The notes beneath the pieces are model-generated. The model saw only the letters and a list, made by a program, of their open reading frames with translations, had not been told where the DNA came from and did no database searches. A stretch of 64,000 nt of DNA, taken from assembly GCA_035575695.1 (NCBI GenBank), contig DATLXP010000053.1:1846-65845 (forward strand), in the 5' to 3' direction. Made by a program: the position numbers and the translations under genes. This document shows positions 1 to 64,000 of the stretch, one piece after another (positions within the stretch are counted from its first letter, which is position 1; each line of letters begins with the position of its first letter). Source of the stretch: Vicinamibacterales bacterium. GTDB lineage: Bacteria; Acidobacteriota; Vicinamibacteria; Vicinamibacterales; 2-12-FULL-66-21.

Positions 1-396
1 ACCCTCGCCGGGTGCCGGGCCGGGGCGCCGATCGTAGATCCTTCGGACAGGCCCACCCAGGCCGACGGCACGATCAGTGGAACCGTCCGAGGGCCTGAGG
101 GGACCAGTGCCATAGACGGCCGTGGAGTCGCGGTCGTGAACGTCGAGACAGGCGAACGTCAGCAGACGACCACGAACAACGCCGGGGGATTCACGTTCAA
201 GGTCAGACCCGGGAAGTACCGGGTCGAGTTGACGCTTCTGGACGGCGAAACCCTCGTCAAGAAACCTGGCGTGATGAGCGTCAACAAGAGCGACGTCGAC
301 GCCCACGCGGATTTTGTTCTCGGCAGCGGTCGCCTCGTGAGCCCGCGCTTTCCCTCTCCCCGCGGTGACGACGGTCTGGGTTCCGCCATCGCGTAG
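1..396 (+). CDS. 3' part of a carboxypeptidase-regulatory-like (CarboxypepD_reg, Ig-like) domain protein gene; the 5' end lies upstream of the window
   Basis: Frame 1 is open from base 1 to the TAG at 394-396; the ORF track reports it only from 136. GGFTFKVRPGKYRVELTL is typical of CarboxypepD_reg repeats. Confidence 0.5.
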   Translation, partial: TLAGCRAGAPIVDPSDRPTQADGTISGTVRGPEGTSAIDGRGVAVVNVETGERQQTTTNNAGGFTFKVRPGKYRVELTLLDGETLVKKPGVMSVNKSDVDAHADFVLGSGRLVSPRFPSPRGDDGLGSAIA

Positions 397-428
397 CGTC
401 TCCAGCTTCCAGCCTTTCCCCACTCAGC

Positions 429-434
429 TACAAT
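429..434 (+). promoter_or_regulatory. -10-like hexamer placed for a leaderless transcript
   Basis: TACAAT followed by 6 nt and then the ATG at 441. No SD. Confidence 0.3.
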
Positions 435-440
435 CCCGCC

Positions 441-2018
441 ATGTTGAAGTTTGCCGTTGTGCTCGCGGTCCTCGTGTGTGTCCAGCTGGGGCCGTCCTAC
501 GACATCGTGATTTCCGGAGGGACGGTCGTTGACGGGACCGGCGCGCCAGGGCGCAGGGCGGACGTGGCGGTGAAGAACGGGAAGATCGCCGCCATTGGCA
601 CCATCCCACCCGGGTCGGGCAAGACCAGTATCGACGCGAGCGGTCTGATCGTGGCGCCGGGATTCATCGACGTCCACACACACGCTGACAATCTGGCTGA
701 CCGTCCGCTGGCCGCAAACTTTGTACGGATGGGGGTCACGTCCATCGTCGCCGGGAATTGCGGCGCATCGGCCGACGATGTTGGTGCGGCGCTGGCGCGC
801 CTGTCGAATGTGCACGCCTCGGTCAACTTCGCCACGCTCATCGGCCATAACACCGTGCGGACCGCCGTGATGGGCAGCGAGAACCGTGCCCCCACGCTTG
901 CGGAGCTCGCCCGAATGAAGGGGCTCGTCTGGAAGGCGATGGCCGACGGTGCAGTTGGTTTCTCGACCGGACTTCAGTACGTTCCGGGGACGTATTCGAA
1001 GACGCCGGAGATCATCGAGCTTGCGCGGGTGGCGGCCAACGTCGGCGGCGTCTACGCCTCCCACATGCGCAACGAGGGAACGGCGCTCGAGGAGTCCGTG
1101 GCGGAGACTCTCCGGATTGGTGAGGCCACGCGGGCGCGGGTGCAGATTTCTCACCTGAAAGTGGACAGCCCGAGTCGCTGGGGAGCGAGCGCGAAGGCGC
1201 TGCGACTGATCGACGCGGCGCGCGTACGCGGTCTGGTCGTCGAGGTGGACCAGTATGCCTACACGGCGGCAAGCTCCAGTCTGGGGATCCGATTCCCGTC
1301 ATGGGCGCTCGAAGGGGGTCAGCAGAAGATATCCGAGCGGTTGAAGGATCCTCCGACCTGGGGGCGTATCAAGGAGGAGATGCGCGGCCTGCTTGCAGAG
1401 CGTGGCCTCGCGGACTTGTCATTCGCGAAGGTCGCGTCCTACCGCGCGGATCCCTCGCTGAACGGGCTGTCGATGTTGCAGGTCGCGGAGAAACAGAAGG
1501 GGTCCGGCACGCAGGACGCGCAGCTCGAGGCGGCGCGCGACATGATGCTCCAGGGGGGCGCGTCGATGGTCTATCACTTCATGTCCGATGACGATGTGGA
1601 GCGGATCATGAAGGATCCGCACGTGGCGTTCGCATCCGATAGCGGGGTGATTGTGGAAGGCGAAGGGGTCCCGCATCCTCGCGGATACGGGAACAACGCT
1701 CGTGTGCTCGGCACCTATGTGCGGGTCCGCCGCGTGATCACGGTCGAGGAGGCGGTCCGAAAGATGACGTCGCTGCCTGCGTCACAGTTCCGGATCACGG
1801 ACCGGGGCCTCGTGCGTGAAGGCCTTGCCGCGGACCTCGTGCTGTTTGATGCGGCGAAGATCGGCGACGCCGCCACGTTCGAGAAGCCGCATGCGTATGC
1901 GACCGGGATCCCTTATGTGCTTGTCAACGGCGTTGTCGTGGTGAGGAGCGGGGAGCATACCGGGATGAAGCCCGGCGTCGTGTTGAGTAGGGGACAGCCA
2001 CCATTTGACCCCAAATGA
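441..2018 (+). CDS. N-acyl-D-amino-acid deacylase (D-aminoacylase) family amidohydrolase
   Basis: 525 aa. N-terminal signal-like segment, then YDIVISGGTVVDGTG...VKNGKIAAIG...APGFIDVHTHAD metal-binding motif and a C-terminal DLVLFD block typical of D-aminoacylases. Confidence 0.85.
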   Translation: MLKFAVVLAVLVCVQLGPSYDIVISGGTVVDGTGAPGRRADVAVKNGKIAAIGTIPPGSGKTSIDASGLIVAPGFIDVHTHADNLADRPLAANFVRMGVTSIVAGNCGASADDVGAALARLSNVHASVNFATLIGHNTVRTAVMGSENRAPTLAELARMKGLVWKAMADGAVGFSTGLQYVPGTYSKTPEIIELARVAANVGGVYASHMRNEGTALEESVAETLRIGEATRARVQISHLKVDSPSRWGASAKALRLIDAARVRGLVVEVDQYAYTAASSSLGIRFPSWALEGGQQKISERLKDPPTWGRIKEEMRGLLAERGLADLSFAKVASYRADPSLNGLSMLQVAEKQKGSGTQDAQLEAARDMMLQGGASMVYHFMSDDDVERIMKDPHVAFASDSGVIVEGEGVPHPRGYGNNARVLGTYVRVRRVITVEEAVRKMTSLPASQFRITDRGLVREGLAADLVLFDAAKIGDAATFEKPHAYATGIPYVLVNGVVVVRSGEHTGMKPGVVLSRGQPPFDPK

Positions 2019-2098
2019 AGGGGACAGCCACCATTTAGCCCCCAAGCGGGCAAGTGGTGGCTGTCCCCTTCAATCCAGGTCAAATGGTGGCTGTCCCC
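1990..2098. repeat. REP-A cluster: two direct and two inverted copies of GGGGACAGCCACCATTT
   Basis: Copies lie at about 1990-2006 and 2020-2036 (direct) and 2052-2068 and 2082-2098 (inverted, the first with 1 mismatch). Together they form nested hairpins between convergent genes. Confidence 0.85.
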
Positions 2099-3333
2099 TT
2101 GAACAGGCCCAGGCGCTGGGCGCCGGTAAAGCCGGGGAACACACGGGCTGTGTCGGTCAGACCCAGGTGACCGCGCACGACTTCGTTGAATACCGCGCGG
2201 AAATCGGTCGTGATCGCAAGGTCCCGCCCATCGTGGCGCTGCTCCCGCGAGAGGCCCGGCCACTTCCCGTACACCTTGTCCCCCCGGACGCCGCCGCCGA
2301 TGATCATCATGGCGTTACCGTGACCATGGTCGGTCCCGCGCGTCCCGTTCTCCGCCACCGCCCTCCCGAACTCCGACATCGTCATCACCACGACATCCGC
2401 CATGCGATCGCCGAGGTCGCGCGTGAGCGCCGCGATGCCGCGCGCGAGATCGTCGAGCCGGTTCGCGAGGATGCCGGTGGCCGAGCCCTCATTGGCGTGA
2501 TGGTCCCAATTGCCGGACTCGGCAAACGCCACCTCGAGGCCCACGTCCGCCTTCACGAGCTGCGCGATCTGCTTCAGCGCTTCGCCGAACGGGGACCGCG
2601 GATACTCGGCGCCATTGGACGGCGCGTACTGTGCCGGATCCGCTTGCTTCATCATCCTGACGGCGTCGAACGCCTCCCGCCCCGTCGAGTGGAGGACGCT
2701 CCCGGCGGCCGCCGCGTATTCCGCCTCGAACGACGACTGCACCATGTCGGTGGACTGCCCGGCACGGATCCCGAACTGCGAGATCTGACCGATCGCCAGC
2801 GCGGGCGCCGTGCCCTGCAGCGCGCGCGGCAGCTGCTGCGCAAGCGCCACGGCCCGGAACGGCGTCGCCTTCTGATGCTCCTTCGCGTGCAGGTAGCGGT
2901 TCATCCATCCATCGGGCGTGCTCTTCACGCCAGGCGTGGCCGACTCCATGTAGTCCTGCGCGTCGAAGTGGGATCGCGTGTCCTCGTGCGATCCGCATGC
3001 GTGCACGACCGCCATGCTGCCCGAGTCCCAGAGCGCCTTCAGCGGGCGCATGCGCGGATGCATGCCGAAGAACCCATCGAGATCGACGGCCGTGTTGGCG
3101 TCGGCGCCCGGCTTCGCGATCGCCAGCGACGGGCGGGCCGCATAGTAATCAGCTTCGCCGAACGGCACGAACATGTTCAGGCCGTCCACTGCGCCGCGCT
3201 GGAAGATCGTGATGAGGATCTTCTGACGGGTCCCTTGCGCCCCCTCGACCGTCCGGGCGAGAAACGTCGGCGCGAACCCGAGGCTCACGAGGGCCAGCGC
3301 GCCGTCTTTCAGGAAGATGCGTCGAGAAATCAT
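2080..3333 (-). CDS. DUF1501 domain protein (sulfatase-fold, Tat-signal)
   Basis: 417 aa. Twin-arginine style N-terminus MISRRIFLKDGALALVSLG. DHGHGN and GGGVRGDKVYGKWPGL blocks are typical of DUF1501. Immediately downstream of its usual DUF1800 partner. Confidence 0.85.
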   Translation of the reverse strand: MISRRIFLKDGALALVSLGFAPTFLARTVEGAQGTRQKILITIFQRGAVDGLNMFVPFGEADYYAARPSLAIAKPGADANTAVDLDGFFGMHPRMRPLKALWDSGSMAVVHACGSHEDTRSHFDAQDYMESATPGVKSTPDGWMNRYLHAKEHQKATPFRAVALAQQLPRALQGTAPALAIGQISQFGIRAGQSTDMVQSSFEAEYAAAAGSVLHSTGREAFDAVRMMKQADPAQYAPSNGAEYPRSPFGEALKQIAQLVKADVGLEVAFAESGNWDHHANEGSATGILANRLDDLARGIAALTRDLGDRMADVVVMTMSEFGRAVAENGTRGTDHGHGNAMMIIGGGVRGDKVYGKWPGLSREQRHDGRDLAITTDFRAVFNEVVRGHLGLTDTARVFPGFTGAQRLGLFKGTATI

Positions 3334-3339
3334 GACGTC

Positions 3340-5082
3340 CTACTTTCTCTGGAATTCGGGGGAGCCGAGCAGCAGTGCCACGGCCTGCGCCGGCTCGGTC
3401 GCCTTCGCCACCGTGGCGCGCGTGGGCTCGGACACGTCGCCCGCGAGCGCACCAGAGGCGATCCACTGCTGACTCATCGCGGCGGTCGGTGTCACGCCGC
3501 GGAGCTTCCCGCTCGACAGTGCCAGGGCAAAGTTCATCCGGTTGAGGAGCGCGCCCGTATTGACCCACGCGTCCGCACGATCCGCATACCCGGTCGGAGG
3601 CTGGGCGCCGTAGAGCGGCATGCCGAGCTCGCGGAGCTGCTGGACGAGCGGTAAGGCGTTGACCGCGTCGGCGCCGGTGGCGCGGATGGCGCTCGCGACG
3701 AACTCGAACGGGGATTTCACCTTGGCTCGATAGGCCGCCGTGTCGAAGAACTCCGGCGAGGTGATGATCGTGCGGACGACTTCGCGGATGTCGCCGTCCG
3801 TCTCGCGGAACCTCGACGCGGCTCGCTCGACAAGTGCCCTGGGTGGATTGTCGGACACGAAGCGCCGCGCCAGCTTCGTCGCCACGAACGTCGCGGTGGA
3901 CGGATGCTTCGCGAGGAGGTCGAGCACGTGCTCCCCGTCCTTCTTGCCGCCCCCCTTCTTGAGATGCATCCCGAGCACTGTCTTCTCGCCGTTGTCGTGC
4001 ATCCGTGGTTCGAATCTGAAGCTGCCCCCCTGCCTCGGCTGCGACAGCGTCCACCCGGTGAAGGCCCGCGCGATCTCCTGGACATCCTTCTGCGTGTAGC
4101 CGCCATCCACGCCGAGCGTGTGCAGCTCCATCAGTTCGCGCGCGTAGTTTTCATTCACGCCGCGCGGACGTCGATTCTGCCGCGCCTGCGGAAGGTCCGC
4201 CATCGTCCCCCCGCGACCGGCCATCCCGGGCCGGCCAGCACCCGCGCCACCCCCCCGCATGGCGCCACGCCGCTGCATCCGCTGCTGGCGCCGCCCGTCC
4301 TGCTGGTTCATCTGCGTCATCGCCGTACCTTCCGGCGCAGAGCTCTGCCAGTTGTCAAGGTAGAAGAGCATCGCGGGGGCCTCGGCCACGGCACCCAGCA
4401 GGTCACGGAATTTCCCAAACACGCGCGGACGGATGGTGTCGCGCTCGTACTCGGTGAGGTAGATGCGCGTCTGACCCTTGCCGGCGAAGACGTTGAAGTG
4501 ATTGAACCAGAAGTCCACCATGACTTCCTGCAGCTGCTTGTCGCTGTAGGCCGCACGCAGGACCTTCTGCTGCATGAGCTCCGCGAGCACGACACGCTCC
4601 GCCTGCGCGGCCTTTCTTTCTTCCGGCGTCCGGTCTTTACCTTCGACGCCCGGCCTGCCGGGCGCCATGCCCGTCATGCCGGGCACGGCCGGCGTGTCTG
4701 TCGTCATCGCCGGATCGTTCCCCTTCGTCCGCTGGGCCTGGCGTCTGGCCATCTGCGCCGGGAGGTAATAGTTCCGGGCGATGTCCTGCGTGCTCAACTT
4801 CAGCGTGCCGAATCCGGCGAGCCGTGCCTCGAGCTTTTCGTCCGGCAGACGGTCTGGCTGGAGCTGCTGTTCCATGTAGGCCGCGAGCCCGATGCGGCGC
4901 ACGCGTTCGACATCACCCTGCGCCGGACCGAACCCGATGCGGTTCAACACGTGGATGACGGCCTTGTCGCTCGGTGAGGACGGAACGGCGCTGGATCGCT
5001 TCTGCGCCCCTGTGGTGCCGACTCCGGCGCACACCAGGGCTCCAACGATCAACGCGCGCGAATACCTGCGAAACATATCCAT
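3340..5082 (-). CDS. DUF1800 domain protein
   Basis: The ORF track shows 3340..5697, but the signal peptide MDMFRRYSRALIVGALVCAGVGTTGAQ starts at the ATG at 5082. FWFNHFNVF is the DUF1800 hallmark. A GGAAGCAGAGG SD-like run lies upstream. Confidence 0.8.
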   Translation of the reverse strand: MDMFRRYSRALIVGALVCAGVGTTGAQKRSSAVPSSPSDKAVIHVLNRIGFGPAQGDVERVRRIGLAAYMEQQLQPDRLPDEKLEARLAGFGTLKLSTQDIARNYYLPAQMARRQAQRTKGNDPAMTTDTPAVPGMTGMAPGRPGVEGKDRTPEERKAAQAERVVLAELMQQKVLRAAYSDKQLQEVMVDFWFNHFNVFAGKGQTRIYLTEYERDTIRPRVFGKFRDLLGAVAEAPAMLFYLDNWQSSAPEGTAMTQMNQQDGRRQQRMQRRGAMRGGGAGAGRPGMAGRGGTMADLPQARQNRRPRGVNENYARELMELHTLGVDGGYTQKDVQEIARAFTGWTLSQPRQGGSFRFEPRMHDNGEKTVLGMHLKKGGGKKDGEHVLDLLAKHPSTATFVATKLARRFVSDNPPRALVERAASRFRETDGDIREVVRTIITSPEFFDTAAYRAKVKSPFEFVASAIRATGADAVNALPLVQQLRELGMPLYGAQPPTGYADRADAWVNTGALLNRMNFALALSSGKLRGVTPTAAMSQQWIASGALAGDVSEPTRATVAKATEPAQAVALLLGSPEFQRK

Positions 5083-5150
5083 TGTGACCTCTGCTTCCAC
5101 ACGGTTAGACCATGCGAGCGCGGCGAGGGTTGAACCCTCTCGAAGCCAAC

Positions 5151-5156
5151 TAAGAT
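5151..5156 (+). promoter_or_regulatory. -10-like hexamer placed for a leaderless transcript
   Basis: TAAGAT followed by 7 nt and then the ATG at 5164. Confidence 0.25.
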
Positions 5157-6126
5157 GGCAAATATGAGGCAGGTCGTAGCGGAGGGGAGCGTGCTCCAGC
5201 AGATCCTGGACGAATCCTATGAGATATGGGCTGACGAGCTGACTCCCCGCGCGTACGCGCAGTACAACCTCGCGCAGTTGCGGACACCGTGGGGGTGTCA
5301 CAACCTCCGCCGCTACGCTCTCCTCGACGCGGACGGCCACGTGTTGACGAGCGCCAAGCGGTATGACCTGCGCGTCAGGCTCGACGGTCGAGAGATGGCG
5401 GCCGTCGGGATAGGCGCGGTCTACACGCCCAGGGCGCAACGGCGCGGCGGGCACGCCGCCGCCATCGTGAACGCGCTCGTCAACGACGCCGCGGAAGCGG
5501 GCGCCGAGCTCGCCGTCCTGTTTTCCGAGATCGGTACCGGCTACTACGAGCGCCTGGGATTTGTGGCCGTGCCGCGTCACGAGTTGCTCCTGTCGGTCGC
5601 GGAGAAGCCAGGGGCCCCGATGACGCTCGTGCGCTGCGGCGAGGAGCGTGACATCCCCGCCGTCGCGGCGATTGCCGACGCGATGTCGCGGCCCCACCGG
5701 TTTGCCGTCGGGCAGAATGAGGACTACATCCGCTACAGCCTCTCGCGAAAGCGGCTGCTCGCCGGTCTGCTGACCCCAGGCGCGCTCACCGTCGAATTCT
5801 TCATCGTCGAAGAAGGCATCAGCGCGGTGGCGTTCGTCATCCTGACGACAGCCGGTGACGATGTCGTGCTGGAGATGTGCGGGGACCGTGACCCGGCAGG
5901 CGCGCGTGTAGGGGCATTGCTTCAGGTGCTGCGAGCGCGGACGCCCGCAGAGAAGGGGTTGACGTTACGCGGCTCGCTGCCGCCCAACTGGCTGCCGCCG
6001 CAGATGCGCATTGAAGCGTCGGCGACCACGTCAGAGATATTGATGGTGAAGCCGCTTAGAGACGGTGTGCTGGGCCGTCCATTGGAGGAAGCCGACGTGC
6101 TCTACTGGCATGGGGATCTGTTCTGA
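5155..6126 (+). CDS. GNAT family N-acetyltransferase with C-terminal SCP2-like extension (Eis-like architecture)
   Basis: 323 aa. Acetyl-CoA motif region VYTPRAQRRGGHAAAIVNALVNDA...YYERLGF. An alternative leaderless start is the ATG at 5164, 7 nt after TAAGAT. Confidence 0.7.
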   Translation: MANMRQVVAEGSVLQQILDESYEIWADELTPRAYAQYNLAQLRTPWGCHNLRRYALLDADGHVLTSAKRYDLRVRLDGREMAAVGIGAVYTPRAQRRGGHAAAIVNALVNDAAEAGAELAVLFSEIGTGYYERLGFVAVPRHELLLSVAEKPGAPMTLVRCGEERDIPAVAAIADAMSRPHRFAVGQNEDYIRYSLSRKRLLAGLLTPGALTVEFFIVEEGISAVAFVILTTAGDDVVLEMCGDRDPAGARVGALLQVLRARTPAEKGLTLRGSLPPNWLPPQMRIEASATTSEILMVKPLRDGVLGRPLEEADVLYWHGDLF

Positions 6127-6159
6127 CGTGCTCGGTGGTCGGTGCTCAGTGCTCAGCGC

Positions 6160-7737
6160 TCAGCGCTTCGTGCGTTTGAGGACGGACCTGATTTCGCGCG
6201 CGGCATTGTGGCCGGAGGCTCCGGTGATGCCGCCGCCCGGATGGGTGCCCGAGCCGCACAGGAATAGACCCTCGATGGGCGTTCGGTACTGGGCCCACCC
6301 GAGCACCGGGCGCATGGTGAACAGTTGATCGAGCGCGGGGTCTCCGTGATAGATCTGTCCTCCTGAAAGCCCGTAGCGCCGTTCGAGGTCGACGGGTGTG
6401 AGCACCTCGGAGGCTTCAACCATCGCGCTGATTCCAGGGGCGTACTGCTCGAGCGTTGCGAGCACGATCGACGAGAGCCTCGACCGGCCCGCGTCCCACG
6501 ATTCTCCATTCGCAAGCTGGTACGGCACGAACTGCACGTTCGCCGACAGGACGTGTTTCCCGGCCCGTGCGAACGACGGATCGCCGATTGTCGGCACGGT
6601 CACGTCGAGATACGGATCCGACGGCAGCTCGCCGTACTTCGAGGCATCGAACGAACGCTCGAGGTAGTCGATGCCCGGCGCGATGTGGATGCGACCGTGC
6701 AGGTCGGCGGGATTCGCGACGCCGCGGAACGACGGGAGCGCGTTCAGGGCGAGATGCACCTTGGCCACGGTGCCTCGCGCACGGTAGTTGCGGATCTTCG
6801 TGAGGAAGCTGGGATCGAGTTCGACCGGATCGAGAAGTGAGAGGAAGGTGCGGTGCGGATCCGCGTTCGAGATCACGGCGCTGGCCAGGATCTCGCTCCC
6901 ATCCTCGAGGGTTACGCCCACGGCTTTTCCGTTGCTCACGAGGACCTTCACGACCGGCGCGCTCGTGCGGATCGTGACGCCCTCTCCGCGCGCGGCGTCC
7001 GCCATCGCGTTCGACAACGCGCCAGCTCCCCCCTTCACCATCACACTGCTGCCCCCGGGAGCGGGATCGACCGCTGCATTCAGCAGCAGCACCGCACCGC
7101 TGCCTGCGGACCACGGGCCCTGCGCGGTGCCGAACACGCCCCGAGCCGCCACCGCCGCCTGCAGCAGGTCGGTTTCGAACCACTCCGCCACCAGGTCCGC
7201 CGCGGCCATGGGTCCCCATCGCAGCAACCGGAAGATGTCGGTGCGGCCCAGGGCCCGGAATCGTTTGCCGACCTTCAGCAGGTCCCACACTTCTCCAGCC
7301 GCCGGCGCGTCGATCGATGGCGGCGTCAGTTCCAGCATGCCGGACAGGAATCCACCCAGCCGCTGCAGGGTCGCGCAGAACTCCGGATACATGCCGGCGT
7401 CTTTCGCCGAGAACGACCTGATCGCTTCGGCGGTCCGCGCGACGTCGTGCGAGAAGGCCAGGGCGCGCCCACCCGTATCGAGGGCGATCAGCCTCGGATC
7501 CGGCCGTAGAAATGTCACGCGGCGGGCCAGTGCCATGTCACGCACCACCGTCTCCCGCACTGGTCCGATGGCATGCGCGAGCGGCGCGCGGAACCCCGGT
7601 GCGAACTCCTCGGTGACCGCACAGCCCCCCACGACATCGCGCCGCTCGAGCACCGTGACCTTGTGCCCCGCCCGGGCCAGATAGAACGCGGTGGTGAGGC
7701 CGTTATGGCCGGCGCCGATGATGAGGATGTGGGGCAT
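6160..7737 (-). CDS. NAD(P)/FAD-dependent oxidoreductase, phytoene desaturase (CrtI/COG1233) family, paralog 1
   Basis: Rossmann start MPHILIIGAGHNGLTTAFYLARAGHKVTVLE at the ATG at 7737 (the ORF track extends to 7911). C-terminal GSGTHPGGGITGASGHNAAR block. Confidence 0.85.
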   Translation of the reverse strand: MPHILIIGAGHNGLTTAFYLARAGHKVTVLERRDVVGGCAVTEEFAPGFRAPLAHAIGPVRETVVRDMALARRVTFLRPDPRLIALDTGGRALAFSHDVARTAEAIRSFSAKDAGMYPEFCATLQRLGGFLSGMLELTPPSIDAPAAGEVWDLLKVGKRFRALGRTDIFRLLRWGPMAAADLVAEWFETDLLQAAVAARGVFGTAQGPWSAGSGAVLLLNAAVDPAPGGSSVMVKGGAGALSNAMADAARGEGVTIRTSAPVVKVLVSNGKAVGVTLEDGSEILASAVISNADPHRTFLSLLDPVELDPSFLTKIRNYRARGTVAKVHLALNALPSFRGVANPADLHGRIHIAPGIDYLERSFDASKYGELPSDPYLDVTVPTIGDPSFARAGKHVLSANVQFVPYQLANGESWDAGRSRLSSIVLATLEQYAPGISAMVEASEVLTPVDLERRYGLSGGQIYHGDPALDQLFTMRPVLGWAQYRTPIEGLFLCGSGTHPGGGITGASGHNAAREIRSVLKRTKR

Positions 7738-7738
7738 A

Positions 7739-7790
7739 TCAGGAGCTAGGAGACAGAATTCAGGAGGCGGGAGACAGGAGACGACGCGCG
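7739..7790. repeat. purine-rich AGGAG-type short-period arm flanking four-helix-bundle gene 1
   Basis: AGGAGCTAGGAGACAGAATTCAGGAGGCGGGAGACAGGAGACGA. It contains the stop codon of the 4HB ORF. Confidence 0.6.
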
Positions 7791-8128
7791 TACGCCCCAA
7801 GCATTCGGCCGATTTCATCGACGGGCTCACGCTCACGGTCCTTCGCATAGCCAAGATCGGTCGCGAGAATGAAGTAATACCGCAGTTCTTCGAGGGAGGC
7901 CTGGGCCACATTCATCAGCCGTGCCTTGTCCGGGCGTCCACGCCGCTTGAAGCCCTCGGCGATGTTGGCAGAAACGGAAACCGCGGCGCGTCTCATCTGA
8001 GAGACGAGCCCATAGAGTTCGCTCTTGGGAAATTCTGACGTGAGTCGATAGACCTTCAACGTCATTGCGTGGCTCTTCTGCCAAACGATGAGTTCCTCGA
8101 ATGTCTTGGCCGGCTCTCGATCCGTCAT
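7760..8128 (-). CDS. four-helix-bundle protein (23S rRNA intervening-sequence protein / TIGR02436 / PF05635 family)
   Basis: 122 aa. FEELIVWQKSHAMTLKVYRLTSEFPKSELYGLVSQMRRAAVSVSANIAEGFKR...SLEELRYY matches the family signature. Visibly more AT-rich than its neighbours. Confidence 0.85.
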   Translation of the reverse strand: MTDREPAKTFEELIVWQKSHAMTLKVYRLTSEFPKSELYGLVSQMRRAAVSVSANIAEGFKRRGRPDKARLMNVAQASLEELRYYFILATDLGYAKDREREPVDEIGRMLGAYARRLLSPAS

Positions 8129-8159
8129 GGCTTCTCCTGTGTTCCTGCCGCTTGTCTAC

Positions 8160-8226
8160 GATCTTTTCGAGACCACAATCGCCCTGCCTCCTACCTCTTA
8201 CCTCCTACCTCCTGTCTTCGTCTCCT
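8160..8226. repeat. pyrimidine-rich CTCCT-type arm, inverted partner of 7739..7790
   Basis: CCTGCCTCCTACCTCTTACCTCCTACCTCCTGTCTTCGTCTCC. It contains the stop codon of CrtI-like paralog 2. Confidence 0.6.
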
Positions 8227-9793
8227 TGATCACTCGTCGTGCCGCGTTCCGTCCAGGTGCGCCCATGATTCCGCCGCCGGGGTGTGTGGCGGATCCGCAC
8301 ATGTAGAGGTTCCTGATCGGCGTCCGGTATTGCGCCCACCCGGGCGCGGGGCGCAGGAAGAACAGCTGCTCGAGCGTCAGCTCCCCCTGAAAAATATTAC
8401 CCTCGGTCAACCCGAAGTCGCGCTCGATGTCGAGCGGGGTGAGTACCTGGCGGTGCAGGATGATGTCTTTGATGTTCGGCGCATGTTCCGCGATCGTGTT
8501 GATGACGGTGTCGCCGAACGCATCCCGGTGGTCGTCCCACGTGCCTCCTTCCTTGAGGTGGTACGGCGCGTACTGGACGAAGCAGGACATGACGTGCTTG
8601 CCCGGCGGCGCCACGAAAGGATCGGTCAGGCTCGGGATCACCATGTCGATGTACGGACGCCTGGAGTACCGGCCGTACTTGGCCTCGTCATAGGCGCGCT
8701 CCATGTACTCGACGCTCGGGGAAATCGAGATCGCCCCGCGCAGGTGCGGGCCCGGCCCGGGCATCGCCGTGAAGTTCGGGAGCGCGTCGAGCGCCAGGTT
8801 CACCTTCCCGGACGATCCGCGGTACTTGTATCGCTTCACATCGCTCACGAACTCGTCGGGGAGGTTGTCTTCCCCGACCATTTTCAGGAACGTCAGGTTC
8901 GGGTCGACGCTCGACGAGACGACGTCCGCCGTCAGGTAGTCGCCGCTGGTCAGCACGACCCCCACGGCCGCGCCATCCTTGATGATGATCTTCGACACGG
9001 CGGTCTCGGAGCGGATCTCCACGCCCGCCTCACGCGCGGCGTCGGCGATGGCGTTCGAGATCGCGCCGGTCCCGCCGCGCGCAAATCCCCACGAGCGAAA
9101 GGCGCCGTCGATCTCTCCCATGTAGTGGTGGAGCAGCACGTAGGCCGTGCCTGGAGAACGCACGCCGAGAAATGTTCCGATGATCCCCGACGCCGACATC
9201 GTCGCCTTCAGCACGTCGGTTTCGAACCACTGGTCCAGGAAGTCGACCGCGCTCATCGTCATGAGCTGGACCTGGTTGTACTTGTCCTGATCGCGGAGCG
9301 CCTGGAACCGCTTGCCCAGAAAGAGCAGGTTCATCAGACCGCGCGGATCGAGAGAGGTCGGATCCGGCGGCGTCATGTTCAGGATGGGCTTGACGAAACG
9401 GCCCATCTCGACCATCGGCTTGCCGTACTCGTCATACGCCTCGGCGTCGAGCTTCGAGTGGCGTGCGATCTCCCGGTGCGTCCTGGCGTGGTCGTTCACG
9501 CGCCAGAGATAGTCGCCGCTCGGCATGGGCGTGAACGTGCCGTCGAGCGGCAGGATCTCGAGCCCGTGGCGCGGAAGCTCCAGCTCCCGGATGATCTCCG
9601 GACGGAGGAGCGACACGACGTACGACGCGACGGAAAACTTGAAGCCCGGGAAGATCTCTTCGGTCACCGCGGCGCCGCCGAGCACGTGCCTGCGCTCGAG
9701 CACGAGGACCTTGCGTCCGGCCCTGGCGAGATAGGCGGCGTGGACCAGCCCGTTGTGACCGCCGCCGATGACGATGACGTCGTAGTGGGGCAT
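8198..9793 (-). CDS. NAD(P)/FAD-dependent oxidoreductase, phytoene desaturase (CrtI/COG1233) family, paralog 2
   Basis: Rossmann start MPHYDVIVIGGGHNGLVHAAYLARAGRKVLVLE at the ATG at 9793. C-terminal GSATHPGGGIMGAPGRNAAR. Collinear similarity to 6160..7737. Confidence 0.85.
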   Translation of the reverse strand: MPHYDVIVIGGGHNGLVHAAYLARAGRKVLVLERRHVLGGAAVTEEIFPGFKFSVASYVVSLLRPEIIRELELPRHGLEILPLDGTFTPMPSGDYLWRVNDHARTHREIARHSKLDAEAYDEYGKPMVEMGRFVKPILNMTPPDPTSLDPRGLMNLLFLGKRFQALRDQDKYNQVQLMTMSAVDFLDQWFETDVLKATMSASGIIGTFLGVRSPGTAYVLLHHYMGEIDGAFRSWGFARGGTGAISNAIADAAREAGVEIRSETAVSKIIIKDGAAVGVVLTSGDYLTADVVSSSVDPNLTFLKMVGEDNLPDEFVSDVKRYKYRGSSGKVNLALDALPNFTAMPGPGPHLRGAISISPSVEYMERAYDEAKYGRYSRRPYIDMVIPSLTDPFVAPPGKHVMSCFVQYAPYHLKEGGTWDDHRDAFGDTVINTIAEHAPNIKDIILHRQVLTPLDIERDFGLTEGNIFQGELTLEQLFFLRPAPGWAQYRTPIRNLYMCGSATHPGGGIMGAPGRNAARRVIKETKTGGRR

Positions 9794-9950
9794 GTGTGAA
9801 ATGCAGAACGAAGAAGAACGAACACAGAACACGGAATCGAACAACGAAGAATGAGGAGAACCGGAGTTCGCGCGCTGAGGCGCGGGGTTCAGAGGCCGGC
9901 GGTGCGGGAGCAGAGGAGGTCGAGCATCAGGGTGCCCCGAGATCTTAACC

Positions 9951-9956
9951 TATAAT
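9951..9956 (+). promoter_or_regulatory. -10-like hexamer placed for a leaderless transcript
   Basis: TATAAT followed by 9 nt and then the ATG at 9966. No SD. Confidence 0.35.
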
Positions 9957-9965
9957 CCAGGCGTC

Positions 9966-11162
9966 ATGCCGATCGGGACCGCCGTTCACGAGCGCACGTT
10001 TGCCCTCTGCGAAAGCCTCAATTACCGCGAGTGGTCGGGCTATTACGCGGTCAGCGCCTACGAGGGGCACCACGAGCACGAATACAACGCCATCCGCAAT
10101 GCGTCGGCCGTTATCGACGTCTCGCCGCTGTACAAGTATCTCGTCACCGGGCGTGACGCGGCTCGATTCATCGACCGGCTGATCACCCGCGATGTCGTGA
10201 AAATGGCCGTCGGCCAGGTGTTCTACACGCCATGGTGCGACGAGCACGGAAAGGTGATCGACGACGGGACGGTGTCGCGCCTCGAAGAGCAGACGTTCCG
10301 ATGGACGGCGGCTGACCCAAGCCTCCGCTGGTTCTCCCAGAACGCGGCGGGCATGGACGTCCATGTCGAGGATGTCTCCGAGGAGGTCGCGGCGCTCGCG
10401 CTGCAGGGACCGACGAGTGCGCGCCTGCTCCGCTCGGTCGCGGGCGTCGACATCGACGGGCTGAAATATTTCCGCGTGACGCGCGGCACCATTGGTGGCG
10501 TCAGCGTGGAGATCTCGCGCACGGGTTACACGGGGGATCTCGGATACGAGATCTGGATGCCGGCACAGCACGCGCTTCGCGTCTGGGACGCACTGATGGA
10601 CGGCGGCAAGCCGTTCGACATCAAGCCCGTCGGCATGCTGGCCCTCGATGTCGCGCGCATCGAAGCGGGGCTGCTGTTGATCGACGTCGATTTCTTCAGC
10701 AGCAAGAAGGCGATGATCCCCTCCCAGATGTACTCACCGTACGAGATGAATCTGGGACGACTGGTGAGCCTGACCAAGGGTCGGTTCATCGGGCAGCAGG
10801 CGCTCCGTGACGAACACCGGCGCGGGCACGAGAGGCAGATTGTCGGGCTGGAGGTCCAGTGGACCGACGTCGAGGCGATCTACGAGAAGCTCGGCCTCCC
10901 ACCATCGGTCGGCGCGACTGCGTCACGCATTGCGGTGCCGGTCTATCGCAACGGTCGCCAGGTAGGGCGCGCGACGTCCACCACCTGGTCGCCCGTACTC
11001 AAGAAGATGATCGCGCTGGCGACCGTGGACCGTCCCTACTACGCGAACGGAACGAAACTGGAGATGGAAGTCACGGTTGAAGCCGTGCGTCACAAGGTCG
11101 GCGCGACGGTGACGAACACGCCGTTCTTCGACCCGAAGCGAAAAACAGGAATGGTCGGGTAA
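9966..11162 (+). CDS. aminomethyltransferase (glycine-cleavage T / GcvT-like) family protein
   Basis: 398 aa. YKYLVTGRDAARFIDRLITRDV, folate-binding GcvT fold blocks, GYTGDLGYEIW. Confidence 0.85.
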   Translation: MPIGTAVHERTFALCESLNYREWSGYYAVSAYEGHHEHEYNAIRNASAVIDVSPLYKYLVTGRDAARFIDRLITRDVVKMAVGQVFYTPWCDEHGKVIDDGTVSRLEEQTFRWTAADPSLRWFSQNAAGMDVHVEDVSEEVAALALQGPTSARLLRSVAGVDIDGLKYFRVTRGTIGGVSVEISRTGYTGDLGYEIWMPAQHALRVWDALMDGGKPFDIKPVGMLALDVARIEAGLLLIDVDFFSSKKAMIPSQMYSPYEMNLGRLVSLTKGRFIGQQALRDEHRRGHERQIVGLEVQWTDVEAIYEKLGLPPSVGATASRIAVPVYRNGRQVGRATSTTWSPVLKKMIALATVDRPYYANGTKLEMEVTVEAVRHKVGATVTNTPFFDPKRKTGMVG

Positions 11163-11163
11163 T

Positions 11164-11243
11164 CGGGTTATCGGGTTATCGACTGATCGGCTTATCGACC
11201 TATCGACCTATCGACTTATCGGCTTATCGAGGTGTCGACTTAA
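11164..11243. repeat. array of ten 8-bp units CGNNNNAT (TATCG type), left arm around four-helix-bundle gene 2
   Basis: cgggttat cgggttat cgactgat cggcttat cgacctat cgacctat cgacttat cggcttat cgaggtgt cgacttaa. Confidence 0.85.
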
Positions 11244-11769
11244 CTCGAAGCTGTTTCATCTTCTCGGCGCGCTTTGTGGCTTGTTTCGCCCGGGCGGTTC
11301 TGTAGGACACTGCGAAGATCCTAGTCAGTTCGGCAGACTCCCTCTGAAGGGATCGGAAGGCCTCGGTTTCTCCTATCAGCGCCGAGCGCTGCATGAGATC
11401 CAGCCAGCCCTTGGCCTCGCTACTCTCGTCGAACACAATCCCGAGCCTGGCGGTGAACTCATCGTGTGAGCGGCCTCGCTGGGCACTGCCGTAATTTGCG
11501 TCTACGGCCGTGCCCGAGCGCAGCAGCTGTCGGGCCATATCCCTGGTCCGGACGCCATCGAGCAGCGGCGCACAGAACGTGATGATCGATTTGGAGAATT
11601 CCTCCGTTCGAGCCTTGAGCTCCTTTGGCGTCACGGACTGCCCCAGTGCACGGTAGCCGCCACATAGAAATGCGCGCGCAGAAGGGTGAAACCGGAAAGA
11701 GAGGGTCCCCGCGTCAGCGTTCCTGCCCCTCCTGACCCGTTCGAGGTACGCAGAATCCGCGAAGTCCAT
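11224..11769 (-). CDS. four-helix-bundle protein (TIGR02436/PF05635 family), start uncertain
   Basis: ELKARTEEFSKSIITF...ARQLLRSGTAVDANYGSAQRGRSHDEFTARLGIVFDESSEAKGWLDLM fits the family. The conserved part begins near the GTG at 11634, which would give about 136 aa. The N-terminal 45 aa of the ORF are probably not translated. Confidence 0.7.
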   Translation of the reverse strand: MDFADSAYLERVRRGRNADAGTLSFRFHPSARAFLCGGYRALGQSVTPKELKARTEEFSKSIITFCAPLLDGVRTRDMARQLLRSGTAVDANYGSAQRGRSHDEFTARLGIVFDESSEAKGWLDLMQRSALIGETEAFRSLQRESAELTRIFAVSYRTARAKQATKRAEKMKQLRVKSTPR

Positions 11770-11773
11770 CGTG

Positions 11774-11821
11774 CGATAGGTCGATAGGTCGATAAGCCGG
11801 TAGGTCGATAAGCCGATTAGC
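11774..11821. repeat. array of six 8-bp units CGATNNNN, right (inverted) arm around four-helix-bundle gene 2
   Basis: cgataggt cgataggt cgataagc cggtaggt cgataagc cgattagc. Bases 11774-11798 are the exact reverse complement of 11189-11213. Confidence 0.85.
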
Positions 11822-12941
11822 CCTCGTGCACCCCCCTGATCATCTGATCGAACGCGTAGAGCAGGTCTTCCCGATTCGAGTACGGCCCCGGCGTATACGC
11901 GCGAGAGCTGATGCCGGCCTGCGAGAGCTCGCAGACGTGCCAGTCCTGCCGATTCGTCAGATCCCAGAACTCCACGGCATCTTTCGGGTCGAAGCCAGGC
12001 TTCGCGATTTCATCCGGGTGGAAGTGCCACTCGCAGATGTTGATCGTCCGGTCAGGACCCTGCGGCCACAGCGTGTGGACCAGCATGTAGTCCGGGTGCA
12101 GGCTGAGGAGCATGTTGGGGAAGATCGAGTAGTAGTACACCCGCCGCACGTCCTCTGACGAGAGGCCCGGCAGTGGCGCCCGGTCGCACGTCCCGTCCCA
12201 CGTCAAGGTGTCGACCCCCGGGCGCAGGTCCATCCGGCCGCCCATGTACGTCGGCTGCAGTGCCTCGTTCTCTCCACTCAGGTAATGCGACAGCGTGTTG
12301 AGCGCGGGGTGAAGGTTCGGACAGTGCAGGCACTCGTTGTAGTTCTGCACGATCAGCTTCCAGTTCGCCTTGACGTCGTAGACGATGCGGTGTGCCAGGC
12401 GGAGCTCCTGCATGCGCCAGAAGCCGAACTTGTCCGGCAGGCTCGCGAGCTGCTCGCGGAGCGGGCGGGGCGCCGGGGACAGGTTGATGAAGAGGTGACC
12501 GTCCCAGGCGTCTGCATGGACGGCGTGCAGCGGATAGTCTGCCTTGCGGAAGTGCGGCACCTCCTCCATGTGCGGCGCGCCGATCAACGAGCCGTCGAGG
12601 TTGTAGGTCCACGCGTGGTACGGGCACTGGATGCTTCCGCCGAACGTCCCCTCAGGCTCGGTGCAGAGCTTCGTTCCACGGTGGCGGCACACGTTGAAGA
12701 ACGCGTTCACCCTGCCCGCGCCGCTGGTCGTGATGATGATGCTTTCGCCGAGGATCTCGCGCACGATGTACTGCCCGGGTCTCTCGATCTGCTCGACGCG
12801 TCCGACGCAGACCCACATGCGCCCGTAGAGCGACTCCATCTCGCGCCTGAAGTACGTGGGGTCGATATAAAACGGCGCGGGAAGCGTTCTCGCGCCGTGC
12901 GGCATCACGTCTCGCGGCTTGACCACCACGCCGGTTTCCAT
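11817..12941 (-). CDS. Rieske [2Fe-2S] aromatic-ring-hydroxylating-type oxygenase alpha subunit
   Basis: 374 aa. Rieske motif CRHRGTKLC...CPYHAWTY, then a mononuclear-iron catalytic domain (NYNECLHCPNLHP). Confidence 0.85.
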   Translation of the reverse strand: METGVVVKPRDVMPHGARTLPAPFYIDPTYFRREMESLYGRMWVCVGRVEQIERPGQYIVREILGESIIITTSGAGRVNAFFNVCRHRGTKLCTEPEGTFGGSIQCPYHAWTYNLDGSLIGAPHMEEVPHFRKADYPLHAVHADAWDGHLFINLSPAPRPLREQLASLPDKFGFWRMQELRLAHRIVYDVKANWKLIVQNYNECLHCPNLHPALNTLSHYLSGENEALQPTYMGGRMDLRPGVDTLTWDGTCDRAPLPGLSSEDVRRVYYYSIFPNMLLSLHPDYMLVHTLWPQGPDRTINICEWHFHPDEIAKPGFDPKDAVEFWDLTNRQDWHVCELSQAGISSRAYTPGPYSNREDLLYAFDQMIRGVHEG

Positions 12942-12949
12942 GGCGGTTC

Positions 12950-12955
12950 ATGATA
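12950..12955 (-). promoter_or_regulatory. -10-like hexamer placed for a leaderless transcript (divergent partner)
   Basis: The minus strand reads TATCAT followed by 8 nt and then the ATG at 12941. It overlaps the plus-strand hexamer. Confidence 0.25.
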
Positions 12956-12959
12956 CAAC
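12954..12959 (+). promoter_or_regulatory. -10-like hexamer placed for a leaderless transcript
   Basis: TACAAC followed by 6 nt and then the GTG at 12966. Confidence 0.25.
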
Positions 12960-12965
12960 CACGCC

Positions 12966-14300
12966 GTGGCATTAACAGACGAACAGCTGCCGTCATCGAC
13001 GCTGCGGCGGGAGCTTGGGCGGTGGGACCTCACCGCAGTCGGCGTGAACCAGGTGATCGGCGGCGCCGTGTTCGCGCTCCCCGCGGGTCTTGCGGCATAT
13101 GCCGGATCGTGGAGCCCGTGGATGGTTGCGGCGGTCGGCCTCGCCTCGATGCTGATCGCGTTGTCGTTCGCCGAGGTGGCGAGCCGGTTCGACGGCACCG
13201 GTGGGCCTTACCTGTACACGCGCGCGGCATTCGGCCGGTTCCCTGCGTTCGAGGTCGGCTGGATGATGTGGTTCACCCGCGCGGCGAGCTGGGCCTCTGT
13301 CATCAACGTGCTCGTCGCCGCGCTCGGCTTCTACTGGCCGGCCGTCACCACCGGGATCAATCGCACGATATTTCTTACGGTCATCATCGCGCTGATTGCC
13401 GCCATCAACGTGCGCGGCATCAAGCAGAGCAGCTTTGTCGTGAACTTTCTCACGATCGCGAAACTCCTGCCGCTGGCCGTCTTCATCGTGGTCGGCCTGT
13501 TCTACGTGGACTGGACGCTCGTCACGGCTCCGGCGACGGTCGATGCCGGCTCGCTGTCCACGAGCGCCCTCCTGTTGATCTTTGCGTTTGGCGGCTACGA
13601 AACGGTGCCCGTGCTCGGCGGCGAAGCCAGAGATCCGCGCCGCGCGATCCCGTTCGCGCTCATCACCACGATCGCGACGGTGACCGTCATCATGTCGCTG
13701 GCCCAGCTGGTCGCGGTCGGCACCTTGCCAGGCCTTGCCGGCTCCAAAACGCCACTGGCGGACGCCTCGGCCTTGTTCCTGGGGGCGGCGGGTGCCGCGA
13801 TGATCACCCTCGGTGCCGTGTTCTCGACATCTGGGAACAACATGGGACAGGCGCTCTCGGGGTCCCGTAACCTGTTCGCGCTCGCCGAGCGCGGTGACTT
13901 GCCGGCCTTCTTGGGCAAGGTGCACCCGACCTACCGCACCCCGGTGAACGCGATCCTGGTGACGGCAGCCGTGTCTCTGGTCCTCGCCATCTCCGGCAGT
14001 TTCGTGACCATGGCAGCGGCGAGTGCGATCAGCCGTCTTCTCGTCTACGTGATGACGTGTGCATCGATGATCAGGCTTCGCGCGTCCCGCTTCGCCGCAG
14101 ACGTCCCCGTCGACAGCCATGGCGTCCCGGTCCGTCAGGCACTGTTTGTCGTGCCTGGTGGCCCGATCGTTCCGAGCGTCGCGATCCTGATCGCACTGGC
14201 CATTCTGTTTGGCGCGAGCCGGCAGCAGCTGGTGTCAGGGACCGGGGCACTCGTCGCGGGCGCGGTGTTATATGTCATCGCGGTGCGGATGAAACGGTGA
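12966..14300 (+). CDS. APC superfamily amino acid permease
   Basis: 444 aa, about 12 predicted TM segments. N-terminal LTAVGVNQVIGGAVF signature. GTG start. Confidence 0.85.
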   Translation: MALTDEQLPSSTLRRELGRWDLTAVGVNQVIGGAVFALPAGLAAYAGSWSPWMVAAVGLASMLIALSFAEVASRFDGTGGPYLYTRAAFGRFPAFEVGWMMWFTRAASWASVINVLVAALGFYWPAVTTGINRTIFLTVIIALIAAINVRGIKQSSFVVNFLTIAKLLPLAVFIVVGLFYVDWTLVTAPATVDAGSLSTSALLLIFAFGGYETVPVLGGEARDPRRAIPFALITTIATVTVIMSLAQLVAVGTLPGLAGSKTPLADASALFLGAAGAAMITLGAVFSTSGNNMGQALSGSRNLFALAERGDLPAFLGKVHPTYRTPVNAILVTAAVSLVLAISGSFVTMAAASAISRLLVYVMTCASMIRLRASRFAADVPVDSHGVPVRQALFVVPGGPIVPSVAILIALAILFGASRQQLVSGTGALVAGAVLYVIAVRMKR

Positions 14301-14352
14301 CAATACCCTCTCACCGAAGGCACGAAGTTCACGGGGCGCGAGCAGACAACAA

Positions 14353-14408
14353 CGTAGCGCAGCCCTTCAGAGCTGCCACACCAACGTAGCGCAGCCCTTC
14401 AGGGCTGC
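14353..14408. repeat. REP-B, two direct copies of CGTAGCGCAGCCCTTCAG(A/G)GCTGC
   Basis: Hairpin core GCAGCCC-TTCA-GGGCTGC. Copies at 14353-14376 and 14385-14408. Confidence 0.8.
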
Positions 14409-14421
14409 CTTTGGAGAACCA

Positions 14422-14928
14422 ATGCGCCGCAATCTGTATTTGACCCTGGCTATGCTGCTGGCAACCGCCTCGCTCGCCACCGCGCAAACAGTCTTCGTGG
14501 TCCGCCACGCAGAGCGCGCGGACACGGCGACGGGCGGCTCGATGTCCATGACTGATCCCGACCTGTCAGAGCTCGGCACGGCGCGCGCGCAGGCGCTGGC
14601 GCGGGTTCTGAGAGACGTCGGGATCACCGCCATTTACGTCACGGAATTCAAGCGCACGCAGCAGACGGCCGAGCCGCTCGCCAAGGCGTTGGGGATCCAG
14701 TGGTCGCTCGTCTCGGCGAAGGACATGCCGGGCCTGATCGGGAAGCTGAAGACCGCGACCGCCAACACGCTCATCATCGGTCACTCGAACACCGTGCCCG
14801 AGATACTGAAGCAGCTTGGCGTCGTTGACCCGGTGACGCTCGCGTCCGCCGACTACGACAACCTGTTCGTGGTCTCGCGCGGAGAGAAGCCCACGTTTGT
14901 CAGGTTGCATTTCGGGAAGCAGCCCTGA
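14422..14928 (+). CDS. histidine phosphatase (phosphoglycerate-mutase-like / SixA-like) family protein, secreted
   Basis: 168 aa. Signal peptide, then catalytic VFVVRHAERAD (RHG-type motif) and IIGHSNTVP. Confidence 0.8.
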   Translation: MRRNLYLTLAMLLATASLATAQTVFVVRHAERADTATGGSMSMTDPDLSELGTARAQALARVLRDVGITAIYVTEFKRTQQTAEPLAKALGIQWSLVSAKDMPGLIGKLKTATANTLIIGHSNTVPEILKQLGVVDPVTLASADYDNLFVVSRGEKPTFVRLHFGKQP

Positions 14929-14980
14929 AGGGCTGCGCTACGAGGGAAGCGGGGAAGCGGCCCTGAAGGGCTGGGCTAGA
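14919..14980. repeat. REP-B, inverted orientation (one good and one degenerate copy)
   Basis: GCAGCCCTGAAGGGCTGCGCTACG at 14919-14942 overlaps the stop codon of the phosphatase gene. A degenerate copy lies at about 14958-14980. Confidence 0.75.
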
Positions 14981-14983
14981 GAG

Positions 14984-15760
14984 TCAGCCGGGATCGACGT
15001 CGAGCAGGCGATATTTCCAGACGCCCGCAGCGAAGGCGATCGGCGTCAGCAGGCCGAGCGCCCAGATCGTCATGGTGATAAACGTCAGCGCGAACGAGTT
15101 CGGCGCGATGAGCGCCAGCACGGGAGCAAAGACGACGGCCAGCACCCCACCCGCCACCTGGCTCAGGAGGATCCCGGCAAGCACGGGCCTCGCGGCCGGC
15201 ACCCCCGCAGGCGTCATCGCGTCCCGGTAGCTCCGCAACAACGAGATCACCGCCGCGACGGGCAGGACGATCCCGAGCAGCACCATTAATGGAAACCCGA
15301 ACACGAAGAATGTGATGACGAACGGCACGGTCACCTGCGCCTTGTCGCCCGGCCAGAGCTGCGTCAGTCCGACGATCACGATCGGCGTAAGAGCGTAGGC
15401 GATCGGCAGCTGCGGCCCTGAGCCGATGATCCATGGCCGGCGCCTGGGAAAGATCTGGCTGAAGTGAAAGAGCAGCAGGGCGCCCACGGCCAGCCCGGAG
15501 AGCCAGATCGCGAGTGGAATCCGGTGCATTGTCAGCGGATTCGTTTCTCCCATGAACCATGCGAACGTCGGAATGCCGAATGCGAGGGCATTCATGACGG
15601 CGAACGCACAGAACACCCGCGTGCGCCGGTCCCGCGGAGCCTGTCCGAGTGCCGCGGCACCAATCGACAGGTAGAGGATCCCCGCGATGATCTGTTGCGC
15701 CGCGTCCAGTGCCGTCATCGTCGGCATCGTGATGCCGATGGAGGGGTCCATTGGTGCCAT
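14984..15760 (-). CDS. polytopic integral membrane protein, unknown function
   Basis: 258 aa, about 7-8 hydrophobic segments, GC3-rich codon use. No recognisable catalytic motif. Confidence 0.55.
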   Translation of the reverse strand: MAPMDPSIGITMPTMTALDAAQQIIAGILYLSIGAAALGQAPRDRRTRVFCAFAVMNALAFGIPTFAWFMGETNPLTMHRIPLAIWLSGLAVGALLLFHFSQIFPRRRPWIIGSGPQLPIAYALTPIVIVGLTQLWPGDKAQVTVPFVITFFVFGFPLMVLLGIVLPVAAVISLLRSYRDAMTPAGVPAARPVLAGILLSQVAGGVLAVVFAPVLALIAPNSFALTFITMTIWALGLLTPIAFAAGVWKYRLLDVDPG

Positions 15761-15794
15761 TGTGTCCGAAGTGACCGGGCGAAAGCGCGCCTCC

Positions 15795-15800
15795 TATAAT
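15795..15800 (+). promoter_or_regulatory. -10-like hexamer placed for a leaderless transcript
   Basis: TATAAT followed by 7 nt and then the ATG at 15808. Confidence 0.3.
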
Positions 15801-17181
15801 GAGCGCCATGGAACGTCAGCATCGACTCGGCTGGGCAGGGCTTTGCGTCGCGGCCATGTGCGCCGGCTCAGCGTGCCGGCCGGCTCCAGCCATCACGCGC
15901 CCTGTGGCGTCGCCGAACCTCCTCACACCCCGATCGCTGGCAGGCATCTGGGACATAGAGCATGTCTCGCCGCAGGCCCCGCCGTTGATGACCCACGAGG
16001 ATGTCGTCGCGCTCCTGAAGGCGGTCGCGTCCGCGCCCGGGGGGCTGTTCTCCATGGAATCGATCGGGACGTCGGTCGAGGGGCGGTCGATTCATCATCT
16101 GTGGGCCGGGACCGGGAAGACGCCCGTACTCCTGTGGTCCCAGATGCACGGCGACGAGCCGACGGCGACCGCAGCGCTCTTCGACGTCTTCGAATATCTC
16201 TCGAAGCACCGTGGCGAGCCTCACGTGCAACGCATGTTGTCGACCATGACGCTGCACTTCGTGCCGATGCTCAATCCGGACGGCGCCGAGCGGTTCCAGC
16301 GGCGCAATGCGCAGGGCATCGACATCAACCGCGATGCGCTCCGCCTTCAGACGCCTGAAGGAAAGATCCTGAAAGCCCTTCGCGACCGGTTGAAGCCGTA
16401 CGTCGGATTCAACCTGCACAACCAGGGCTGGGGCACCTCGGTTGGGACACCGCCGAAGCCGGCGTCGATCTCCCTGCTGTCGGTCGCCTACGACGAGAAG
16501 CGGAGCGAGAATCCAGGGCGACAGCTCACGAAACGCCTGTGCGCGGTCATTCGCGATGCACTCGAGCCGTTCGCCCCGGGTCAGATCGGTCGGTACGACG
16601 ATGAGTTCGAGGTGCGCGCGTTCGGGGACAACCTGACGCTCTGGGGCACGCCGGTGGTGCTCATCGAGACAGGTCCGTGGCCATCTGAGTCGCCGGACCC
16701 TCCGCTGATCCGGCTGAACTTCGTGGCGCTGCTCTCGGCGCTCGACGCGCTCGCCACCGGCCGCGTGCACGGCGCAGATCCGAAGCGGTACGAGTCACTC
16801 CCGATAAACGAGTCCGGCCTGTTCTACGTCCTGGTGCGCAATGCCACGGTGATCAACGGGGCAGGCGTCGAGCCTTTTATCTCGGACATCGGCATTGCCG
16901 GGACGCGGCGGGTGAGGACGACAGACGGCACGCGGGAGATGGAGGTGATGACCAGCATCAACGACATGGGAGACCTGCGGACCTCCGGTGCGCTGCGGGA
17001 CGTGGATGCAAGCGGGATGACCGCGGTGCCCGACACGGGGTACGAAGCGGGAACGCTCGTCGATCTCCCGGACTGGAAGCAGAAGGGCAGTGCGCTCATC
17101 GCCACCACCCATCCCGCGCGCATCGCGCTCCTGCGCCAGGTGCCAGGCGGGAAATACCGGGTGGAGGTCGTGTTGCGGTGA
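15799..17181 (+). CDS. M14 family zinc carboxypeptidase
   Basis: HXXE zinc motif in LWSQMHGDEPTAT; FVPMLNPDG; lipoprotein-like signal AAMCAGSAC. An alternative leaderless start is the ATG at 15808, 7 nt after TATAAT. Confidence 0.8.
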   Translation: MSAMERQHRLGWAGLCVAAMCAGSACRPAPAITRPVASPNLLTPRSLAGIWDIEHVSPQAPPLMTHEDVVALLKAVASAPGGLFSMESIGTSVEGRSIHHLWAGTGKTPVLLWSQMHGDEPTATAALFDVFEYLSKHRGEPHVQRMLSTMTLHFVPMLNPDGAERFQRRNAQGIDINRDALRLQTPEGKILKALRDRLKPYVGFNLHNQGWGTSVGTPPKPASISLLSVAYDEKRSENPGRQLTKRLCAVIRDALEPFAPGQIGRYDDEFEVRAFGDNLTLWGTPVVLIETGPWPSESPDPPLIRLNFVALLSALDALATGRVHGADPKRYESLPINESGLFYVLVRNATVINGAGVEPFISDIGIAGTRRVRTTDGTREMEVMTSINDMGDLRTSGALRDVDASGMTAVPDTGYEAGTLVDLPDWKQKGSALIATTHPARIALLRQVPGGKYRVEVVLR

Positions 17182-17186
17182 GCACG

Positions 17187-17245
17187 CGCCCGACCAGAAG
17201 GTCGGGGCCTACGGGGACAACGCCCGACCTGAAGGTCGGGCCTAC
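17187..17245. repeat. REP-C (GTAGGCCCGACCTTCAGGTCGGGCG family), two copies
   Basis: CGCCCGACCAGAAGGTCGGGGCCTAC and CGCCCGACCTGAAGGTCGGGCCTAC between convergent genes. Confidence 0.85.
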
Positions 17246-17250
17246 GGGGC

Positions 17251-18747
17251 CTACGGAAAGGTCGTCGTACGCCGCTGAACCGGGTACACGACCCGCCCAT
17301 CGAAGATCGTGTAGGCGACCGTGACAGTTGGCAGCTCGCTCCGGTCGAGCACGAAGATGTCCTTCGAAAGAACGACGATGTCGGCGAGCATACTGGGCTT
17401 CAACACACCCTTGCGCTGCTCATCCCTCGACGCATAGGCGCCGGCCGCGGTGTAACCGGCGACGGCCTCCTTCAAGGACATCTGCTCGGGCAATGAGGCG
17501 AGGACGCGCACCGGTGACAGTGGCCCGTAGGGCCAGTCGCTGCCGACGACGTGGCGGGTGCCCACCTGCGCGACGTGATCCTGATGGCTCTCGATGCGGT
17601 GTCGGCGCTCGAGCTCACGCGCCGGATTCGAGCGGATCGCGTGCGAGATCGCCGCCGATGATCGAATCCCTTCGTCCAGAGAGCCTTCGTGAAGCGATAC
17701 CTGCCAGCCGCGGGCATCGAGAAGACGGACAAGACGATTCAGCCCGTCCGCATCAATGGAGGCGGCGTCCACGTCAGCCGCTCCGGCCTTGAACATCGGA
17801 TCGTCGGGATAGCGCTCCAGAACGGCGTCGAGCCTGGCGACCTCAGCGGCGGTCGTCGGCGGACGCACCGCGAGCGCTGCATAGATCCTCGTCGCGAGCC
17901 CGTCGCCGCGCCGCGCCGTGTCGAGGAGCTCGATGTCTTCCGGCTCGAGACCCGAGGCCTGAATGCTGGTGATCCCATTGCGGCTCGCGGCGGCGAGTGC
18001 GGTCAACATCGCGCGCGCACGATCGTCGCGAGTCGGTTTCGGCAGCAGCGAGGCCACACGGCGGACGGCGTCCCCCTCGAGCACGCCTGTGGGGTCTCCG
18101 CGACCGTCCTTGACGATGCGCCCCTCGGCGGGATCTTTCGCGCGCCGGGCGATCTTCGCGAGCTTCAAGGCCCGCGAGTTGACCCACGCGGATGTGCCAT
18201 CCTCGGAGGCCAGATAGACCGGCCGGTCCGGCACCGCGTCGTCCAGGGCCTGGCGTGTGGGCCTGGTATCGTCCGCGAACGTGGTCCAGCCGCGGCCGAC
18301 GACCCACGGCCTTTCCGGATGCTCGTCCGCCCAGGCCACTATGCGGTCGACTGCGTCCTGGATCGTGGCGGCGCCTGTCAGGTCCACGCCGTCCAGCGCC
18401 AGACCCCCTTCGACCAGGTGGAGGTGCGCATCGTTGAAGCCCGGGAGCACGGACGCCCCCTTCGCGTCGATCGCGACCGTTTGCGGCCGGCGCATCCGGA
18501 GGATCTCGCGGTTGCTCCCGACTCTCAAGACCTGGTTGCCCCGGACCGCCACAGCCTCGGCGGTCTTGCCGGACGCGTCGCCCGTGAACACCACCGCGTT
18601 ATGGACGATCAGGTCAACGGGGCCGTCGCTGTCGTCGCGCTGCGCCCCCACGATCAGACCGGCAATGAGTGTCCCGGCGACGATGCAGACGACGAGGTAT
18701 GTAGTGAGACGGGCGGCCATGCGGTCCTCCGGAGCGGATTTTAGCAC
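17251..18747 (-). CDS. amidohydrolase family protein (YtcJ-like metal-dependent hydrolase)
   Basis: 498 aa. N-terminal TM segment, LIVHNAVVFTGD...GFNDAHLHLVEGG, C-terminal ADIVVLSKDIF...FDGRVVY. Confidence 0.8.
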   Translation of the reverse strand: MLKSAPEDRMAARLTTYLVVCIVAGTLIAGLIVGAQRDDSDGPVDLIVHNAVVFTGDASGKTAEAVAVRGNQVLRVGSNREILRMRRPQTVAIDAKGASVLPGFNDAHLHLVEGGLALDGVDLTGAATIQDAVDRIVAWADEHPERPWVVGRGWTTFADDTRPTRQALDDAVPDRPVYLASEDGTSAWVNSRALKLAKIARRAKDPAEGRIVKDGRGDPTGVLEGDAVRRVASLLPKPTRDDRARAMLTALAAASRNGITSIQASGLEPEDIELLDTARRGDGLATRIYAALAVRPPTTAAEVARLDAVLERYPDDPMFKAGAADVDAASIDADGLNRLVRLLDARGWQVSLHEGSLDEGIRSSAAISHAIRSNPARELERRHRIESHQDHVAQVGTRHVVGSDWPYGPLSPVRVLASLPEQMSLKEAVAGYTAAGAYASRDEQRKGVLKPSMLADIVVLSKDIFVLDRSELPTVTVAYTIFDGRVVYPVQRRTTTFP

Positions 18748-18758
18748 TCGGAGTGAGA

Positions 18759-18764
18759 TAAAGT
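18759..18764 (+). promoter_or_regulatory. -10-like hexamer placed for a leaderless transcript
   Basis: TAAAGT followed by 6 nt and then the GTG at 18771. Confidence 0.2.
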
Positions 18765-18770
18765 TCGCCG

Positions 18771-20147
18771 GTGCCGGATGACGCTCGACAACTGCCTGAC
18801 GAAGGCCTGATCCGGGCGATCGGACTGGGCTCTGCCATTCTCCTGGTCGTTGGGAGCGTCATCGGGTCGGGGATCTTTCTGACCACCGGCAACATGGCGT
18901 CGGTCATTCCCTCTCCATCGCTTCTGCTCGCCGCGTGGGTTCTCGGGGGCATCCTCGCGCTCGCCGGCGGACTGACGTATGCGGAGATGGGGGCGATGTT
19001 TCCCCGGTCGGGCGGCGTGTACGTGTTCCTCAAGGAGGCCTTCGGCGCGCTGCCCGCCTTTCTCTACGGCTGGGCGTCGCTGCTGGTGGTCGTCAGCGGC
19101 AGCATTGCGGCGGTCGCGGTCGGGTTCGCGGAATATCTGAGTTACTTCATCCCCGCGGCCTCGACGTCACGCGTCGTCTTCGTCACGGCGGTGCCCTGGG
19201 GGACGTTTGCGATCTCGTCAGGCCAGCTCGTCGCGGCTGCCTCGATCGCGGTCCTTGGCGCGGTGAACTACGTCGGCGTGCGGAGCGGCAACATGGTGAA
19301 CGTGGTCCTGACCGCCGCGAAGGTGGCCGGCCTGGTCGCGCTGCCGGTGATGGCGGTGATCGCCGGAAGCGTGCAGCCGTCCTATGTGCCGGTCATCCCT
19401 CCCGATCTCGCCCGTCCGGCCGCGTCGTTCGGTGTCGCGATGATCGCCGTGTTGTGGGCGTACGAGTCCTGGTATTACGTCACGTACGCGGCGGGAGAGA
19501 TCAAGGACCCGCAGAAGAATGTGCCCCGCGCGCTGCTGCTTGGCGTACTCGCGTTGATCGTGATCTATCTCACGGTCAACATCGCCTATCTGTACGCCCT
19601 CAGCCTCGACGAGATGAAGGGGGTGACGCGCATCGCGGAGAAGGCGGCGCTGGCGCTCATGGGGCCGTCGGGAGCGGGCTTCATTGCGCTGACGGTGCTC
19701 GTCTCGACGTTCGGCTGCAACGCCGCGGGGATCCTCGGCGGCTCGCGCGTGCTGTTTGCGATGGGGCTCGACGGCGTGTTTCTGCCCGCCGCGAGCCGTG
19801 TGCACCCGACGTACCGCACACCGCACGTCGCGGTCGCCACCCTCACGGGGTGGTCCATCGTCCTGGCGCTCTCGGGCACCTACGAACAGCTGTTCACATA
19901 TGTGATGTTCGCGTCGATCCTGTTCAGCGTGGCCGCGGGGGTCGCGCTGTTCGTGTTGAGGCGCACCCACGCCAGCCATGATCGTCCGTACCGCGCGTGG
20001 GGCTATCCCCTGGTGCCGGCCGTCTTCGTCCTGGGATCGGCGGCGTTCGTCCTCAACACGCTGATGGAACGGCCCGTCGAGTCATTGACCGGGCTGGTCC
20101 TGGTGGTCACCGGCATCCCCGTGTATTGGTATTCAAAGAAGGCGTAG
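18771..20147 (+). CDS. APC superfamily amino acid permease (second copy)
   Basis: 458 aa, about 12 TM segments. GSVIGSGIFLTTG signature. GTG start. Confidence 0.85.
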   Translation: MPDDARQLPDEGLIRAIGLGSAILLVVGSVIGSGIFLTTGNMASVIPSPSLLLAAWVLGGILALAGGLTYAEMGAMFPRSGGVYVFLKEAFGALPAFLYGWASLLVVVSGSIAAVAVGFAEYLSYFIPAASTSRVVFVTAVPWGTFAISSGQLVAAASIAVLGAVNYVGVRSGNMVNVVLTAAKVAGLVALPVMAVIAGSVQPSYVPVIPPDLARPAASFGVAMIAVLWAYESWYYVTYAAGEIKDPQKNVPRALLLGVLALIVIYLTVNIAYLYALSLDEMKGVTRIAEKAALALMGPSGAGFIALTVLVSTFGCNAAGILGGSRVLFAMGLDGVFLPAASRVHPTYRTPHVAVATLTGWSIVLALSGTYEQLFTYVMFASILFSVAAGVALFVLRRTHASHDRPYRAWGYPLVPAVFVLGSAAFVLNTLMERPVESLTGLVLVVTGIPVYWYSKKA

Positions 20148-20256
20148 GCCCGAACCTTCAGGTCGGGCGTCTCCGAGTCGAGGCAAGGCTGTTTCGTGCA
20201 CGCCCGACCTGAAGGTCGGGCCTACCGTGAGGGCAGACCCGAAAGGTCGGGCACCC
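20144..20256. repeat. REP-C, three copies in alternating orientation
   Basis: Copies at 20144-20169 and 20201-20225, plus a degenerate copy at about 20231-20256. Confidence 0.8.
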
Positions 20257-20277
20257 CCTTTGGGCAGGTTCTGGCAG

Positions 20278-21216
20278 ATGAAAATCGCGATTCTTGGATC
20301 CGGGGCCGTCGGCGGTTACTACGGCGCGAAGCTCGCGCGCGCGGGGCACGACGTGACCTTCATCGCGCGGGGCGCGCATCTCACGGCGATCCGCGAGCGC
20401 GGGCTCGAAATCAAGAGCCCGGCGCTCGGCGACTTCGTCGTTCGGGCGACCGCCGAGGAGGACACCACCAGAGTCGGACCGGTGGACCTCGTGCTCGTCG
20501 CCGTGAAGGCGTACGACAACCCGACGGCGCTCCCGATGATCCGGCCAATGCTTGGAGACGACACGAGCGTGTTGACCGTGCAGAACGGTGTCGACAGCGT
20601 GAGCGAGGTCGCGGCGGTCATCGGGGACGACCGCGTGATCGGAGGCACGACCTACATCGCGACGGCGCTCTCCGGCCCTGGGGTCATCGAGCAGACAGGC
20701 ACGCATCGCAAGATCGCGTTTGGTGAAGTGTTCGGCGAGTTGCCCCGTGTGTCCCCGCGCGTGACTGCGATTCACGAGGCGTTCGCGGGCGCCGACATTC
20801 AATCGGAGCTGATGCCCGACGGCCGCGTGCCGATCTGGGAGAAGTTCATTTTCCTGGTGTCACTGGCGGGTTTCACCGGCGCGACGCGCCTGCCGATCGG
20901 TCCGGTCTGGGCCGACCCCGTCATTCGGCAGCAGTTTCTCGCCGGCTGCCGCGAGGTCGAAGCGGTGGCAAGAGCCGAAGGGGTGCCGGTCGCCGCCGAC
21001 CGCATCCAGCAGATCGAGGCCTACGTCGCAAGCATCCCGGGAACGATGCGGTCGTCCCTGCTGATCGACCTTGCGCAAGGCAAGCGGATCGAGGTGGAGG
21101 CGCTGCAGGGATCAGTCGTCCGCCGAGCCGCCGCAGCCGGTGTCGCGGCGCCCATCATGTCCACGCTCTACGCCGTGCTCAAGCCGTTTGCGGCAGGCGT
21201 GCCCGAATCCCTGTAA
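20278..21216 (+). CDS. panE: 2-dehydropantoate 2-reductase (ketopantoate reductase, ApbA/PanE family)
   Basis: MKIAILGSGAVGGYYGAKLARAGHDVTFIARG Rossmann start at the ATG at 20278 (the ORF track starts at 20227, inside REP copies). C-terminal SSLLIDLAQGKRIEVEAL block. Confidence 0.8.
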   Translation: MKIAILGSGAVGGYYGAKLARAGHDVTFIARGAHLTAIRERGLEIKSPALGDFVVRATAEEDTTRVGPVDLVLVAVKAYDNPTALPMIRPMLGDDTSVLTVQNGVDSVSEVAAVIGDDRVIGGTTYIATALSGPGVIEQTGTHRKIAFGEVFGELPRVSPRVTAIHEAFAGADIQSELMPDGRVPIWEKFIFLVSLAGFTGATRLPIGPVWADPVIRQQFLAGCREVEAVARAEGVPVAADRIQQIEAYVASIPGTMRSSLLIDLAQGKRIEVEALQGSVVRRAAAAGVAAPIMSTLYAVLKPFAAGVPESL

Positions 21217-21246
21217 CACGTGCTTCTCACTCACGGACCGCACGAA

Positions 21247-22614
21247 CTACGCAGTCTCCAGCTGTCGCCAGGCAGACATGCCGCCCGTGACGCTGCTGAT
21301 GTGGTCGATGCCGGCACGCGAAAGCACGCTGGCCGCGAGCGCCGCGCGGTACCCCGCCTCGCACATGGTCGCGACCGGGCGGTCGCGCGGGATCTCCGAC
21401 GCGCGTGCCTGCAGGTCGCCGAGCGGCATGTGAAGGGCCCCGTCGATGTGCCCCGCGTTCCACTCGCGCGCCGTGCGGACATCGACGACGATCGGGGCCT
21501 GGCCACGGGCGATGGCCGACCGCAGCTCCTGCGCGGTCATGATCGAGAGGCTCCCGACCGGCAGAGCGGCTGCTTCCCAGGCGTGCATACCGCCGGACAG
21601 GTATCCGTCGATTCGTGACACGCCGACGCGCATCAACTGGCGCGCGGCATCGGCGGCCTGGCGCTCGTCGGCGGCAAGCAGGACCACGCGGGCATCGGCA
21701 GGTAGGACCCATCCGGCCCAGTACCCGAGCTTGGGGCCGTACCCCAGGTTGAGCGCGCCGAGCGGGTGACGTTCGGCGAATGCCGGCGCACTGCGCATGT
21801 CCAGCAGCAGGCCGCCCGCCTTGATCGCGGCCGTCGTCGCTGACGCACTGATGGCGGCCGGCCCGCGGTAGCCGTTCACGAGGCCCATGAGCGGCGGCCC
21901 CTCCTGGTTCAGCTTCTTCATCCGCGCGAAGTAGGGAGGCGTGTCCGGAAGATCGGCGAGGACGGCTGCGATGAACGCGTCGCGGTCCGTGTGCTGGAGC
22001 ATCGGGTTGCCCCGGCGTTCCTGCCCGATCGTGGAATGCGGCTCGTGGCCGATGCCGGCCCCGCAGAGCGATCCGGCGCCGTGACCGGGATGCACCTCGA
22101 TTCGATCGTCGAGCACCAGGAGCTTGGTGAAGAGCGAGTCGAACAAGTTCCCGGCCAGCGCGCGGGTCTGCGCCTCCCCGAGGAGATCGGGCCGGCCGAC
22201 CGCCCCGGCAAACAGCGTGTCGCCGGTGAAGATGCGGGTCGGCTCGTCTGGCTGGTTCACCAGGATCGAGATGTGCTCGGGCGTGTGTCCCGGCGTGTGC
22301 AGGAACTGGACGGAGATGTCTCCGACGCGGAGCCGCTCGCCATCCTGAACTGCGTGATGGGGGTATCGGAGGTTCGAGCCGGGGCCGGCCATCGTATGCG
22401 CACCAACGGCGAGCAGCTCCCGGGATCCGCACGCAAAATCCGCGTGGATGTGCGTCTCGATGGAGTACTGAATTCGCAGCGTGCGCGCGCGCGCGACCTC
22501 GACGTACTCGTCCACATCGCGCCGTGGGTCGATGACGATGGCTTCGCGCGTCCGAGGGCACGCGATCAGGAAAGAGGTCTGCGCCAGTCCGTCGTCAAAA
22601 AAACGTTGGAACAT
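21247..22614 (-). CDS. MBL-fold metallo-hydrolase fused to two rhodanese domains (persulfide dioxygenase-sulfurtransferase type)
   Basis: 455 aa. HIHADF metal motif, ETHE1-like core, then two rhodanese modules, the last with active-site Cys in MCEAGYRA. Confidence 0.85.
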   Translation of the reverse strand: MFQRFFDDGLAQTSFLIACPRTREAIVIDPRRDVDEYVEVARARTLRIQYSIETHIHADFACGSRELLAVGAHTMAGPGSNLRYPHHAVQDGERLRVGDISVQFLHTPGHTPEHISILVNQPDEPTRIFTGDTLFAGAVGRPDLLGEAQTRALAGNLFDSLFTKLLVLDDRIEVHPGHGAGSLCGAGIGHEPHSTIGQERRGNPMLQHTDRDAFIAAVLADLPDTPPYFARMKKLNQEGPPLMGLVNGYRGPAAISASATTAAIKAGGLLLDMRSAPAFAERHPLGALNLGYGPKLGYWAGWVLPADARVVLLAADERQAADAARQLMRVGVSRIDGYLSGGMHAWEAAALPVGSLSIMTAQELRSAIARGQAPIVVDVRTAREWNAGHIDGALHMPLGDLQARASEIPRDRPVATMCEAGYRAALAASVLSRAGIDHISSVTGGMSAWRQLETA

Positions 22615-22653
22615 GTAGAATTCTCGCGGCTGCGCGAATCATAGCACCGGCAA

Positions 22654-23490
22654 TTGCCAGACATTACCCCCGTTCTTCTGCTCACTGTTATGGCCGGCGG
22701 CGCCGTGGCCGGCACGCTCGGAGCGATGCTTGGGATCGGCGGCGGGGTGTTTCTCATCCCGCTCCTCAATGTCGGCCTCGGCCTTCCCCTGAAAACCGCC
22801 TCCGGCATCAGCCTCATGACGGTCATCGCGACGTCGAACGCCGTCGCGGCGAACCCGGAGTCGCGCAAGCTGTTGAACCTTCGGCTGGGCATGCTGCTCC
22901 AGGTTCCGGCTGTCGCCGGCGGTATCGTCGGCGCCCTTCTCGTGCCACACCTTCAGGTCGGTACCCTGTACCTGATCTTCGCGACGACCACGGCCGTGAT
23001 CTCGGCCGTGATGTTCACGCGGCTGGACCGCCGCAACGTCATTCTCGATGCGTCGATCGAGCCGGGGGCGCTCGGTGGACGCTTCTTCGACGTGCAGAGC
23101 GGCAAGGATGTCGCGTATCGCGTGCGGCGCCTCGCGGCTGGCCTCGGTGTGTCCCTGGGCGGCGGGGTCATCTCGGGCCTTCTCGGGATCGGCGGGGGGA
23201 TCCTGCAGGTGCCTGCCCTCAATGCCTGGTGCGGCATCCCCATGCGCGTCGCCGCGGCGACCACCGCGGCGATGATCGGCGTGACGGCTCTCGGGTCGGC
23301 GCCGATGTACTACATGCGCGGACACGTGACCGCTTCGCTTGCGGCCGCCGCCGTGCTCGGCGTGCTCGGGGGCTCACGCGTGGGCATGTGGCTGTCGGGG
23401 CGAACCGACGCGAAGGGCCTGAAGATCCTCATGGCCGCCGTGCTCGCCGCCGTGTCGTTGATCTATTTCTACAGAAGCGTTGCAGGATGA
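22654..23490 (+). CDS. sulfite exporter TauE/SafE family membrane protein
   Basis: 278 aa with internally duplicated GxGGG motifs (LGIGGGVFLIPLL and LGIGGGILQVPAL). TTG start. Confidence 0.85.
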   Translation: MPDITPVLLLTVMAGGAVAGTLGAMLGIGGGVFLIPLLNVGLGLPLKTASGISLMTVIATSNAVAANPESRKLLNLRLGMLLQVPAVAGGIVGALLVPHLQVGTLYLIFATTTAVISAVMFTRLDRRNVILDASIEPGALGGRFFDVQSGKDVAYRVRRLAAGLGVSLGGGVISGLLGIGGGILQVPALNAWCGIPMRVAAATTAAMIGVTALGSAPMYYMRGHVTASLAAAAVLGVLGGSRVGMWLSGRTDAKGLKILMAAVLAAVSLIYFYRSVAG

Positions 23491-23780
23491 GCGGCCTGGA
23501 GCTCGAATCGCGCCTGTCGTGGGTGGGTGTCACGGTCGTCGTGCTCAGCGCGCTCGCCCTCGCGGCGGGCCTCGGGTTTCATGTCGCGGACCAGAATGCC
23601 GCGCTTTCCGTCAGGCTGCTGCAGGCAGGGCTCATCATTCTCATGGCGGCGCCGATCCTGCGCGTCCTCATCAGCACCGCTGAGCGCATGCGCCGGCGCG
23701 ACTGGACGTTCGTGGTGGTGACGGTGGTGGTGCTGGTGGAGCTGACGCTCGCGGCGTGGTTCGCGGGGCAGCGAATCTAA
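23487..23780 (+). CDS. DUF1634 domain membrane protein
   Basis: 97 aa starting at the ATG at 23487, in an ATGA overlap with the tauE-like stop. Three hydrophobic segments. Usual partner downstream of TauE genes. Confidence 0.65.
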   Translation: MSGLELESRLSWVGVTVVVLSALALAAGLGFHVADQNAALSVRLLQAGLIILMAAPILRVLISTAERMRRRDWTFVVVTVVVLVELTLAAWFAGQRI

Positions 23781-23786
23781 GAGGAT

Positions 23787-23937
23787 CGGCTTATCGACTT
23801 TTCGGCTTATCGACTGATCGACTGATCGACTGATTGGCTGATCGGCTCATCGGCTGATTGACTGATCGGGAAACGATAGATCGATGGGTCGATAAGTCGA
23901 TAAATCGATAAGCCGATAAGCCGATAAATCGATTCTC
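23787..23937. repeat. empty inverted double array: ten CGNNNNAT units, a 7-nt centre, eight CGATNNNN units
   Basis: Strict 8-bp phase across 23787-23866 and 23874-23937. It fills the gap between the convergent DUF1634 and GAF genes. Confidence 0.85.
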
Positions 23938-23939
23938 CA

Positions 23940-24962
23940 CTATCCAAACCCCTCCGGGCTGGACGGAATCCCCTGGTTGACCGTTTCCGCCACGTCGCGA
24001 AGACGGTCATGCGAGGCCGTGCGCATCTTGTCGAGCAGCGTCGCGATCCGCTGCGCCTGTCGCACCACCACGGCGAGGTCCCGTTGCAGGTTCGTGTCGG
24101 GATAGCCCCGTTCGAGTAGATCGCAATGCCCGATGATCGTCTGCAGCGCGCTGTTGATCTCGGTCGAGATCCCGATCGTCAGCTCCGACATCGCCTCCAT
24201 TGTGTGGTGCTTCGCCAGCGCGATCTGCAGCTGCTGCGCCACGTACGCGACGGCGAAGATTTCCGCGACGGGCAACAGGGCGTCGATGTGATCCTGGGTG
24301 AACGCGTTCGTCTTGCGCGACACGACGTTCAGCGTGCCGACCGCGCGGCCCCGGGACACGAGCGGGAGGAGCAGCGCCGACCCGAAGCCGGCCGTGTAGA
24401 TGACGTTGATGTCAAGGTAGTCAGGGGCCGCTTCGCTGGTGTCCGTGAAGATCATTGGCTCGCGCGACCGCGCGACCGCACCGATGGCAGTCCGGTCCGC
24501 CTTGAAGACGACTTCGGACCGGGGCCGCACGCGACGTTCTTCGTCATGCACGCGTGCCGTGTACGTCTGGAACTCCGTGCCGCTCTCGCTGAGCAAGGCG
24601 AGCCCCACGCGTTCGCACGGCACGAGACGAGCGATGCGCTGCGCAAGTGCCTGGAACGCCAGCGGCACATCCACCGATCGCGCGATGATCTCCAGCATCG
24701 CGTTCTGCACCTGGAGCTGTTCGATCTCTCCGGTTTGTGCGAGGCCGGCGTGCTCGGCTTCGGTGAGGTTGTGCGACAGGCGCCTCATGCCTCGCGTGGC
24801 GAGCGCGGCGAGCAGGAGCATCACGAACCAGCCGGCCGACATCTCGACGGCGACGAGCGGGGCGGGCGGGAGGCCGCCGATGCTCCACGCCGCCGCCTGC
24901 AGGATCCCGTAGGCGGCCAGCAGCCCCCAGATCCCCCACACGGCCGCCTGGCGCGTCGTCAT
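23940..24962 (-). CDS. membrane-anchored GAF domain protein with degenerate HisKA/DHp domain and no ATPase domain (pseudo-kinase)
   Basis: Start is the ATG at 24962, in an ATGA overlap with the stop of the MopB gene. Two TM segments, a GAF core, then a DHp-like helix whose H-box reads ISTEINSALQ (Thr in place of His). The protein ends without a HATPase_c domain. Confidence 0.7.
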   Translation of the reverse strand: MTTRQAAVWGIWGLLAAYGILQAAAWSIGGLPPAPLVAVEMSAGWFVMLLLAALATRGMRRLSHNLTEAEHAGLAQTGEIEQLQVQNAMLEIIARSVDVPLAFQALAQRIARLVPCERVGLALLSESGTEFQTYTARVHDEERRVRPRSEVVFKADRTAIGAVARSREPMIFTDTSEAAPDYLDINVIYTAGFGSALLLPLVSRGRAVGTLNVVSRKTNAFTQDHIDALLPVAEIFAVAYVAQQLQIALAKHHTMEAMSELTIGISTEINSALQTIIGHCDLLERGYPDTNLQRDLAVVVRQAQRIATLLDKMRTASHDRLRDVAETVNQGIPSSPEGFG

Positions 24963-27661
24963 TTCGCGGGCAGTGTATACGCTTCCCGCGTCGGACGCAG
25001 CGGTCGGTCGAACCACAGCGGGCGGCGCAACTGATCGGGCCCAGGGGCCGGACGCGTTTTCGCCATCCATTCTTTATACGCCTCGTGGGCAAGATTTGTA
25101 TCCACGAGGATGTCGCCATAGGAGTCGTCGGGACCCGCTTTTTCGAGGCGGACGCGCTGATGCCAGCAGTGCATGCCGCTGACCGGATCCGGCTGCACGG
25201 GGAAGGTCAGGTTCTGGTGCACCCCGACCTCGCTCCACCAGATGCGGCCGGTATCGGCGTCGTTGCTCGTGAAGGGGGTCGCGCCGTGCACCTGCTTCAT
25301 GACGTAGCGCCCACCGGGTTCGCGCGAGATGCGCACGAGCGCCGAGGCGACGCGCGGTCCGCCCTTGTCTTCGTCGAGCCTCCAGCGCCCCAGATGATGC
25401 GACATGCCAAGGACGCCAGGGCGGATCCCCTCGGTGACCCAGGCCCGGGTCACGAAATGTCCTATCTGTGTGTGCACCTTCACGAGATCACCCATCGCGA
25501 TCCCCTTGTCGCGCGCGTCTTCGACCGAAATCCACAACGGGTTGTTGTGCGAGATCTCGTACAGCCACTTCACAGGGGAACGCGTGTGGATCAAGGTCGG
25601 CAGGCGGAAATTCGGCAGCAGGTCGAATTCCCCTTCTTCGCGCTTCAGGTCGCGCCAGTGCACGTGTCCGGGCACGTAGCGCGGCACCGCGTGCTCGGGC
25701 CAGCCCCAATCCACCATCGTCTTCGAATAGAACTCGAGGAGGCGTGACGGCGTGTTGAAACCCGTCACGGCGGCGTCGTCCACGACGACGTGCGGAGCGC
25801 CCTCGTCGGCCGGCTTCTCGAACCCGCGGCTGTATGCCTTGTCGGAGACTTTGAAGACGCCGTACTTCCGCATGTATTCGAGCGGCGTGAGGTGTTCCTG
25901 TGCCGCGGCTTCAGGAAGACCGGGCACGGAGTTCTCGAACATCCAGCGGTAGTATTCGTCGACGGTAATCTGCTCGCCGGGGCGGTACGGAGATTCGAAG
26001 AAACGCCGGATGCCGAGGGATCCATCGGGATCGATCTTCCAGCTGAGCGCGATCCAGAACTCGTTTTCTTCCCAGACCTCGCCGGGGTTCGCTTCGTAGG
26101 TCGCGTTCACCTTCTCGCCGCGTTTCTCCCGTGCCACGCGCAGGACCGGCTGCCGGAAGCCGAGCCACTGCCCGGCGTGCGTCTCCTGGCTCATCGTGTC
26201 GTGCCGCTCGGTCCCAAGCCCCATCGGCAGGATGTAATCGGCGAACCACGCCGTCTCGCTCCATGTCGGCGTGAGGGCGACGTGCAGACCGATCTTCTCC
26301 GTGTCCTGCAGCACCTCCATCCACGAGAAGCCATCGGGGTTGGTCCAGAGCGGGTTGTAGACGCGTGTGAAGTAGACGTCGAGCTTTCCGCGGCCTTCCT
26401 TGAGGAAATGGGGGAGCAAGAAGCTCATCTCGAAGAAGGCGAGTGGAAACTCCTTGGGAAACAGCAGCTCGTTCCAGTAGTCCGGTGCGGGCGGCGGATT
26501 GGGATGTTTCGGCACGAACTTGTTGGTGACGTGCATGTTCACGCCGCCGACCGTCCCGAGTGAACCGGTCAGCACGACGAGCAGGTAGAGGCAGCGGGTG
26601 ATCTGCCATCCCCAGAGATTGCCCGAGGCGGCCGCGCGCCAGTTGTGGGTGGCGAACCGCGTACCGGCGCGTCCGATGGCGTGGGCGGCGTCGATGATCC
26701 GGTCCTTCGGCACGCCCGTTTCCGCTTCGGCGTACTCGGGGGTGAACTGCGCGTACATCTCCTTGAGCGCGACGATGAAGGCGTCGAATGTTTCGGGGAG
26801 ATCGGGGCGTTCGGCCCGGAGATACTCGGCCCAATTCACCCACTTGCGGACGAACTCGCTGTTGTACAGGTCCTCTTCAAGGAGGATGCGCACCATGGCG
26901 AGGAGAAGCGCTCCTTCCGTGCCGGAGTACGCGGGCATCCAGATGTCGGCTTTCGCGGATGTGTTCGAGAGCCGGGGGTCGATGCAGATCAGCGTACCGC
27001 CGTTGCTCTTCGACTCGATGATGCGCTGCGCGTGGGGATTGAAGTAGTGACCGCTTTCGAGATGCGACGAGAGCAGGAGGATCGTCTGCGCGTTGGCATA
27101 GTCAGGGGACGGCCGGTCAGCGCCACACCACAGGAAGTGACCCAGGCGGGCTGATGACGAGCACACGTTCGTGTGGCTGTTGTGGCCGTCGATGCCCCAT
27201 GCCTGCAGCACGCGGTTGGCGTAGCCGTCTTCCCCGGGGCGCCCCACGTGATACATGATCTCGTGCCGACGTTTCTCGATGATCGCCTTACGGATGCGTC
27301 CACCGATGTCCTCGAGCGCTTCGTCCCACGAGACCTGCTGCCACCGTCCGTCGCCGCGCTCGCCGGCGCGACGCATGGGGTACAGGATGCGATCGGGGTC
27401 CTCGAGCTGGTTCGGCGTGACGACCCCTTTCGCGCACGTACGTCCGCGGCTCCCCGGGTGCAGGGGATTCCCCTCGATCTTCCTGACGTCGAGTGTCTCC
27501 TTGTCGACATAGGCAAGGATCCCGCACGCGGATTCGCAGTTGAAGCAGATGCTCGGAATGATCCAGTACCGCCGCCGGTCCTTCTTCGGCCAGCTGGTGG
27601 ACTCGAAGTCGACGTAGTTGTCCCAGTCGGCCGGGTCGGGGTGCGTGCGGAAGTCAGGCAT
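24959..27661 (-). CDS. molybdopterin (bis-MGD) oxidoreductase catalytic subunit, DMSO reductase/PsrA-like family
   Basis: 900 aa. N-terminal FeS motif CFNCESACG...C(AKG). MopB blocks throughout. No Tat-type hydrophobic signal visible at the N-terminus. Confidence 0.9.
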   Translation of the reverse strand: MPDFRTHPDPADWDNYVDFESTSWPKKDRRRYWIIPSICFNCESACGILAYVDKETLDVRKIEGNPLHPGSRGRTCAKGVVTPNQLEDPDRILYPMRRAGERGDGRWQQVSWDEALEDIGGRIRKAIIEKRRHEIMYHVGRPGEDGYANRVLQAWGIDGHNSHTNVCSSSARLGHFLWCGADRPSPDYANAQTILLLSSHLESGHYFNPHAQRIIESKSNGGTLICIDPRLSNTSAKADIWMPAYSGTEGALLLAMVRILLEEDLYNSEFVRKWVNWAEYLRAERPDLPETFDAFIVALKEMYAQFTPEYAEAETGVPKDRIIDAAHAIGRAGTRFATHNWRAAASGNLWGWQITRCLYLLVVLTGSLGTVGGVNMHVTNKFVPKHPNPPPAPDYWNELLFPKEFPLAFFEMSFLLPHFLKEGRGKLDVYFTRVYNPLWTNPDGFSWMEVLQDTEKIGLHVALTPTWSETAWFADYILPMGLGTERHDTMSQETHAGQWLGFRQPVLRVAREKRGEKVNATYEANPGEVWEENEFWIALSWKIDPDGSLGIRRFFESPYRPGEQITVDEYYRWMFENSVPGLPEAAAQEHLTPLEYMRKYGVFKVSDKAYSRGFEKPADEGAPHVVVDDAAVTGFNTPSRLLEFYSKTMVDWGWPEHAVPRYVPGHVHWRDLKREEGEFDLLPNFRLPTLIHTRSPVKWLYEISHNNPLWISVEDARDKGIAMGDLVKVHTQIGHFVTRAWVTEGIRPGVLGMSHHLGRWRLDEDKGGPRVASALVRISREPGGRYVMKQVHGATPFTSNDADTGRIWWSEVGVHQNLTFPVQPDPVSGMHCWHQRVRLEKAGPDDSYGDILVDTNLAHEAYKEWMAKTRPAPGPDQLRRPLWFDRPLRPTREAYTLPAK

Positions 27662-27671
27662 GTTTGGTTCT

Positions 27672-27888
27672 CACGTGCTATGTGCTTACGTTCGACGTGC
27701 GGACGTGCCGCGTGCGCACGTGCGACGTGCCGCGTGCGGACGTGCGACGTGCCGCGTGCGAGCGTGCTACTGGGCTGCGTCGCACGGGCACGTGGCACGT
27801 GAGCACGTCCGCACGGGCACGTAAGCACGTCCCCACGCGCACATCCGCACGTCGCACGTTCAGCACGTAGCACATCGAATGTCGCACG
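27672..27888. repeat. long imperfect palindrome built from GTGC-N3-4 units, then GCAC-N3-4 units
   Basis: About 12 GTGC-phased units (period 7-8) are followed by about 14 GCAC-phased units. The outer ends are near-complementary (GTGCTATGTGCTTACGTTCGACGTGCGGACGTGC versus the reverse complement of the right end). Confidence 0.8.
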
Positions 27889-27891
27889 TGC

Positions 27892-29415
27892 CTATGAGAG
27901 CGGCACGGACTGCCCCGCCTCGACCCAGATGTATTCCCACGCCGCGCCGCCGACGAGGGCGAGCACGGCGGTGAGGCCGGTGACGAGAGGGCTGAACGTC
28001 ACACCGAGCGTCAGCAGGATGACCAGCGGCAGGATCCCCCCGGCGCCGATGGCCCCGCCCCAGAACAGCCGCGCGTAGGCGCCCCGCAGGATCGTGGCGG
28101 ACGCCAGCTCGTGATGTCTCGTCGGGCTCGGCGACAGCACGTGCTCGAAGAGCAGGATGACGAGATGCGCGGCAACCGACACCGCGAGCATCAATCCGAG
28201 CAGCGGGGTGGCGTCCGGCGTGCCGCTGCCCGTCAGCATGGACGCCAGCAGGAGCGACGCGGCGCCTGCGGCCGCCGACTGCGCGATCAGGTCGATCGCC
28301 GCGGCCGGACCTTGCCACAGGTCTCGCGCCAGGCCCTGGGCGAAGAGAAACCCCGTATACGACGTCGCCATGATGGCCACGACCACCGTGGGAATGACGA
28401 GCCAGTCGAACGCCGCCTCATATCCGAACCATCCGGCCGCGAGCCACGCCGCGCTCAGCGCGCCGTGCGCCGCAAGGAAGTAGGCGCCCCACACCATCCA
28501 CGAGCGGAAATTCGACCGCGTCAGGATGTAGAAGAACCGCTCAGGCCGCTCGAGGTCGATGATCAGCACGACCGCTGTCAGCGTGACGAAGATGATCGAC
28601 AGTAGCGGCGCCGCGATCGTCACGAGCGGTCCGCCGAAGCCCATCTGCCAGAGCAGCGCCGCCATCAGCATGACGCCCGTGCCGATCGCTTTGAAGAGGA
28701 GATACAGCACCATGTCGACGCCCCACGGCTTGGCGTGCGGCACGTCGTAGTCGACGCGGGGATCACCGGGAGCGCCTGGATCCGCCATGGGAGACCCGAG
28801 CGGGCGCAGGTGGACTTGCCCCTCCTTGAAGTAGAAGGGACGCGTGGCGGCTTCGGGCCGGATCACGCTGTCTTCGGCTCCCAGGTAGAACACTTTCGGG
28901 CCCGTGCCTTTTTCCGGCTTTCGAACCATGAACGCTTCGCGCTGAACGATCCTCGCGACCTCGCTCGACGGATCGTCGAGGTCCCCGAAGATGCGGCATT
29001 CGGTCGGGCAGACGCTGACACACGCAGGCTGGAGCTTGTTTTCGACACGGTTTGCGCAGAAGTTGCACTTTTCGGCTGTGCGCGTATTGGGGTCGATGAA
29101 GATCTGGTCGTAGGGACAGGCTTCCATGCATGCGCGGCAGCCGATGCAGGAATCCGAGTTCAGGTCGACGATCTCGTCCCGCCGCTTGAACAACGCGTTG
29201 GTCGGGCAGATGCGCACACACGGGGCATCGACGCATTGATTACACAGAACCGGGAAGAAGAACCGTTGCGTGTTGGGGAAGGTGCCCTTCTCGACGGTCT
29301 TCACCCAGCAGCGATTCACACCGACGGGGATCTGATGTTCCGCTTTGCACGCGATCGTGCACGCATGGCAGCCGATGCACTTCTTCAGGTCAATGGCAAA
29401 ACCGTAATTGGCCAA
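27892..29415 (-). CDS. fusion of a 4Fe-4S ferredoxin-type subunit (PsrB-like) with a NrfD/PsrC-like quinol-interacting membrane subunit
   Basis: 507 aa. Four Cys clusters (CIGCHACTIAC, CNQCVDAPC, CIGCRACMEACP, CNFC...CVSVCP), then about 8 TM helices with the NrfD-like pattern. TTG start at 29415. Confidence 0.85.
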   Translation of the reverse strand: MANYGFAIDLKKCIGCHACTIACKAEHQIPVGVNRCWVKTVEKGTFPNTQRFFFPVLCNQCVDAPCVRICPTNALFKRRDEIVDLNSDSCIGCRACMEACPYDQIFIDPNTRTAEKCNFCANRVENKLQPACVSVCPTECRIFGDLDDPSSEVARIVQREAFMVRKPEKGTGPKVFYLGAEDSVIRPEAATRPFYFKEGQVHLRPLGSPMADPGAPGDPRVDYDVPHAKPWGVDMVLYLLFKAIGTGVMLMAALLWQMGFGGPLVTIAAPLLSIIFVTLTAVVLIIDLERPERFFYILTRSNFRSWMVWGAYFLAAHGALSAAWLAAGWFGYEAAFDWLVIPTVVVAIMATSYTGFLFAQGLARDLWQGPAAAIDLIAQSAAAGAASLLLASMLTGSGTPDATPLLGLMLAVSVAAHLVILLFEHVLSPSPTRHHELASATILRGAYARLFWGGAIGAGGILPLVILLTLGVTFSPLVTGLTAVLALVGGAAWEYIWVEAGQSVPLS

Positions 29416-29424
29416 GCGCCTGCA

Positions 29425-32400
29425 CTATATCGTACGGAGAAACGCCTCCATCGCCGCGTCCCGCTCGGTCTTGTCGATCAGGGGAAAGGTCGACAGCACG
29501 TGCGCGAATTCTCCGGCCGTGAGCCCGTACACCCGCGCGGCGGCTCCCTGGAGTGCCGAGGCTTTCGTCGCGTCAGACTCGCGTGCCAGCACCGCGGCGA
29601 GCGCCGCAACCGCTCGAAACGCGCTCTCCTCCCGTGGTGGCCGAGGCATCGGCAGGCGCTCCACGATCGCGACGGTGACGTGCGTGGTCACGCGCAGTCG
29701 CACCAGGTAGTTGGCGACGAAGCTGTTGAACATCCCGCAGAGAAAATGCTGCGACTCGTCGTCGAGCGCCGACTTGAGGCAGAACACCGTATGGGTCGTC
29801 ACGACGCCAGGCGGCAGGACCGCGGCAATCAGCGTAAGGCGGTTGGTCGCCGATGCGACGTCTCTGTAGGCGAGTCTGGCACGATCGAACGAACGTGTGG
29901 CGTCGAGCAACGTCGCAGCGGCGGCCCTGGGGATGTGGTGACGCGCGGCAGCGACATCGACCGAGAACGGGGCGAGATGTTTGCCCTCGATCACCGGAAG
30001 CCCGCGCCGCTCACCGTTGAAGTGTGCGCGGTCCTCGGTCGCATTCAGTTCGCGGCCGAATCGCAGTGCCCAGCCGTCCTCGTCGCTCGCCGGCCGATGC
30101 GCGAACGCCAGGCGGGCCGCGAGGGTGGCGTCTGCACGGCTTCGCAGCTCGGGCACGGCGAGTTGGTCGCCAGTCAGGCGCTCGAGCAGGTCGCGCCTCA
30201 ATGGAACGGCTTCGCGATCCACGCCTGTGTCCGGCAGGCGGTCGAAGTCGGCGGCCGCCCGCAGGCCGAACCGGCACGGCAGTTCAACAGTGCGGCCGGC
30301 GGTCGTGGCAGTGACAATGACGAACTTGAGGCCGCGGTGAATGGGGAACAGCCCGTCGCGGTTCTCGACCGACACGAAACTGTCGACAGTAGTCGAATCG
30401 AGCACGAGGCGCCGCAGGGATGCGCATCCATGGTCGGTGGCGAGACCTGAGGGGAAGACCATGCCGACGCGTCCGCCGCGCCTCGTGAGGGACAACGCTC
30501 GTTCGAGAAACAACTGATAGAGGTTGGCGTGCCCTGTCCCCTGGGCGCGATAGACACCGCTGCCGCGGGTGAAGCGCGTGAGCTTCACCGCCGCGTCGCT
30601 GGCAGAGGTACGGGCAGCACCGGTGCCGCTGTCTCCGCGCAGCATCTCCCACGGCGGGTTGCCGAGAATCGCGTCGAATCCCGCGTCCGGCAGTGGCTCG
30701 CCGGAGGGGGCGAAGAACACCTCGGGAAACTCCAGCGTCCAGTGAAAGAAGCGCTCCCGCCGGGCCACCGCAGTCGCGGTCGCCAGCAGCGCGTCGGCGG
30801 CCGCGGGCGGGAGCGACTCGTCCAGCAAGGCGCTGAGCATTCCCCGCGTCACCGTCGGGCGCGCGTCGCCGAACCAGCCGGCGCACCAGAGATCCGCAAT
30901 CCGTTTCCACCGCGCGAGCGGGCCGGCCCCCGAGGAGGTCGACGAGAACAGCCGCTCCTTGAAGCGCACCTGTTCAAGCGTGTCGTCGGGCTCGTCGCGG
31001 AGCGCGATCTGCGAGGTGACCGCGGCCCCGACGGCATGGTCGAGGACGGCCGCGTCAAAGAGCGGTAACGCGGCCGCACGCTGTCGTCGGCCGGACGTCA
31101 TCCCCGTCACCTCGCCGATCGCCGCGCCCACGAGACTGTTGCCGGTGCGGAGGTGATGGTCGAAGAACGTGAGGGGGCGGTCCCCCGCGAGCGTCGCCAG
31201 CCACAACGACAGGCGCGCCAACTGGACGGCCATCGGGTTGATATCAACGCCGAAGAGGCATCGTTGAGCGACGACGCGGCGAAATCCCGCTCGCTCGACG
31301 TCCGTCACGTCCGAGACGCCCGCGGACCCCTCCCGGATCAGGGCGTTTTCGTACGCCGCCGCCAGGTAACGGCACGCCGCGACGAGAAACGCGCCGGAGC
31401 CCATCGCGGGATCCAGGATGCGCAGGTGAAAAATCTCGTCGGCACTGGCTCGTTCGACGAGTGGCGCAAGCGTACGGCGGACGACGTATTCGGTCAGCGG
31501 TCGCGGTGTGTAGAACGTGCCCGTGGACTTTCGGCGATCCCCGCGCACGAAAACGCAGGGGCCGTCCGCCGCGGGCTGAGCAGGATCGAAGTCGAGCACG
31601 CGCTCGTACACCCCGCCGAGATGCTCGACGCCGAGGTCGGCGTACGCGATGCGCTCCCGTCCTTCGCGCCCGCGCCGTGTCGTCAGGGCCAGCAGCGCCT
31701 CCCGCACGGCGTTCTCGTCGAGGGGGAGCGCGTCGGCCAGCGGTGCGTGAAGTGGGGAGAACAGCCGTCCGTTGAACGGAGGCACGTGCAGGCTCCCGGC
31801 GTGGCAGCCGCGATGCGCGAGCCGCGCGATGGCCTGCAGCGCCTCCCAGATTCCGCGCGGCCGCTGCCGCGTTTCAACGGCGGGACGCAGCGCTTCGACG
31901 GTGTAGGCCTCGCGATAGACCGGGTGCCATGTGGGCACGAGCCCCCGGGCCTCCGCAAACAGAAGAAACAGCACGCGGTACACCACGACCAGCGCCTCGT
32001 CGAACGCTGCGGAGGGCGCAGATGTCTCCTCGCGACGATGCCGCCGACGCGTCGCGGCGACGAACGCAGACGTCAGGTGACCGAGCGCTTCGTGGACACC
32101 CTGTTGAAGAGACTCGCGGACCCTGGAGCGATACCGCTCCGATAACTCCACGGCATCGCCGAGCGCCGTGCCAGCCGCTGCCGACGCGAACGTCGCTGCG
32201 CGAAGCAGGTGCCACACGACAGCGAGTGTCGCCGGATCCGACGCCACAGCTCCGAGGTCCAGCTCCGCGAACCGGCGGGAATGCGTGCGCCGCGCGTCGA
32301 AGAGACGCACCGAGGGTCCGTTGAAGCAGAAAGACCAGCGGACACCAGCGCCAATCCCATGACGGACGCATTCCCTCCACGAGGCTGCATGATCCAGCCC

Positions 32401-32703
32401 CCAGGGAGCCGCCACCGCAACAGCCACGAGGTCCCCACTCGCGAGCAGCACCGCGTGCACGAAGTCGCGGTCGCTCGACCGGGGCACGACGTGGAAGCCG
32501 AGAGACGAGCAGAACGGGTGGAGTACGCGATCGAAGACCGAGCGGGCACTCCATGCAGGACCACCCTCCGCCGCAAGCGCCGAATGCCATCGACGTATCC
32601 CCTGCGTGAAGTGGAGCACCTCGGCGCCGGCCCCAACCGCGGTGAGACCGTGCGCCCTCAGCGCGTCATGCGAAAGAATGGACCCGCGGAGCCCCGCAAT
32701 CAT
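29425..32703 (-). CDS. large N6-adenine DNA methyltransferase, type IIG / BREX PglX-like architecture
   Basis: 1092 aa. VYRVLFLLFAEARGL and PPFNGRLF helical region, GTFYTP, motif I ILDPAMGSGAFLVAA, motif IV ILGNPPWEML, then a long TRD-like C-terminus. The first ~200 aa are unassigned. Confidence 0.85.
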   Translation of the reverse strand: MIAGLRGSILSHDALRAHGLTAVGAGAEVLHFTQGIRRWHSALAAEGGPAWSARSVFDRVLHPFCSSLGFHVVPRSSDRDFVHAVLLASGDLVAVAVAAPWGLDHAASWRECVRHGIGAGVRWSFCFNGPSVRLFDARRTHSRRFAELDLGAVASDPATLAVVWHLLRAATFASAAAGTALGDAVELSERYRSRVRESLQQGVHEALGHLTSAFVAATRRRHRREETSAPSAAFDEALVVVYRVLFLLFAEARGLVPTWHPVYREAYTVEALRPAVETRQRPRGIWEALQAIARLAHRGCHAGSLHVPPFNGRLFSPLHAPLADALPLDENAVREALLALTTRRGREGRERIAYADLGVEHLGGVYERVLDFDPAQPAADGPCVFVRGDRRKSTGTFYTPRPLTEYVVRRTLAPLVERASADEIFHLRILDPAMGSGAFLVAACRYLAAAYENALIREGSAGVSDVTDVERAGFRRVVAQRCLFGVDINPMAVQLARLSLWLATLAGDRPLTFFDHHLRTGNSLVGAAIGEVTGMTSGRRQRAAALPLFDAAVLDHAVGAAVTSQIALRDEPDDTLEQVRFKERLFSSTSSGAGPLARWKRIADLWCAGWFGDARPTVTRGMLSALLDESLPPAAADALLATATAVARRERFFHWTLEFPEVFFAPSGEPLPDAGFDAILGNPPWEMLRGDSGTGAARTSASDAAVKLTRFTRGSGVYRAQGTGHANLYQLFLERALSLTRRGGRVGMVFPSGLATDHGCASLRRLVLDSTTVDSFVSVENRDGLFPIHRGLKFVIVTATTAGRTVELPCRFGLRAAADFDRLPDTGVDREAVPLRRDLLERLTGDQLAVPELRSRADATLAARLAFAHRPASDEDGWALRFGRELNATEDRAHFNGERRGLPVIEGKHLAPFSVDVAAARHHIPRAAAATLLDATRSFDRARLAYRDVASATNRLTLIAAVLPPGVVTTHTVFCLKSALDDESQHFLCGMFNSFVANYLVRLRVTTHVTVAIVERLPMPRPPREESAFRAVAALAAVLARESDATKASALQGAAARVYGLTAGEFAHVLSTFPLIDKTERDAAMEAFLRTI

Positions 32704-35153
32704 CCGGCGCCCTGGACGTTCAGTCGTATCGCGACGAGCGTAACCCGGGAGGCCAGGGAGGTCGCCGCGACGGAGCTGTCGGTGTCAACAGCAAGAAGCG
32801 CCGCTGCACACCGTCTCGCGTCGGCGCGACGTACCGCGCGACGGTCGAAGAGCCCTGGCTGCACGAGCCACTGCGCCGTCGACCGCTGCGACCCGCCGAT
32901 CCCGCGTTCGCGACGACGCAGCCGCTCGAGCAGTGCGGCGTATTGCGCGGTGGCCAGTCCGACGTCGGCAGAGGCCGCTGATTCAACCAGCACGCTGACC
33001 TGCGCGCCATGTTCTGCCTCGAATCGCCGAACCATCTCTCGCTGATCGTGTGCCTGCCGCGGCGGCTGGACGTTCCCCATGTCGAATGCGAGCGGCACGA
33101 TGACGTCATGGACGCCGCCCCCCTGATCGTTCTCGAGCGTCACCAGGTACACGAGCGTCAGCGAACCCGAGGTCGGACGTTTCCGGACGGTGACCACCGG
33201 CCGGGTCGTCGGGATGATGTCATGCCCGAAGCGGCGCTCACACACGATCCTCTCGACCTCGCGGTGTGCTTCGGCGCGGAGGTCGAGCGTCGCCACAGGA
33301 ACCGGCTCCTCGGTCTCGGGCACGGGTAGCGGGCGGCCCTCCATCACGGCCTGCGTGATGCGTGACTCGGTCAGCGCCGCCAGCATGCCGCGGCCAGCGC
33401 CGGCGCGACGGCCGGCGATGCGCGCCCGTCTGACGAGCGGTGCGAGTACGACCCGCTCGGCCGTGTGACGAGCCACGAGAAGGACTTCGTGCACGGTTCG
33501 GTGCTGCCCCAGACGATCGACCCGTCCGGTTCTCTGCGCCAGTCGTGCCGGCGTCCACGGCAATTCGAAATGGATGACGACACGGCATCGTGCGTGAAGG
33601 TTCAGGCCCTCGGACGCTGCGTCGGTGGCAAGCAGCAGCATCCCCCGCTCGTTGAAAGCCTGCTGAACGGCCGTCCTCTCGCGCGGCAGCATCCCGCCGT
33701 GCAGCAGCAGGGGCTCGAAGCCCGCGCAACGCAAGGCGCGCTCGAGATGGAGCAGCGTGTCCCGATACTCGGTGAAGACGATCGCCGGCTCTCTGGCGCG
33801 CATGAGATAGCGCTGCAGGAACGCGAGCTTGGACTCGCGCACGGTGGCACCGCGTGCGCACGACTCGATCCGTCCCAGGAGGGCGCGTTCCGTCTCGCGG
33901 TCTGCGAGACCCGGAGCGCCGAGCACCCGGTCGCTGACGTCGTCGTCGACGGTATCGTCATGGTCGAGCGGGAGCAGGAGCTGCGATGCGGCAGGCTCCG
34001 GGTCGACCGAGTCGAGCAACGATGTGCGCCTGCGCACCGAGGCGGCCAGTGACCAGGCGCTCGAGAGTGCCCGTTTGCGAAGGACGGCGGACGCGAGACG
34101 TGCGCGGGGATCCTTCCGGCCCTCCGCCTCCGTCCAGATCATCCGCGTGTATCGCTCGAGGAGCCGGTGCATCCTGCGTTCTGCCGTCGACAGGCGGACC
34201 TGCAGCAGCACCGTGCGGCGGGCGCCCGCGACGCCGGCCGCATGACGTGTTCGGCGGAACTCGACGCAAGGTTCGTCACCCGGCAGACGTCCGATGTCAG
34301 TGATTGCGGCGAGAGCCGGAGGGTCACCGTCGGGCGGCGTGGCGGTCAGGAGCAGCACGCGCCGCGATCGAACGCCGAGAGCGGAGGCGGCGCTCAGTCT
34401 GGCGGTGGCGGTGCCTGCCCCGTGCGCTTCATCGAGGACGAAGAGATCCCAGGTGACATCTTCGAGGGATCGCAAGACTTCCGGGCGTTTGACGAAGTCG
34501 AGCGACGCGAGATAGATACCCGGGAGGGCCCACGGGTTCACGTCCGGGGGGAGGTCGCGCGAGGCAGAGGCCAGCCACGCGGCGTCAGCCAGGACGACTT
34601 CGAGGGCGAACCGCGCGGAGAGCTCGCCGCGCCATTGCTCGCGAAGCGCCGCCGGCGTCACGATGACGGAGCGGCATCCGTCGACGTGATGGGATAGTTC
34701 ACTGAGCACCAGGCCCGCCTGGATCGTCTTGCCGAGACCCACCTCGTCTGCGATCAGGACGCGCGCATGGGCGTGGCGGAGCATGGCGAGCGCGGGTTCC
34801 ATCTGGAAGGGGAGCAGGTCGATCCGAGCGCCGGCTGCCCTCGCAAGGGACCCGAAGGGATGGCGCGCTGCCAGGATGCCGAGCACGATCCTGGTCCATC
34901 GATGATTGCCGACAACGCGCGGCCTGACCTCGGTTGGTCGTACGGTGACCCGGTCGAAGGGCAGCAGGAGTGTGCGCTCGCCCTCAGGCGCGACACGGTC
35001 GCCCGCACGGCCGGCGCCGAGATCGGGCGTGAGGCGCGTCAGCCTGAGTGACTCGCAGTCCGCGTGGCGCGTCCGTGACACGACCGACCATGCGTCCCCT
35101 CTCGCCGACACCCGGACGCCGGCTTTCAGGCACTCGTGTGACGGCTCGATCAT
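32700..35153 (-). CDS. SNF2 family (SF2) helicase/translocase
   Basis: 817 aa. LIADEVGLGKTIQAG (motif I), LFVLDEAHGAG (DEAH), LLLTATP, and a helicase-C block LATDAASEGLNLH...QRTGRVDRLGQ. Its stop overlaps (ATGA) the start of the methyltransferase. Confidence 0.85.
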   Translation of the reverse strand: MIEPSHECLKAGVRVSARGDAWSVVSRTRHADCESLRLTRLTPDLGAGRAGDRVAPEGERTLLLPFDRVTVRPTEVRPRVVGNHRWTRIVLGILAARHPFGSLARAAGARIDLLPFQMEPALAMLRHAHARVLIADEVGLGKTIQAGLVLSELSHHVDGCRSVIVTPAALREQWRGELSARFALEVVLADAAWLASASRDLPPDVNPWALPGIYLASLDFVKRPEVLRSLEDVTWDLFVLDEAHGAGTATARLSAASALGVRSRRVLLLTATPPDGDPPALAAITDIGRLPGDEPCVEFRRTRHAAGVAGARRTVLLQVRLSTAERRMHRLLERYTRMIWTEAEGRKDPRARLASAVLRKRALSSAWSLAASVRRRTSLLDSVDPEPAASQLLLPLDHDDTVDDDVSDRVLGAPGLADRETERALLGRIESCARGATVRESKLAFLQRYLMRAREPAIVFTEYRDTLLHLERALRCAGFEPLLLHGGMLPRERTAVQQAFNERGMLLLATDAASEGLNLHARCRVVIHFELPWTPARLAQRTGRVDRLGQHRTVHEVLLVARHTAERVVLAPLVRRARIAGRRAGAGRGMLAALTESRITQAVMEGRPLPVPETEEPVPVATLDLRAEAHREVERIVCERRFGHDIIPTTRPVVTVRKRPTSGSLTLVYLVTLENDQGGGVHDVIVPLAFDMGNVQPPRQAHDQREMVRRFEAEHGAQVSVLVESAASADVGLATAQYAALLERLRRRERGIGGSQRSTAQWLVQPGLFDRRAVRRADARRCAAALLAVDTDSSVAATSLASRVTLVAIRLNVQGAG

Positions 35154-35264
35154 GCGCGGCGTCAGGGCAACGACGATGCCGCGGCCGGAGCTGACGAAAA
35201 CGGCGCACTGTTGGGGGAGCCCCGCGCCGGAGGTCGCGAATGCTGTCGAACCTGCGACCTGCTG

Positions 35265-36968
35265 TCAGCGGGAAGTACGAATTTCTTCCAATGCGCGCTT
35301 CGAGAGGATCACGGGACCGGAGGAGGCGGCTGGCGCTTCCGCACATGCGGGCACCCGCACGCGGCGTATCCGGCATCCACGCGGGTATGCGAAGCCCGAC
35401 ACATACACCGGCAGCCCGAGCCGGGCCAGGAGCGCGACCGCGTCATCCGGCTCCGAGGGGGGTGCCGCTGCGGGGCGTGAGGTCCGGGCCCACGCGGCGA
35501 TCGGCATGTTCTTGAAGATGCTGTCGACACCCGTTCCGGTGACGACCGCCCTGAAGTCGGCGAACGGATCGCTGGATGTACGTGGTGCCTCGCGCGGTTG
35601 AGCCGTCTTTGGCGTCTTCGCCGCCGGCGGCGTGGACGTGAGAGCGGAGACCTCTCGCCTGGCGGCTACCACCGCGGGCTGCGCCTTGCGCTGCTTCTCA
35701 CGGCGCGCACGTCGTTCAGCGGCGGCGGCGTCGCCACTGGTGCGCAGCTGTCGTTCGTGCTCTGCCGCTTCCTGCGCGGCCCGCCTGCGCATCTCCTCCG
35801 CTTCGCGCTGACGTTCGGCTTCCATCGCGCGACCCGCGGCCGCCTCGGCTTCGCGTGTCAGGCGCTCGCGCTCGGCGACCTGAGCCGCCTCGAGCACGCG
35901 GCGTTCATCGTCCATGCGCGCGCGCTCTGCCTCGAGCGTGCGTTCGGCGACGGCTGCCGCTTCCCGCATGAGGCGGTCCCGGACGCCGGCTTCTTCCGCC
36001 TCGATCCTGCGTCGTTCTTCTTCGCGGCGGTCGCGATCGGCCTGGCGCTCGCGTTCTGCCGCGGCGGCCGCTTCGCGCATCAGCCGTTCACGCTCGGCCG
36101 CTTCGGACATCTCGCGGCGCTGACGCTCCTCGTCGAAACGCCGACGCTCGTCGGCACGTGCGAGCTCAGCGGCGGCGTCCGCGGCACGCATGAGCCGCTC
36201 ACGCTCCGCGGCTTCCTCCGCTTCGTGCGCCTTGCGCTCTTCGTCGAACCGCAGGCGCTCGGCGAGATGCGCGCGCTGGGCTGCGGCTTCGGCGTCGAGG
36301 AGCTGGCGCTCTCGTTCTGCGGCCTCCTCGGCTTCGAGGATCCGTTGTTCCTCTCTCTCGCGGCGCTCCCGGTCGCGTTCGGCCGCCTGCGCGGCCTCGA
36401 GGCGTTGCCGGAATTGGTGCTCTTCATGCTCGGCTCGCTGGCGCTCTTCAAGTTCGGCGCGCTGTCGCTCGCGCATCTCCCGCGTCTGGCGTTCGAGTTC
36501 GGCCGCCTCGACGTCGATCGGCGAGGCATCACTCTGCGCAGGGGTCACGGCCTGTGTTTCCGCCTTCAGTTCGGCGGCGCGGGCGAGATAGGAGCGAACT
36601 TCTTCCGCGAACATGGCCGGATCGCACCCGACCATCTGTGTGGTCTCCTTCTTCCTGCGCAGACGTCCGAGGAGTCCGCCACCGGCAACCGGTTCGTCCG
36701 GAGCCGCCGACGCCAGCATCGGGATCGTGTGCGTCTGCACGTGCTCCACGCCGTCCCGCGTGCGCAGATGCGAGATCAGGTCGTCTTCGTCACGGGGAGA
36801 CAGGAGCGCGGTCAGGAGGATGACGTCGGGAACTCTCGTGGAGATTGCCGCGACCGCCGCGTCGCGCGACTCCACGATGATCATCTCCGCGTGAACGTCC
36901 GTCGTGATGACGTGCCGCAGCAGCGCGGCCTGGCGCTGGTCCGGTTCGAGCGCAAGTATGAAGGGCAA
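35265..36968 (-). CDS. pseudo-receiver domain protein with a long Glu/Arg/Ala-rich repetitive coiled coil (FrzS-like architecture)
   Basis: 567 aa. CheY-like N-terminus in which the phospho-acceptor position reads DVILLTALLS (Thr, not Asp). About 280 aa of repeats of the type EAAERERLMREAAAAAER. Unassigned ~110-aa C-terminal domain. Confidence 0.6.
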   Translation of the reverse strand: MPFILALEPDQRQAALLRHVITTDVHAEMIIVESRDAAVAAISTRVPDVILLTALLSPRDEDDLISHLRTRDGVEHVQTHTIPMLASAAPDEPVAGGGLLGRLRRKKETTQMVGCDPAMFAEEVRSYLARAAELKAETQAVTPAQSDASPIDVEAAELERQTREMRERQRAELEERQRAEHEEHQFRQRLEAAQAAERDRERREREEQRILEAEEAAERERQLLDAEAAAQRAHLAERLRFDEERKAHEAEEAAERERLMRAADAAAELARADERRRFDEERQRREMSEAAERERLMREAAAAAERERQADRDRREEERRRIEAEEAGVRDRLMREAAAVAERTLEAERARMDDERRVLEAAQVAERERLTREAEAAAGRAMEAERQREAEEMRRRAAQEAAEHERQLRTSGDAAAAERRARREKQRKAQPAVVAARREVSALTSTPPAAKTPKTAQPREAPRTSSDPFADFRAVVTGTGVDSIFKNMPIAAWARTSRPAAAPPSEPDDAVALLARLGLPVYVSGFAYPRGCRIRRVRVPACAEAPAASSGPVILSKRALEEIRTSR

Positions 36969-36972
36969 TTGG

Positions 36973-37239
36973 CTACGTCCTCACCATGAACAGGAACAGC
37001 ACGGCGCCAACGGTCGCGAAGATCAGCAGCGGTGCATTCTCGATACTGTGATGTTTCGCGGCGGTGACGACCGCATCGCCGAGGACCGACGCGCGGTCGC
37101 TCCATGACGACACGGAGGTGCCCCCCGCCAGCAGGTCACTGAAGCGGTCCTTGACCCGTGCGTCTATGGATACAAGCGTCAGCAGCAGCACGACGAACAC
37201 GGCTGCGGACGCGAACCCCTGTCGGATTCCAAATTTCAT
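36973..37239 (-). CDS. small membrane protein, unknown function
   Basis: 88 aa from the ATG at 37239 (MKFGIRQGF...). Hydrophobic N- and C-terminal segments. Only 4 nt upstream of the next gene. Confidence 0.45.
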   Translation of the reverse strand: MKFGIRQGFASAAVFVVLLLTLVSIDARVKDRFSDLLAGGTSVSSWSDRASVLGDAVVTAAKHHSIENAPLLIFATVGAVLFLFMVRT

Positions 37240-37559
37240 GACGGACTCCGTTTCTTCCTCGCAGGATGCGGCGCGTCGTCCAGTCGCAATCCATGTGCCC
37301 ACCGCGCATCAATCGGCGAACGCGTCGTTTGGGCCTGAAACGTGCGCGTATCAATTAAGGGCGTGGAACGAGCGCCGACCACAGCCGTGCTTCGCGGGGT
37401 CTCCCCGAAAACGAAATTCGCGGCGGCGCTTACGAAAGTGGCGGGTCGGCGGCTCGTGCGACGGGGCCGGCGGCGTGACTGACGCGGGCGATCTGGAGGG
37501 GCGTGAATGGCAACGTGCAGAACGAGTTGCGGGTTGTTGTGAGGTGCCGATCGCGCATG

Positions 37560-37574
37560 TGGCACACCCGTTGC
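37560..37574 (+). promoter_or_regulatory. sigma-54 (-24/-12) promoter upstream of flp
   Basis: TGGCACACCCGTTGC is a perfect match to TGGCAC-N5-TTGC. It lies about 105 nt upstream of the flp ATG. Confidence 0.6.
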
Positions 37575-37679
37575 GATTCGGTCTGGCGTGCCGCGGCAAG
37601 TCGCCAGGCGCACTCACACAAACGACTGCGGCAACCCCGCAGCATCGCACCGCGAGGCGGTGCACACCTGGAGGATGAC

Positions 37680-37853
37680 ATGACTCAGCTCGTCACATTC
37701 GTGAAGAATCTTTCCCGCAACGAAGAAGGCCAGGACCTGCTCGAGTACGCATTGCTCGTAGCGCTCATCGCGCTCGTCGCGATCGTGGCCGTCACGGCAG
37801 CCGGCGGCGCGGTCAGCACGATCTTCTCAAATATCGCTACCGCACTCGGCTAA
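37680..37853 (+). CDS. flp: Flp family type IVb pilin
   Basis: 57 aa. GGAGGA SD. Flp motif EEGQDLLEYALLVALIALV with the processing site after Gly. Confidence 0.85.
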   Translation: MTQLVTFVKNLSRNEEGQDLLEYALLVALIALVAIVAVTAAGGAVSTIFSNIATALG

Positions 37854-37860
37854 TCAATCC

Positions 37861-38050
37861 GGTAGGTCAAGGGTGCCAGGGAGGGTGCGATGTGGACAAG
37901 GGGTGCGGAGTGGAGTGCACGGAGCGTGGCGGGGCAAGGGGTGCAGGGTGCGCAATCGCGCAGTGCAACTCGCTCTCGTTTCGCACCGCGCGAGACTTCA
38001 TCGCACCCCGTCGCACCCCCTGCGCACCCCGTCTCGCTTCCCGCGCACTC
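37861..38050. repeat. inverted arrays of GGGTGC / GCACCC words between the two flp genes
   Basis: The left half carries at least 6 (G)GGTGC(G) words. The right half carries at least 5 CGCACC(CC) words. Confidence 0.65.
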
Positions 38051-38075
38051 GGGACCCGGTGACCTTGAGGTAGAC

Positions 38076-38252
38076 ATGCAAACCGCAATACGGCTCATCA
38101 CGCGCTTCCGCCGTAACGAAGAGGGGCAGGACCTGCTCGAGTACGGATTGCTGGCGGCGCTGATCGCCGTGTTCGCCATGGGTGCGGTCACGGTGCTCGG
38201 CACGACCATCCTCAACGTGTTCTGGTCCGCAATTGCCGCCGCCAACATCTAG
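38076..38252 (+). CDS. flp: Flp family type IVb pilin (second copy)
   Basis: 58 aa. EEGQDLLEYGLLAALIAVF Flp motif. Confidence 0.85.
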   Translation: MQTAIRLITRFRRNEEGQDLLEYGLLAALIAVFAMGAVTVLGTTILNVFWSAIAAANI

Positions 38253-38745
38253 CGCGGCGCTCGCCGTACTCGCCGCGGGACTCGCGGTGGCCACGGTGAT
38301 CGACATCCGGTCGCGGCGCATTCCGAACGATCTGACCGCCGTCATGGCCGGTCTCGGCATCGGGCTCGCGGCCACGGGAACGAGCGGCATCACGGTCGCT
38401 GCCTCGTTCGGAGGATTTTTTCTCGGGCTCCTGCTGATGATGCCGGGCTATGCACTCGGCGCGACGGGAGCCGGCGACGTGAAGCTGATGGCCGCCGTGG
38501 GAGCCATCGTGGGACCGCCGCTCGTGCTGTCGGCGTTTCTCTTCACGTCGGTCGCGGGAGGCGTGCTCGCCGTCATCGTGGCGCTGCGCCGGAAGCAGCT
38601 CGCCGCCACCCTCGCGCAGACGGGCCGCCTCGTGGCCGCCCCGACCGCAGCGCCCAGGGCGATGAAAGCGGCACCAGGCTTGAGCCGGTTCGCATACGGC
38701 CCGGCGATCGCGATCGGAAGCGTCATCGCGATGCTCATTCGGTAA
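38182..38745 (+). CDS. cpaA: A24 family prepilin peptidase (CpaA/TadV type); start codon uncertain
   Basis: VIDIRSRRIPNDL and GAGDVKLMAAVGA catalytic Asp motifs. The ATG at 38182 overlaps flp2 by 71 nt. The only in-frame alternative is the GTG at 38287, which would truncate the first TM segment. Confidence 0.7.
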   Translation: MRSRCSARPSSTCSGPQLPPPTSSAALAVLAAGLAVATVIDIRSRRIPNDLTAVMAGLGIGLAATGTSGITVAASFGGFFLGLLLMMPGYALGATGAGDVKLMAAVGAIVGPPLVLSAFLFTSVAGGVLAVIVALRRKQLAATLAQTGRLVAAPTAAPRAMKAAPGLSRFAYGPAIAIGSVIAMLIR

Positions 38746-38747
38746 AC

Positions 38748-38808
38748 GTAGGCCCGACCTCAGGTCGGGCGCCGTGGAGTGGAGTAGGCCCGACCTTCAG
38801 GTCGGGCG
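38748..38808. repeat. REP-C, two direct copies
   Basis: Copies at 38748-38771 and 38784-38808, between the prepilin peptidase and tadE genes. Confidence 0.85.
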
Positions 38809-38821
38809 TTTGGAGACAGCA

Positions 38822-39244
38822 ATGAAGCGCATCAGAAATCAACGTGGCGCGGCGCTCCTCGAGACGGCGATCACGCTGCCGCTCGTGCTGCTGGTCACGG
38901 TCTCCATCTTCGAGTTCGGCCGCGCCTATCAGACCTGGCAGGTCATCACGAACGCCGCGCGCGAAGGCGCCCGCATCTCGATCATCGCCGGCACGACCGA
39001 CGGGCAGGTGACAAACGCGGTGCGCAGCTACATGGAGGGCGGACAGCTGCGGGAGGCGGGGAGCGCCGCGATCACCGTCCAGCGCAACGTACCGTTCGGC
39101 AACACCACGGCCTCGAGCATCCGCGTCGCCTACCCGTTCAACTTCACGGTGCTCAATCCCGTGATCCGCCTTATTCAGAGTAATTCCACCACCGGCAGGG
39201 GTACGACGACGATGGTGTCCTCCGCGCTCATGCGGAACGAGTAA
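38822..39244 (+). CDS. TadE/TadG family pseudopilin-like pilus assembly protein
   Basis: 140 aa from the ATG at 38822. TadE N-terminal motif RGAALLETAITLPLVLLVTVSIFEFG. Confidence 0.8.
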   Translation: MKRIRNQRGAALLETAITLPLVLLVTVSIFEFGRAYQTWQVITNAAREGARISIIAGTTDGQVTNAVRSYMEGGQLREAGSAAITVQRNVPFGNTTASSIRVAYPFNFTVLNPVIRLIQSNSTTGRGTTTMVSSALMRNE

Positions 39245-39278
39245 CGCGAACGCAAGCCTGTAAGTCTGGAGACTGATA

Positions 39279-40142
39279 ATGCGCAACCGAATCTTCGCCG
39301 TTTTCGCCATCGCCATCCTTGCCGGCGGCGGCCTCGCGTATGGCACCTACAGCTTCATGCAGGCCTCGCCGGCAAAGGCCGTCGATGCGCCGACGCAGCC
39401 CGTCGTGGTGGCGGCGGCGGACCTTCAACTGGGCGCCGCGCTCAAGAAGGAAGACCTCAAGACGATTGCGTTCCCGGTCGGCACGGCTCCGGAGGGGGCG
39501 TTCTCGCAGCCGGCCGAGCTCCTTGGCCGCGGGCTCATTGTCCCGGTGGTGAAGAACGAGATCATCCTCGGGGCGAAACTCGCATCCAAGGAGGCGGGCG
39601 CCGGCCTGCCCCCGGTCATTCCCGAGGGGATGCGCGGCGTGTCGGTCCGCGTCAACGAAGTCGTCGGCGTCGCCGGCTACGTGCTCCCGGGCAACCGCGT
39701 GGATGTCGTCGCGACCGCAAGCCCCACGGATTCGCGCGCGGACACGACGTCGAAGGTCGTGCTGTCGAACGTGCAGGTGCTCACGGCCGGCACGCGCATG
39801 GAGCAGGACCAGGACCAGAACAAGCCCGTGCAGGTGACGGTCGTGACCCTGCTCGTCACGCCCGAACAGGCCGAGCGCCTCGCGCTGGCAAGCACCGAGG
39901 GCAAGATCCAGCTCGCGCTTCGTAACCCGTTGGACATGGGCGCGCCCGAGACACCCGGTATCCGGACCGCGGGATTGATGGGCGGCAGGCCTGCCGCCGC
40001 CGCAGCACCCCAGCGCGTCGCGTCGTCTCCGCGTCCGCGCCAGCGCACACAGCCCCAGGCGGCACCGGCTCCCGCAGCGGCGCCCGCACCGTCGGTCGAG
40101 ATCATTCGCGGCGACAAGCGCTCGGTCGAAGTCATCAAGTAG
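39279..40142 (+). CDS. cpaB: Flp pilus assembly protein CpaB (SAF/RcpC domains)
   Basis: 287 aa. N-terminal TM segment. CpaB blocks VVVAAADLQLGAAL, GVSVRVNEVVGVAGYVLPGNRVDVV. Pro/Ala-rich tail. Confidence 0.85.
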   Translation: MRNRIFAVFAIAILAGGGLAYGTYSFMQASPAKAVDAPTQPVVVAAADLQLGAALKKEDLKTIAFPVGTAPEGAFSQPAELLGRGLIVPVVKNEIILGAKLASKEAGAGLPPVIPEGMRGVSVRVNEVVGVAGYVLPGNRVDVVATASPTDSRADTTSKVVLSNVQVLTAGTRMEQDQDQNKPVQVTVVTLLVTPEQAERLALASTEGKIQLALRNPLDMGAPETPGIRTAGLMGGRPAAAAAPQRVASSPRPRQRTQPQAAPAPAAAPAPSVEIIRGDKRSVEVIK

Positions 40143-40202
40143 CTGACAGCTCTCAGCGAACAGCTCTCAGCTTTTTACCGTCAGCTTTCAGCGAAAAAGG
40201 AA

Positions 40203-42161
40203 ATGACCATGTCGCGCACATTCACAACCGCCCTGGCCGCCTACATCATCGTGATCCTGGTGGCCCAGCCGCAGGCGCAGCAGTCACCGGCCTTTGTCAG
40301 CACGGGCGTCGTCTCGGGTCCGGCTGTCGCCGCCGCGGCCGCGCCGACCGCGGTGAACCTCCTCGTGGGACGGTCCACCATCCTCGATATCGGCGGGACG
40401 ATCTCGCGCGTGTCGCTGACCGTGCCCGATGTCGCCGATGCGATGGTCACCGCGCCGACGCAACTGCTCATTCACGGAAAGCAGCCGGGCACCATTTCAA
40501 TGTTCGTGTGGGACCGCATGGGCGCGATCAAGACCTACGAGATCGTCGTCCGGCGCGACTTGAGCGCGCTCACCGAACAGGTGAAGCAGTTGTTCCCAGG
40601 AGAGCCGATCACCGTCGCAGGCAGCGGCAAGGATGTCGTGCTGTCGGGAACGGTGACGAGCAAGTACGTCATGGACAAGGCGGCCGATGTCGCCGCCGGC
40701 TACGTCGACAAGAAAGAGAACGTCGTCAACCTGCTGACGCAGCAGGAGGGCGTGGCCTCCAACCAGGTGATGTTGCGCGTCCGCTTCGCAGAGGTGAGCC
40801 GGTCGGCTGTGCAGGAACTCGGCGCCTCGCTCTTCACCGGCCCGACCGGCTACAAGGACTGGGTCGCGCGCACGTCGACGCAGCAGTTCTCTTCACCGAA
40901 CTTCAACGAGCTGAGCCGTACCTCGGACCTCGATGACAATCTGACGGGCGCGAGCGGCAAGTACACGCTCAGCGACTTTCTCAACATCTTCATCTTCAAC
41001 AACAAATACAACGTCGGCGCCGTGGTGAAGGCCCTGCAGGAGAAAGGCCTCTTCCAAAGCCTCGCGGAGCCGAATCTCGTGGCGACCAACGGGAAGGAAG
41101 CCAGCTTCCTGGCGGGTGGGGAGTTTCCGATTCCCGTCGTGCAGAACGGGTCGGGCGGCAACTCCGTGTCCGTCCAGTTCAAGGAGTTCGGTGTTCGCCT
41201 CAGTTTCACCCCCACGGTGCTCGGCGGCGACCTGATCAACCTGAAGGTGAAGCCGGAGGTCAGCGCGCTCGACTTCGCCAATGCCGTCGTGCTCGACGGC
41301 TTCAGGATCCCGGCCCTCACGACACGCCGGACCGAAACCGAGGTGGAGCTGCGGGACGGTCAGACGTTCGCGATTGCCGGGCTGCTCAACAACACCGTGA
41401 CCGACACGATGCGCAAGATCCCGGGCATTGGCGACATCCCGATCCTCGGCTGGTTGTTCAAGAGCAAGGCGATGCAGAAATCCCAGACGGAGCTGGTGGT
41501 CATGATCACCCCCACCATCATCCGGCGCGGACAGATGGGCGTGTCGCAGGGCCTGCCGTCGAATGTCGAGCCGTTCATGGGCGCGCCCGACAAGCGCCTT
41601 CCGCCGCAGGACCCCTACGTCGGCTCGCCGCGCTATCCGGCGAACCAGCCGGCGCCTCGCGATCCGAACCTGGCGACGTCGGCGGCCGCCTCCGTGCCCG
41701 TCGCCGACCAGAAAGTTGCGCCGGCGCCCGTTGCAGTGACGCGGCAGAGCACTCCAGCGCCGCAGGCCAAACGGGTTCCCGAGCCGGTTCCCTCGACGCC
41801 GATCAACGCCCCCGCTCCTTTGCCGGCGGCACCCAAGGCGGACAAGAAGCAGGCCGCCGCCAACAAGAAGGCATGGGAAGCGGCGGAGAAACAGCGCATC
41901 GCCGACGAGAAGCGCAAGGCCGACGAAGCCAGTGTGGCGGCGAAGAAGCTCGAAGAGCAGAAACGGCAGGCCGAGAGGATCGAGAAGGAGCGCGCCAGGC
42001 AGCAGGCCGAAGCTGACAGGAAAGCGGCTGAAGACGCGCGCCGGAAGCAGGAAGAGGACCAGAAGCGCGACAAGTCCCTGGCCGACGCCGCCGCGCGGCT
42101 CAAGCAGGCGCAGTCGGCGTACCAGGCGGAGCTCGCGAAAACGAGCAAGGGAGGCCAGTAA
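40203..42161 (+). CDS. cpaC: Tad secretin CpaC/RcpA with an unusual ~210-aa C-terminal extension
   Basis: 652 aa. Signal peptide, pilus-N/BON-like domain, and secretin core (FLAGGEFPIPV..., ELVVMITPTII). This is followed by Pro-rich and then Lys/Glu/Ala-rich sequence. Confidence 0.85.
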   Translation: MTMSRTFTTALAAYIIVILVAQPQAQQSPAFVSTGVVSGPAVAAAAAPTAVNLLVGRSTILDIGGTISRVSLTVPDVADAMVTAPTQLLIHGKQPGTISMFVWDRMGAIKTYEIVVRRDLSALTEQVKQLFPGEPITVAGSGKDVVLSGTVTSKYVMDKAADVAAGYVDKKENVVNLLTQQEGVASNQVMLRVRFAEVSRSAVQELGASLFTGPTGYKDWVARTSTQQFSSPNFNELSRTSDLDDNLTGASGKYTLSDFLNIFIFNNKYNVGAVVKALQEKGLFQSLAEPNLVATNGKEASFLAGGEFPIPVVQNGSGGNSVSVQFKEFGVRLSFTPTVLGGDLINLKVKPEVSALDFANAVVLDGFRIPALTTRRTETEVELRDGQTFAIAGLLNNTVTDTMRKIPGIGDIPILGWLFKSKAMQKSQTELVVMITPTIIRRGQMGVSQGLPSNVEPFMGAPDKRLPPQDPYVGSPRYPANQPAPRDPNLATSAAASVPVADQKVAPAPVAVTRQSTPAPQAKRVPEPVPSTPINAPAPLPAAPKADKKQAAANKKAWEAAEKQRIADEKRKADEASVAAKKLEEQKRQAERIEKERARQQAEADRKAAEDARRKQEEDQKRDKSLADAAARLKQAQSAYQAELAKTSKGGQ

Positions 42162-43333
42162 TGAACCGGCTGCGCCGTCTCCGTCACGACCAATCGGGCA
42201 TGAGCTACGTGTTCATCGGCATGGGCATGATGGCGTTTATGAGCGCCAGCATGCTGGCGATCGACGTCGGCATGCTGATGACGGCCCGCAGCCAGGCGCA
42301 GAACGCCGCCGACGCGGGCGCCCTCGCCGGAGCGACCGCACTCTTCCGTGACAGCTTCACGGATCACAGTGCCGGCGGGCCCGCGGTGACGAGCGCCATC
42401 CGCGCCGCTCAGCTCAATCCCGTGATGAACGAGCCAGCATCGGTCCTGCCGTCCGATGTCGAGTTCCTGGTGGGACAGAACGGGCAGCAAAACCGCGTCA
42501 AGGTGAACGTCTATCGAACCGCCGCAGTCGGCCGCGAGAATCCCGTGCCCACGCTCGTCGCGAAGTTCTTCGGCATGGAGACCGTGGACATCGGCGCCAC
42601 CGCGACCGCCGAAGCGACCCCGGCCAACGCCATGACCTGCGTGAAGCCCTTCACGATCCCGGACAAGTGGAGCGAGCGGCAGACGGCGCCGTGGGACGGC
42701 ACCGATACCTACGACGCGTTCGACAACAAGGGCCGTCCGCTGGCGAACCCCGACATCTACATCCGGGCGACCGAGCAGGGCTATACCGGCTACAACCAGG
42801 AAAGTAACCGCGGGCAGAGCCTCACGATCCGGGCCTCGACCGGCAGCAACATCACGGTCAGCTTTTACTTCTCGCTCACCATCGGCGGGCTGGGAGGGGG
42901 AATGAGCGGTGGCGATGCCTACCGGTGGAACATCGCCAACTGCAACACGACCATCATGCACTTCGGCGATCCGCTGACGCAGGAGCCTGGCGCGATGGGC
43001 GGACCCACAACCCAGGGAGCCGAGGAGTTGATCGCGCGGGACCCGGGAGCGTATTGGGACGATGCGAGTAAGACCGTGAAGGGCAGCAGATTCGGCAACA
43101 ACAGCCCGCGCGTCTTCCCGATCCCGCTCTACGACCCGATCATTTACGACTCGGGCAAGCGCAACGGCCGCACCGCCGACCTCGTGACGGCGAACTGGAT
43201 CGGCTTCTTCCTCGACTACATGGACGGGAACGGTCTCGTTGGCCGGATCATCCCGATCGGCGGGATCTATGACAAGAATTCAGGGCCCGCGCCCGCCGGC
43301 GCGTTCCCCGTTGCCATCCGGCTGGTGCAATAG
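42161..43333 (+). CDS. TadG-like pilus assembly protein (Tad N-terminal domain)
   Basis: 390 aa. GMSYVFIGMGMMAFMSASMLAIDVGMLMTARSQAQNAADAGALAGA matches the Flp pilus-assembly TadG N-terminal domain. The start overlaps the cpaC stop by 1 nt. Confidence 0.75.
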   Translation: MNRLRRLRHDQSGMSYVFIGMGMMAFMSASMLAIDVGMLMTARSQAQNAADAGALAGATALFRDSFTDHSAGGPAVTSAIRAAQLNPVMNEPASVLPSDVEFLVGQNGQQNRVKVNVYRTAAVGRENPVPTLVAKFFGMETVDIGATATAEATPANAMTCVKPFTIPDKWSERQTAPWDGTDTYDAFDNKGRPLANPDIYIRATEQGYTGYNQESNRGQSLTIRASTGSNITVSFYFSLTIGGLGGGMSGGDAYRWNIANCNTTIMHFGDPLTQEPGAMGGPTTQGAEELIARDPGAYWDDASKTVKGSRFGNNSPRVFPIPLYDPIIYDSGKRNGRTADLVTANWIGFFLDYMDGNGLVGRIIPIGGIYDKNSGPAPAGAFPVAIRLVQ

Positions 43334-43335
43334 CC

Positions 43336-44514
43336 ATGGCCCAGCTCGCGGTATCGATTCTCAGTCACGACGACCAGTGCAAGCGTGAGATGTCGCGCAT
43401 GCTGCGGGCCAGCGGTGTGCCGGTTGGCATTGTCGAAGACCGCCGGGCCGGTGACACGGCCGTCTCCGACGTCTACATCATCGACATCAGGTCGGACGCC
43501 TCGTCGGGGATGGCGACGATCGAGCGGCTCCGCGCGGCACATCCCGGCGTGGCGATCTTTGCCCTGGCGGCCACGCCCGAGCCGGACCTCATCCTGCAGG
43601 CGATGCGCGCCGGCGCCAACGAGTTCTTTCCGTGGACGCCCGCGGGCGTAGCGCGCAGCACGGAAGAGTCGTTCCAGGGAGCGATCCGCAAGACGGCGGC
43701 GCGCCGCGACGCAGCGACCGCCGGGGCCCGGCAACCGTGCGTCACTCATGTGTTCCTGGGAGCGAAGGGTGGCGCGGGCACGACGACCGTCGCCGTGAAC
43801 TGCGCGGTGGAGCTCGCGCGCCTGACGAAGCGGCCCACCGCAATCCTGGACCTGAAGCCCTGCCTGGGTGAGGTCGCGCTCTTCCTTGGCGTGCGTCCGC
43901 GGTTCACCGTGCTCGACGCGATCGAGAACCTGCACAGGCTGGACCGCGACTTCCTGCGCGAATTGATGGCGCGCCACAAGTCCGGCCTCGACATCCTCGC
44001 CGGGTCCGAGCAGTTCGACCGCCCGAACACCAGCGACGCGGGTGCGATCGAAGAACTGCTCCGCGTGCTCGGCAAGCTCTACGACTTCATCGTGATCGAC
44101 GCGGGGAACATGATCAATTCCTGCGCGCTGGCTGCGCTCTATGCGGCCGACACTGTGTTCCTGGTCGCCAATCCGGACGTCCCGTCCATTCGTAACGCGC
44201 AGCGCCTGGTGGACCGCGTCCGCCAGCTCGGTGCCGGAAGCGAGCGGGTGAAGGTCCTGCTCAACCGCACGACGGACCAGCACCTCATTGCGCCGAAGCA
44301 GATCGAAACGGCGCTCGGCTACGGCATCCACCATTCGTTCGGCAGCGACTACCGGACGGTGTCCACGGCGCTCAACTCGGGGGTTCCACTCACGCTGACG
44401 AACCACTCGGAGATTTCCGCGCAGTTCGGCAGTTTCACGCGCCAGCTTCTCGGTCTGGAGGATGCCGCCGCGGCTCCGCCGGAGCGACGGCGCGCCTTTC
44501 TCGGCCTGCTCTAG
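43336..44514 (+). CDS. cpaE: CpaE/TadZ: receiver-like domain fused to a MinD/ParA-type ATPase
   Basis: 392 aa. REC-like N-terminus, deviant Walker A FLGAKGGAGTTTVAVN. Confidence 0.8.
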   Translation: MAQLAVSILSHDDQCKREMSRMLRASGVPVGIVEDRRAGDTAVSDVYIIDIRSDASSGMATIERLRAAHPGVAIFALAATPEPDLILQAMRAGANEFFPWTPAGVARSTEESFQGAIRKTAARRDAATAGARQPCVTHVFLGAKGGAGTTTVAVNCAVELARLTKRPTAILDLKPCLGEVALFLGVRPRFTVLDAIENLHRLDRDFLRELMARHKSGLDILAGSEQFDRPNTSDAGAIEELLRVLGKLYDFIVIDAGNMINSCALAALYAADTVFLVANPDVPSIRNAQRLVDRVRQLGAGSERVKVLLNRTTDQHLIAPKQIETALGYGIHHSFGSDYRTVSTALNSGVPLTLTNHSEISAQFGSFTRQLLGLEDAAAAPPERRRAFLGLL

Positions 44515-44529
44515 TTCAGGACAATTCTT

Positions 44530-45876
44530 ATGAGCGCCACCGTCAACTTTCCGCCCACGCCAACAGCCCCCGCGGCGCGCGACCCGCGCTTCGACGCGCC
44601 GCGTCCGCAGTACCTCGAGCTGAAAGCGAACGTCCACCGCAAGCTGCTCAATCGACTCAATCTCGAGGCGCTGGCGTCCGCCGAGCGCTCGCGCGCCGAG
44701 GCGGAGATCCGCACGCTCCTGTTCGAGCTGATCAGCGAAGAGAACATGCCGCTCAGCATGACCGAGCGCGAGGCTATTCTCGGCGACGTGATCGATGAAG
44801 TGTTCGGGCTGGGGCCGCTCGAGCCGTTGCTCCGCGATCCGGGCGTCAGCGACATCCTTGTGAACACCTACAAGCACGTGTACGTGGAGCGCAGCGGCAA
44901 GCTCGAAAAACTTCCCACGACGTTCCAGGACGACAAGCACCTCATGCGCGTCATCGACCGGATCGTCAGCGGCGTGGGCCGCCGCGTGGACGACAGCTCG
45001 CCGATGGTGGACGCGCGCCTTCCGGACGGCTCGCGCGTCAACGCCATCATCCCGCCCCTGGCCGTTGACGGTCCGCTCCTCTCGATCCGGCGCTTTCCGG
45101 CCGAACGACTGCAGGCCGATGACCTCGTGTCGATCCGGTCGATGACGCGGCCGATGCTCGAGTTCCTGGAACACTGCGTCCGCGCCCGCCTGAACATGCT
45201 GATCAGCGGCGGCACCGGCGCCGGCAAGACCACGCTGCTGAACGTGCTGTCGGGCTTCATCTCCGAGCGCGAGCGCATCGTCACGATCGAGGATGCCGCC
45301 GAGCTCCAGTTGCACCAGGAACACGTCGCCCGTCTCGAGACGCGTCCGCCGAACGTGGAAGGGAAGGGGGCGATCCGCCAGCGGCAGCTGCTGATCAACG
45401 CCCTCCGCATGCGTCCGGACCGCATCGTCGTCGGCGAGACGCGCGGCGAAGAAGCGCTGGACATGCTCCAGGCGATGAACACGGGGCACGACGGCTCGCT
45501 CACGACGATCCACGCCAACACGCCCCGCGACGCGCTGTCGCGCATCGAGACGATGATCGCGATGGGGGCCACCAACCTGCCGGAACGCGCGATGCGCCAG
45601 CAGATCGCCGCGGCCATCCAGATCGTGATCCAGCAGTCGCGCATGAGCGACGGCACGCGCAAGGTGACCGCCATCTCGGAGATCACCGGCATGGAAGGGG
45701 ACGTGATCACGATGCAGGAGATCTTCTCCTTCGAGAAGCTGGGTGTTACGCAGGACGGCAAGGTGATCGGCCGCTTCCGCGCGACCGGCGTGCGCCCGAA
45801 AGCGTGCGAGCGGCTGAAGACGTCCGGCATCCATCTGCCCGCCGACATGTTCGAAGGCGTCATGGAGGTTCGGTGA
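44530..45876 (+). CDS. cpaF: CpaF/TadA secretion ATPase
   Basis: 448 aa. Walker [15 protein letters not shown], Asp/His boxes, [30 protein letters not shown]. Confidence 0.9.
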
Positions 45877-46850
45877 TGACTGCCGTCATGGTGCTGCTCG
45901 CGTTTGTCGTCGGTGCGGCCATCGCGGTCGGGATCGCCTACTACGCCGCGAAGGTGCCGGCGATGATGATGCGTCGAAAGCTCGACAGCCGCCTCCAGGA
46001 GATCGCGCTGGGCGACCGGGCCACCGAAGAAGTGACCGAGACGCTCCTCAAGTCGCGCAATACCGGGCCGCTGCCTGGTCTCGACCGTGCGTTCGGCAAG
46101 ACGGCGCGTGGTGCGTCCCTCGCGTCGTGGGTCGAACAGTCGGGCACGAAGGTGAGCCTCAGCGCCGTGCTGCTCGTCGCGTTTCTTGGCGGGGTACTGG
46201 GCGCGATCGTCATTGCCGTATTCACGCGCTCCTCCTGGTCGATGCCGATCGGGTTCGTCATAGGCGCCGGGCTGCCGTTCCTGTTCCTGCGTCTCAAACG
46301 CGGGCGCCGTATGCGGGCGTTCGAAGAACAGTTTCCGGAGGCGCTCGATCTGATCTCGCGCGCGCTGAAGGCCGGGCACGCGTTTGCGACCGGGGTCAAG
46401 ATGGTCGCCGACGAGATGGAGGAGCCGGTCGGTCCCGAGTTCAGGAAAACCTTCGACGAGCAGAACTTCGGTCTTCCGCTCAAGGACGCGCTTGAGAACC
46501 TCACGGTCCGGATACCCTCGCTCGACGTGCGCTTCTTTGCCACCGCGGTACTGATCCAGCGGGAGACCGGCGGCAACCTGTCGGAGATCCTCGAGAACCT
46601 GTCGCACGTGGTGCGCGAGCGGTTCAAGATCCTGAGGCAGGTTCGTGTTTACACCGCCCACGGGCGGCTGACCGGCTACGTGTTGCTCGCGTTGCCGGCC
46701 GTGCTCTCGATCGCGCTCATGTTCATCAATCCCGAGCACATGAACCTCCTGTTCCGCGAGCGGATGGGCCAGATGATGCTCATGACCGCGCTCGTGATGC
46801 AGACCTGCGGGTTTCTCTGGATCAGGCAAATCGTCAAGATCGAGGTGTAA
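45876..46850 (+). CDS. tadB: TadB (type II secretion system F family inner-membrane platform protein)
   Basis: Starts at the ATG at 45876, overlapping the cpaF stop (GTGATGA). T2SF domain with the QRETGGNLSEILENL motif. Confidence 0.85.
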   Translation: MTAVMVLLAFVVGAAIAVGIAYYAAKVPAMMMRRKLDSRLQEIALGDRATEEVTETLLKSRNTGPLPGLDRAFGKTARGASLASWVEQSGTKVSLSAVLLVAFLGGVLGAIVIAVFTRSSWSMPIGFVIGAGLPFLFLRLKRGRRMRAFEEQFPEALDLISRALKAGHAFATGVKMVADEMEEPVGPEFRKTFDEQNFGLPLKDALENLTVRIPSLDVRFFATAVLIQRETGGNLSEILENLSHVVRERFKILRQVRVYTAHGRLTGYVLLALPAVLSIALMFINPEHMNLLFRERMGQMMLMTALVMQTCGFLWIRQIVKIEV

Positions 46851-46851
46851 C

Positions 46852-47766
46852 GTGCCCATGTTTCTGCCGGTTCTCGCATTCGTGTTTGGTACGGCACTGG
46901 TCGGCTGCGCGGCGTTGCTGTTCATGCCTCGCCGGGCCGCCGCGATCGACCGGCGCCTCGAAGAGTTGACCGTCACCCGCAGCGACGAGCCGGTGAAACC
47001 GCGACGCCTGGCGCTCGTGGGCCTGTTCAAGCGGATCGGTGAGAAAGTGCCGCGGTCGCCGAAGGAGCTGGGCTCGCTCAGGCTGCGGCTGGTGCAGGCC
47101 GGCTACCGGCGCGAAGAAGCGCTGACGATCTTCTTTGGCATGCGCGTGCTGTTCGCGATCGCGCTCTTCCTGTTCTTCTCGACGTCCATCATCGCGCGCC
47201 CGAACACGCTGCTGGCCCTGGGCGGCCTTGGTATCGGTTACGTACTCCCGGGCATGGTCCTCGCGCGCCTCGCCAAGCGCCGCGCGCATCGCATCCGCCT
47301 GTCGCTTGCCGATGCGCTGGACCTTCTCGTCGTGAGTGTCGAGGCCGGTCTCGGTCTCGATCAGGCCCTCTCGCGCGTCGGCGCCGAGCTCGCATTCGCG
47401 CACCCCGAGCTGTCGGCAGAACTGAAGCTGATCAATCTCGAGCTGCGCGCCGGCAAAGCCCGCTCCGAAGCCCTGCGCAATCTCGCGGATCGCACCGGAG
47501 TCGACGACCTTAGCGCGCTGGTGACGATGCTGATTCAGACGGACAAATTCGGAACGAGCGTCGCGCAGTCGCTGCGCGTCTATTCGGAGACGCTTCGCAC
47601 GAAGCGCCGCCAGCGGGCCGAAGAGGCCGCCGTGAAGACGGGCGTCAAGATGGTGTTCCCGCTCGTGTTCTGCATCTTTCCGGCGATCTGGGTCGTGACC
47701 ATCGGACCGGCGGCGATCAAGTTCGTCACCGTGCTCTTCCCGATGATCGACAACATGAAGAAGTAG
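46852..47766 (+). CDS. tadC: TadC (type II secretion system F family inner-membrane platform protein)
   Basis: 304 aa. GTG start 1 nt after the tadB stop. T2SF domain with TDKFGTSVAQSLRVYSE. Confidence 0.85.
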   Translation: MPMFLPVLAFVFGTALVGCAALLFMPRRAAAIDRRLEELTVTRSDEPVKPRRLALVGLFKRIGEKVPRSPKELGSLRLRLVQAGYRREEALTIFFGMRVLFAIALFLFFSTSIIARPNTLLALGGLGIGYVLPGMVLARLAKRRAHRIRLSLADALDLLVVSVEAGLGLDQALSRVGAELAFAHPELSAELKLINLELRAGKARSEALRNLADRTGVDDLSALVTMLIQTDKFGTSVAQSLRVYSETLRTKRRQRAEEAAVKTGVKMVFPLVFCIFPAIWVVTIGPAAIKFVTVLFPMIDNMKK

Positions 47767-47787
47767 GCCCGACCTTCAGGTCGGACG
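47763..47787. repeat. REP-C, single copy
   Basis: GTAGGCCCGACCTTCAGGTCGGACG, overlapping the tadC stop codon. Confidence 0.8.
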
Positions 47788-47800
47788 TGAAGGACAGCAG

Positions 47801-48205
47801 ATGTCATTGATTGCGCGAAACATCGATACCGGGACGGTGCTGGCGGACCGTGTGTCCGTCGCCGCGACGCGAGCCACGCGACGGACGGGTCTCCTCAGTC
47901 ACACGTCGCTCCCGGATGGTGAGGGCCTGTGGATCGTGCCGTGCCGCGGCGTCCACACGTTCCAGATGCGTTTTGCCATCGATGTGATCGCGCTCGACGA
48001 ACGCGGGGTGGTGGTTGACCGGGTCGTCAACCTGAAGCCGTGGCGGATCCGGCTGCCGCGGCCCGGGACCTCAGGGGTCCTCGAACTGCCCGCCGGGTGG
48101 CTCGATCGAACCGGCACCGCCCTTGGTCACCGCATCGAGTTCTCCCAGGTAGAGGCTCAGGACAACGTAGTGGCTGGCCTCGGCCGGCCTGAGGCTGCCG
48201 CATGA
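47801..48205 (+). CDS. DUF192 (COG1430) domain protein
   Basis: 134 aa. GLWIVPCRGVHTFQMRFAIDVIALDERGVVV matches the DUF192 core. Confidence 0.75.
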   Translation: MSLIARNIDTGTVLADRVSVAATRATRRTGLLSHTSLPDGEGLWIVPCRGVHTFQMRFAIDVIALDERGVVVDRVVNLKPWRIRLPRPGTSGVLELPAGWLDRTGTALGHRIEFSQVEAQDNVVAGLGRPEAAA

Positions 48206-49533
48206 CTCCCACACTGCTCGACCGCCCGGCGCCCGTCACGACCCAGCCCACGCCGCCGCCGCCCCCCGCGACGATGGCCGAGACAGGGCTCCATCCGGAC
48301 ACCCTTGCCCAGCTGTTGCTGAAGACGCTCCTTGGCGGCGAGGCCACGGGGAGCGTGCTCGCCGAACGCCTGCGGTTACCGTATTCGTTGCTCGAGGCCC
48401 TCGTAGGCCATGCGCGCATCGAGAAGCTCGTCGAAGTGCGTGGCGCCACCGGCCTGGGCAGCGCCGGCTACCGCTACGTGCTGACCGACCTCGGACGCGA
48501 TCGCGCGCAGCAGTACCTCGACGTGTGCCGGTACGTGGGGCCCGCGCCGGTGTCGCTCGCACAGTACAACGCCTACGTTCGTGCGTGCATGGCCGCGCGC
48601 GTGCCGATCGACCGGGAGCTCCTCGCCACCGGATTCGATCACCTCGTCGTCAATCGCGGCATGTTCGACCAGCTCGGTCCGGCGGTCAACTCCGGCAAGT
48701 CGCTCTTTCTCTACGGCGCACCCGGCAACGGTAAGACCGTCGTCGCGGAAGGGATCGGCCGGGCCCTGGGCGCCGACATGTTCGTGCCGCATGCGATCGA
48801 CGTGGACGGACAGGTCATCACGATGTTCGACCCGGTCAACCACCAGCGCTCGGCTCCGGTGGACCAGGGCGTCAGCGTCGTCGCCAACGCGACCCAGGAC
48901 CAGCGCTGGGAGAGGATCCGCCGGCCGGTGGTCGTCGTCGGAGGTGAGTTGACGCTCGAGATGCTGGACCTCTCATTCAATCCGATCTCGAAGTTCTACG
49001 AGGCGCCGATCCAGCTCAAAGCCAACGGCGGTGTCTTCGTCGTGGACGACTTCGGACGCCAGCGCATCCCGCCGCGCGACCTGTTGAACCGGTGGATCGT
49101 CCCGCTCGAGAGCCGGGTGGATTACCTCACGCTTCATACGGGCCGCAAGTTCGAGGTGCCCTTCAACGTCTTCATCGTCTTTGCGACGAACCTCAAGCCG
49201 GAGTCGCTGGCCGACGAAGCGTTCCTGCGCCGCATCCCCTACAAGGTGCTGGCGAAGAATCCCACCCTGGACGAGTACTGCCAGATCTTCGAGCTGAACT
49301 GCCGCAAGCGCGGTATCCTCTTCGACCCGGTGATGGTCGAGTATCTGCAGCGCCGCTACTACCAGCCGCGCAAGCTGCAGATGAGGGCCTGCCACCCGCG
49401 TGATCTCGTCGAGCAGGTCGTCGACATCTGCCGCTACGAGAACCGCGAGCCGGTCATCACGCGCGAACTGCTCGACGCCGCATGCGGCAGCTACTTTCTC
49501 GAAGAGACGGAATCGCAAGGAGCCGAAGCATAA
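48202..49533 (+). CDS. AAA+ family ATPase with N-terminal winged-helix-like region, unknown function
   Basis: 443 aa. Walker A LYGAPGNGKTVVAEG, Walker B GVFVVDDFGRQ. ATGA overlap with the DUF192 stop. Confidence 0.75.
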   Translation: MTPTLLDRPAPVTTQPTPPPPPATMAETGLHPDTLAQLLLKTLLGGEATGSVLAERLRLPYSLLEALVGHARIEKLVEVRGATGLGSAGYRYVLTDLGRDRAQQYLDVCRYVGPAPVSLAQYNAYVRACMAARVPIDRELLATGFDHLVVNRGMFDQLGPAVNSGKSLFLYGAPGNGKTVVAEGIGRALGADMFVPHAIDVDGQVITMFDPVNHQRSAPVDQGVSVVANATQDQRWERIRRPVVVVGGELTLEMLDLSFNPISKFYEAPIQLKANGGVFVVDDFGRQRIPPRDLLNRWIVPLESRVDYLTLHTGRKFEVPFNVFIVFATNLKPESLADEAFLRRIPYKVLAKNPTLDEYCQIFELNCRKRGILFDPVMVEYLQRRYYQPRKLQMRACHPRDLVEQVVDICRYENREPVITRELLDAACGSYFLEETESQGAEA

Positions 49534-50201
49534 AAACGTTCCCTCTCGCCTTCCGCCTGCCGGTGCCAGGGCACGCGGTCGATTACTGGGCCCAGACCCA
49601 GCTGCTCGCCGACATTGCCGCGCGCGCCGCGATCATCGTGTTGTTCTCGATGATGGCGGTCCGCTTCGCGCAGGATTTCGCGCAGACGGGCCACGTGACC
49701 GGGCTCTTCCTGCTGATAAGCGAAGCGCTCGTCGTGGTGCTGACCCTCATGCGCCGGACGGCCTCCACCGTGGATCGCAGCCTTCGCGCACGGACGCTGA
49801 CGACCCTCTCGACCCTCGGCCCGCCGTTGATGGTGCCCGGAGCGGCCGTCGCGCTGGTTCCCGACGCCCTGACCGTCGCGCTCTCCTGCGCCGGCCTGTG
49901 CGTGGTCATCGCCGCGAAGATAGCGCTCGGACGCAGCTTCGCGTTGCTGCCGGCCAATCGCGGGATCGTGTCGTCGGGACTCTATGGGTTCGTGCGCCAC
50001 CCCATCTACCTGGGGTATCTGATCACGCACGTGGCGTTCCTGGCGGCGAGCCCGGCGCTGTGGAACCTCGTGGCCTTGTGTGTCGCGGATGCCGCGCTGC
50101 TGGCTCGTGCGGTCTGCGAGGAGCAGACGCTATCGCAGGACGCACAGTACCGCGACTACCAGACGCGGGTGCGGTGGCGGGTTGCTCCGGGCGTGTTCTA
50201 G
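49482..50201 (+). CDS. isoprenylcysteine carboxyl methyltransferase (ICMT/PEMT) family membrane methyltransferase; start uncertain
   Basis: GLYGFVRHPIYLGYLITHVAF signature. The ATG at 49482 overlaps the previous gene by 52 nt. The GTG at 49563 is an alternative start. Confidence 0.7.
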   Translation: MRQLLSRRDGIARSRSIKTFPLAFRLPVPGHAVDYWAQTQLLADIAARAAIIVLFSMMAVRFAQDFAQTGHVTGLFLLISEALVVVLTLMRRTASTVDRSLRARTLTTLSTLGPPLMVPGAAVALVPDALTVALSCAGLCVVIAAKIALGRSFALLPANRGIVSSGLYGFVRHPIYLGYLITHVAFLAASPALWNLVALCVADAALLARAVCEEQTLSQDAQYRDYQTRVRWRVAPGVF

Positions 50202-50268
50202 GCGCGCGAGGCTGGCAGGCCGCTGCCGAATGCCGGCCTAAAAAGAGGATGCGTTTTTCAGCCGTCTG

Positions 50269-50544
50269 CTAGAGCGTGAGCACGGCGATCGTCGCCCCCA
50301 GATGAGACGCCGGATCGTCGTGAAACGAGTGCACGAGGGTGTGTCGCTCGAGCGCCTGCTGAACAATCCCGCGCTGCACGCCGATCCCGCGGCCATGGAT
50401 GAGCCGCACCTCACGAAGTCCGGCCGCATGAGCTTCGTTGACGTACTCTTCGACGACCGATGAGATGTCCCGGGCCTGGAACGCGTGCAGGTCGAGCTCG
50501 CCTTCGATCGGGATCTGATGGGGCTCGGGCATGGGGCCAGCCAC
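50269..50544 (-). CDS. Smr domain protein
   Basis: 91 aa. ELDLHAF...VRLIHGRGIGVQRGIV Smr motif. Confidence 0.75.
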   Translation of the reverse strand: MAGPMPEPHQIPIEGELDLHAFQARDISSVVEEYVNEAHAAGLREVRLIHGRGIGVQRGIVQQALERHTLVHSFHDDPASHLGATIAVLTL

Positions 50545-50559
50545 TCCAGCTCCTGACCG

Positions 50560-50922
50560 CTAGCTCGTGGTGTCCGACGCCTGGTCATAGGTCGCCGTCA
50601 CCGCGGTGGCGATCCCGCCGCGCACCGAGAAATCACCGACAACCGTCATGCGCCTCGGCCGGCAGGCCGCGACGAGGTCATCGAGGATCTGGTTGGTGAC
50701 CGCCTCGTAGAAAATCCCCTGGTTACGGAACTCGTTGATGTAGAGCTTCAAGGCCTTGAGCTCGATGCACAGCTCGTCTGGCACGTAGGAGATCAGGATC
50801 TCGCCGAAGTCGGGAAGCCCTGTCTTGGGACAGACCGACGTAAACTCGGGGCAGCGGATTTCGATCTCGTAATCGCGGCCGGGCCTGGGGTTGGGGAAGG
50901 TCTCGACGGAGAATGGCGGCAT
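50560..50922 (-). CDS. queF: NADPH-dependent 7-cyano-7-deazaguanine (preQ0) reductase, type I
   Basis: 120 aa. [23 protein letters not shown] with the catalytic Cys, QueF motif E(L)KALKLY. Confidence 0.9.
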
Positions 50923-50929
50923 GCCGAAA

Positions 50930-50935
50930 ATTGTA
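50930..50935 (-). promoter_or_regulatory. -10-like hexamer placed for a leaderless queF transcript
   Basis: The minus strand reads TACAAT followed by 7 nt and then the ATG at 50922. No SD. Confidence 0.3.
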
Positions 50936-51103
50936 GCATTCGGGCCGTTTTCTGCTGTGTTTGCCTGCTGTCCGTCATTGACAGCGGAAAACGCAGCGCG
51001 CTAGGATACCGGCTGTTTCTCTTTCAAATTCTCCGCAGTTGCTGCACGCGCGCGCGGCTTCTGAGGCACACGGATCAGCGCGCCCTAGCAAGGGGAATAG
51101 CCG

Positions 51104-51418
51104 ATGGCAGAGGCCCGCAGGATGGGCAAATCCGAATTGTTCTCGCATTTCGCGGACCGCTTCGAAGTGAAGCGGACGCAGGCGCGGGAGTTTTTCGACG
51201 AACTGAACACGCTGGCGGAGAAAGAGCTGAAGCGGTCTGGCGAGTTCGTGATTCCGGGGATGGTGAAGCTGGTGGTTCAGAAGCGGAAGGCGCGCATGGG
51301 CCGCAATCCCGCTACGGGCGAGCAGATCAAGATCGCCGCGAAGACCGTCGTCAAGGCGCGGATCGCCAAGCAGCTGAAGGACGCCGTCCTTCCCAAGGCG
51401 CCAGCGGCGCCGAAGTAA
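51104..51418 (+). CDS. HU/IHF family DNA-binding protein
   Basis: 104 aa. GKSELFSHFA...FVIPGMVKLVVQKRKARMGRNPATGEQIKIAAK is the typical HU arm. Confidence 0.85.
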   Translation: MAEARRMGKSELFSHFADRFEVKRTQAREFFDELNTLAEKELKRSGEFVIPGMVKLVVQKRKARMGRNPATGEQIKIAAKTVVKARIAKQLKDAVLPKAPAAPK

Positions 51419-51462
51419 CCCGCCGTTCACGCGGCATCAGCCACCGTCCGGGCGACATGGAG

Positions 51463-51480
51463 AGGCCGGTTAGCCGGCCT
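51463..51480. terminator. hairpin between the convergent HU gene and the 76-aa ORF (candidate bidirectional terminator)
   Basis: AGGCCGG-TTAG-CCGGCCT, a 7-bp GC-rich stem. Only a weak T-tract follows. Confidence 0.35.
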
Positions 51481-51496
51481 GTCGCTTGTACGGGCG

Positions 51497-51727
51497 CTAC
51501 GCGGTCGCGAGCAGGCGGCTGTAGATCGTCGCCGGCGCCAGGCACTCGACGCGCGACTCGAGGCTCGTCATCGAATCGTCATCGATGATGATGCGGTCGA
51601 ATGCGCCGAGCATCACCTCGCAGCTGTAGCGGCGCGCCCCCCGCCCCGTGCGTTGCTCGAAGAACCGCAGCCCGTACTGCTGGCCATCCACTTCGATCTG
51701 CGCCGTTTTCACAAGCTTCAGAAACAT
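51497..51727 (-). CDS. hypothetical 76-aa protein at the 3' end of the kinase operon
   Basis: The ATG at 51727 is preceded by AAGGAG. MFLKLVKTAQIEVDGQQYGLRFFEQRTG... No recognisable domain. Confidence 0.4.
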   Translation of the reverse strand: MFLKLVKTAQIEVDGQQYGLRFFEQRTGRGARRYSCEVMLGAFDRIIIDDDSMTSLESRVECLAPATIYSRLLATA

Positions 51728-51776
51728 CGGTACTCCTTTTCGATCCTGCGTGCCGCGCTCGATCCTGCCATCCTCG

Positions 51777-53519
51777 TCATCCTGCGATCTGCACCAGCGC
51801 CGCGGCGTGGGCGCGTGGAAAATCGAGCACGAACGTCGTGCCCTTGCCGACCTCGCTCGCGACGCTGATGCGTCCGCCGAGTTGTTCCACAATTTTTTTC
51901 GAGATGGCGAGACCGAGGCCGAGGCCGCGCCGTTTGGTCGTCACGAAGTCGTCGAAGATGGCGGCGAGGCGGTCCTCCGGAATGCCGCACCCCGTGTCGT
52001 AGATCCGGAACTGCACCCTGTCTGCCGTGGCCTCGGTGGCCACGACCACGAGCCCTCCTGGCGCGGTTGCCTGGATGGCATTCAGGATCAGGTTCCGGTG
52101 CACGCGGCCGAGCGCAAAGAGATCCCCTTCGATGAACGCAGGCTCTCGGGTCAACTCCGCCCGCAGGGTGAGGCCCGCCGTTTCGGCCAGGGGGGTCATG
52201 GTCTCCACGGCCTCCGCCAGCGTCGCATTGGCGTCGATCGAGAAGTGTTCGAGCGGCATCGGACGTGCGATGTTGCGCAGGTCGTCGAGTACGCGCTTCA
52301 CGGTCGCCAGCTCGCGCTCGACGGTCTGGCGAAACGTCGCGCGGTACTCGGCATCGTCGAAGATCCGCTGGATCAGCTTGCAACTGTTCCCGATGGTCTG
52401 GATCGGGTGCGACAGGTCGTGCACCAGGCCGGCGGCGATGCGACCGAACATCGCCTGACGCTCCTGCTTGCGGATTTCCTCCTGCAGTTCCACTAGCCGG
52501 TCGGCCATGGTGTTGAAGGCGTCGCCCAGCTGTCGGATTTCATCCTTGCCACGCGGGTGGACCCGCGCGTCCATGTCGCCGGCCGCCAGCGCCCGCGTCA
52601 CGCGCGTTAGCGCGACGATGCGGCGGATGAAGGAGCGTCCCCAGAGCCATCCGGCGCCCACGGTGGCGAGCAGGGCCAAGCCGATCGCCACGACCAGCTG
52701 GCGCTCCAGCGCGAGGGCCACGCCGAGCGCCTCTTTGCGGGGGTGTTCGACGATGACCGTCCAGTCGGGGACGGTGATGCGCGCGGCAACCGCGAGCATG
52801 GCGCCGGCGGGCCCCTCGATCTCACCTGCGGACGTGCGTGACCCGTCAGATCGAAGCCGGCTCGCCAGTTTCTGCTCCGGCGTCTGCGTGGCCCCGGACG
52901 CGATCAGGCGCTTTTGATCCGCGCGTCCGTGCGCGACGATCCTGCCGGTCTCGTCGAGGAGGACCGCAAATCCCGTGTCGCCGACGCGGATCCTGTCGAC
53001 CGCACGCCACAGTTCCTCGAGCGAGATCTCCGCAACGATCCATCCCGGCGTGGCGCCCGAAATCTGGAGCGCCATGGTGGTGGTGGGTAATCCATCATCG
53101 TCGAGGCGCGGTTGCGCGATGTACAACCCGCCGGTTCCACCCGTTCGTGGGGACGGGACGGCGAGCCTGGGCGACGTGGCCCGGCTGGTGGCGAGCACCT
53201 GGCCACTCCGATCGAACAGGGTGATTTCCAGAAACTCCTTGTAGTCCAGCACGTGATTTCGAAGGGTCCGTTCCTGCTGCCAGGCAGCCAGCTGCGTTCC
53301 CTGCAGTTGAGAGGCGATCGACCCGAGGACCCGCTGGTTGTTCTGGAAATAGAGATGGATGCGGTCGGCGATCTCGGTCGCGACCGCCGCGTTCCCGGCT
53401 CCCACCGACTGCGTCGTGCCGCTCCTCAGTGATCGGACCGACACCACTCCATAGATGAGCAGCGGCGCGACAGCGGCCGTGGCGATCAGCACCACGAAGC
53501 GCCCGGTGATACCCCTCAC
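51777..53519 (-). CDS. sensor histidine kinase (periplasmic Cache-like domain, HAMP, HisKA, HATPase_c)
   Basis: 580 aa. Two TM segments flank a ~260-aa sensor domain. HAMP (ALAAGDMDARV), H-box GLVHDLSHPI, N/G boxes NLILNAIQA, YDTGCGIP, GLGLGLAISKKIV. The GTG start overlaps the SBP stop (GTGA). Confidence 0.85.
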   Translation of the reverse strand: MRGITGRFVVLIATAAVAPLLIYGVVSVRSLRSGTTQSVGAGNAAVATEIADRIHLYFQNNQRVLGSIASQLQGTQLAAWQQERTLRNHVLDYKEFLEITLFDRSGQVLATSRATSPRLAVPSPRTGGTGGLYIAQPRLDDDGLPTTTMALQISGATPGWIVAEISLEELWRAVDRIRVGDTGFAVLLDETGRIVAHGRADQKRLIASGATQTPEQKLASRLRSDGSRTSAGEIEGPAGAMLAVAARITVPDWTVIVEHPRKEALGVALALERQLVVAIGLALLATVGAGWLWGRSFIRRIVALTRVTRALAAGDMDARVHPRGKDEIRQLGDAFNTMADRLVELQEEIRKQERQAMFGRIAAGLVHDLSHPIQTIGNSCKLIQRIFDDAEYRATFRQTVERELATVKRVLDDLRNIARPMPLEHFSIDANATLAEAVETMTPLAETAGLTLRAELTREPAFIEGDLFALGRVHRNLILNAIQATAPGGLVVVATEATADRVQFRIYDTGCGIPEDRLAAIFDDFVTTKRRGLGLGLAISKKIVEQLGGRISVASEVGKGTTFVLDFPRAHAAALVQIAG

Positions 53520-55018
53520 TGCGGCTTACCCGCCACGGGCCGCCACTGCCAGATGCTGGCAAGTGGGTCCTGGCTGTTGAACTCGCCCACTGAGAACTGG
53601 CGGTCGATCGCCCGCGTGACCTGCGCCCAGGCGATGAAGATCGCGGGCGCATCCTCGTAGAACCTCTGCACGAGCGCCGCAATGGCCGACCGCGTGCGCC
53701 CATCGTCGGTGCTGCTCCGGAGGTCCTCGAGGAGTCGATCGACCCCAGGATAACCACGCACCAAACTCTCGGGTCGCTTCGTGTGCCAGAACCGGTACGT
53801 GTAATCCAGAGAGCGGCCAGCGTTGACTCGAATGAGCGCCGTGTCGAAATTGCCGGACTGGACACGCTGCGCGATCGTGGTCATGTCGGCGGGCGTCAGC
53901 ACCAGGTTGATGCCGACATCGAACAACTGCCGCTGCAGGATGAGCGCGATCCGTTCGTATTGCGCATCCTCGCTCCAGAAGAGGCACCTCAGCGTGAGGC
54001 GTGTTCGCGTACCGTCGCGGGCAGCGCTGCCCGGAAGGCGCAAGCCGGCAAGGTCGAGCCGGCGTCTCGCCCCCACCGGGTCGTACGCGTGACGCATGCC
54101 TGCCGAGGGATAAGCCCAGTGAAAAGGCCAGATCGGATCGTTGGCCACGCGGCCGTGGCCCCTCATCGCCGCATCCAGGATGGCATCTCGATCGACGGCT
54201 TCGTTCAGTGCCCGCCGAACATCACGGCGCGCCAGCGCCGGGTGGTGATGGTTGAAGAGAAGGGGGATGTAGTACGGCTGCAGCGAAGGATACGTCTGCA
54301 CATTGTGGCTGCTGTCAACGAACTCGACAGTTTCGCGGCTCACTTCCTGTACGGCGTCGACTTCGTCGCGCATCAGGCCGGCCCAGGCGCCTCGCTGGGT
54401 GTCGTACGGCACGATCGTGACGCCCGTCACACCGGGCGTACCGCCATGATAACGATCGAACACGACGGTTTGGAAAGCCGGCTCCTTTGCGGTGATCTTG
54501 AACGGCCCGGTGCCGATATCGGGGGCCTCGGGCCGAACGATTTTCAGGACCGTCAACTCCGGCAGCAGGAAGAAGTCGGGCCGTGACAGGGAAACGACGA
54601 TGCTCCGTGGATCGGGAGCCACGACGCCGGTCACATACTCGAAGCCCAGCGAGCTTGTGAGCCGCGAACGCCTGATGATGTCTGCCACCATCTCTGCGGT
54701 GAGCAGTGCTCCGTCGTGGAGCCGTACGTTCGGCTTCAACTGGAGCCGCAAGGTTTCCCCCCCGTCTTCCCACTGCCAACCGGAGACGAGGCCCGCGACC
54801 GCCCGGCCGTCGAGCCCTCGCGACACGAGCGACTCTGAAAACAGCAAGGCGCCCAGATTCGCGACGGCGTTCTCGCGGACGCTCGATCCGAGGCCGATGC
54901 CGATGCGAACCATGGGCGGCGGTGAAGCCGCTCCCGGGCTCGCATGACAGCTCGCCGACGCGAGGAGGCCCATCAGCGCGAGTGCGCACGTGCTCCCCCG
55001 ACAGGAAATTCGCGTCAT
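53516..55018 (-). CDS. family 5 (OppA/DppA/NikA-like) periplasmic solute-binding protein
   Basis: Signal peptide MTRISCRGSTCALALMGLLASASCHA from the ATG at 55018. SBP_bac_5-like blocks (GTGPFKI..., YHGG). No permease or ATPase genes are adjacent. Confidence 0.8.
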   Translation of the reverse strand: MTRISCRGSTCALALMGLLASASCHASPGAASPPPMVRIGIGLGSSVRENAVANLGALLFSESLVSRGLDGRAVAGLVSGWQWEDGGETLRLQLKPNVRLHDGALLTAEMVADIIRRSRLTSSLGFEYVTGVVAPDPRSIVVSLSRPDFFLLPELTVLKIVRPEAPDIGTGPFKITAKEPAFQTVVFDRYHGGTPGVTGVTIVPYDTQRGAWAGLMRDEVDAVQEVSRETVEFVDSSHNVQTYPSLQPYYIPLLFNHHHPALARRDVRRALNEAVDRDAILDAAMRGHGRVANDPIWPFHWAYPSAGMRHAYDPVGARRRLDLAGLRLPGSAARDGTRTRLTLRCLFWSEDAQYERIALILQRQLFDVGINLVLTPADMTTIAQRVQSGNFDTALIRVNAGRSLDYTYRFWHTKRPESLVRGYPGVDRLLEDLRSSTDDGRTRSAIAALVQRFYEDAPAIFIAWAQVTRAIDRQFSVGEFNSQDPLASIWQWRPVAGKPQ

Positions 55019-55027
55019 CGCCACGCA

Positions 55028-55041
55028 GCGGCCCGGGCCGC
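55028..55041 (-). terminator. GC palindrome directly after precursor peptide B (candidate attenuator hairpin)
   Basis: GCGGCCCGGGCCGC is a perfect 14-nt palindrome abutting the TAG of the peptide ORF, 10 nt before the SBP ATG. No U-tract. Confidence 0.25.
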
Positions 55042-55136
55042 TACTTCCTGCTTCCGAGCATGTCTTCGACGACAAAGGGACAGACTGCCGAGCTGCTCTT
55101 CTTCACTTCCGCCTTCTTGATGATCGTGATCTTCAT
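55041..55136 (-). CDS. 31-aa candidate RiPP precursor peptide B (not in the ORF track)
   Basis: Manual translation: MKITIIKKAEVKKSSSAVCPFVVEDMLGSRK. AGGAGA lies 5 nt upstream of the ATG. Gap-free alignment with the peptide at 55221..55316. Sits 2 genes downstream of the rSAM-SPASM gene. Confidence 0.5.
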   Translation of the reverse strand: MKITIIKKAEVKKSSSAVCPFVVEDMLGSRK

Positions 55137-55168
55137 GATTCTCTCCTGAAAGTTGACTGTCGTGCATT

Positions 55169-55224
55169 CCGATCGGCCGATTGGCCGATCGATCGATCGA
55201 TCGATGGACCGATAGATCGATTAC
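55169..55224. repeat. seven 8-bp units of the CGAT type between the two precursor-peptide ORFs
   Basis: ccgatcgg ccgattgg ccgatcga tcgatcga tcgatgga ccgataga tcgattac. It overlaps the stop codon of peptide A. Confidence 0.8.
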
Positions 55225-55316
55225 CTGAGGTGCTCGATCGCCACATCGACCAGCCAGGGCTTCAGCGTGCCGTTCTTCTTGGTCGTGCTCGCTTTCGTCG
55301 TGATCGTCTTGTTCAT
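55221..55316 (-). CDS. 31-aa candidate RiPP precursor peptide A (not in the ORF track)
   Basis: Manual translation: MNKTITTKASTTKKNGTLKPWLVDVAIEHLR. AGGAGA lies 5 nt upstream of the ATG, which is 22 nt downstream of the rSAM-SPASM stop. Confidence 0.5.
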   Translation of the reverse strand: MNKTITTKASTTKKNGTLKPWLVDVAIEHLR

Positions 55317-55338
55317 GCTCTTCTCCTGTGTTGAGGCT

Positions 55339-56796
55339 CTAGTTCGCCAGCGCAGCCGTCAGGCTGGCGGCGGCGTCGCGGGCCATGGATACGACGCCGG
55401 CTTCGAAACTTGTCTTGTGGCAGCTCGGGGCGTTCATGTCGCCGAGCTCCGTGTGTGACGCGACGGTGCAGCCACCGGCGCAGACGGGGATGAAGGCACA
55501 GCCTTCGCACGCCTTCCACGCGGCGAGTCGATCGAACCGCCCGGCTGCCGCCGACCGCAGCGCGTCGGTCGCCCCGCTGATGTCCCCGGTCGACATGGAA
55601 CGATTCCCGGTGAATCCGGGGCACGCGTAGAGATCTCCGTCGGGCCCAATCGTGTGGGAGTGCCTGCGGTGAATCTCGCACGGCCCCATGTGGACCCCAT
55701 CGCTCGTTCGGAATCCGCGCTTCTTCGTTTCGGCACGCAGGAAGGACGTCTGGTCGTCGAGGAAGTGACACGTGTCGCACCCGGCGGCGGCGCCCCCCCC
55801 GGCCGACGTCATGCACGTGCCATTGAGCGGTTTACTGTCGCCGCCGACTGGCGCCAGCCCGATGAACTTCGATCTCCCGGTCGCGGTGGTCGCGGCAGGG
55901 CTGGTCTTGCCCTCACGGATGATGGCCTTGAACGCGATGCTCTTGAGGTGGGGAGCGACGTCCTGCGCCGCGAGAAAGTCGATCAGCGCCGGGTAGGACT
56001 CGACCGACGACTCGTCGAAGTTGCCACCGATGGAGATCGCGCACCGGCCCGCGACTTGGCGCAGGTTGTGGATGATCCGGTCGAACGTGCCCTGCCCGCC
56101 GCGCAACGGCCGCATCCGGTTGTGCGTGTCGCGGTCCCCGTCGAGCGTGATCTTGAAGCCATTGAGGCCGAACGGTTCGAGCCGGTCGACGATGTCGGGG
56201 GTGAGCAGCAGGCCGTTGGTGATGACGTTGATCGACAGGCGCACACCCCGGGCGGCCGAGGCGTGCCAGAGCCGCTCCGCGAGGTAGTACATCACCGGCA
56301 GGTTGAGCAGCGGCTCTCCGCCGAAGAACGTCAGCACGAACTTCTCAGGTGAAATGGCATCCATCCGTGCCTCGGCCCACTCACCGACCCGCGCCGCCGT
56401 CGCCATCGTCATTTTCGCAGCGGTTTTGTTGTACTCCCCGTGATCACCCTGGAAGCAGTAGTCGCATGCGAAGTTGCACTGCAGCGTCGTCAGGACCGTG
56501 ATCCGCAGTTCGTCGTCTCCCTCGCGAACGTCGCGGAAGAAATTCTCGAGGCGCTGCCACTCGTCACGCCGGTCGCGGACCAGGAAGCCGTGTTCGGCGA
56601 GGGTTCGGATCGAGTCCTCCTCGTCCGGGCGGCGCGCGCCGTCGCCGGCGTCGACGTGACCGTCGATGCGATCAAGGAGCGACACCACGTCGTTCGAGAC
56701 GATCAGCTGGGCGTCGGTGAGGGTGTTCATGAGGAACACCTCGCCACCCGACGACTCGGCGAGAGGCACACGTACGTTGAACTGCGAAGACTGCAT
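55339..56796 (-). CDS. radical SAM / SPASM domain peptide-modifying enzyme with N-terminal PqqD/RRE-like region
   Basis: The likely start is the ATG at 56796 (AAGGAG upstream); the ORF track extends to 56922. CNFACDYCFQ (CX3CX2C) motif. C-terminal SPASM Cys pattern CPGF...CEGCAFIPVCAGGC. The N-terminal ~90 aa (FLMNTLTDAQLIVSNDVVSLLDRI...LAEHGFLV) look like a leader-recognition element. Confidence 0.85.
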   Translation of the reverse strand: MQSSQFNVRVPLAESSGGEVFLMNTLTDAQLIVSNDVVSLLDRIDGHVDAGDGARRPDEEDSIRTLAEHGFLVRDRRDEWQRLENFFRDVREGDDELRITVLTTLQCNFACDYCFQGDHGEYNKTAAKMTMATAARVGEWAEARMDAISPEKFVLTFFGGEPLLNLPVMYYLAERLWHASAARGVRLSINVITNGLLLTPDIVDRLEPFGLNGFKITLDGDRDTHNRMRPLRGGQGTFDRIIHNLRQVAGRCAISIGGNFDESSVESYPALIDFLAAQDVAPHLKSIAFKAIIREGKTSPAATTATGRSKFIGLAPVGGDSKPLNGTCMTSAGGGAAAGCDTCHFLDDQTSFLRAETKKRGFRTSDGVHMGPCEIHRRHSHTIGPDGDLYACPGFTGNRSMSTGDISGATDALRSAAAGRFDRLAAWKACEGCAFIPVCAGGCTVASHTELGDMNAPSCHKTSFEAGVVSMARDAAASLTAALAN

Positions 56797-56869
56797 CCGG
56801 GCTCCTTCGGAACTCGAAACCGCGTTGTGTTGTGAGGTGAGCCGCTCCAAGCGGGCATGCCTGAAACGG

Positions 56870-56885
56870 TGCAACGGATGTTCCG
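56870..56885 (-). promoter_or_regulatory. candidate sigma-54 promoter for the rSAM/peptide/SBP/kinase operon
   Basis: The minus strand reads CGGAACATCCGTTGCA. GG-N10-GC spacing is correct and the -12 element TTGCA is perfect; the -24 element matches 4 of 6. It lies about 75 nt upstream of the ATG at 56796. Confidence 0.4.
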
Positions 56886-57026
56886 GTGGTGAAGGAACTG
56901 TCGCTGAAGTCCCAACCGTCACTCTTCAGGGTAAATGCGCCTTCGTTTGCGCGAGTCTGACGTGACTCTTTCGTCAACGTTCGAAACACACAACCGCCGC
57001 ATGTCGAGGGTGTTTACGGATCAGCA

Positions 57027-57066
57027 GGCCAACTAATTGGCCGGACAGGCCAACTGGTTGGCCTGT
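57027..57066. promoter_or_regulatory. two palindromes sharing GGCCAA/TTGGCC half-sites: candidate enhancer (UAS) for the adjacent sigma-54 activator
   Basis: ACAGGCCAAC-TG-GTTGGCCTGT (57045..57066, a perfect 10-2-10 palindrome that overlaps the regulator's stop codon) and GGCCAA-CTAA-TTGGCC (57027..57042). They lie about 145-195 nt upstream of the candidate -24/-12 element. Confidence 0.35.
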
Positions 57067-58451
57067 CACCCGCGGAGCTTGCGGGCGATGTCGCGCAGAT
57101 CGAGGCGCGCCATCTTGTGCTTGAGCGTGCTGAGGGGGAGCCCGAGGTACCTCGCGGTCGCGGTCACGTTCCAGTCACCTTTTTCGAGCGCGCGCAGAAT
57201 GAAGTTCCGCTCGAACGTGTCGCAGGCCTCCTGGAACAGCGTGTCTCCGCCGGACGGCTGTGCCGAATCCAGTTTGGCGAAGTGATACTCGAGGGGGAGG
57301 TCCTCGTCGGTGATCCACTCCTTGTCGGTCACGGCGACGAGTCGCTCGATCAGGTTTTCGAGCTCGCGGATATTGCCAGGCCACCAGTACGTCGACAGGA
57401 TCTTCAGCGCGGACCCCGAGATCCCGCGAACGGGCTTCCGGAACTTGGCGCGGTAGCGGGCGAGGAATAGCCGTGCGAGCTCGGGGAGGTCGTCGAGGCG
57501 GTCACGGAGCGGAGGCATCCGGATCGGGATGACGTTGATCCGGTAGTAGAGGTCCTCGCGGAACCGGCCGTCCTTCACTGCCTTCTCGAGATCCACGTTG
57601 GTCGCGACGATGAGCCGGAAGTCGGTGCGGATCGGTTTCGACCCGCCGACGCGCTCGATCTCCCCTTCCTGGATGGCGCGCAGGAACTTTGCCTGGAGGT
57701 CGAACCGCAGGTCCCCGATTTCGTCGAGGAACAGCGTGCCGCCGGCCGCCAGCTCGAACTTCCCGAGCTGTTGCTTGTGGGCTCCCGTGAACGAGCCTCG
57801 CTCGTGGCCGAACAGCGTGCTCTCGACGAGCTCGTGCGGAATCGCGGACAGGTTCACGGCGATGAACGCCGCCTCACCCTTTCCGGACTCGCGATGCAGC
57901 AGCCGCGCGAGGAGTTCCTTGCCGGTCCCGCTCTCCCCGAGGATCAACACCGTGGCCGGGAGTTTCGCCACCTTCTGGACCAGGTCGACGATGTCGCGGA
58001 TCTGGCGGCTGGGTCCGATGAGGAACTCGCGCTCTCCGTGCTCGGCCACCTGAGCGCTGAGGGTGATGACCTGCCTGTTGAGGTCCTGCCGCTCGAACGC
58101 ATTGCGGACGAGCGAGCGGAGTTCGTCGTAGTCGAACTCCTTGGTGATGTAGTGATACGCGCCATGCTTCATCGCCTGCACGGCCGTCTCGACCTCATTG
58201 ATCGCCGAGATCATGATGCACTCGACCAGGCCGTAGTTCTCCCGCACGATCCGCAGCACGTCGAACCCGCTGATCCCGGGCAGGCGCACGTCGAGCAGGA
58301 TCAGGTCGACATCCGCTTCGCGCAGCAGGACGAGCGCTGCCTCGCCGCTCGAGACAGTGAGCACGCGATAGTCCCGCTTGAGGATCGCCGACAGCGTGTC
58401 GCGCATCCCCTGGTCGTCGTCGCAGATAAGAATGGTCTTGCCGTGAGCCAT
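57066..58451 (-). CDS. sigma-54-dependent Fis family response regulator (NtrC-type enhancer-binding protein)
   Basis: 461 aa. REC domain (LILLDVRLPG), AAA+ Walker A GESGTGKE, GAFTGA-type loop ERGSFTGA, C-terminal Fis HTH WNVTATARYLGLPLSTLKHKM. Confidence 0.9.
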   Translation of the reverse strand: MAHGKTILICDDDQGMRDTLSAILKRDYRVLTVSSGEAALVLLREADVDLILLDVRLPGISGFDVLRIVRENYGLVECIMISAINEVETAVQAMKHGAYHYITKEFDYDELRSLVRNAFERQDLNRQVITLSAQVAEHGEREFLIGPSRQIRDIVDLVQKVAKLPATVLILGESGTGKELLARLLHRESGKGEAAFIAVNLSAIPHELVESTLFGHERGSFTGAHKQQLGKFELAAGGTLFLDEIGDLRFDLQAKFLRAIQEGEIERVGGSKPIRTDFRLIVATNVDLEKAVKDGRFREDLYYRINVIPIRMPPLRDRLDDLPELARLFLARYRAKFRKPVRGISGSALKILSTYWWPGNIRELENLIERLVAVTDKEWITDEDLPLEYHFAKLDSAQPSGGDTLFQEACDTFERNFILRALEKGDWNVTATARYLGLPLSTLKHKMARLDLRDIARKLRG

Positions 58452-58462
58452 TTTGGGCGGAT

Positions 58463-58607
58463 TCTATCCGATTGCCCGACAAGTCGACCAATCGACCTAT
58501 CGGCCTATCGGCCAATCGACCGATCGACCGATAAGTCGATAAGCCGATAGATCGATAGATCGATAGATCGATCAACTAATAGACCGATAACCCGATACGG
58601 TGATACC
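58463..58607. repeat. about 18 consecutive 8-bp units switching from TATCG phase to CGATA phase (empty inverted double array)
   Basis: ...accaatcg acctatcg gcctatcg gccaatcg accgatcg accgataa gtcgataa gccgatag atcgatag atcgatag atcgatca... It lies upstream of the divergent sigma-54 regulator and the lpdA operon. Confidence 0.85.
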
Positions 58608-58609
58608 GT

Positions 58610-58867
58610 TTGACGGTTGTGGTTCTGTGGGGATTTGCAACCGTCACGCTCCTCGTCGCGCTGGGTGCCCTGGTGCTCGCACGGCGCGTCTCGCGCAAGC
58701 TCGAGGCGCTCACCCAGTCCTACTGGGAGCTGCGTTACGACTACACGCGTTTGCGCTCCCAGATGACGCGGCTCGACCCTGACGAAGCCGAGGCAGCTCA
58801 GCCGCCCACCGCTCAGTCAACGGTGACGTTCGTTCCGCTTGCATCGATGAAAAAGAAGAATGAGTAA
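58610..58867 (+). CDS. hypothetical small single-pass membrane protein preceding lpdA
   Basis: 85 aa. TTG start (uncertain). One TM segment then a charged helix. GC3-rich codons. The stop overlaps the lpdA start by 8 nt. Confidence 0.4.
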   Translation: MTVVVLWGFATVTLLVALGALVLARRVSRKLEALTQSYWELRYDYTRLRSQMTRLDPDEAEAAQPPTAQSTVTFVPLASMKKKNE

Positions 58868-60278
58868 TGAATACGACGTCGTAGTGATCGGCTCGGGCAC
58901 GGGCGGATATGTGGCTGCCATCAGGGCGGCGCAACTGGGGTTGAAGACCAGTGTGGTCGAACGCGCGCCCACGCTTGGCGGCACATGCCTCAATTGGGGA
59001 TGTATCCCGACCAAGGCACTCCTCGAGCATGCTCACGCACTGAAGATCGCGCAGGACTGGAAGGAGTGGGGCCTGACGATCGGCCAGGCCGCCGTCGGCA
59101 TCGACATGAACCAGGTGCACGCGCGCAAAGACAAGATCGTCAAGGGTCTCACCGGCGGCATCGAGATGCTGTTCAAGAAGAACAAGATCGACTGGATCAA
59201 GGGCAGCGGCCGCCTCGCGGGTAAAGGCAAGGTCGAGATCACCGAGGGGCAGAAGCAGACCGTCACCGCCCGCAAGGAGATCGTCGTCGCCACCGGTTCG
59301 ACGCCGCGCAGCGTGCCGGGCATCGAGATCGATCGCAAACGGATCATCACCAGCGACGAAGCGATCCACATGAAGGAGATCCCCAAGTCGATCGTGATTA
59401 TGGGCAGCGGCGCGGTCGGCGTCGAATTCGGGTCGATCTTCCGTCGCTTCGGGAGCGACGTCACGATCATCGAGCTCCTGCCCCGCATCGTGCCGGTGGA
59501 GGATGAGGCGGTGTCGGCGGAGCTCGAGAAGTCCTTCAAGAAACAGGGCATCAAGGTGTTGACCGGCACGAAGGTGACGAGCGCCAGGGCTGGTGCGAGC
59601 GCCGTCGACATCGAAGCGCAGACGCCCGATGGCAAGACGACGAAGCTCAGTGCGGACTACCTGCTCGTGGCCACAGGGCGTGGCCCCGTCACCGCCGGGC
59701 TCGGTGCGGAAGAGGCCGGTCTCCAGATGGACCGCGGGTACATCCGCGTGGATCAGGAGTTCAAGACGACCGTCGGCGGGATCTCCGCGATCGGCGACGT
59801 GATCACGTTCGACAAGCCGGGACACCCTCAGCTGGCGCACCTGTCCTCGGCGGAAGGGATCGTGCTGGCGGAAAGAATCGCAGGCAGGGAGTACCGGCCG
59901 ATCAACTACGACCAGGTCCCCGGCTGCACGTACTGTGACCCGGAGATCGGCAGCGTCGGCCTGACCGAGACACAGGCCCAGGAGCGCGGCTTCGACGTGA
60001 AAACCGGGTCGTTCAAGTTCGGCGTGCTCGCACGAGCGCGGATGGCGGGCGAGACCGAGGGATTCGTCAAGATCGTGTTCGACAAGAAATACGACGAGAT
60101 CCTCGGCGTGCACATGATCGGGCCTCGCGCCACGGAACTGGTCGCCGAGGCGACCGTCGCCTTGAAGCTCGAGTGCACGGTCGAAGAGCTCGTACGCACG
60201 ATTCACGCGCATCCGACGATGTCGGAGGCGGTCGGAGAGGCCGCCCACGCGGCACACGGCTCCGCGATACACGCATAG
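58860..60278 (+). CDS. lpdA: dihydrolipoyl dehydrogenase (E3)
   Basis: 472 aa. YDVVVIGSGTGGYVAAIRAAQLG, redox-active disulfide GGTCLNWGCIPTK, C-terminal HAHPTMSE. Confidence 0.9.
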   Translation: MSNEYDVVVIGSGTGGYVAAIRAAQLGLKTSVVERAPTLGGTCLNWGCIPTKALLEHAHALKIAQDWKEWGLTIGQAAVGIDMNQVHARKDKIVKGLTGGIEMLFKKNKIDWIKGSGRLAGKGKVEITEGQKQTVTARKEIVVATGSTPRSVPGIEIDRKRIITSDEAIHMKEIPKSIVIMGSGAVGVEFGSIFRRFGSDVTIIELLPRIVPVEDEAVSAELEKSFKKQGIKVLTGTKVTSARAGASAVDIEAQTPDGKTTKLSADYLLVATGRGPVTAGLGAEEAGLQMDRGYIRVDQEFKTTVGGISAIGDVITFDKPGHPQLAHLSSAEGIVLAERIAGREYRPINYDQVPGCTYCDPEIGSVGLTETQAQERGFDVKTGSFKFGVLARARMAGETEGFVKIVFDKKYDEILGVHMIGPRATELVAEATVALKLECTVEELVRTIHAHPTMSEAVGEAAHAAHGSAIHA

Positions 60279-60357
60279 TCAGCTGCCGGCTTCCAGCGAC
60301 CAGCTTCCGGCTGGACGCTTCTGGCCGCTGGTAGCTGATAGCTGACACCGTTGAACC

Positions 60358-61512
60358 ATGCCCAGAGCTTCCGATAAATCACCGTCGGCGTCTGATGCCC
60401 TTACGTCGAATCAACTCCTCGAAATGTACTGGTTCGCTCGACTGGCACGGGAGATCGAAGAGCGGCTCGTCATCCTGTTCCGCCAGAGCAAGGTCATCGG
60501 CGGCCTGTACCGCAGTCTCGGACAGGAGGGGGAATCGGTCGGCACCGCCTACGCCCTCGAGAAGTCGGACGCGGTGCTCCCGCTGATCCGCAACATGGGC
60601 GCCCTGATGACGATGGGAGTCCGTCCGCGCGAAATCTTTCTTCAGTACATGGCGAAGGGGGAGTCGAACTCGCGCGGCCGCGACCTCAACATCCATATCG
60701 TCCACATGCCCGCGTGGACCCGCGACCTGTCGTCACCCGCCGGTCGTGACACGGACGCACCCGCCAGTAGGCCCGCCCTTCAGGTCGGGCGTGACACGGA
60801 CGCCAAGGAACCGGTCGTCGTCGGGCCCATCAGCATGCTGGGTGACTCGATCCCGGTCGCCGCGGGTATCGCCATGGGCGCGCGGATGCGCGGCAGGACC
60901 CTGGTGTCCATGGCGTGGATCGGCGACGGCGCGACCAGCACCGGTGCGTTTCATGAAGGGTTGAACTTTGCCGCCGTCCAGAAGGCGCCGCTTGTCGTGA
61001 TTGCCGAAGACAACAAGTTCGCCTACTCCACGCCCATCGCCAGGCAGATGGCGATCACGCGGATCGACGAGCGCGCCGCGGCCTACGGCATTCCTCACGA
61101 GATGGTCGACGGCAACGACATGCTGGCGGTCTATGACGTCGCCAGACGCATGGTTGATCGCGCCCGGGCCGGGGAGGGCGCGTCGCTGATCGGCGTCGAC
61201 ACGATGCGCATGGAAGGTCACGCGCAGCACGATGACGCCCGCTATGTGCCGAAAGAGCTCGTCGAGCAGTGGGAGAAGAAGGACCCCATCGCGAGGTTCA
61301 CGAAGGTGCTCGTCGACCGCGGCGCGGCGAATGTCGAGCAGATCGCGGAGATCGACCGGATGGCGAGAAGCTATGCCGCCGAGGAAGCGGATGCCGCTGA
61401 GCGATCGCCGATGCCAGATCCCGCCACCATCACCCGCGGCGTGTACGCGGGAGACGACTACGCCCGGCCGACGCTGGAGTTCGTCAGGTCACCCTTTGCG
61501 GACGCCGACTGA
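60358..61512 (+). CDS. thiamine-diphosphate-dependent 2-oxoacid dehydrogenase E1 component alpha subunit, carrying an in-frame REP-containing insertion
   Basis: 384 aa. E1-alpha blocks (YRSLGQEGESVG, GDGATSTGAFHEGLNFAAV, MEGHAQHDD). An extra segment PAWTRDLSSPAGRDTDAPASRPALQVGRDTDAKEP lies between conserved blocks. Confidence 0.8.
   Translation: MPRASDKSPSASDALTSNQLLEMYWFARLAREIEERLVILFRQSKVIGGLYRSLGQEGESVGTAYALEKSDAVLPLIRNMGALMTMGVRPREIFLQYMAKGESNSRGRDLNIHIVHMPAWTRDLSSPAGRDTDAPASRPALQVGRDTDAKEPVVVGPISMLGDSIPVAAGIAMGARMRGRTLVSMAWIGDGATSTGAFHEGLNFAAVQKAPLVVIAEDNKFAYSTPIARQMAITRIDERAAAYGIPHEMVDGNDMLAVYDVARRMVDRARAGEGASLIGVDTMRMEGHAQHDDARYVPKELVEQWEKKDPIARFTKVLVDRGAANVEQIAEIDRMARSYAAEEADAAERSPMPDPATITRGVYAGDDYARPTLEFVRSPFADAD
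60745..60803. repeat. REP-C copy flanked by a 14-bp direct repeat, inside the E1-alpha coding sequence
   Basis: CGTGACACGGACGC (60745-60758), then ACCCGCCA + GTAGGCCCGCCCTTCAGGTCGGG, then CGTGACACGGACGC (60790-60803). The period is 45 nt, i.e. 15 codons. Confidence 0.8.
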
Positions 61513-62486
61513 TGGCCGTGGTCACCTACATCGAGGCGATCCGCCAGGCGCTCTTCGAGGAGATGGCGCGCGACGAGCGCGTCTTCCTCATGGGCGAGGA
61601 CATCGGAGCCTACGGCGGCGCCTTCAAGGTCACCGAGGGCCTCAGTGAAAAGTTCGGTGAGAAACGGGTCATCGATTCGCCGATCTCCGAACAGGCGATT
61701 GTCGGCGCCGCGATCGGCGCATCCTACATGGGGATGCGGCCGGTGTGCGAGATCCAGTTCATCGACTTCATCGCGTGCTGCTTCGACATGCTCACGAACT
61801 TTGCCGCGACGAGCCGGTATCGAAACGGTGCCGGCGTGCCGATCGTCGTCAGGGGCCCGTGCGGTGGCGGGGTCGGGGGCGGGCCGTTCCACTCACTGAA
61901 TCCCGAAGCGTTCTTCCTGAACACGCCCGGGTTGAAGATGGTCGAACCCTCGACGGCCTACGACGCGAAGGGGCTCCTGAAGGCTGCCATCCGAGACGAT
62001 GATCCCGTGCTCTACTTCGAGCACAAGTTCCTCTACCGCCGCATCAAGGATGAGGTGCCGGACGAGGACTACATCGTCCCGCTCGGGAAAGCCGCCGTCC
62101 GCCGGGAAGGGACCGACCTGTCCATCATCACGTTCGGCGCGATGGTCTACACGGCGCTGGACGCTGCGAAAGCGCTCGAGGAACAAGGCGTCCAGGCGGA
62201 GGTGATCGACCTGCGGAGCCTGGCGCCGCTCGACAAGGAGGCCGTGCTCGAGAGCGTCGCAAAGACGAACCGCGCGCTCCTGCTGCACGAAGCCACGTTG
62301 ACCGGCGGGATCGGCGGGGAGCTCGCGGCCATCATCTCAGAGCATGCGTTCGAGTACCTGGACGCGCCTGTCATGCGTGTCGCGTCCGCCGATGCCCCCG
62401 TCCCATACGCGCCGCCGCTCGAGTCCGCGTTTCTGCCCAGTGTGAGTAAAGTAGTGGCAGCCTCGAAGAGGCTCGTCGAGTATTAG
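61512..62486 (+). CDS. 2-oxoacid dehydrogenase E1 component beta subunit
   Basis: 324 aa. MGEDIGAYGGAFKVTEGL, DSPISEQAIVGAAIG, transketolase C-terminal domain. The start overlaps the E1-alpha stop. Confidence 0.9.
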   Translation: MAVVTYIEAIRQALFEEMARDERVFLMGEDIGAYGGAFKVTEGLSEKFGEKRVIDSPISEQAIVGAAIGASYMGMRPVCEIQFIDFIACCFDMLTNFAATSRYRNGAGVPIVVRGPCGGGVGGGPFHSLNPEAFFLNTPGLKMVEPSTAYDAKGLLKAAIRDDDPVLYFEHKFLYRRIKDEVPDEDYIVPLGKAAVRREGTDLSIITFGAMVYTALDAAKALEEQGVQAEVIDLRSLAPLDKEAVLESVAKTNRALLLHEATLTGGIGGELAAIISEHAFEYLDAPVMRVASADAPVPYAPPLESAFLPSVSKVVAASKRLVEY

Positions 62487-62516
62487 CACGTCCCGTCGAA
62501 CGGAGCAGAGGTCTAG

Positions 62517-63890
62517 ATGGCTACTAACGTCGTCATGCCGCAGATGGGCGAATCGATCGCCGAAGGCACTATCGTTCGCTGGATCAAGAAGGTGGGGGAC
62601 TCGATCGATCGCGACGAGCCGCTCTTCGAGATTTCGACCGACAAGGTCGATGCCGAAATCCCCTCGCCGGCCGCCGGCGTCCTGACCGACATCAAGGTCA
62701 AGGAAGGGGAAACCGTTCCCGTCAATAGTGTTGTGGCGGTGATCGGCACTGCCGGCGAGGCCGTGGTGAAGGATGGTGCGACGTCCGACGCGACTGCGCA
62801 GGGGGGAGGGATGCCCGAGGCGGCCGTCGGGCAGCCCGAAACATCCGCGCCGTCCACAGGCAGCGACCCGGCTGCCCGCTCGGGCACCGAGGACGCGCGG
62901 CGGTCAGACGCCGCCGCACCCGCCGAGACGTCAGAGCCATCACCGCCCTCAGGGCCCCTGTCGAGGGAAGAGCTGCGACGTCAGAAGTCCTCTCCACTCG
63001 TTCGACGCATCGCAAAAGAACACGACGTCGACATCCAGCAGGTCCAGGGCACCGGGATCAGCGGACGCGTCACCAAGAACGACATTCTCGGCTTCATCGA
63101 TTCAGGGGGATCGAAAGGCGCCCAGGCGCGGGACGGCGCAGCACCGCAGGCGACCCCGGGCCGCACACCTGCGGCCGCCGGGCCGGTCTACAAGCCCGGC
63201 GAGAATGTTCAGATCGTGCCGATGAGCGTCATGCGCAGGAAGATCGCCGAGCACATGGTGCTGAGCGCGCATACCTCGCCGCACGTGTACTCGGTCTACG
63301 AGGTGAACTTTGGCCGTGTCAGCGCCTTGCGCGACAAGCGTAAGGCGGACTACGAAGCCGCGGGAGCCAGGCTCACGTTCACCGGCTTCATCGCCAAGGC
63401 CATCGTCGACGCGCTCCGGGAGTTTCCGGTCGTGAACGCCTCGGTCGACGGGCAGAACATCGTCTACAAGAAGGACATCAACCTCGGCATCGCGGTCGCT
63501 CTCGAGAATGGCCTGATCGTTCCTGTCATCCGCAAGGCGGACGAGAAGAACCTGCTCGGTCTCAGTCGTGCGATCAACGACCTGGCGGTCCGCGCCCGTT
63601 CGAAGAAGCTGAGTCCGGACGAAGTACAGGGCGGCACCTTCACGATCACCAATCCCGGGATTTTTGGCGCGCTCTACGGCCTCCCCTTGATCAACCAGCC
63701 GCAGGTGGCGATTCTCGGCGTCGGCACAATCGAGAAGCGCGCGGTCGTGATCGACGACGCCATTGCGATCAGGCCGATGTGCAATCTGAGCCTCGGGTAC
63801 GATCACCGGTTGATCGACGGCGCAGAAGCCGGGAAATTCCTGGCGTACGTCAAGGAGCGACTCGAAAACTTCGAGGAAGGATGGCTCTAG
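62517..63890 (+). CDS. dihydrolipoamide acyltransferase (E2) component
   Basis: 457 aa. Lipoyl domain (EISTDKVDAEIPSP), Pro/Ala linker, subunit-binding domain (SPLVRRIAKEHDVDI), catalytic DHRLIDG. Confidence 0.9.
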   Translation: MATNVVMPQMGESIAEGTIVRWIKKVGDSIDRDEPLFEISTDKVDAEIPSPAAGVLTDIKVKEGETVPVNSVVAVIGTAGEAVVKDGATSDATAQGGGMPEAAVGQPETSAPSTGSDPAARSGTEDARRSDAAAPAETSEPSPPSGPLSREELRRQKSSPLVRRIAKEHDVDIQQVQGTGISGRVTKNDILGFIDSGGSKGAQARDGAAPQATPGRTPAAAGPVYKPGENVQIVPMSVMRRKIAEHMVLSAHTSPHVYSVYEVNFGRVSALRDKRKADYEAAGARLTFTGFIAKAIVDALREFPVVNASVDGQNIVYKKDINLGIAVALENGLIVPVIRKADEKNLLGLSRAINDLAVRARSKKLSPDEVQGGTFTITNPGIFGALYGLPLINQPQVAILGVGTIEKRAVVIDDAIAIRPMCNLSLGYDHRLIDGAEAGKFLAYVKERLENFEEGWL

Positions 63891-63924
63891 TGCTCAGTTC
63901 TGAGTGCTGAGTGCGTAGTCTGGA

Positions 63925-64000
63925 AGTGCGGCGGCTGGGCGTCGTGCCCTACGCTGACGGACTCGAGCTGCAGAAAACGCTGGTCGAGCAGCGGAAGGCC
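63925..64000 (+). CDS. lipB: 5' fragment of octanoyltransferase (lipoyl(octanoyl) transferase) gene, runs off the window
   Basis: A GTG-initiated frame reads VRRLGVVPYADGLELQKTLVEQRKA, which resembles LipB N-termini and fits the context after E2. Only ~25 codons are visible. Confidence 0.4.

Follow-up and report, generated by a model that had tools for sequence, protein, structure and literature searches.

Autoinducing circuits built on modified peptides (RiPPs) occur in Gram-positive bacteria, as exemplified by nisin (NisK/NisR), subtilin, and the agr AIP. In these systems a kinase binds the modified peptide directly, outside the cytoplasm, and the peptide's own biosynthetic genes are switched on through regulators of the OmpR or LytTR type and sigma-70 promoters. 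An exporter and a protease are part of the clusters. Methanobactin operons are under the control of an ECF sigma factor. They pair a small RiPP precursor with the TonB-dependent receptor MbnT and the oligopeptide-type periplasmic binding protein MbnE, which serves uptake rather than a kinase. PQQ and mycofactocin are produced by radical SAM (rSAM)/SPASM enzymes acting on the C-terminal residues of peptides of about 25 aa. In CBP-ChiS of Vibrio, LuxP-LuxQ, and AioX-AioS-AioR, a periplasmic solute-binding protein (SBP) without a transporter role of its own controls a kinase; the ligands are chitin oligosaccharides, AI-2, and arsenite, respectively, and AioR is an activator of sigma-54 transcription. 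CBP belongs to the SBP_bac_5 family, the sensor domain of ChiS is dCache-like, and AioX stimulates the AioSR two-component system (PMC8050422). Lastly, CteB (SCIFF) and PapB (freyrasin, a ranthipeptide) carry an rSAM core with a SPASM auxiliary-cluster domain and modify short precursors in a leader-dependent manner, where PapB joins Cys to the carbon beside an Asp or Glu carboxylate (PMC9413430).

The locus described here lies on the minus strand of a 64-kb stretch of DNA (hereafter, the window) from a soil acidobacterium. Judged from its sequence, it is a signalling-plus-biosynthesis module kept across at least three bacterial phyla, and no published description of it was found in the literature searched. 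All genes listed in the initial annotation were confirmed at the coordinates given there: an NtrC-type activator, an rSAM/SPASM enzyme, two 31-aa ORFs, an SBP, a kinase, and a 76-aa ORF. The features are as follows, in transcription order.

57066..58451, minus strand: NtrC-type sigma-54 enhancer-binding response regulator (EBP); Pfam and NCBIfam matches
57048..57063, unstranded: candidate upstream activator site, palindrome 1, GGCCAACCAGTTGGCC; GGCCAA-N4-TTGGCC
57027..57042, unstranded: candidate upstream activator site, palindrome 2, GGCCAATTAGTTGGCC; 21 bp from palindrome 1
56870..56885, minus strand: sigma-54 (-24/-12) promoter, GG-N10-GC, CGGAACATCCGTTGCA; consensus match and conservation
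55339..56796, minus strand: radical SAM/SPASM peptide maturase, relative of the 'geopeptide' maturase TIGR04280; profile matches and homologues
55221..55316, minus strand: type A peptide, MNKTITTKASTTKKNGTLKPWLVDVAIEHLR; no Cys, conserved C-terminus
55169..55221, unstranded: CGAT / 8-bp-period tandem repeat between the peptide genes; read from sequence
55041..55136, minus strand: type B precursor peptide, MKITIIKKAEVKKSSSAVCPFVVEDMLGSRK; MKIxIIKK leader, one invariant Cys
55028..55041, minus strand: GC-rich palindrome, GCGGCCCGGGCCGC; read from sequence
53516..55018, minus strand: orphan periplasmic family-5 SBP with a signal peptide; SBP_bac_5 (PF00496), 160 bits
51777..53519, minus strand: dCache_1-HAMP-HisKA-HATPase sensor histidine kinase (HK); domain profiles
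51497..51727, minus strand: conserved 76-aa protein of unknown function, kept downstream of the kinase in other phyla too

The explanation that accounts best for the whole locus, to which we assign a probability of roughly 45%, runs from sensing by the SBP to autoinducing feedback by the modified peptide. Such a circuit would resemble those of nisin, subtilin, and agr in that a modified peptide is sensed outside the cytoplasm and controls its own biosynthetic genes, but it would operate across two membranes, through an SBP intermediary and a sigma-54 activator, with no exporter or protease and with a TonB-dependent receptor in sister clades. No peptide maturase with precursor genes is known to be coupled to CBP-ChiS, LuxP-LuxQ, or AioX-AioS-AioR. 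The module shares with methanobactin operons an RiPP precursor, a TonB-dependent receptor, and an oligopeptide-type binding protein, but it apparently lacks MbnB and MbnC homologues and uses a different enzyme class.

Distribution of the module among bacteria

The rSAM family was found in 303 GTDB species representatives. The best 80 were all Vicinamibacterales or unclassified Acidobacteriota MAGs, and the locus was syntenic in every one of them, as far as each contig reaches. The housekeeping flanks (lpd, HU, and queF) were syntenic in Vicinamibacterales as well, so gene order inside this group alone proves nothing. Distant rSAM relatives (34-53% identity) in Nitrospirota, Syntrophobacterales, and others retained the same core in other surroundings, in the order sigma-54 activator (then usually a TonB-dependent receptor), rSAM, peptide, family-5 SBP, and dCache kinase, with a peptide of 24-26 aa of the form MK(I/L)x(I/V)(I/V)KKG...C-x-aromatic. 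The core had unrelated flanks in L081, L083 (Syntrophobacterales), L084 (Nitrospirae), L085, L086, L088, L090, L168, L169, and L170. The neighborhood could simply reflect common descent of the gene order, with the sensor system functionally unconnected to the enzyme and peptides. This is extremely improbable, as it is contradicted both by the recurrence of the core among wholly different flanks and by the conservation, in precisely the gap that separates the EBP and enzyme genes, of a sigma-54 promoter and activator sites.

The linkage of rSAM homologues to short ORFs, SBP, HK, and EBP genes, on which the initial annotation had staked its hypothesis, was thus observed in other phyla, and it disappeared around more distant enzymes. 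Among 47 control loci, where the rSAM identity was at most about 30%, the SBP, the EBP, and a plausible leader-type peptide were absent, and a weak, distant kinase match was found in L166 alone. A TonB-dependent receptor was linked to the module in eight distant loci, while none was found in the window or adjoining the module in any Vicinamibacterales locus examined. Neither an exporter nor a leader peptidase was encoded in the window, as previously noted for the cluster, or in any of about 100 related loci, which counts against the explanation preferred here.

Probable regulatory wiring

The EBP contains the Response_reg, Sigma54_activat, AAA_lid_14, and HTH_8 domains, with a GSFTGA loop in its AAA+ domain, and shares 85-92% identity with its counterparts in most Vicinamibacterales loci. 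The 269-nt gap between the EBP and rSAM genes holds one sigma-54 site and two perfect palindromes, and both elements proposed for it earlier were borne out by comparison. The 5' end of the promoter CGGAACATCCGTTGCA is 89 nt upstream of the rSAM ATG, and it is the sole match to YGGAAY-N5-TTGCW in the window. An equivalent site was present in 68 of 77 related loci, as opposed to 2% of control windows, and a sigma-54 promoter likewise precedes distant rSAM homologues. The two GGCCAA-N4-TTGGCC sites are the only perfect ones in the window, where 0.1 would be expected by chance. At least one such site was found in 62 of 69 related loci and in none of 1,310 control windows, and pairs with a spacing of 20-22 bp occurred in 38 loci. 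In low-GC relatives, a strong terminator closes the rSAM-peptide unit and the SBP-HK pair has its own sigma-70-like promoter, leaving the enzyme and peptide genes as the sole adjacent sigma-54 target. In the high-GC host of the window, sigma-54 transcription probably continues past the peptide genes into those for the SBP and the kinase.

The SBP is distantly related to NikA, AppA, and DppA. Its gene immediately precedes that of the kinase in every locus in which the two could be placed, other phyla included. The overlap of the SBP TGA stop with the HK GTG start (GTGA) and the Cache/HAMP architecture of the kinase (dCache_1, HAMP, HATPase_c) were as originally described. The 76-aa protein was modeled by AF2 as a four-stranded sheet with a C-terminal helix (pLDDT 93), and the model had no significant match in the PDB.

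These features suggest a relay in three steps. The orphan SBP would bind a small ligand and modulate the adjoining dCache/HAMP kinase, for which CBP-ChiS and LuxP-LuxQ are precedents; the kinase would phosphorylate the NtrC-type activator; and the activator, bound at the two palindromes, would switch on the sigma-54 promoter of the rSAM and peptide genes. The sites of the third step are present in the DNA, and we infer their use. As regulatory wiring, the three steps are highly probable.

Precursor peptides and predicted chemistry

Both 31-aa ORFs are preceded by a GGAG Shine-Dalgarno sequence. That they are real genes was corroborated by the recovery of two families in about 70 Vicinamibacterales loci, with synonymous changes over invariant residues, i.e., purifying selection at the amino-acid level. 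The type A peptide occurred in 42 loci, also with synonymous codon variation at its invariant residues. The type B peptide was found in 86 copies among 67 loci, with one to four copies per locus, and all 86 copies had the Cys and an Asp or Glu at Cys+5 (C-x4-D/E). Its leader was kept in other phyla too: in 12 distant loci the same leader precedes a C-x-aromatic core, with the peptide ending 5-6 residues past the Cys. None of the module peptides matched an NCBIfam model. It is very likely that the short ORFs are ribosomal precursor peptides of the enzyme. They had been described as paralogous twin substrates, but they form two distinct conserved families that have only a P-(W/F)-x-V-(D/E) core in common, and the twin reading proved wrong since type A has no Cys and no co-variation with the SBP. 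With no Cys, type A falls outside the proposed scheme.

The tandem repeat between the peptide genes is probably not specific to the module, as repeats of the same type occur in other intergenic gaps of the window. The type B stop codon (TAG, 55043-55041) shares its final base with the palindrome GCGGCCCGGGCCGC, which continues downstream. The palindrome could form a hairpin with no T-run, and no canonical terminator was found at this position, where low-GC relatives have clear ones.

The rSAM enzyme matched PF04055 at 56 bits and the SPASM profile TIGR04085 at 47.5 bits (cutoff 27), and its cluster motif is CNFACDYC. Two observations favor a start at the ATG at 56796: homologues begin with MQSS.FNV, and the promoter falls within the longer ORF. 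The RRE-like N-terminus suggested earlier is a weak candidate: a low-confidence model gave a beta-beta-beta-alpha-alpha-alpha topology, and no PqqD match was obtained. The closest solved relatives were CteB and TigE, where CteB was the best PDB sequence match (E=5e-16) and among the best structural matches. The best-scoring named family was TIGR04280, a hypothetical equivalog whose 'geopeptide' was the subject of no paper in the literature searched. One close homologue carries this name at NCBI, but every module enzyme scored below the 400-bit cutoff (253 bits for the window enzyme, 250-345 for distant relatives). The enzyme was also far below the cutoffs for PapB (122 versus 340) and SCIFF (91 versus 425). 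Because it falls under the curated NCBIfam cutoff of every named maturase family, its chemistry is extrapolated.

By analogy with CteB and PapB, the enzyme would bind the type B MKIxIIKK leader and modify the C-terminal core at the invariant Cys, most likely forming an intramolecular thioether ring over C-x-aromatic-x-x-(Asp/Glu). PapB forms Cys-to-Asp/Glu thioethers with 0-6 residues in between (PMC9413430), a tolerance that accommodates the invariant C-x4-D/E of type B. However, the module peptides are only 24-33 aa long with one Cys, compared with six in the CteB and PapB systems, and the distant peptides have no Asp or Glu after the Cys, such that the ring acceptor cannot be identical everywhere. 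On this analogy, we give a Cys thioether even odds.

A product kept inside the cell, for instance a PQQ- or mycofactocin-like cofactor whose supply the sensor system merely regulates, would suit both the enzyme class with its ~25-aa substrates and the absence of an exporter. It is very improbable, given that the module encodes none of the further enzymes of cofactor pathways (peptidase, oxidase, glycosyltransferase), that the core varies highly between species, unlike cofactor precursors, and that the one to four tandem copies and the linked TonB receptor point to a product that leaves the cell.

The ligand of the binding protein

In the final and weakest step of the preferred explanation, the cyclized peptide would exit the cell, return to the periplasm, and bind the SBP, closing a positive feedback; in sister clades, the linked TonB-dependent receptor would offer the return route. 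Divergence of the peptide core correlated with that of the SBP when rSAM, EBP, and both kinase halves were controlled for (r=0.33, p=0.001), although this is only suggestive, since common ancestry inflates Mantel-type tests and no other module protein evolves as fast as the SBP (30-49% identity where the EBP retains 85-92%). The core did not correlate significantly with the rSAM when the SBP was controlled for (r=0.05). This closer relationship to the SBP than to the enzyme makes self-sensing, i.e., recognition of the modified peptide by the SBP, plausible, and the recurrence of the receptor in sister clades and an oligopeptide-sized predicted product are consistent with it. That the ligand is the product of the enzyme is a tentative proposal, slightly short of an even chance.

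The same wiring could instead respond to an unrelated external cue, such as foreign oligopeptides, a nutrient, or a chelate of nickel or another metal, with the modified peptide as output only (e.g., an antimicrobial or stress RiPP) and no autoinduction. Family-5 SBPs bind many ligands, including peptides, nickel, opines, and chitin oligosaccharides (PMC8050422). Additionally, the peptide has no exporter or peptidase of its own, the separate promoter of the sensor genes in low-GC relatives fits any inducible output, and rapid evolution of periplasmic domains often has other causes. We nevertheless regard this as rather unlikely: every recovered locus with the SBP-HK pair, whatever its phylum, also carried the rSAM-peptide pair; divergence of the peptide core follows that of the SBP in particular, and not that of the maturase; and the contrast in identity between SBP and EBP is easier to reconcile with a ligand that varies than with a constant nutrient.

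Alternatively, the peptide may be a secreted, metallophore-like binder of metal or other cargo that is re-imported through a TonB-dependent receptor, with its loaded form sensed in the periplasm by the SBP-kinase pair, as in siderophore-responsive two-component systems. The receptor in eight distant loci, the best named relatives of the SBP, which are nickel or metallophore binders, the Cys, Asp/Glu, and Trp of the core, and the RiPP, MbnT, and family-5-like MbnE of methanobactin operons all point in this direction. This reading is nonetheless improbable, as the single Cys per peptide is probably consumed by the thioether, no metal-regulator boxes or metal-homeostasis genes lie nearby, the receptor is missing from Vicinamibacterales loci, and the similarity to NikA is weak (83 bits versus a cutoff of 600).

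If self-sensing holds true, the module may give Gram-negative bacteria a loop for signalling by peptides, with a periplasmic SBP of the peptide type and its kinase controlling, through a sigma-54 switch, an enzyme and the tiny peptides that it probably cyclizes.

Composition of the module and classification of its enzyme

The module genes listed in the initial annotation were all recovered on the minus strand, at the coordinates it had assigned, together with the candidate control sites of the gap between the activator and enzyme genes.

Features of the module in the window
57066-58451, minus strand: sigma-54 activator, with a receiver (PF00072), the PF00158 domain (225 bits), an AAA lid, and a Fis-type HTH (PF02954)
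57048-57063 and 57027-57042: two perfect palindromes, GGCCAA-N4-TTGGCC, directly past the activator stop and 21 bp apart
56885..56870, minus strand: candidate -24/-12 sigma-54 promoter CGGAACATCCGTTGCA, in the 269-nt activator-enzyme gap
55339-56796, minus strand: radical SAM/SPASM enzyme, with the CNFACDYC motif, PF04055, and TIGR04085
55221-55316, minus strand: type A peptide, the first 31-aa ORF, with a GGAG ribosome-binding site
55041-55136, minus strand: type B peptide, the second 31-aa ORF, with a GGAG ribosome-binding site
53516-55018, minus strand: family-5 solute-binding protein (SBP_bac_5, 160 bits)
51777-53519, minus strand: kinase with dCache_1, HAMP, and HATPase_c, whose GTG start overlaps the TGA stop of the binding protein
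51497-51727, minus strand: protein of about 76 aa, downstream of the kinase and conserved across phyla

The enzyme carries a radical SAM domain (PF04055, 56.2 bits against a Pfam cutoff of 29.5) and a C-terminal SPASM domain, which was recognized by TIGR04085 (47.5 bits against a cutoff of 27) and fell below threshold for the Pfam model PF13186 (16.7 against 21.5). Its CX3CX2C cluster motif, CNFACDYC, was invariant in an alignment with 20 homologues, where further conserved cysteines occurred at positions 373, 392, 430, 433, 439, 443, and 459. No PqqD Pfam match was found in the enzyme. An AlphaFold model of modest quality (pLDDT 62) aligned structurally over its full length with TigE and CteB, and residues 7-92 were predicted with low confidence (pLDDT 47-73 in the AF2 model) as three strands followed by three helices, an arrangement of the RRE type. 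By sequence, the nearest solved structure was the SCIFF thioether synthase CteB (5wgg, E=5e-16).

Among named families, the best match was the 'geopeptide radical SAM maturase' TIGR04280, where a score of 253 bits against a cutoff of 400 marks the enzyme as a relative rather than a member. The next-ranked families were CefB, TIGR04463, FlmE/OhkG, and PapB, with every score below its cutoff. Membership was rejected for the PapB family NF047865 (122.5 bits against 340) and for the SCIFF system TIGR03974 (91 bits against 425), the peptides described below having one Cys versus six in the SCIFF precursor. The enzyme represents a new clade beside TIGR04280, below the curated thresholds of every named maturase family.

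In a scan of one genome per GTDB species, the enzyme family was found in 303 species, and the best 80 of the 303 either belonged to Vicinamibacterales or were unclassified Acidobacteriota MAGs, which places the window in this lineage. Among 1.8 billion cluster representatives searched, a gap set the family apart: full-length members were at least 55% identical, while the next relatives were at most about 40% identical and scored 250-345 bits on TIGR04280. Four related enzyme proteins at 39-45% identity (P0148, P0166, P0168, and P0258) were considered as a sister family, but alignment identified them as frameshifted translations of the same family; they carry Arg/Ala-rich out-of-frame runs, which mimic a sister family in similarity tables.

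Where contigs permitted, the best loci shared the order lpd, small membrane protein, activator, enzyme, gap, binding protein, kinase, 76-aa ORF, HU, and queF. The locus was likewise present in a Luteitalea MAG (L045). In the window, an 85-aa ORF with a hydrophobic N-terminus (58610-58867, plus strand) lies between the activator gene and lpd, divergent from the activator, and was kept at 45-75% identity in most Vicinamibacterales loci. Since the housekeeping flanks are also syntenic in this order, gene order within Vicinamibacterales is no proof of function.

Linkage in distant relatives and the predicted precursor peptides

The genomic context of distant relatives was looked up, and more loci were added from metagenomes. 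About half of the loci from the metagenome scan, which used generic patterns, encoded unrelated radical SAM enzymes and served as negative controls. The distant loci, which included a Syntrophobacterales genome (locus L083), a Nitrospirae MAG (L084), and a 'Deltaproteobacteria' genome (L085), had flanking genes entirely unlike those of Vicinamibacterales. An SBP_bac_5 gene was located 3' of the enzyme gene in ten of them (L081, L083, L084, L085, L086, L088, L090, L168, L169, and L170), followed by a dCache kinase wherever the contig allowed; in L168, the gene past the binding protein is cut by the contig end and carries no Pfam annotation. A sigma-54 receiver-activator was found upstream in eight distant loci, and a TonB-dependent receptor in eight, usually directly past the activator and in L083 past the kinase. 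Several distant loci also encoded a 66-77-aa ORF past the kinase. In 47 loci whose radical SAM enzyme was at most about 30% identical, there was no binding protein, no activator, and no plausible leader-type peptide, with a single weak and distant kinase match in one of them (L166). Hence, the survey that the initial annotation had called for found the combination of short ORF, binding protein, kinase, and activator beside homologues outside Vicinamibacterales, and its disappearance at about 30% identity or less. Descent alone would account for a shared gene order within Vicinamibacterales, where the flanks are kept as well, but this reading is contradicted by the conservation across phyla and was ruled out.

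Several distant loci showed additional genes. For example, L088 carries the gene of a SAM-dependent methyltransferase (8704-9621) between its peptide and binding-protein genes, and two tandem family-5 binding-protein genes occur in L086 (9551-12766). Extra receiver and GGDEF/EAL proteins were encoded past the kinase in L084 (12115-15030), L086 (14803-17356), and L170 (12071-15269), which may point to a further output of this sensor, through c-di-GMP, in Nitrospirota-type loci.

Homologues of the 76-aa protein were located in L081 (12152-12382), L083 (12344-12577), and L085 (13304-13519). The protein was predicted to fold as a four-stranded sheet with a C-terminal helix (pLDDT 93), for which neither a PDB profile search nor Foldseek returned anything significant, and no significant family match was obtained. 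The label 'HemP' on one JGI homologue was rejected, as PF10636 matched only one of 21 members, at a non-significant E=0.14.

In the Vicinamibacterales loci, the gap between the enzyme and binding-protein genes always held small ORFs with a Shine-Dalgarno sequence, which fell into two families. Type B occurred in 86 copies across 67 loci, with one to four copies per locus, and followed the pattern MKI(Q/T/K)(I/V)(I/V)KK, 8-10 variable residues, and C-(P/A)-(W/F/Y)-x-(V/I/L)-(D/E)-x-P-P; all 86 copies had a Cys and an Asp/Glu five residues on (C-x4-D/E). A conserved short precursor was likewise adjacent to the enzyme gene in 12 distant loci, where a 24-26-aa peptide lies directly 3' of it. These distant peptides share the Vicinamibacterales type of leader, MK(I/L)x(I/V)(I/V)K(K/R)G, followed by a single Cys and an aromatic-rich tail that ends five or six residues on (for example, MKLQIVKKGERKIKSKPSFCGWYAR). 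An AGGAGG-type ribosome-binding site was recorded before most of them and was absent in L083. The most widely conserved peptide element was C-x-aromatic.

Type A was found in 42 loci, always as a single copy and always first 3' of the enzyme gene. It has a Lys-rich variable N-terminus and a near-invariant C-terminus, TLRPWLVDVxVxxLR, and it lacks both a Cys and the MKIxIIKK leader. For the invariant residues of both families, the loci use as many as six different codons, indicating selection on the peptides rather than on the DNA. The two 31-aa ORFs, initially described as twin paralogues, are thus real and conserved genes, but they belong to two distinct families, and the copies in the window share only a P-(W/F)-x-V-(D/E) core. 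Because type A has no Cys or leader, and because its C-terminus is nearly invariant between genomes whose binding proteins differ at over half of their positions, it qualifies neither as the same kind of thioether substrate nor as a co-evolving ligand. It may act as a pseudo-substrate or a regulator, or may undergo a different chemistry. In sequence, type A resembles a Cys-less derivative of the type B core whose partner is a different and conserved one. An NCBIfam scan of the window and distant peptides at E up to 10 matched no family, and the predicted precursors, of 24-33 aa, constitute an unannotated peptide family.

Regulatory DNA and operon structure

The activator is of the NtrC type by its domains, with a GSFTGA loop (GAFTGA-type) visible in its translation. 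The 269-nt gap downstream of its gene had been proposed to contain a GG-N10-GC promoter and palindromes, and both were found and proved conserved. The promoter pattern derived from related loci matched the 64-kb window only once, at CGGAACATCCGTTGCA; in 68 of 77 related loci, the 200 nt preceding the enzyme gene contained an equivalent site, compared with 2% of random windows from the same loci, and the median distance from promoter to ATG was about 100 nt. The two GGCCAA-N4-TTGGCC palindromes are the only such sites in the window (0.1 expected). At least one palindrome with no more than one mismatch occupied the corresponding gap of 62 of 69 loci but occurred in none of 1310 control windows, and a pair spaced at 20-22 bp was found in 38 loci. 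A -24/-12 promoter with activator palindromes upstream is the classic layout of a target of sigma-54 enhancer-binding proteins, and the gap contains candidate sites of exactly this arrangement. The layout also places the start of the enzyme at 56796 rather than at an upstream GTG. Transcription is predicted to begin near 56860.

The organization of transcription was clearest in lower-GC distant loci. Several of these showed a sigma-54 promoter upstream of the enzyme gene, a strong intrinsic terminator 3' of the peptide gene, and then a TTGACT-17-TAT(G/T)CT promoter before the binding-protein and kinase genes; a scanning tool confirmed this layout in L084 and L170. There, the adjacent sigma-54 unit would comprise only the enzyme and peptide genes, with the sensor genes transcribed on their own. 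In the window, only 22 nt separate the type B stop from the start of the binding-protein gene and no canonical terminator was found between them, so that read-through into the sensor genes, and hence auto-amplification of the sensor, is likely.

A sigma-70 promoter and terminator scan of the window gave nothing convincing, an Rfam scan of the window gave only sub-threshold matches on simple repeats, and the region of the two peptide genes had an ordinary fold (z=-0.85). Tandem arrays with an 8-bp period, with units such as TCGATAAG, CGATAGGT, and GATCGACT, were observed in gaps at 11155-11242, 11774-11822, 23784-23933, 55169-55221, and 58484-58597; one of these arrays separates the two peptide genes, and another precedes the activator gene. 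The arrays appear to belong to a type of repeat that occupies intergenic regions throughout the genome, and their Rfam matches were sub-threshold chance matches only.

The sensor pair and a possible autoinduction circuit

The binding protein was only distantly related to NikA, AppA, and DppA. Its gene was directly upstream of the dCache kinase gene in the window and in every locus where both could be located, and no transporter genes were found between or beside the two; this bears out the initial description of an orphan binding protein, without ABC permease or ATPase, whose gene adjoins that of a kinase. The binding protein was by far the fastest-evolving component, with a mean pairwise p-distance of 0.63, followed by the periplasmic part of the kinase (0.54), the enzyme (0.32), and the activator (0.18). 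Across 40 loci, divergence of the peptide core correlated with that of the binding protein (Mantel r=0.61, p about 0.002), also with the enzyme, the activator, and both kinase halves controlled (r=0.33, p=0.001), and its correlation with the enzyme was not significant when the binding protein was controlled (r=0.05). Shared ancestry inflates Mantel tests, and proteins that evolve fast track one another trivially; the covariation is taken as a lead only.

The sensing and relay steps of a signaling scheme have precedents. SBP_bac_5 proteins control a kinase in CBP-ChiS, where the ChiS sensor is dCache-like, and serve chemoreceptors in DppA-Tap and AibA-TlpB, while AioX stimulates AioSR (table in PMC8050422). 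By analogy, the binding protein would control the kinase, which would activate the NtrC-type regulator and thereby fire the sigma-54 promoter. The nearest characterized enzymes suggest that the single invariant Cys may form a thioether with a residue further downstream. PapB attaches its thioether to the carbon adjacent to the carboxylate of Asp or Glu and tolerates a spacing of 0-6 residues (PMC9413430), and it can use a C-terminal carboxylate provided that the terminal amino acid is of the D- or beta-type (PMC12373016). The Asp/Glu at +5 in the Vicinamibacterales core and the distant cores that end at +5/+6 are suggestive in this respect, but are not evidence of a PapB reaction.

The weakest step of the scheme is that the product would itself be the ligand of the binding protein. 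Several observations favor such self-sensing: the sensor pair was never found without the enzyme-peptide pair; the product, as predicted, would be a small oligopeptide, and oligopeptides are the natural ligands of the SBP_bac_5 family; a TonB-dependent receptor, which molecules that exceed the size limit of porins require, is repeatedly found beside the module; and the binding protein evolves fast, with a divergence that tracks the peptide core. The resulting reading is a quorum-sensing-like circuit native to double-membraned bacteria, in which a radical-SAM-cyclized peptide of 6-15 residues would be released, re-enter the periplasm, and induce its own operon. Re-entry would proceed through the dedicated TonB-dependent receptor where present, followed by capture by the orphan binding protein and signaling through the Cache kinase and the sigma-54 activator to the biosynthetic operon. 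The variable core and the fast-evolving binding protein would then create species-specific 'dialects', and the circuit would extend across Acidobacteriota, Nitrospirota, and Thermodesulfobacteriota. We hold this reading tentatively, at a probability of roughly two in five.

Other observations do not fit autoinduction readily. The initial annotation had seen no exporter or leader peptidase in the cluster, and likewise neither the window nor any of about 100 related loci yielded a dedicated exporter or leader protease of the kind that belongs to nisin or agr. Additionally, a TonB-dependent receptor was found neither in the window nor next to the module in any Vicinamibacterales locus examined. 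A pathway for a cofactor, rather than a signal, is an unlikely alternative, because accessory enzymes were missing and the peptide core is variable.

The regulatory logic is a combination of known elements, namely a binding-protein-assisted kinase, a sigma-54 activator, and, if self-sensing holds, RiPP autoinduction, for which nisin or agr are the models. The module was not described in the literature searched (Acidobacteria radical SAM enzymes and ranthipeptides, SPASM with sigma-54, RiPPs with TonB and binding proteins, and ranthipeptide quorum sensing), where no paper on 'geopeptide' was found either.

Ribosomal peptide signals are textbook knowledge in Gram-positive bacteria, but are rare and poorly understood in Gram-negatives, and peptide autoinduction across two membranes would be unusual. 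Hundreds of species have the module, all from lineages that are abundant in soil and sediment but little cultured (Vicinamibacterales, Nitrospirota, and Syntrophobacterales), and the parts for a test have all been identified: precursor, enzyme, candidate receptor, kinase, activator, DNA sites, and promoter. Should self-sensing fail, an unannotated family of predicted 24-33-aa precursors and a new clade of radical SAM enzymes, predicted to be maturases, under a defined sigma-54 switch would still stand. If self-sensing is true, the combination of TonB-dependent receptor, binding protein, and kinase would constitute a new architecture for cell-cell or self signaling across two membranes.

Follow-up and report, generated by a model that had tools for sequence, protein, structure and literature searches.

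The window, that is, the whole 64-kb stretch of Vicinamibacterales DNA analysed here (64,000 nucleotides), contains a six-gene module on its minus strand. In reading order, a gene for a sigma-54-dependent response regulator is followed by tandem palindromes and a predicted sigma-54 promoter, and then by genes for a radical SAM (rSAM)/SPASM peptide maturase, the short peptides pepA and pepB, a solute-binding protein (SBP), and a histidine kinase. The features are as follows:

57066..58451, minus strand: sigma-54-dependent response regulator (Pfam Response_reg, Sigma54_activat, AAA_lid_14, HTH_8)
57027..57063, minus strand: tandem palindromes GGCCAACCAGTTGGCC and GGCCAATTAGTTGGCC, read from the sequence; candidate upstream activator sites
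56870..56885, minus strand: predicted sigma-54-type promoter CGGAACATCCGTTGCA, with GG-N10-GC spacing; the pattern is conserved in relatives
55339..56796, minus strand: radical SAM/SPASM peptide maturase, 485 aa (Pfam Radical_SAM, Fer4_12, SPASM)
55221..55316, minus strand: pepA, 31-aa Cys-less peptide MNKTITTKASTTKKNGTLKPWLVDVAIEHLR; conserved ORF with a near-invariant core
55169..55221, no strand assigned: spacer between pepA and pepB with a (CGAT)x9 / CCGATCGG tandem repeat, read from the sequence
55041..55136, minus strand: pepB, 31-aa precursor-like peptide MKITIIKKAEVKKSSSAVCPFVVEDMLGSRK; conserved ORF with an invariant Cys
55027..55042, minus strand: 16-nt GC palindrome (8-bp stem-loop) overlapping the pepB stop codon; candidate attenuator or mRNA-stabilising hairpin
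53516..55018, minus strand: family-5 solute-binding lipoprotein of the peptide/nickel type (Pfam SBP_bac_5, lipobox-like signal)
51777..53519, minus strand: sensor histidine kinase (dCache_1, HAMP, HisKA, HATPase_c)

For comparison with this stretch, 80 syntenic Vicinamibacterales loci were recovered, and peptide relatives were collected through the loci of maturase homologues. Maturases of 30-40% identity were collected from a representative library, and the best of these seeded a second homologue search. The module is conserved across the order Vicinamibacterales: a collection of species-representative genomes gave 314 stretches confirmed by tblastn, and metagenomes yielded upwards of 3000 homologues. 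Because conserved housekeeping genes (lipoamide dehydrogenase, HU, and QueF) surround the module, plain vertical inheritance accounts for part of the synteny seen in the order. Two minus-strand ORFs (58710-60272 and 50975-51430) were rejected as conserved neighbours: their translations look like antisense artefacts, and they lie outside the module because the real genes there, encoding lipoamide dehydrogenase and an HU-like protein, are on the plus strand. Domain scans and inspection of neighbouring genes revealed no exporter or leader peptidase in the module or the window, and aminopeptidase genes (M55, M29) adjoin only two distant relatives. Neither pepA nor pepB has a recognisable secretion signal.

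The peptide genes and their maturase

An earlier note on this DNA described pepA (55316->55221) and pepB (55136->55041) as two ORFs of 31 codons, each followed by a stop, and what it observed is borne out in every detail checked. Both ATG codons are preceded by AGGAGA at a distance of 5 nt, and gaps of 22 nt separate the rSAM stop codon (55339-55341) from the pepA ATG and the pepB stop codon from the ATG at 55018. The two peptides align without gaps and are identical at eight positions (M1, T4, I5, K8, A9, K13, P20, and V23); pepB begins 84 nt past pepA. The description of the two genes as unannotated holds for the ORF track supplied, but identical peptides are already present in public metagenome gene sets, either unnamed or as “hypothetical protein.”

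Tens of related genomes keep both genes as open frames, each with its Shine-Dalgarno sequence, and third codon positions carry most of the variation in each. Nucleotide entropy at codon positions 1, 2, and 3 is 0.58, 0.24, and 1.11 in the pepA core and 0.70, 0.43, and 1.06 in the pepB leader, with pN/pS ratios of 0.31 and 0.36, respectively. A pepB-type ORF with a Shine-Dalgarno sequence was found by regex in 67 of 69 loci and by eye in the remaining two; in essentially all loci with enough downstream DNA, one to five tandem copies of the pepB-type gene follow the rSAM/SPASM gene. A pepA-type ORF is present in 54 of the 69 loci and always lies between the rSAM gene and pepB. Paralogy of the two peptides is confirmed by hhalign of their cores (probability 79%, E 1.7e-5), in the register of the earlier alignment, and two loci (L038 and L044) encode hybrids that join a leader of the B type to a core of the A type; L044, from a Luteitalea MAG, has one such hybrid alongside four B-type copies. 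When pepA and pepB were scanned against Pfam and NCBIfam, neither gave a match, and 59 scanned B-type peptides gave only chance-level matches, to AgrD and methanobactin models.

Taken as genes, pepA and pepB are almost certainly real: a translated-looking, paralogous pair under purifying selection. There is next to no prospect that they are chance frames in GC-rich intergenic DNA, or that pepA extends the rSAM gene by read-through or a frameshift. Short ORFs are common in 66% G+C DNA (159 ORFs of at least 25 aa in one 14-kb stretch), and the two long minus-strand ORFs nearby themselves look like antisense artefacts; chance frames do not, however, explain Shine-Dalgarno sequences, intact frames, and third-position variation across tens of species, nor the finding that neither peptide motif occurs in any other ORF of the 64-kb window. 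Read-through is contradicted by the frame of pepA, which differs from that of the rSAM gene, and by the variable length of the spacer among loci. The comparative data thus refute both versions. Domain scans and conserved synteny also uphold the assignment of both peptide genes to the adjacent rSAM/SPASM enzyme; a peptide gene adjoins the maturase gene in 80 loci, and throughout the order the pair accompanies the maturase.

The two peptide types have distinct but overlapping signatures. The pepB-type consensus is MKIxVVKK…C-P-W-x-V-D/E…, and pepB of the window has the leader MKIxIIKK and the core C-P-[W/F]-x-V-[D/E]. Within the order, Cys19 and an Asp/Glu at +5 from it are each invariant (94/94 pepB-type peptides), and an aromatic residue occupies position 21 (Cys +2) in 89 of the 94, giving the forms CPW, CPF, and CAW; some relatives lack an aromatic at +2 or +3 (e.g., CITVVDD, CIALVDD). 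The near-invariant pepA core is L[R/K]PWLVDVxV[E/D]xLR (family form …LRPWLVDVxV[E/D]xLR), in which P-W-L-x-D is invariant in all 59 peptides and the third positions of these codons vary. Position 19 of pepA is Arg in 53 peptides, Lys in three, Thr in two, and His in one. Common to both types are P20, an aromatic at 21, a hydrophobic residue at 23, and Asp/Glu24. The N-terminal half had been proposed as leader-like in both peptides. For pepB this stands, as MK[IV]x[IV][IV]KK is nearly invariant and the pepB-type leader recurs in a Syntrophobacterales relative (L082), but most pepA relatives lack a leader-like strand.

The true start of the maturase is ATG 56796, giving 485 aa; the listed 527-aa ORF starts too early. 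The protein matches Pfam Radical_SAM (56 bits) and the SPASM model TIGR04085 (47.5 bits, above the cut-off of 27). It has both the CxxxCxxC motif and a Cys-rich SPASM extension, and C107, C111, C114, and ten C-terminal Cys residues are invariant among 25 homologues. The nearest PDB entry is CteB, a thioether synthase, both by sequence (E 5e-16) and by fold (TM 0.56/0.63, full length), and SuiB is the second-best structural match. In an AF2 model of modest quality, three N-terminal strands are followed by helices (pLDDT 57-77 in this region, mean 62). This N-terminal domain looks like a RiPP recognition element (RRE) in the model, which aligns over its full length with the RRE-bearing CteB, at the same modest confidence and with a Pfam PqqD match absent.

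Predicted promoter region, stem-loop, and the binding protein and kinase genes

The “sensor genes” mentioned in the earlier note are a family-5 solute-binding lipoprotein and a dCache histidine kinase; these two genes, the sigma-54 response regulator, and the predicted sigma-54 promoter belong to the same conserved module, which the note had missed. The response regulator combines a receiver, an AAA+ sigma-54 activator, and a Fis-type HTH domain. It is about 90% identical across most Vicinamibacterales loci and always lies directly upstream of the operon. The palindromes GGCCAACCAGTTGGCC and GGCCAATTAGTTGGCC are 16 nt each, with centres 21 nt apart, and a palindrome of the GGCCAA-N4-TTGGCC type occurs in 54 of 78 loci, some 160-180 nt ahead of the promoter-like site. 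To judge from their sequence and placement, the tandem palindromes are likely upstream activator sites for the response regulator. The rSAM start codon follows the predicted promoter CGGAACATCCGTTGCA after about 75 nt. Of 78 loci, 76 match a loose GG/TTGC pattern ahead of the rSAM gene, mostly as YGGAAY-N5-TTGCW at the same relative position. The Syntrophobacterales locus L082 has a canonical TGGCAT-N5-TTGCT before its rSAM gene, and in L087 a sigma-54 site is found at the annotated start of the SBP gene, which is the first gene of the module there. The conserved promoter-like site and the regulator gene together make the operon look sigma-54-controlled.

The palindrome noted after pepB, GCGGCCCGGGCCGC at 55041-55028, is present and extends to 16 nt (55042-55027), forming an 8-bp GC stem. 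In its 66% G+C context it folds no better than shuffled sequences (z = -0.56), and no U-tract follows. The attenuator role proposed for it is plausible in that stable stem-loops are common after the last pepB (mean energy among relatives -16.4 kcal/mol, versus -8.0 after pepA), but the sequence is not conserved and only 15% of the stem-loops have z < -2. In L082, a hairpin followed by a T-run lies after the pepB-type gene. A classical terminator was rejected here: the hairpin lacks a U-tract, and the sole terminator-like match is a weak 5-bp stem further on. A stem-loop in this position may raise the ratio of peptide to sensor transcripts.

The ATG at 55018 opens a lipoprotein-type signal peptide of the SBP, with a lipobox-like MTRISCRGSTCALALMGLLASASC. 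The SBP is a distant homologue of NikA, AppA, and DppA, and among its closest relatives of known structure are binders of peptides and of nickel/metallophores; no ABC permease gene was found next to it by Pfam scan or among the neighbouring genes. Of the module's proteins it diverges fastest, with a mean p-distance of 0.64. The start of the kinase gene overlaps the SBP stop by 4 nt. The kinase is syntenic in loci that extend far enough, and its periplasmic part varies more than the kinase core. Divergence of the SBP tracks that of pepB (Mantel r = 0.65; partial r = 0.39 with the maturase and response regulator controlled, and 0.28 with the kinase controlled as well; p = 0.001), although any two proteins that evolve fast on a common tree can correlate in this way.

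In other phyla, peptide, rSAM enzyme, SBP, and Cache kinase again occur together. Distant relatives keep a short Cys-aromatic peptide, the rSAM enzyme, an SBP_bac_5 protein, and a dCache kinase, the last two flanking the rSAM and peptide genes in varied orders in Syntrophobacterales, Planctomycetes, and further unclassified metagenome contigs; a Poribacteria locus has an HTH-SBP_bac_5 fusion instead. A C(C)-x-W core recurs in the peptides of these phyla, and every distant relative seen has Cys or Cys-Cys.

Related rSAM systems and the candidate cross-link

The closest described counterpart is the geopeptide system (peptide TIGR04229 and maturase TIGR04280), a computationally defined “hypothetical equivalog” for which no experimental characterisation was found in the literature searched. 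TIGR04280 is the best-scoring NCBIfam family of the maturase, and in both systems a short peptide gene adjoins the rSAM/SPASM gene. The peptide of locus L083, a weak match to TIGR04229 (E 0.033, 14 bits), shares the plan of pepB: a hydrophobic N-terminal strand, a linker of about ten residues, and a Cys-aromatic core. However, the maturase scores 253.1 bits against a cut-off of 400, close relatives score 256-263 and relatives from other phyla 243-345, and none of the 18 distant maturases scanned reaches the cut-off. Likewise, pepA and pepB have no TIGR04229 match at E up to 10 (cut-off 30 bits), and neither the 59 B-type relatives nor the A-type relatives tested gave one. The pepB of the order has one Cys, with Pro-Trp after it and an invariant acid at +5, whereas most relatives retrieved from other phyla have Cys-Cys-x-aromatic (L082 has a single Cys). 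The second, Cys-less peptide type in Vicinamibacterales also sets the module apart from the geopeptide system.

Below TIGR04280 rank several Cys-dependent peptide maturases, namely CefB, TIGR04463, PapB, QhpD-type, and SCIFF, and the nearest structure, CteB, belongs to the SCIFF/ranthipeptide group; PapB, CteB, and QhpD are rSAM/SPASM enzymes that make thioethers from Cys. The substrates of PapB and QhpD carry Cys-Asp/Glu thioethers. By analogy, the invariant Cys of pepB with its nearby invariant Asp/Glu resembles these substrates and would be compatible with such a thioether. The scores nonetheless fall well below the family cut-offs (PapB, NF047865, 122.5 versus 340 bits; SCIFF, TIGR03974, 91 versus 425; QhpD-type, 110 versus 453). 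SCIFF peptides have six Cys in about 45 residues, whereas pepB has one and pepA none, and the spacing in pepB is C-x4-D/E rather than C-x3-D.

Streptide systems (StrA/StrB, SuiA/SuiB), which make a Lys-Trp cross-linked peptide under quorum-sensing control, likewise place a short peptide beside an rSAM/SPASM enzyme with an RRE, and the tie between their production and a signalling circuit may find an analogue here. Trp is invariant in pepA. In contrast to streptide, Lys19 is not conserved, and regulation would involve an SBP, a histidine kinase, and sigma-54 rather than Rgg/SHP, in a host that is a Gram-negative soil Acidobacterium. Matches to the three-residue cyclophane families (XyeB/FxsB/YhhB) are weak, at 69 bits for YhhB (cut-off 445) and 55 bits for FxsB (cut-off 370).

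SPASM enzymes of similar sequence are known to catalyse different reactions. From residue invariance and the relatives of the enzyme we infer the type of cross-link and its partners. There is a good likelihood that pepB is a substrate of the rSAM enzyme, and an even chance that it acquires a Cys-based thioether. As a RiPP precursor, pepB would dock on the N-terminal recognition domain of the maturase through its N-terminal strand (MKIxVVKK), and the maturase would then use the invariant Cys19 for an intramolecular cross-link, most likely a thioether, with the acceptor within the next five residues. Asp/Glu24, invariant in the order, and the aromatic at 21, kept across phyla, are both candidate acceptors. 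pepA may have arisen by duplication of pepB, with the Cys lost (now Arg/Lys), the leader lost in most lineages, and the core frozen as PWLVDV. Because pepA cannot undergo Cys chemistry, it could be an unmodified partner or decoy, or the recipient of a different modification.

Two other chemistries have to be weighed against a Cys-based thioether. The earlier note had proposed a link between residue 19 and the aromatic at 21, as a Lys-Trp C-C bond in pepA and a sactionine-type Cys-Phe/Trp thioether in pepB. Its two residues are well kept in pepB, the Cys-x-aromatic arrangement survives across phyla (CLW, CAW, CSW, and CFW in distant relatives), and the Lys-Trp enzyme SuiB is the second-best structural match. 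Even so, this chemistry is improbable. CteB is a better match than SuiB by both sequence and fold, the pepB relatives without an aromatic at +2 or +3 retain the Asp/Glu at +5, which is constant in the order, and an i-to-i+2 ring is very small for known sactionine or streptide links. Lys19 is atypical of the pepA family, and because Arg is the norm at that position, the streptide-like Lys19-Trp21 link is not a conserved feature of the family.

A modification independent of Cys would act on the shared P-W-x-V-D of both peptides, as a Trp-centred three-residue C-C cyclophane or an epimerisation, with pepA and pepB both substrates. pepA lacks Cys yet shares this motif with pepB, and the conserved chemistry could accordingly be non-Cys; the four positions common to both types and the invariant PWLVD of pepA point the same way, as do the L038 and L044 hybrids, whose B-type leader joined to a Cys-less SPWLVD core would be odd if Cys were essential. 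Against this stand the presence of Cys in every B-type peptide and of Cys or Cys-Cys in every distant relative, the low cyclophane-family scores, and the lack, in most pepA peptides, of the leader strand required by an RRE-dependent enzyme. Cys-independent chemistry is therefore rather unlikely, and a cross-link through Cys19 of pepB is the preferred reading.

A possible sensing loop

Sensing through a periplasmic binding protein has functional analogues in LuxP-LuxQ (AI-2) and DppA-Tap (dipeptides). As in these analogues, an orphan binding protein gene adjoins, and is translationally coupled with, that of a membrane sensor, with a sigma-54 activator downstream; in Vibrio this activator is LuxO, and LuxO is among the NCBIfam matches of the response regulator (329 bits, below its cut-off). 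The differences are that the presumed ligand is a ribosomal, rSAM-modified peptide of the same operon, that the SBP belongs to family 5 rather than to the LuxP-type sugar binders, and that the kinase is of the dCache/HAMP type.

Given the gene content and its conservation, the peptide product is probably what the binding protein, kinase, and sigma-54 regulator detect. The mature pepB product would reach the periplasm or the exterior and be bound there by the orphan binding lipoprotein, which would signal via the dCache kinase. At the end of this relay, the sigma-54 activator would switch on the peptide operon, a positive feedback as in a peptide pheromone circuit. For detection of the product by the SBP and kinase, taken as a step of its own, we put the chances slightly below even.

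The peptide could also be an effector (metal-binding or antagonistic) and not a signal, with the SBP and kinase sensing an unrelated ligand, such as a nickel/metallophore complex or an environmental oligopeptide, and switching production on. Among the nearest characterised relatives of the SBP are NikA, CntA-type metallophore binders, and agrocinopine/opine binders, and a family-5 SBP is likewise encoded in methanobactin operons. The module lacks an identifiable exporter or protease, and the core Cys and carboxylate could be metal ligands. An effector is nevertheless doubtful, because neither changes in gene order nor the distance between phyla separate the SBP and Cache kinase from the rSAM-peptide pair, and such tight co-inheritance is expected if the SBP recognises the product. 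In addition, divergence of the SBP follows that of the peptide beyond that of the regulator and the enzyme, and one lineage fuses an SBP domain to an HTH domain beside the maturase.

The best overall explanation, in which we have moderate confidence, is that pepB is the cross-linked substrate, pepA its Cys-less paralogue, and the product is sensed by a loop of SBP, kinase, and sigma-54 activator. A bolder version, an undescribed multi-phylum Gram-negative pheromone circuit that runs from rSAM-cross-linked pepB through the SBP, dCache kinase, and sigma-54 activator back to the peptide operon, with pepA as antagonist, decoy, or second signal, is possible but unlikely. Full-text literature searches found no published description of the system.

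Vicinamibacterales rank with the most abundant bacteria of soils, and to our knowledge almost nothing is known about their communication. The locus looks like an uncharacterised peptide-signalling system of these abundant soil Acidobacteria. If the peptide is the ligand of its own binding-protein, kinase, and sigma-54 circuit, this would be a new class of Gram-negative modified-peptide signalling, in a field dominated by small molecules, and the whole uncharacterised geopeptide-like superfamily, found in several phyla, would acquire a function. The pair of Cys-containing and Cys-less peptides is a natural experiment on how the enzyme recognises its substrate and acts on it. Should the signalling model prove wrong, a defined context would still be gained for two gene families hitherto labelled “hypothetical protein” or left uncalled.

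Two peptide genes conserved across an order

Two small ORFs lie on the minus strand downstream of the gene for the radical SAM/SPASM protein, the putative maturase: pepA, encoding a Cys-less peptide, and pepB, encoding a peptide with Cys19.

Small ORFs downstream of the maturase gene, from translation
55316-55221, minus strand: pepA, 31 codons
55136-55041, minus strand: pepB, 31 codons

Re-translation reproduces exactly both translations of the earlier note, and AGGAGA is present five bases ahead of each ATG. The gap-free alignment does have the eight identities stated, and the 22-nt separations from flanking genes are also right, one between the radical SAM stop and the pepA ATG, the other between the pepB stop and ATG 55018. 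The latter is the most plausible start of the downstream gene and begins a lipoprotein-type signal peptide. Both ORFs had been called unannotated; identical peptides have already been predicted in metagenomes by public gene callers, though only as nameless entries or 'hypothetical protein'. No further ORF of the window contains an A-type or B-type motif.

A scan of one genome per prokaryotic species with an alignment of 25 maturase homologues gave 314 confirmed stretches, of which the best 80 were kept. These 80 belong to Vicinamibacterales or Vicinamibacteria wherever the title gives a rank below phylum; the others are labelled Acidobacteria or Acidobacteriota only. The small ORFs downstream of the maturase gene form two families. 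B-type peptides (pepB) begin with MK[IV]x[IV][IV]KK, followed by about 10 variable residues and C-[P/A]-[W/F/Y]-x-[V/I]-[D/E]; after this come a Pro-rich segment and a basic tail. Of the 69 loci whose downstream DNA reaches 600 nt or more, 67 have them by a strict pattern and the remaining two with a slightly different start. They occur in one to five tandem copies; a Luteitalea MAG (L044) has four near-identical copies with a 162-nt period. A-type peptides (pepA) have a variable Lys-rich start and then L-R-P-W-L-V-D-V-x-V-[E/D]-x-L-R as the extreme C-terminus. They are found in 54 of 69 loci, always between the maturase gene and the B copies, and the loci that lack them mostly have more divergent maturases (about 58-62% identity to the window protein).

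Mean nucleotide entropy at codon positions 1, 2 and 3 is 0.58, 0.24 and 1.11 in the A core and 0.70, 0.43 and 1.06 in the B leader. The third position is the only variable site in the codons for P, L, V and D of the A type and for C and D/E of the B type. The A core has a pN/pS ratio of 0.31, the B leader one of 0.36, and the B core, taken together with its flanks, one of 0.76. The substitution pattern of both families is that of coding sequence, and the proposal that both ORFs are real genes is borne out by their conservation as ORFs in syntenic loci, with variation at the third position. Chance ORFs are excluded.

Comparing the A and B alignments profile to profile recovers the core register proposed earlier (probability 79%, E 1.7e-5); pepA and pepB are paralogues with different fates. 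Cys and the Asp/Glu at +5 are present in 94 of 94 B peptides, an aromatic residue at +2 in 89 and Pro at +1 in 66. All 59 A peptides retain P-W-L and D, and constraint on the A core is stronger than on the B core. At the A position aligned to the B Cys, Arg is found in 53 peptides, Lys in three, Thr in two and His in one; the window's Lys19 is therefore an exception, and pepA cannot undergo any Cys-dependent reaction. The suggestion that the N-terminal half is a leader stands for the pepB type, where MK[IV]x[IV][IV]KK is conserved, but the leader-like strand is gone from most A peptides. Two hybrid peptides, MKIRISARGNDEGRIPGKVSPWLVDVPDVPPTGPQQ and MKIKIVARTSDDRRTSGKVSPWLVDMPEVPPNAAEE, from the syntenic loci L038 and L044, combine a B-type leader with a Cys-less A-type SPWLVD core. 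The L038 hybrid lies about 173-283 nt past the radical SAM match, and that of L044 is the first small ORF after the radical SAM gene. Both may be evolutionary intermediates that link the A and B types.

Most of the 84-nt spacer between pepA and pepB is taken up, at 55169-55221, by the tetranucleotide repeat (CGAT)x9, with which about four copies of CCGATCGG overlap; it folds into two hairpins. A similar sequence, GATCGATAGATCGATC, occurs upstream of the regulator gene, at 58558-58573 in the divergent intergenic region. Slippage, GATC methylation sites and a binding site are all possibilities for the repeat.

The maturase and its gene module

The true start of the maturase is ATG 56796, giving 485 aa and matching homologues. 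Among curated families TIGR04280, 'geopeptide radical SAM maturase', fits best, scoring 253 bits where the cut-off is 400. The next families (CefB, TIGR04463, FlmE/OhkG, PapB, Clo7bot, and the quinohemoprotein amine dehydrogenase, nif11-type and SCIFF maturases) all score far under their cut-offs. An NCBI soil-metagenome record gives the name 'geopeptide radical SAM maturase' to P0042, a 70%-identical homologue that scores only 263 bits against the current 400-bit cut-off, so the public name is looser than the curated family. CxxxCxxC (C107, C111, C114) and ten more Cys in the C-terminal half are invariant among the 25 homologues. The nearest solved structure by sequence is the SCIFF thioether synthase CteB (E 5e-16). 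The AlphaFold2 model, only moderately reliable (mean pLDDT 62), opens with three strands, then helices; its best full-length match is again CteB (TM 0.56/0.63), followed by SuiB, SkfB and ChlB. CteB is thus closest in both sequence and predicted fold, a similarity that does not fix the chemistry. This places the protein, as a prediction, among leader-dependent peptide cross-linkers, nearest to those that form Cys thioethers.

Genes of the module and genes opposite two rejected ORFs
57066-58451, minus strand: sigma-54 response regulator, first gene of the module
53516-55018, minus strand: family-5 solute-binding lipoprotein (SBP), following pepB
51777-53519, minus strand: dCache/HAMP histidine kinase, start overlapping the SBP stop
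58860-60278, plus strand: lipoamide dehydrogenase, the real gene opposite ORF 58710-60272
51104-51418, plus strand: HU-like protein, the real gene opposite ORF 50975-51430

The order regulator, maturase, pepA, pepB, SBP, kinase is identical in all loci that reach far enough. The flanks are housekeeping genes, lipoamide dehydrogenase and E1 subunits on one side and HU and QueF on the other. The minus-strand ORFs 58710-60272 and 50975-51430 were rejected as genes; despite tblastn 'conservation' across loci, they are antisense shadows of plus-strand genes, and their translations are Arg/Asp/Leu-rich and of low complexity. Such shadows call for caution with ORF tracks in 66% G+C DNA.

The interval from the regulator stop to the maturase start contains a pair of 16-nt palindromes, GGCCAACCAGTTGGCC and GGCCAATTAGTTGGCC, spaced 21 nt from centre to centre. 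Some 145 nt beyond them, CGGAACATCCGTTGCA has the GG-N10-GC spacing of sigma-54 promoters. Of 78 loci, 76 have the promoter-like site, usually in the form CGGAAY-N5-TTGCA, and 54 have a palindrome of the GGCCAA-N4-TTGGCC type. Together they form what is, by sequence, the classical layout of an enhancer-dependent promoter, at which the adjacent regulator would act. The GC palindrome reported after pepB is present, with a length of 16 nt (55042-55027) rather than 14. As an attenuator it fares less well, its hairpin being no better than same-composition shuffles (z = -0.56) and lacking a U-tract. Stem-loops often follow the last B gene in relatives, with a mean energy of -16.4 kcal/mol, versus -8.0 after pepA, and could conceivably adjust how much peptide transcript there is relative to sensor transcript.

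Elsewhere in the window, the only perfect match to the sigma-54 consensus TGGCAC-N5-TTGC is at 37560-37574 on the plus strand. Shortly downstream, two small Flp-pilin-like ORFs (EEGQDLLEYALLVALIALV; EEGQDLLEYGLLAALIAVF) and a prepilin-peptidase-like membrane protein, with ORFs extending to about 38745, suggest a sigma-54-driven Flp/Tad pilus locus.

Related loci in other phyla

A library of representatives at 50% identity contains 532 proteins with E up to 1e-30. The 30-40% identical maturases scanned score 243-345 bits to TIGR04280, in the same sub-threshold zone; two further distant maturases have no match to it at the 1e-60 reporting threshold. Nine distant-relative loci, L081-L089, were read.

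Gene content of the loci of distant maturase relatives
L081: contig begins at the radical SAM gene; dCache kinase next
L082, Syntrophobacterales: sigma-54 regulator, canonical sigma-54 promoter, radical SAM, peptide MKLKVVKKGSKEDKKVLWCFWYLYV, hairpin with T-run, SBP_bac_5, dCache kinase
L083-L085, L088 and L089, five metagenome loci: SBP, peptide (e.g., MIVKVLDRGTENPVDILAFCCLWFEGDYA), radical SAM, hybrid dCache-PAS kinase
L086, Candidatus Poribacteria, 6340-8250: 636-aa protein after the radical SAM gene, SBP_bac_5 with a weak HTH_11 match
L087, Planctomycetes: SBP, peptide (VCCPAFAF), radical SAM, dCache kinase, sigma-54 regulator

In all the peptides of these loci, a linker separates a hydrophobic strand at the N-terminus from a Cys or Cys-Cys, after which an aromatic residue comes. 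Among them, one matches the geopeptide model weakly (14 bits, E 0.033); the Vicinamibacterales peptides do not match it. Given the parts shared across phyla, what the window holds is one divergent branch of a wide geopeptide-like superfamily, consistently accompanied by a family-5 binding protein and a Cache sensor kinase. A literature search found no published description of a geopeptide-like radical SAM protein with these two partners.

Individual loci have features of their own. The 636-aa protein of L086 stands in place of the separate binding protein and kinase found elsewhere, and a 54-aa ORF ending LSACCATSYTNYGG lies directly past it. In L082 (10017-10577), an extra sigma-54-type site, TGGTATGGAAATTGCT, directly follows the kinase gene ahead of two small uncharacterised genes (66 and 77 aa), which may be further targets of the same regulator. 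Aminopeptidase genes adjoin two distant modules (Peptidase_M29, L081 3187-4554; Peptidase_M55, L083 2223-3023); they are candidate leader-trimming enzymes with no counterpart in the window's module.

Possible functions of the peptides

In the proposed mechanism, pepB would be the maturase substrate, its leader docking on the N-terminal domain of the enzyme and Cys19 serving as the partner in radical chemistry, with the bond probably a thioether. Within the order the best acceptor candidate is Asp/Glu24, because it is invariant; across phyla it is the aromatic residue 21, because the C-x-aromatic motif is conserved. A crosslink between residues 19 and 21, as suggested in the earlier note, is possible in pepB as a Cys-aromatic bond, but a Lys-Trp bond in pepA is unlikely, Arg being the norm at position 19. 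Alternatively, Cys-independent chemistry could act on the common P-W-x-V-D motif, in which case pepA and pepB would both be substrates. The hybrids give a hint of it, but the invariance of Cys everywhere else speaks against such chemistry, which is improbable.

The mature product of pepB is probably recognised by the SBP, since this protein lacks a transporter partner, stays with peptide and enzyme through rearrangements, and diverges faster than any other protein of the module. Mean p-distance is 0.64 for the SBP, 0.59 for pepB, 0.44 for the kinase (least conserved in its periplasmic part), 0.35 for the radical SAM protein and 0.21 for the regulator. SBP and pepB divergence are correlated (Mantel r = 0.65; partial r 0.39 after removal of radical SAM and regulator distances, and 0.28, p = 0.001, after removal of the kinase as well), which is suggestive only, because two proteins that both evolve fast on one tree can show such a correlation with no interaction between them. 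The kinase would then signal to the sigma-54 activator and on to the operon's own promoter, a positive feedback. This autoinduction reading is tentative; its main weakness is that it does not account for the exit of the peptide from the cell. The module contains no ABC permease, exporter or protease. The peptide might instead be an effector, with the SBP and kinase sensing something else. The nearest solved relatives of the SBP (NikA, AppA, AgaA and DppA) speak for this, and it too is possible though somewhat doubtful.

Short precursors beside radical SAM/SPASM enzymes are already known, and the nearest named family exists, computationally defined. New are the order-wide two-peptide design with its frozen Cys-less paralogue, the single-Cys core C-P-W-x-V-[D/E], the predicted sigma-54 promoter and enhancer layout, and the cross-phylum linkage with an orphan family-5 binding protein and a Cache kinase.
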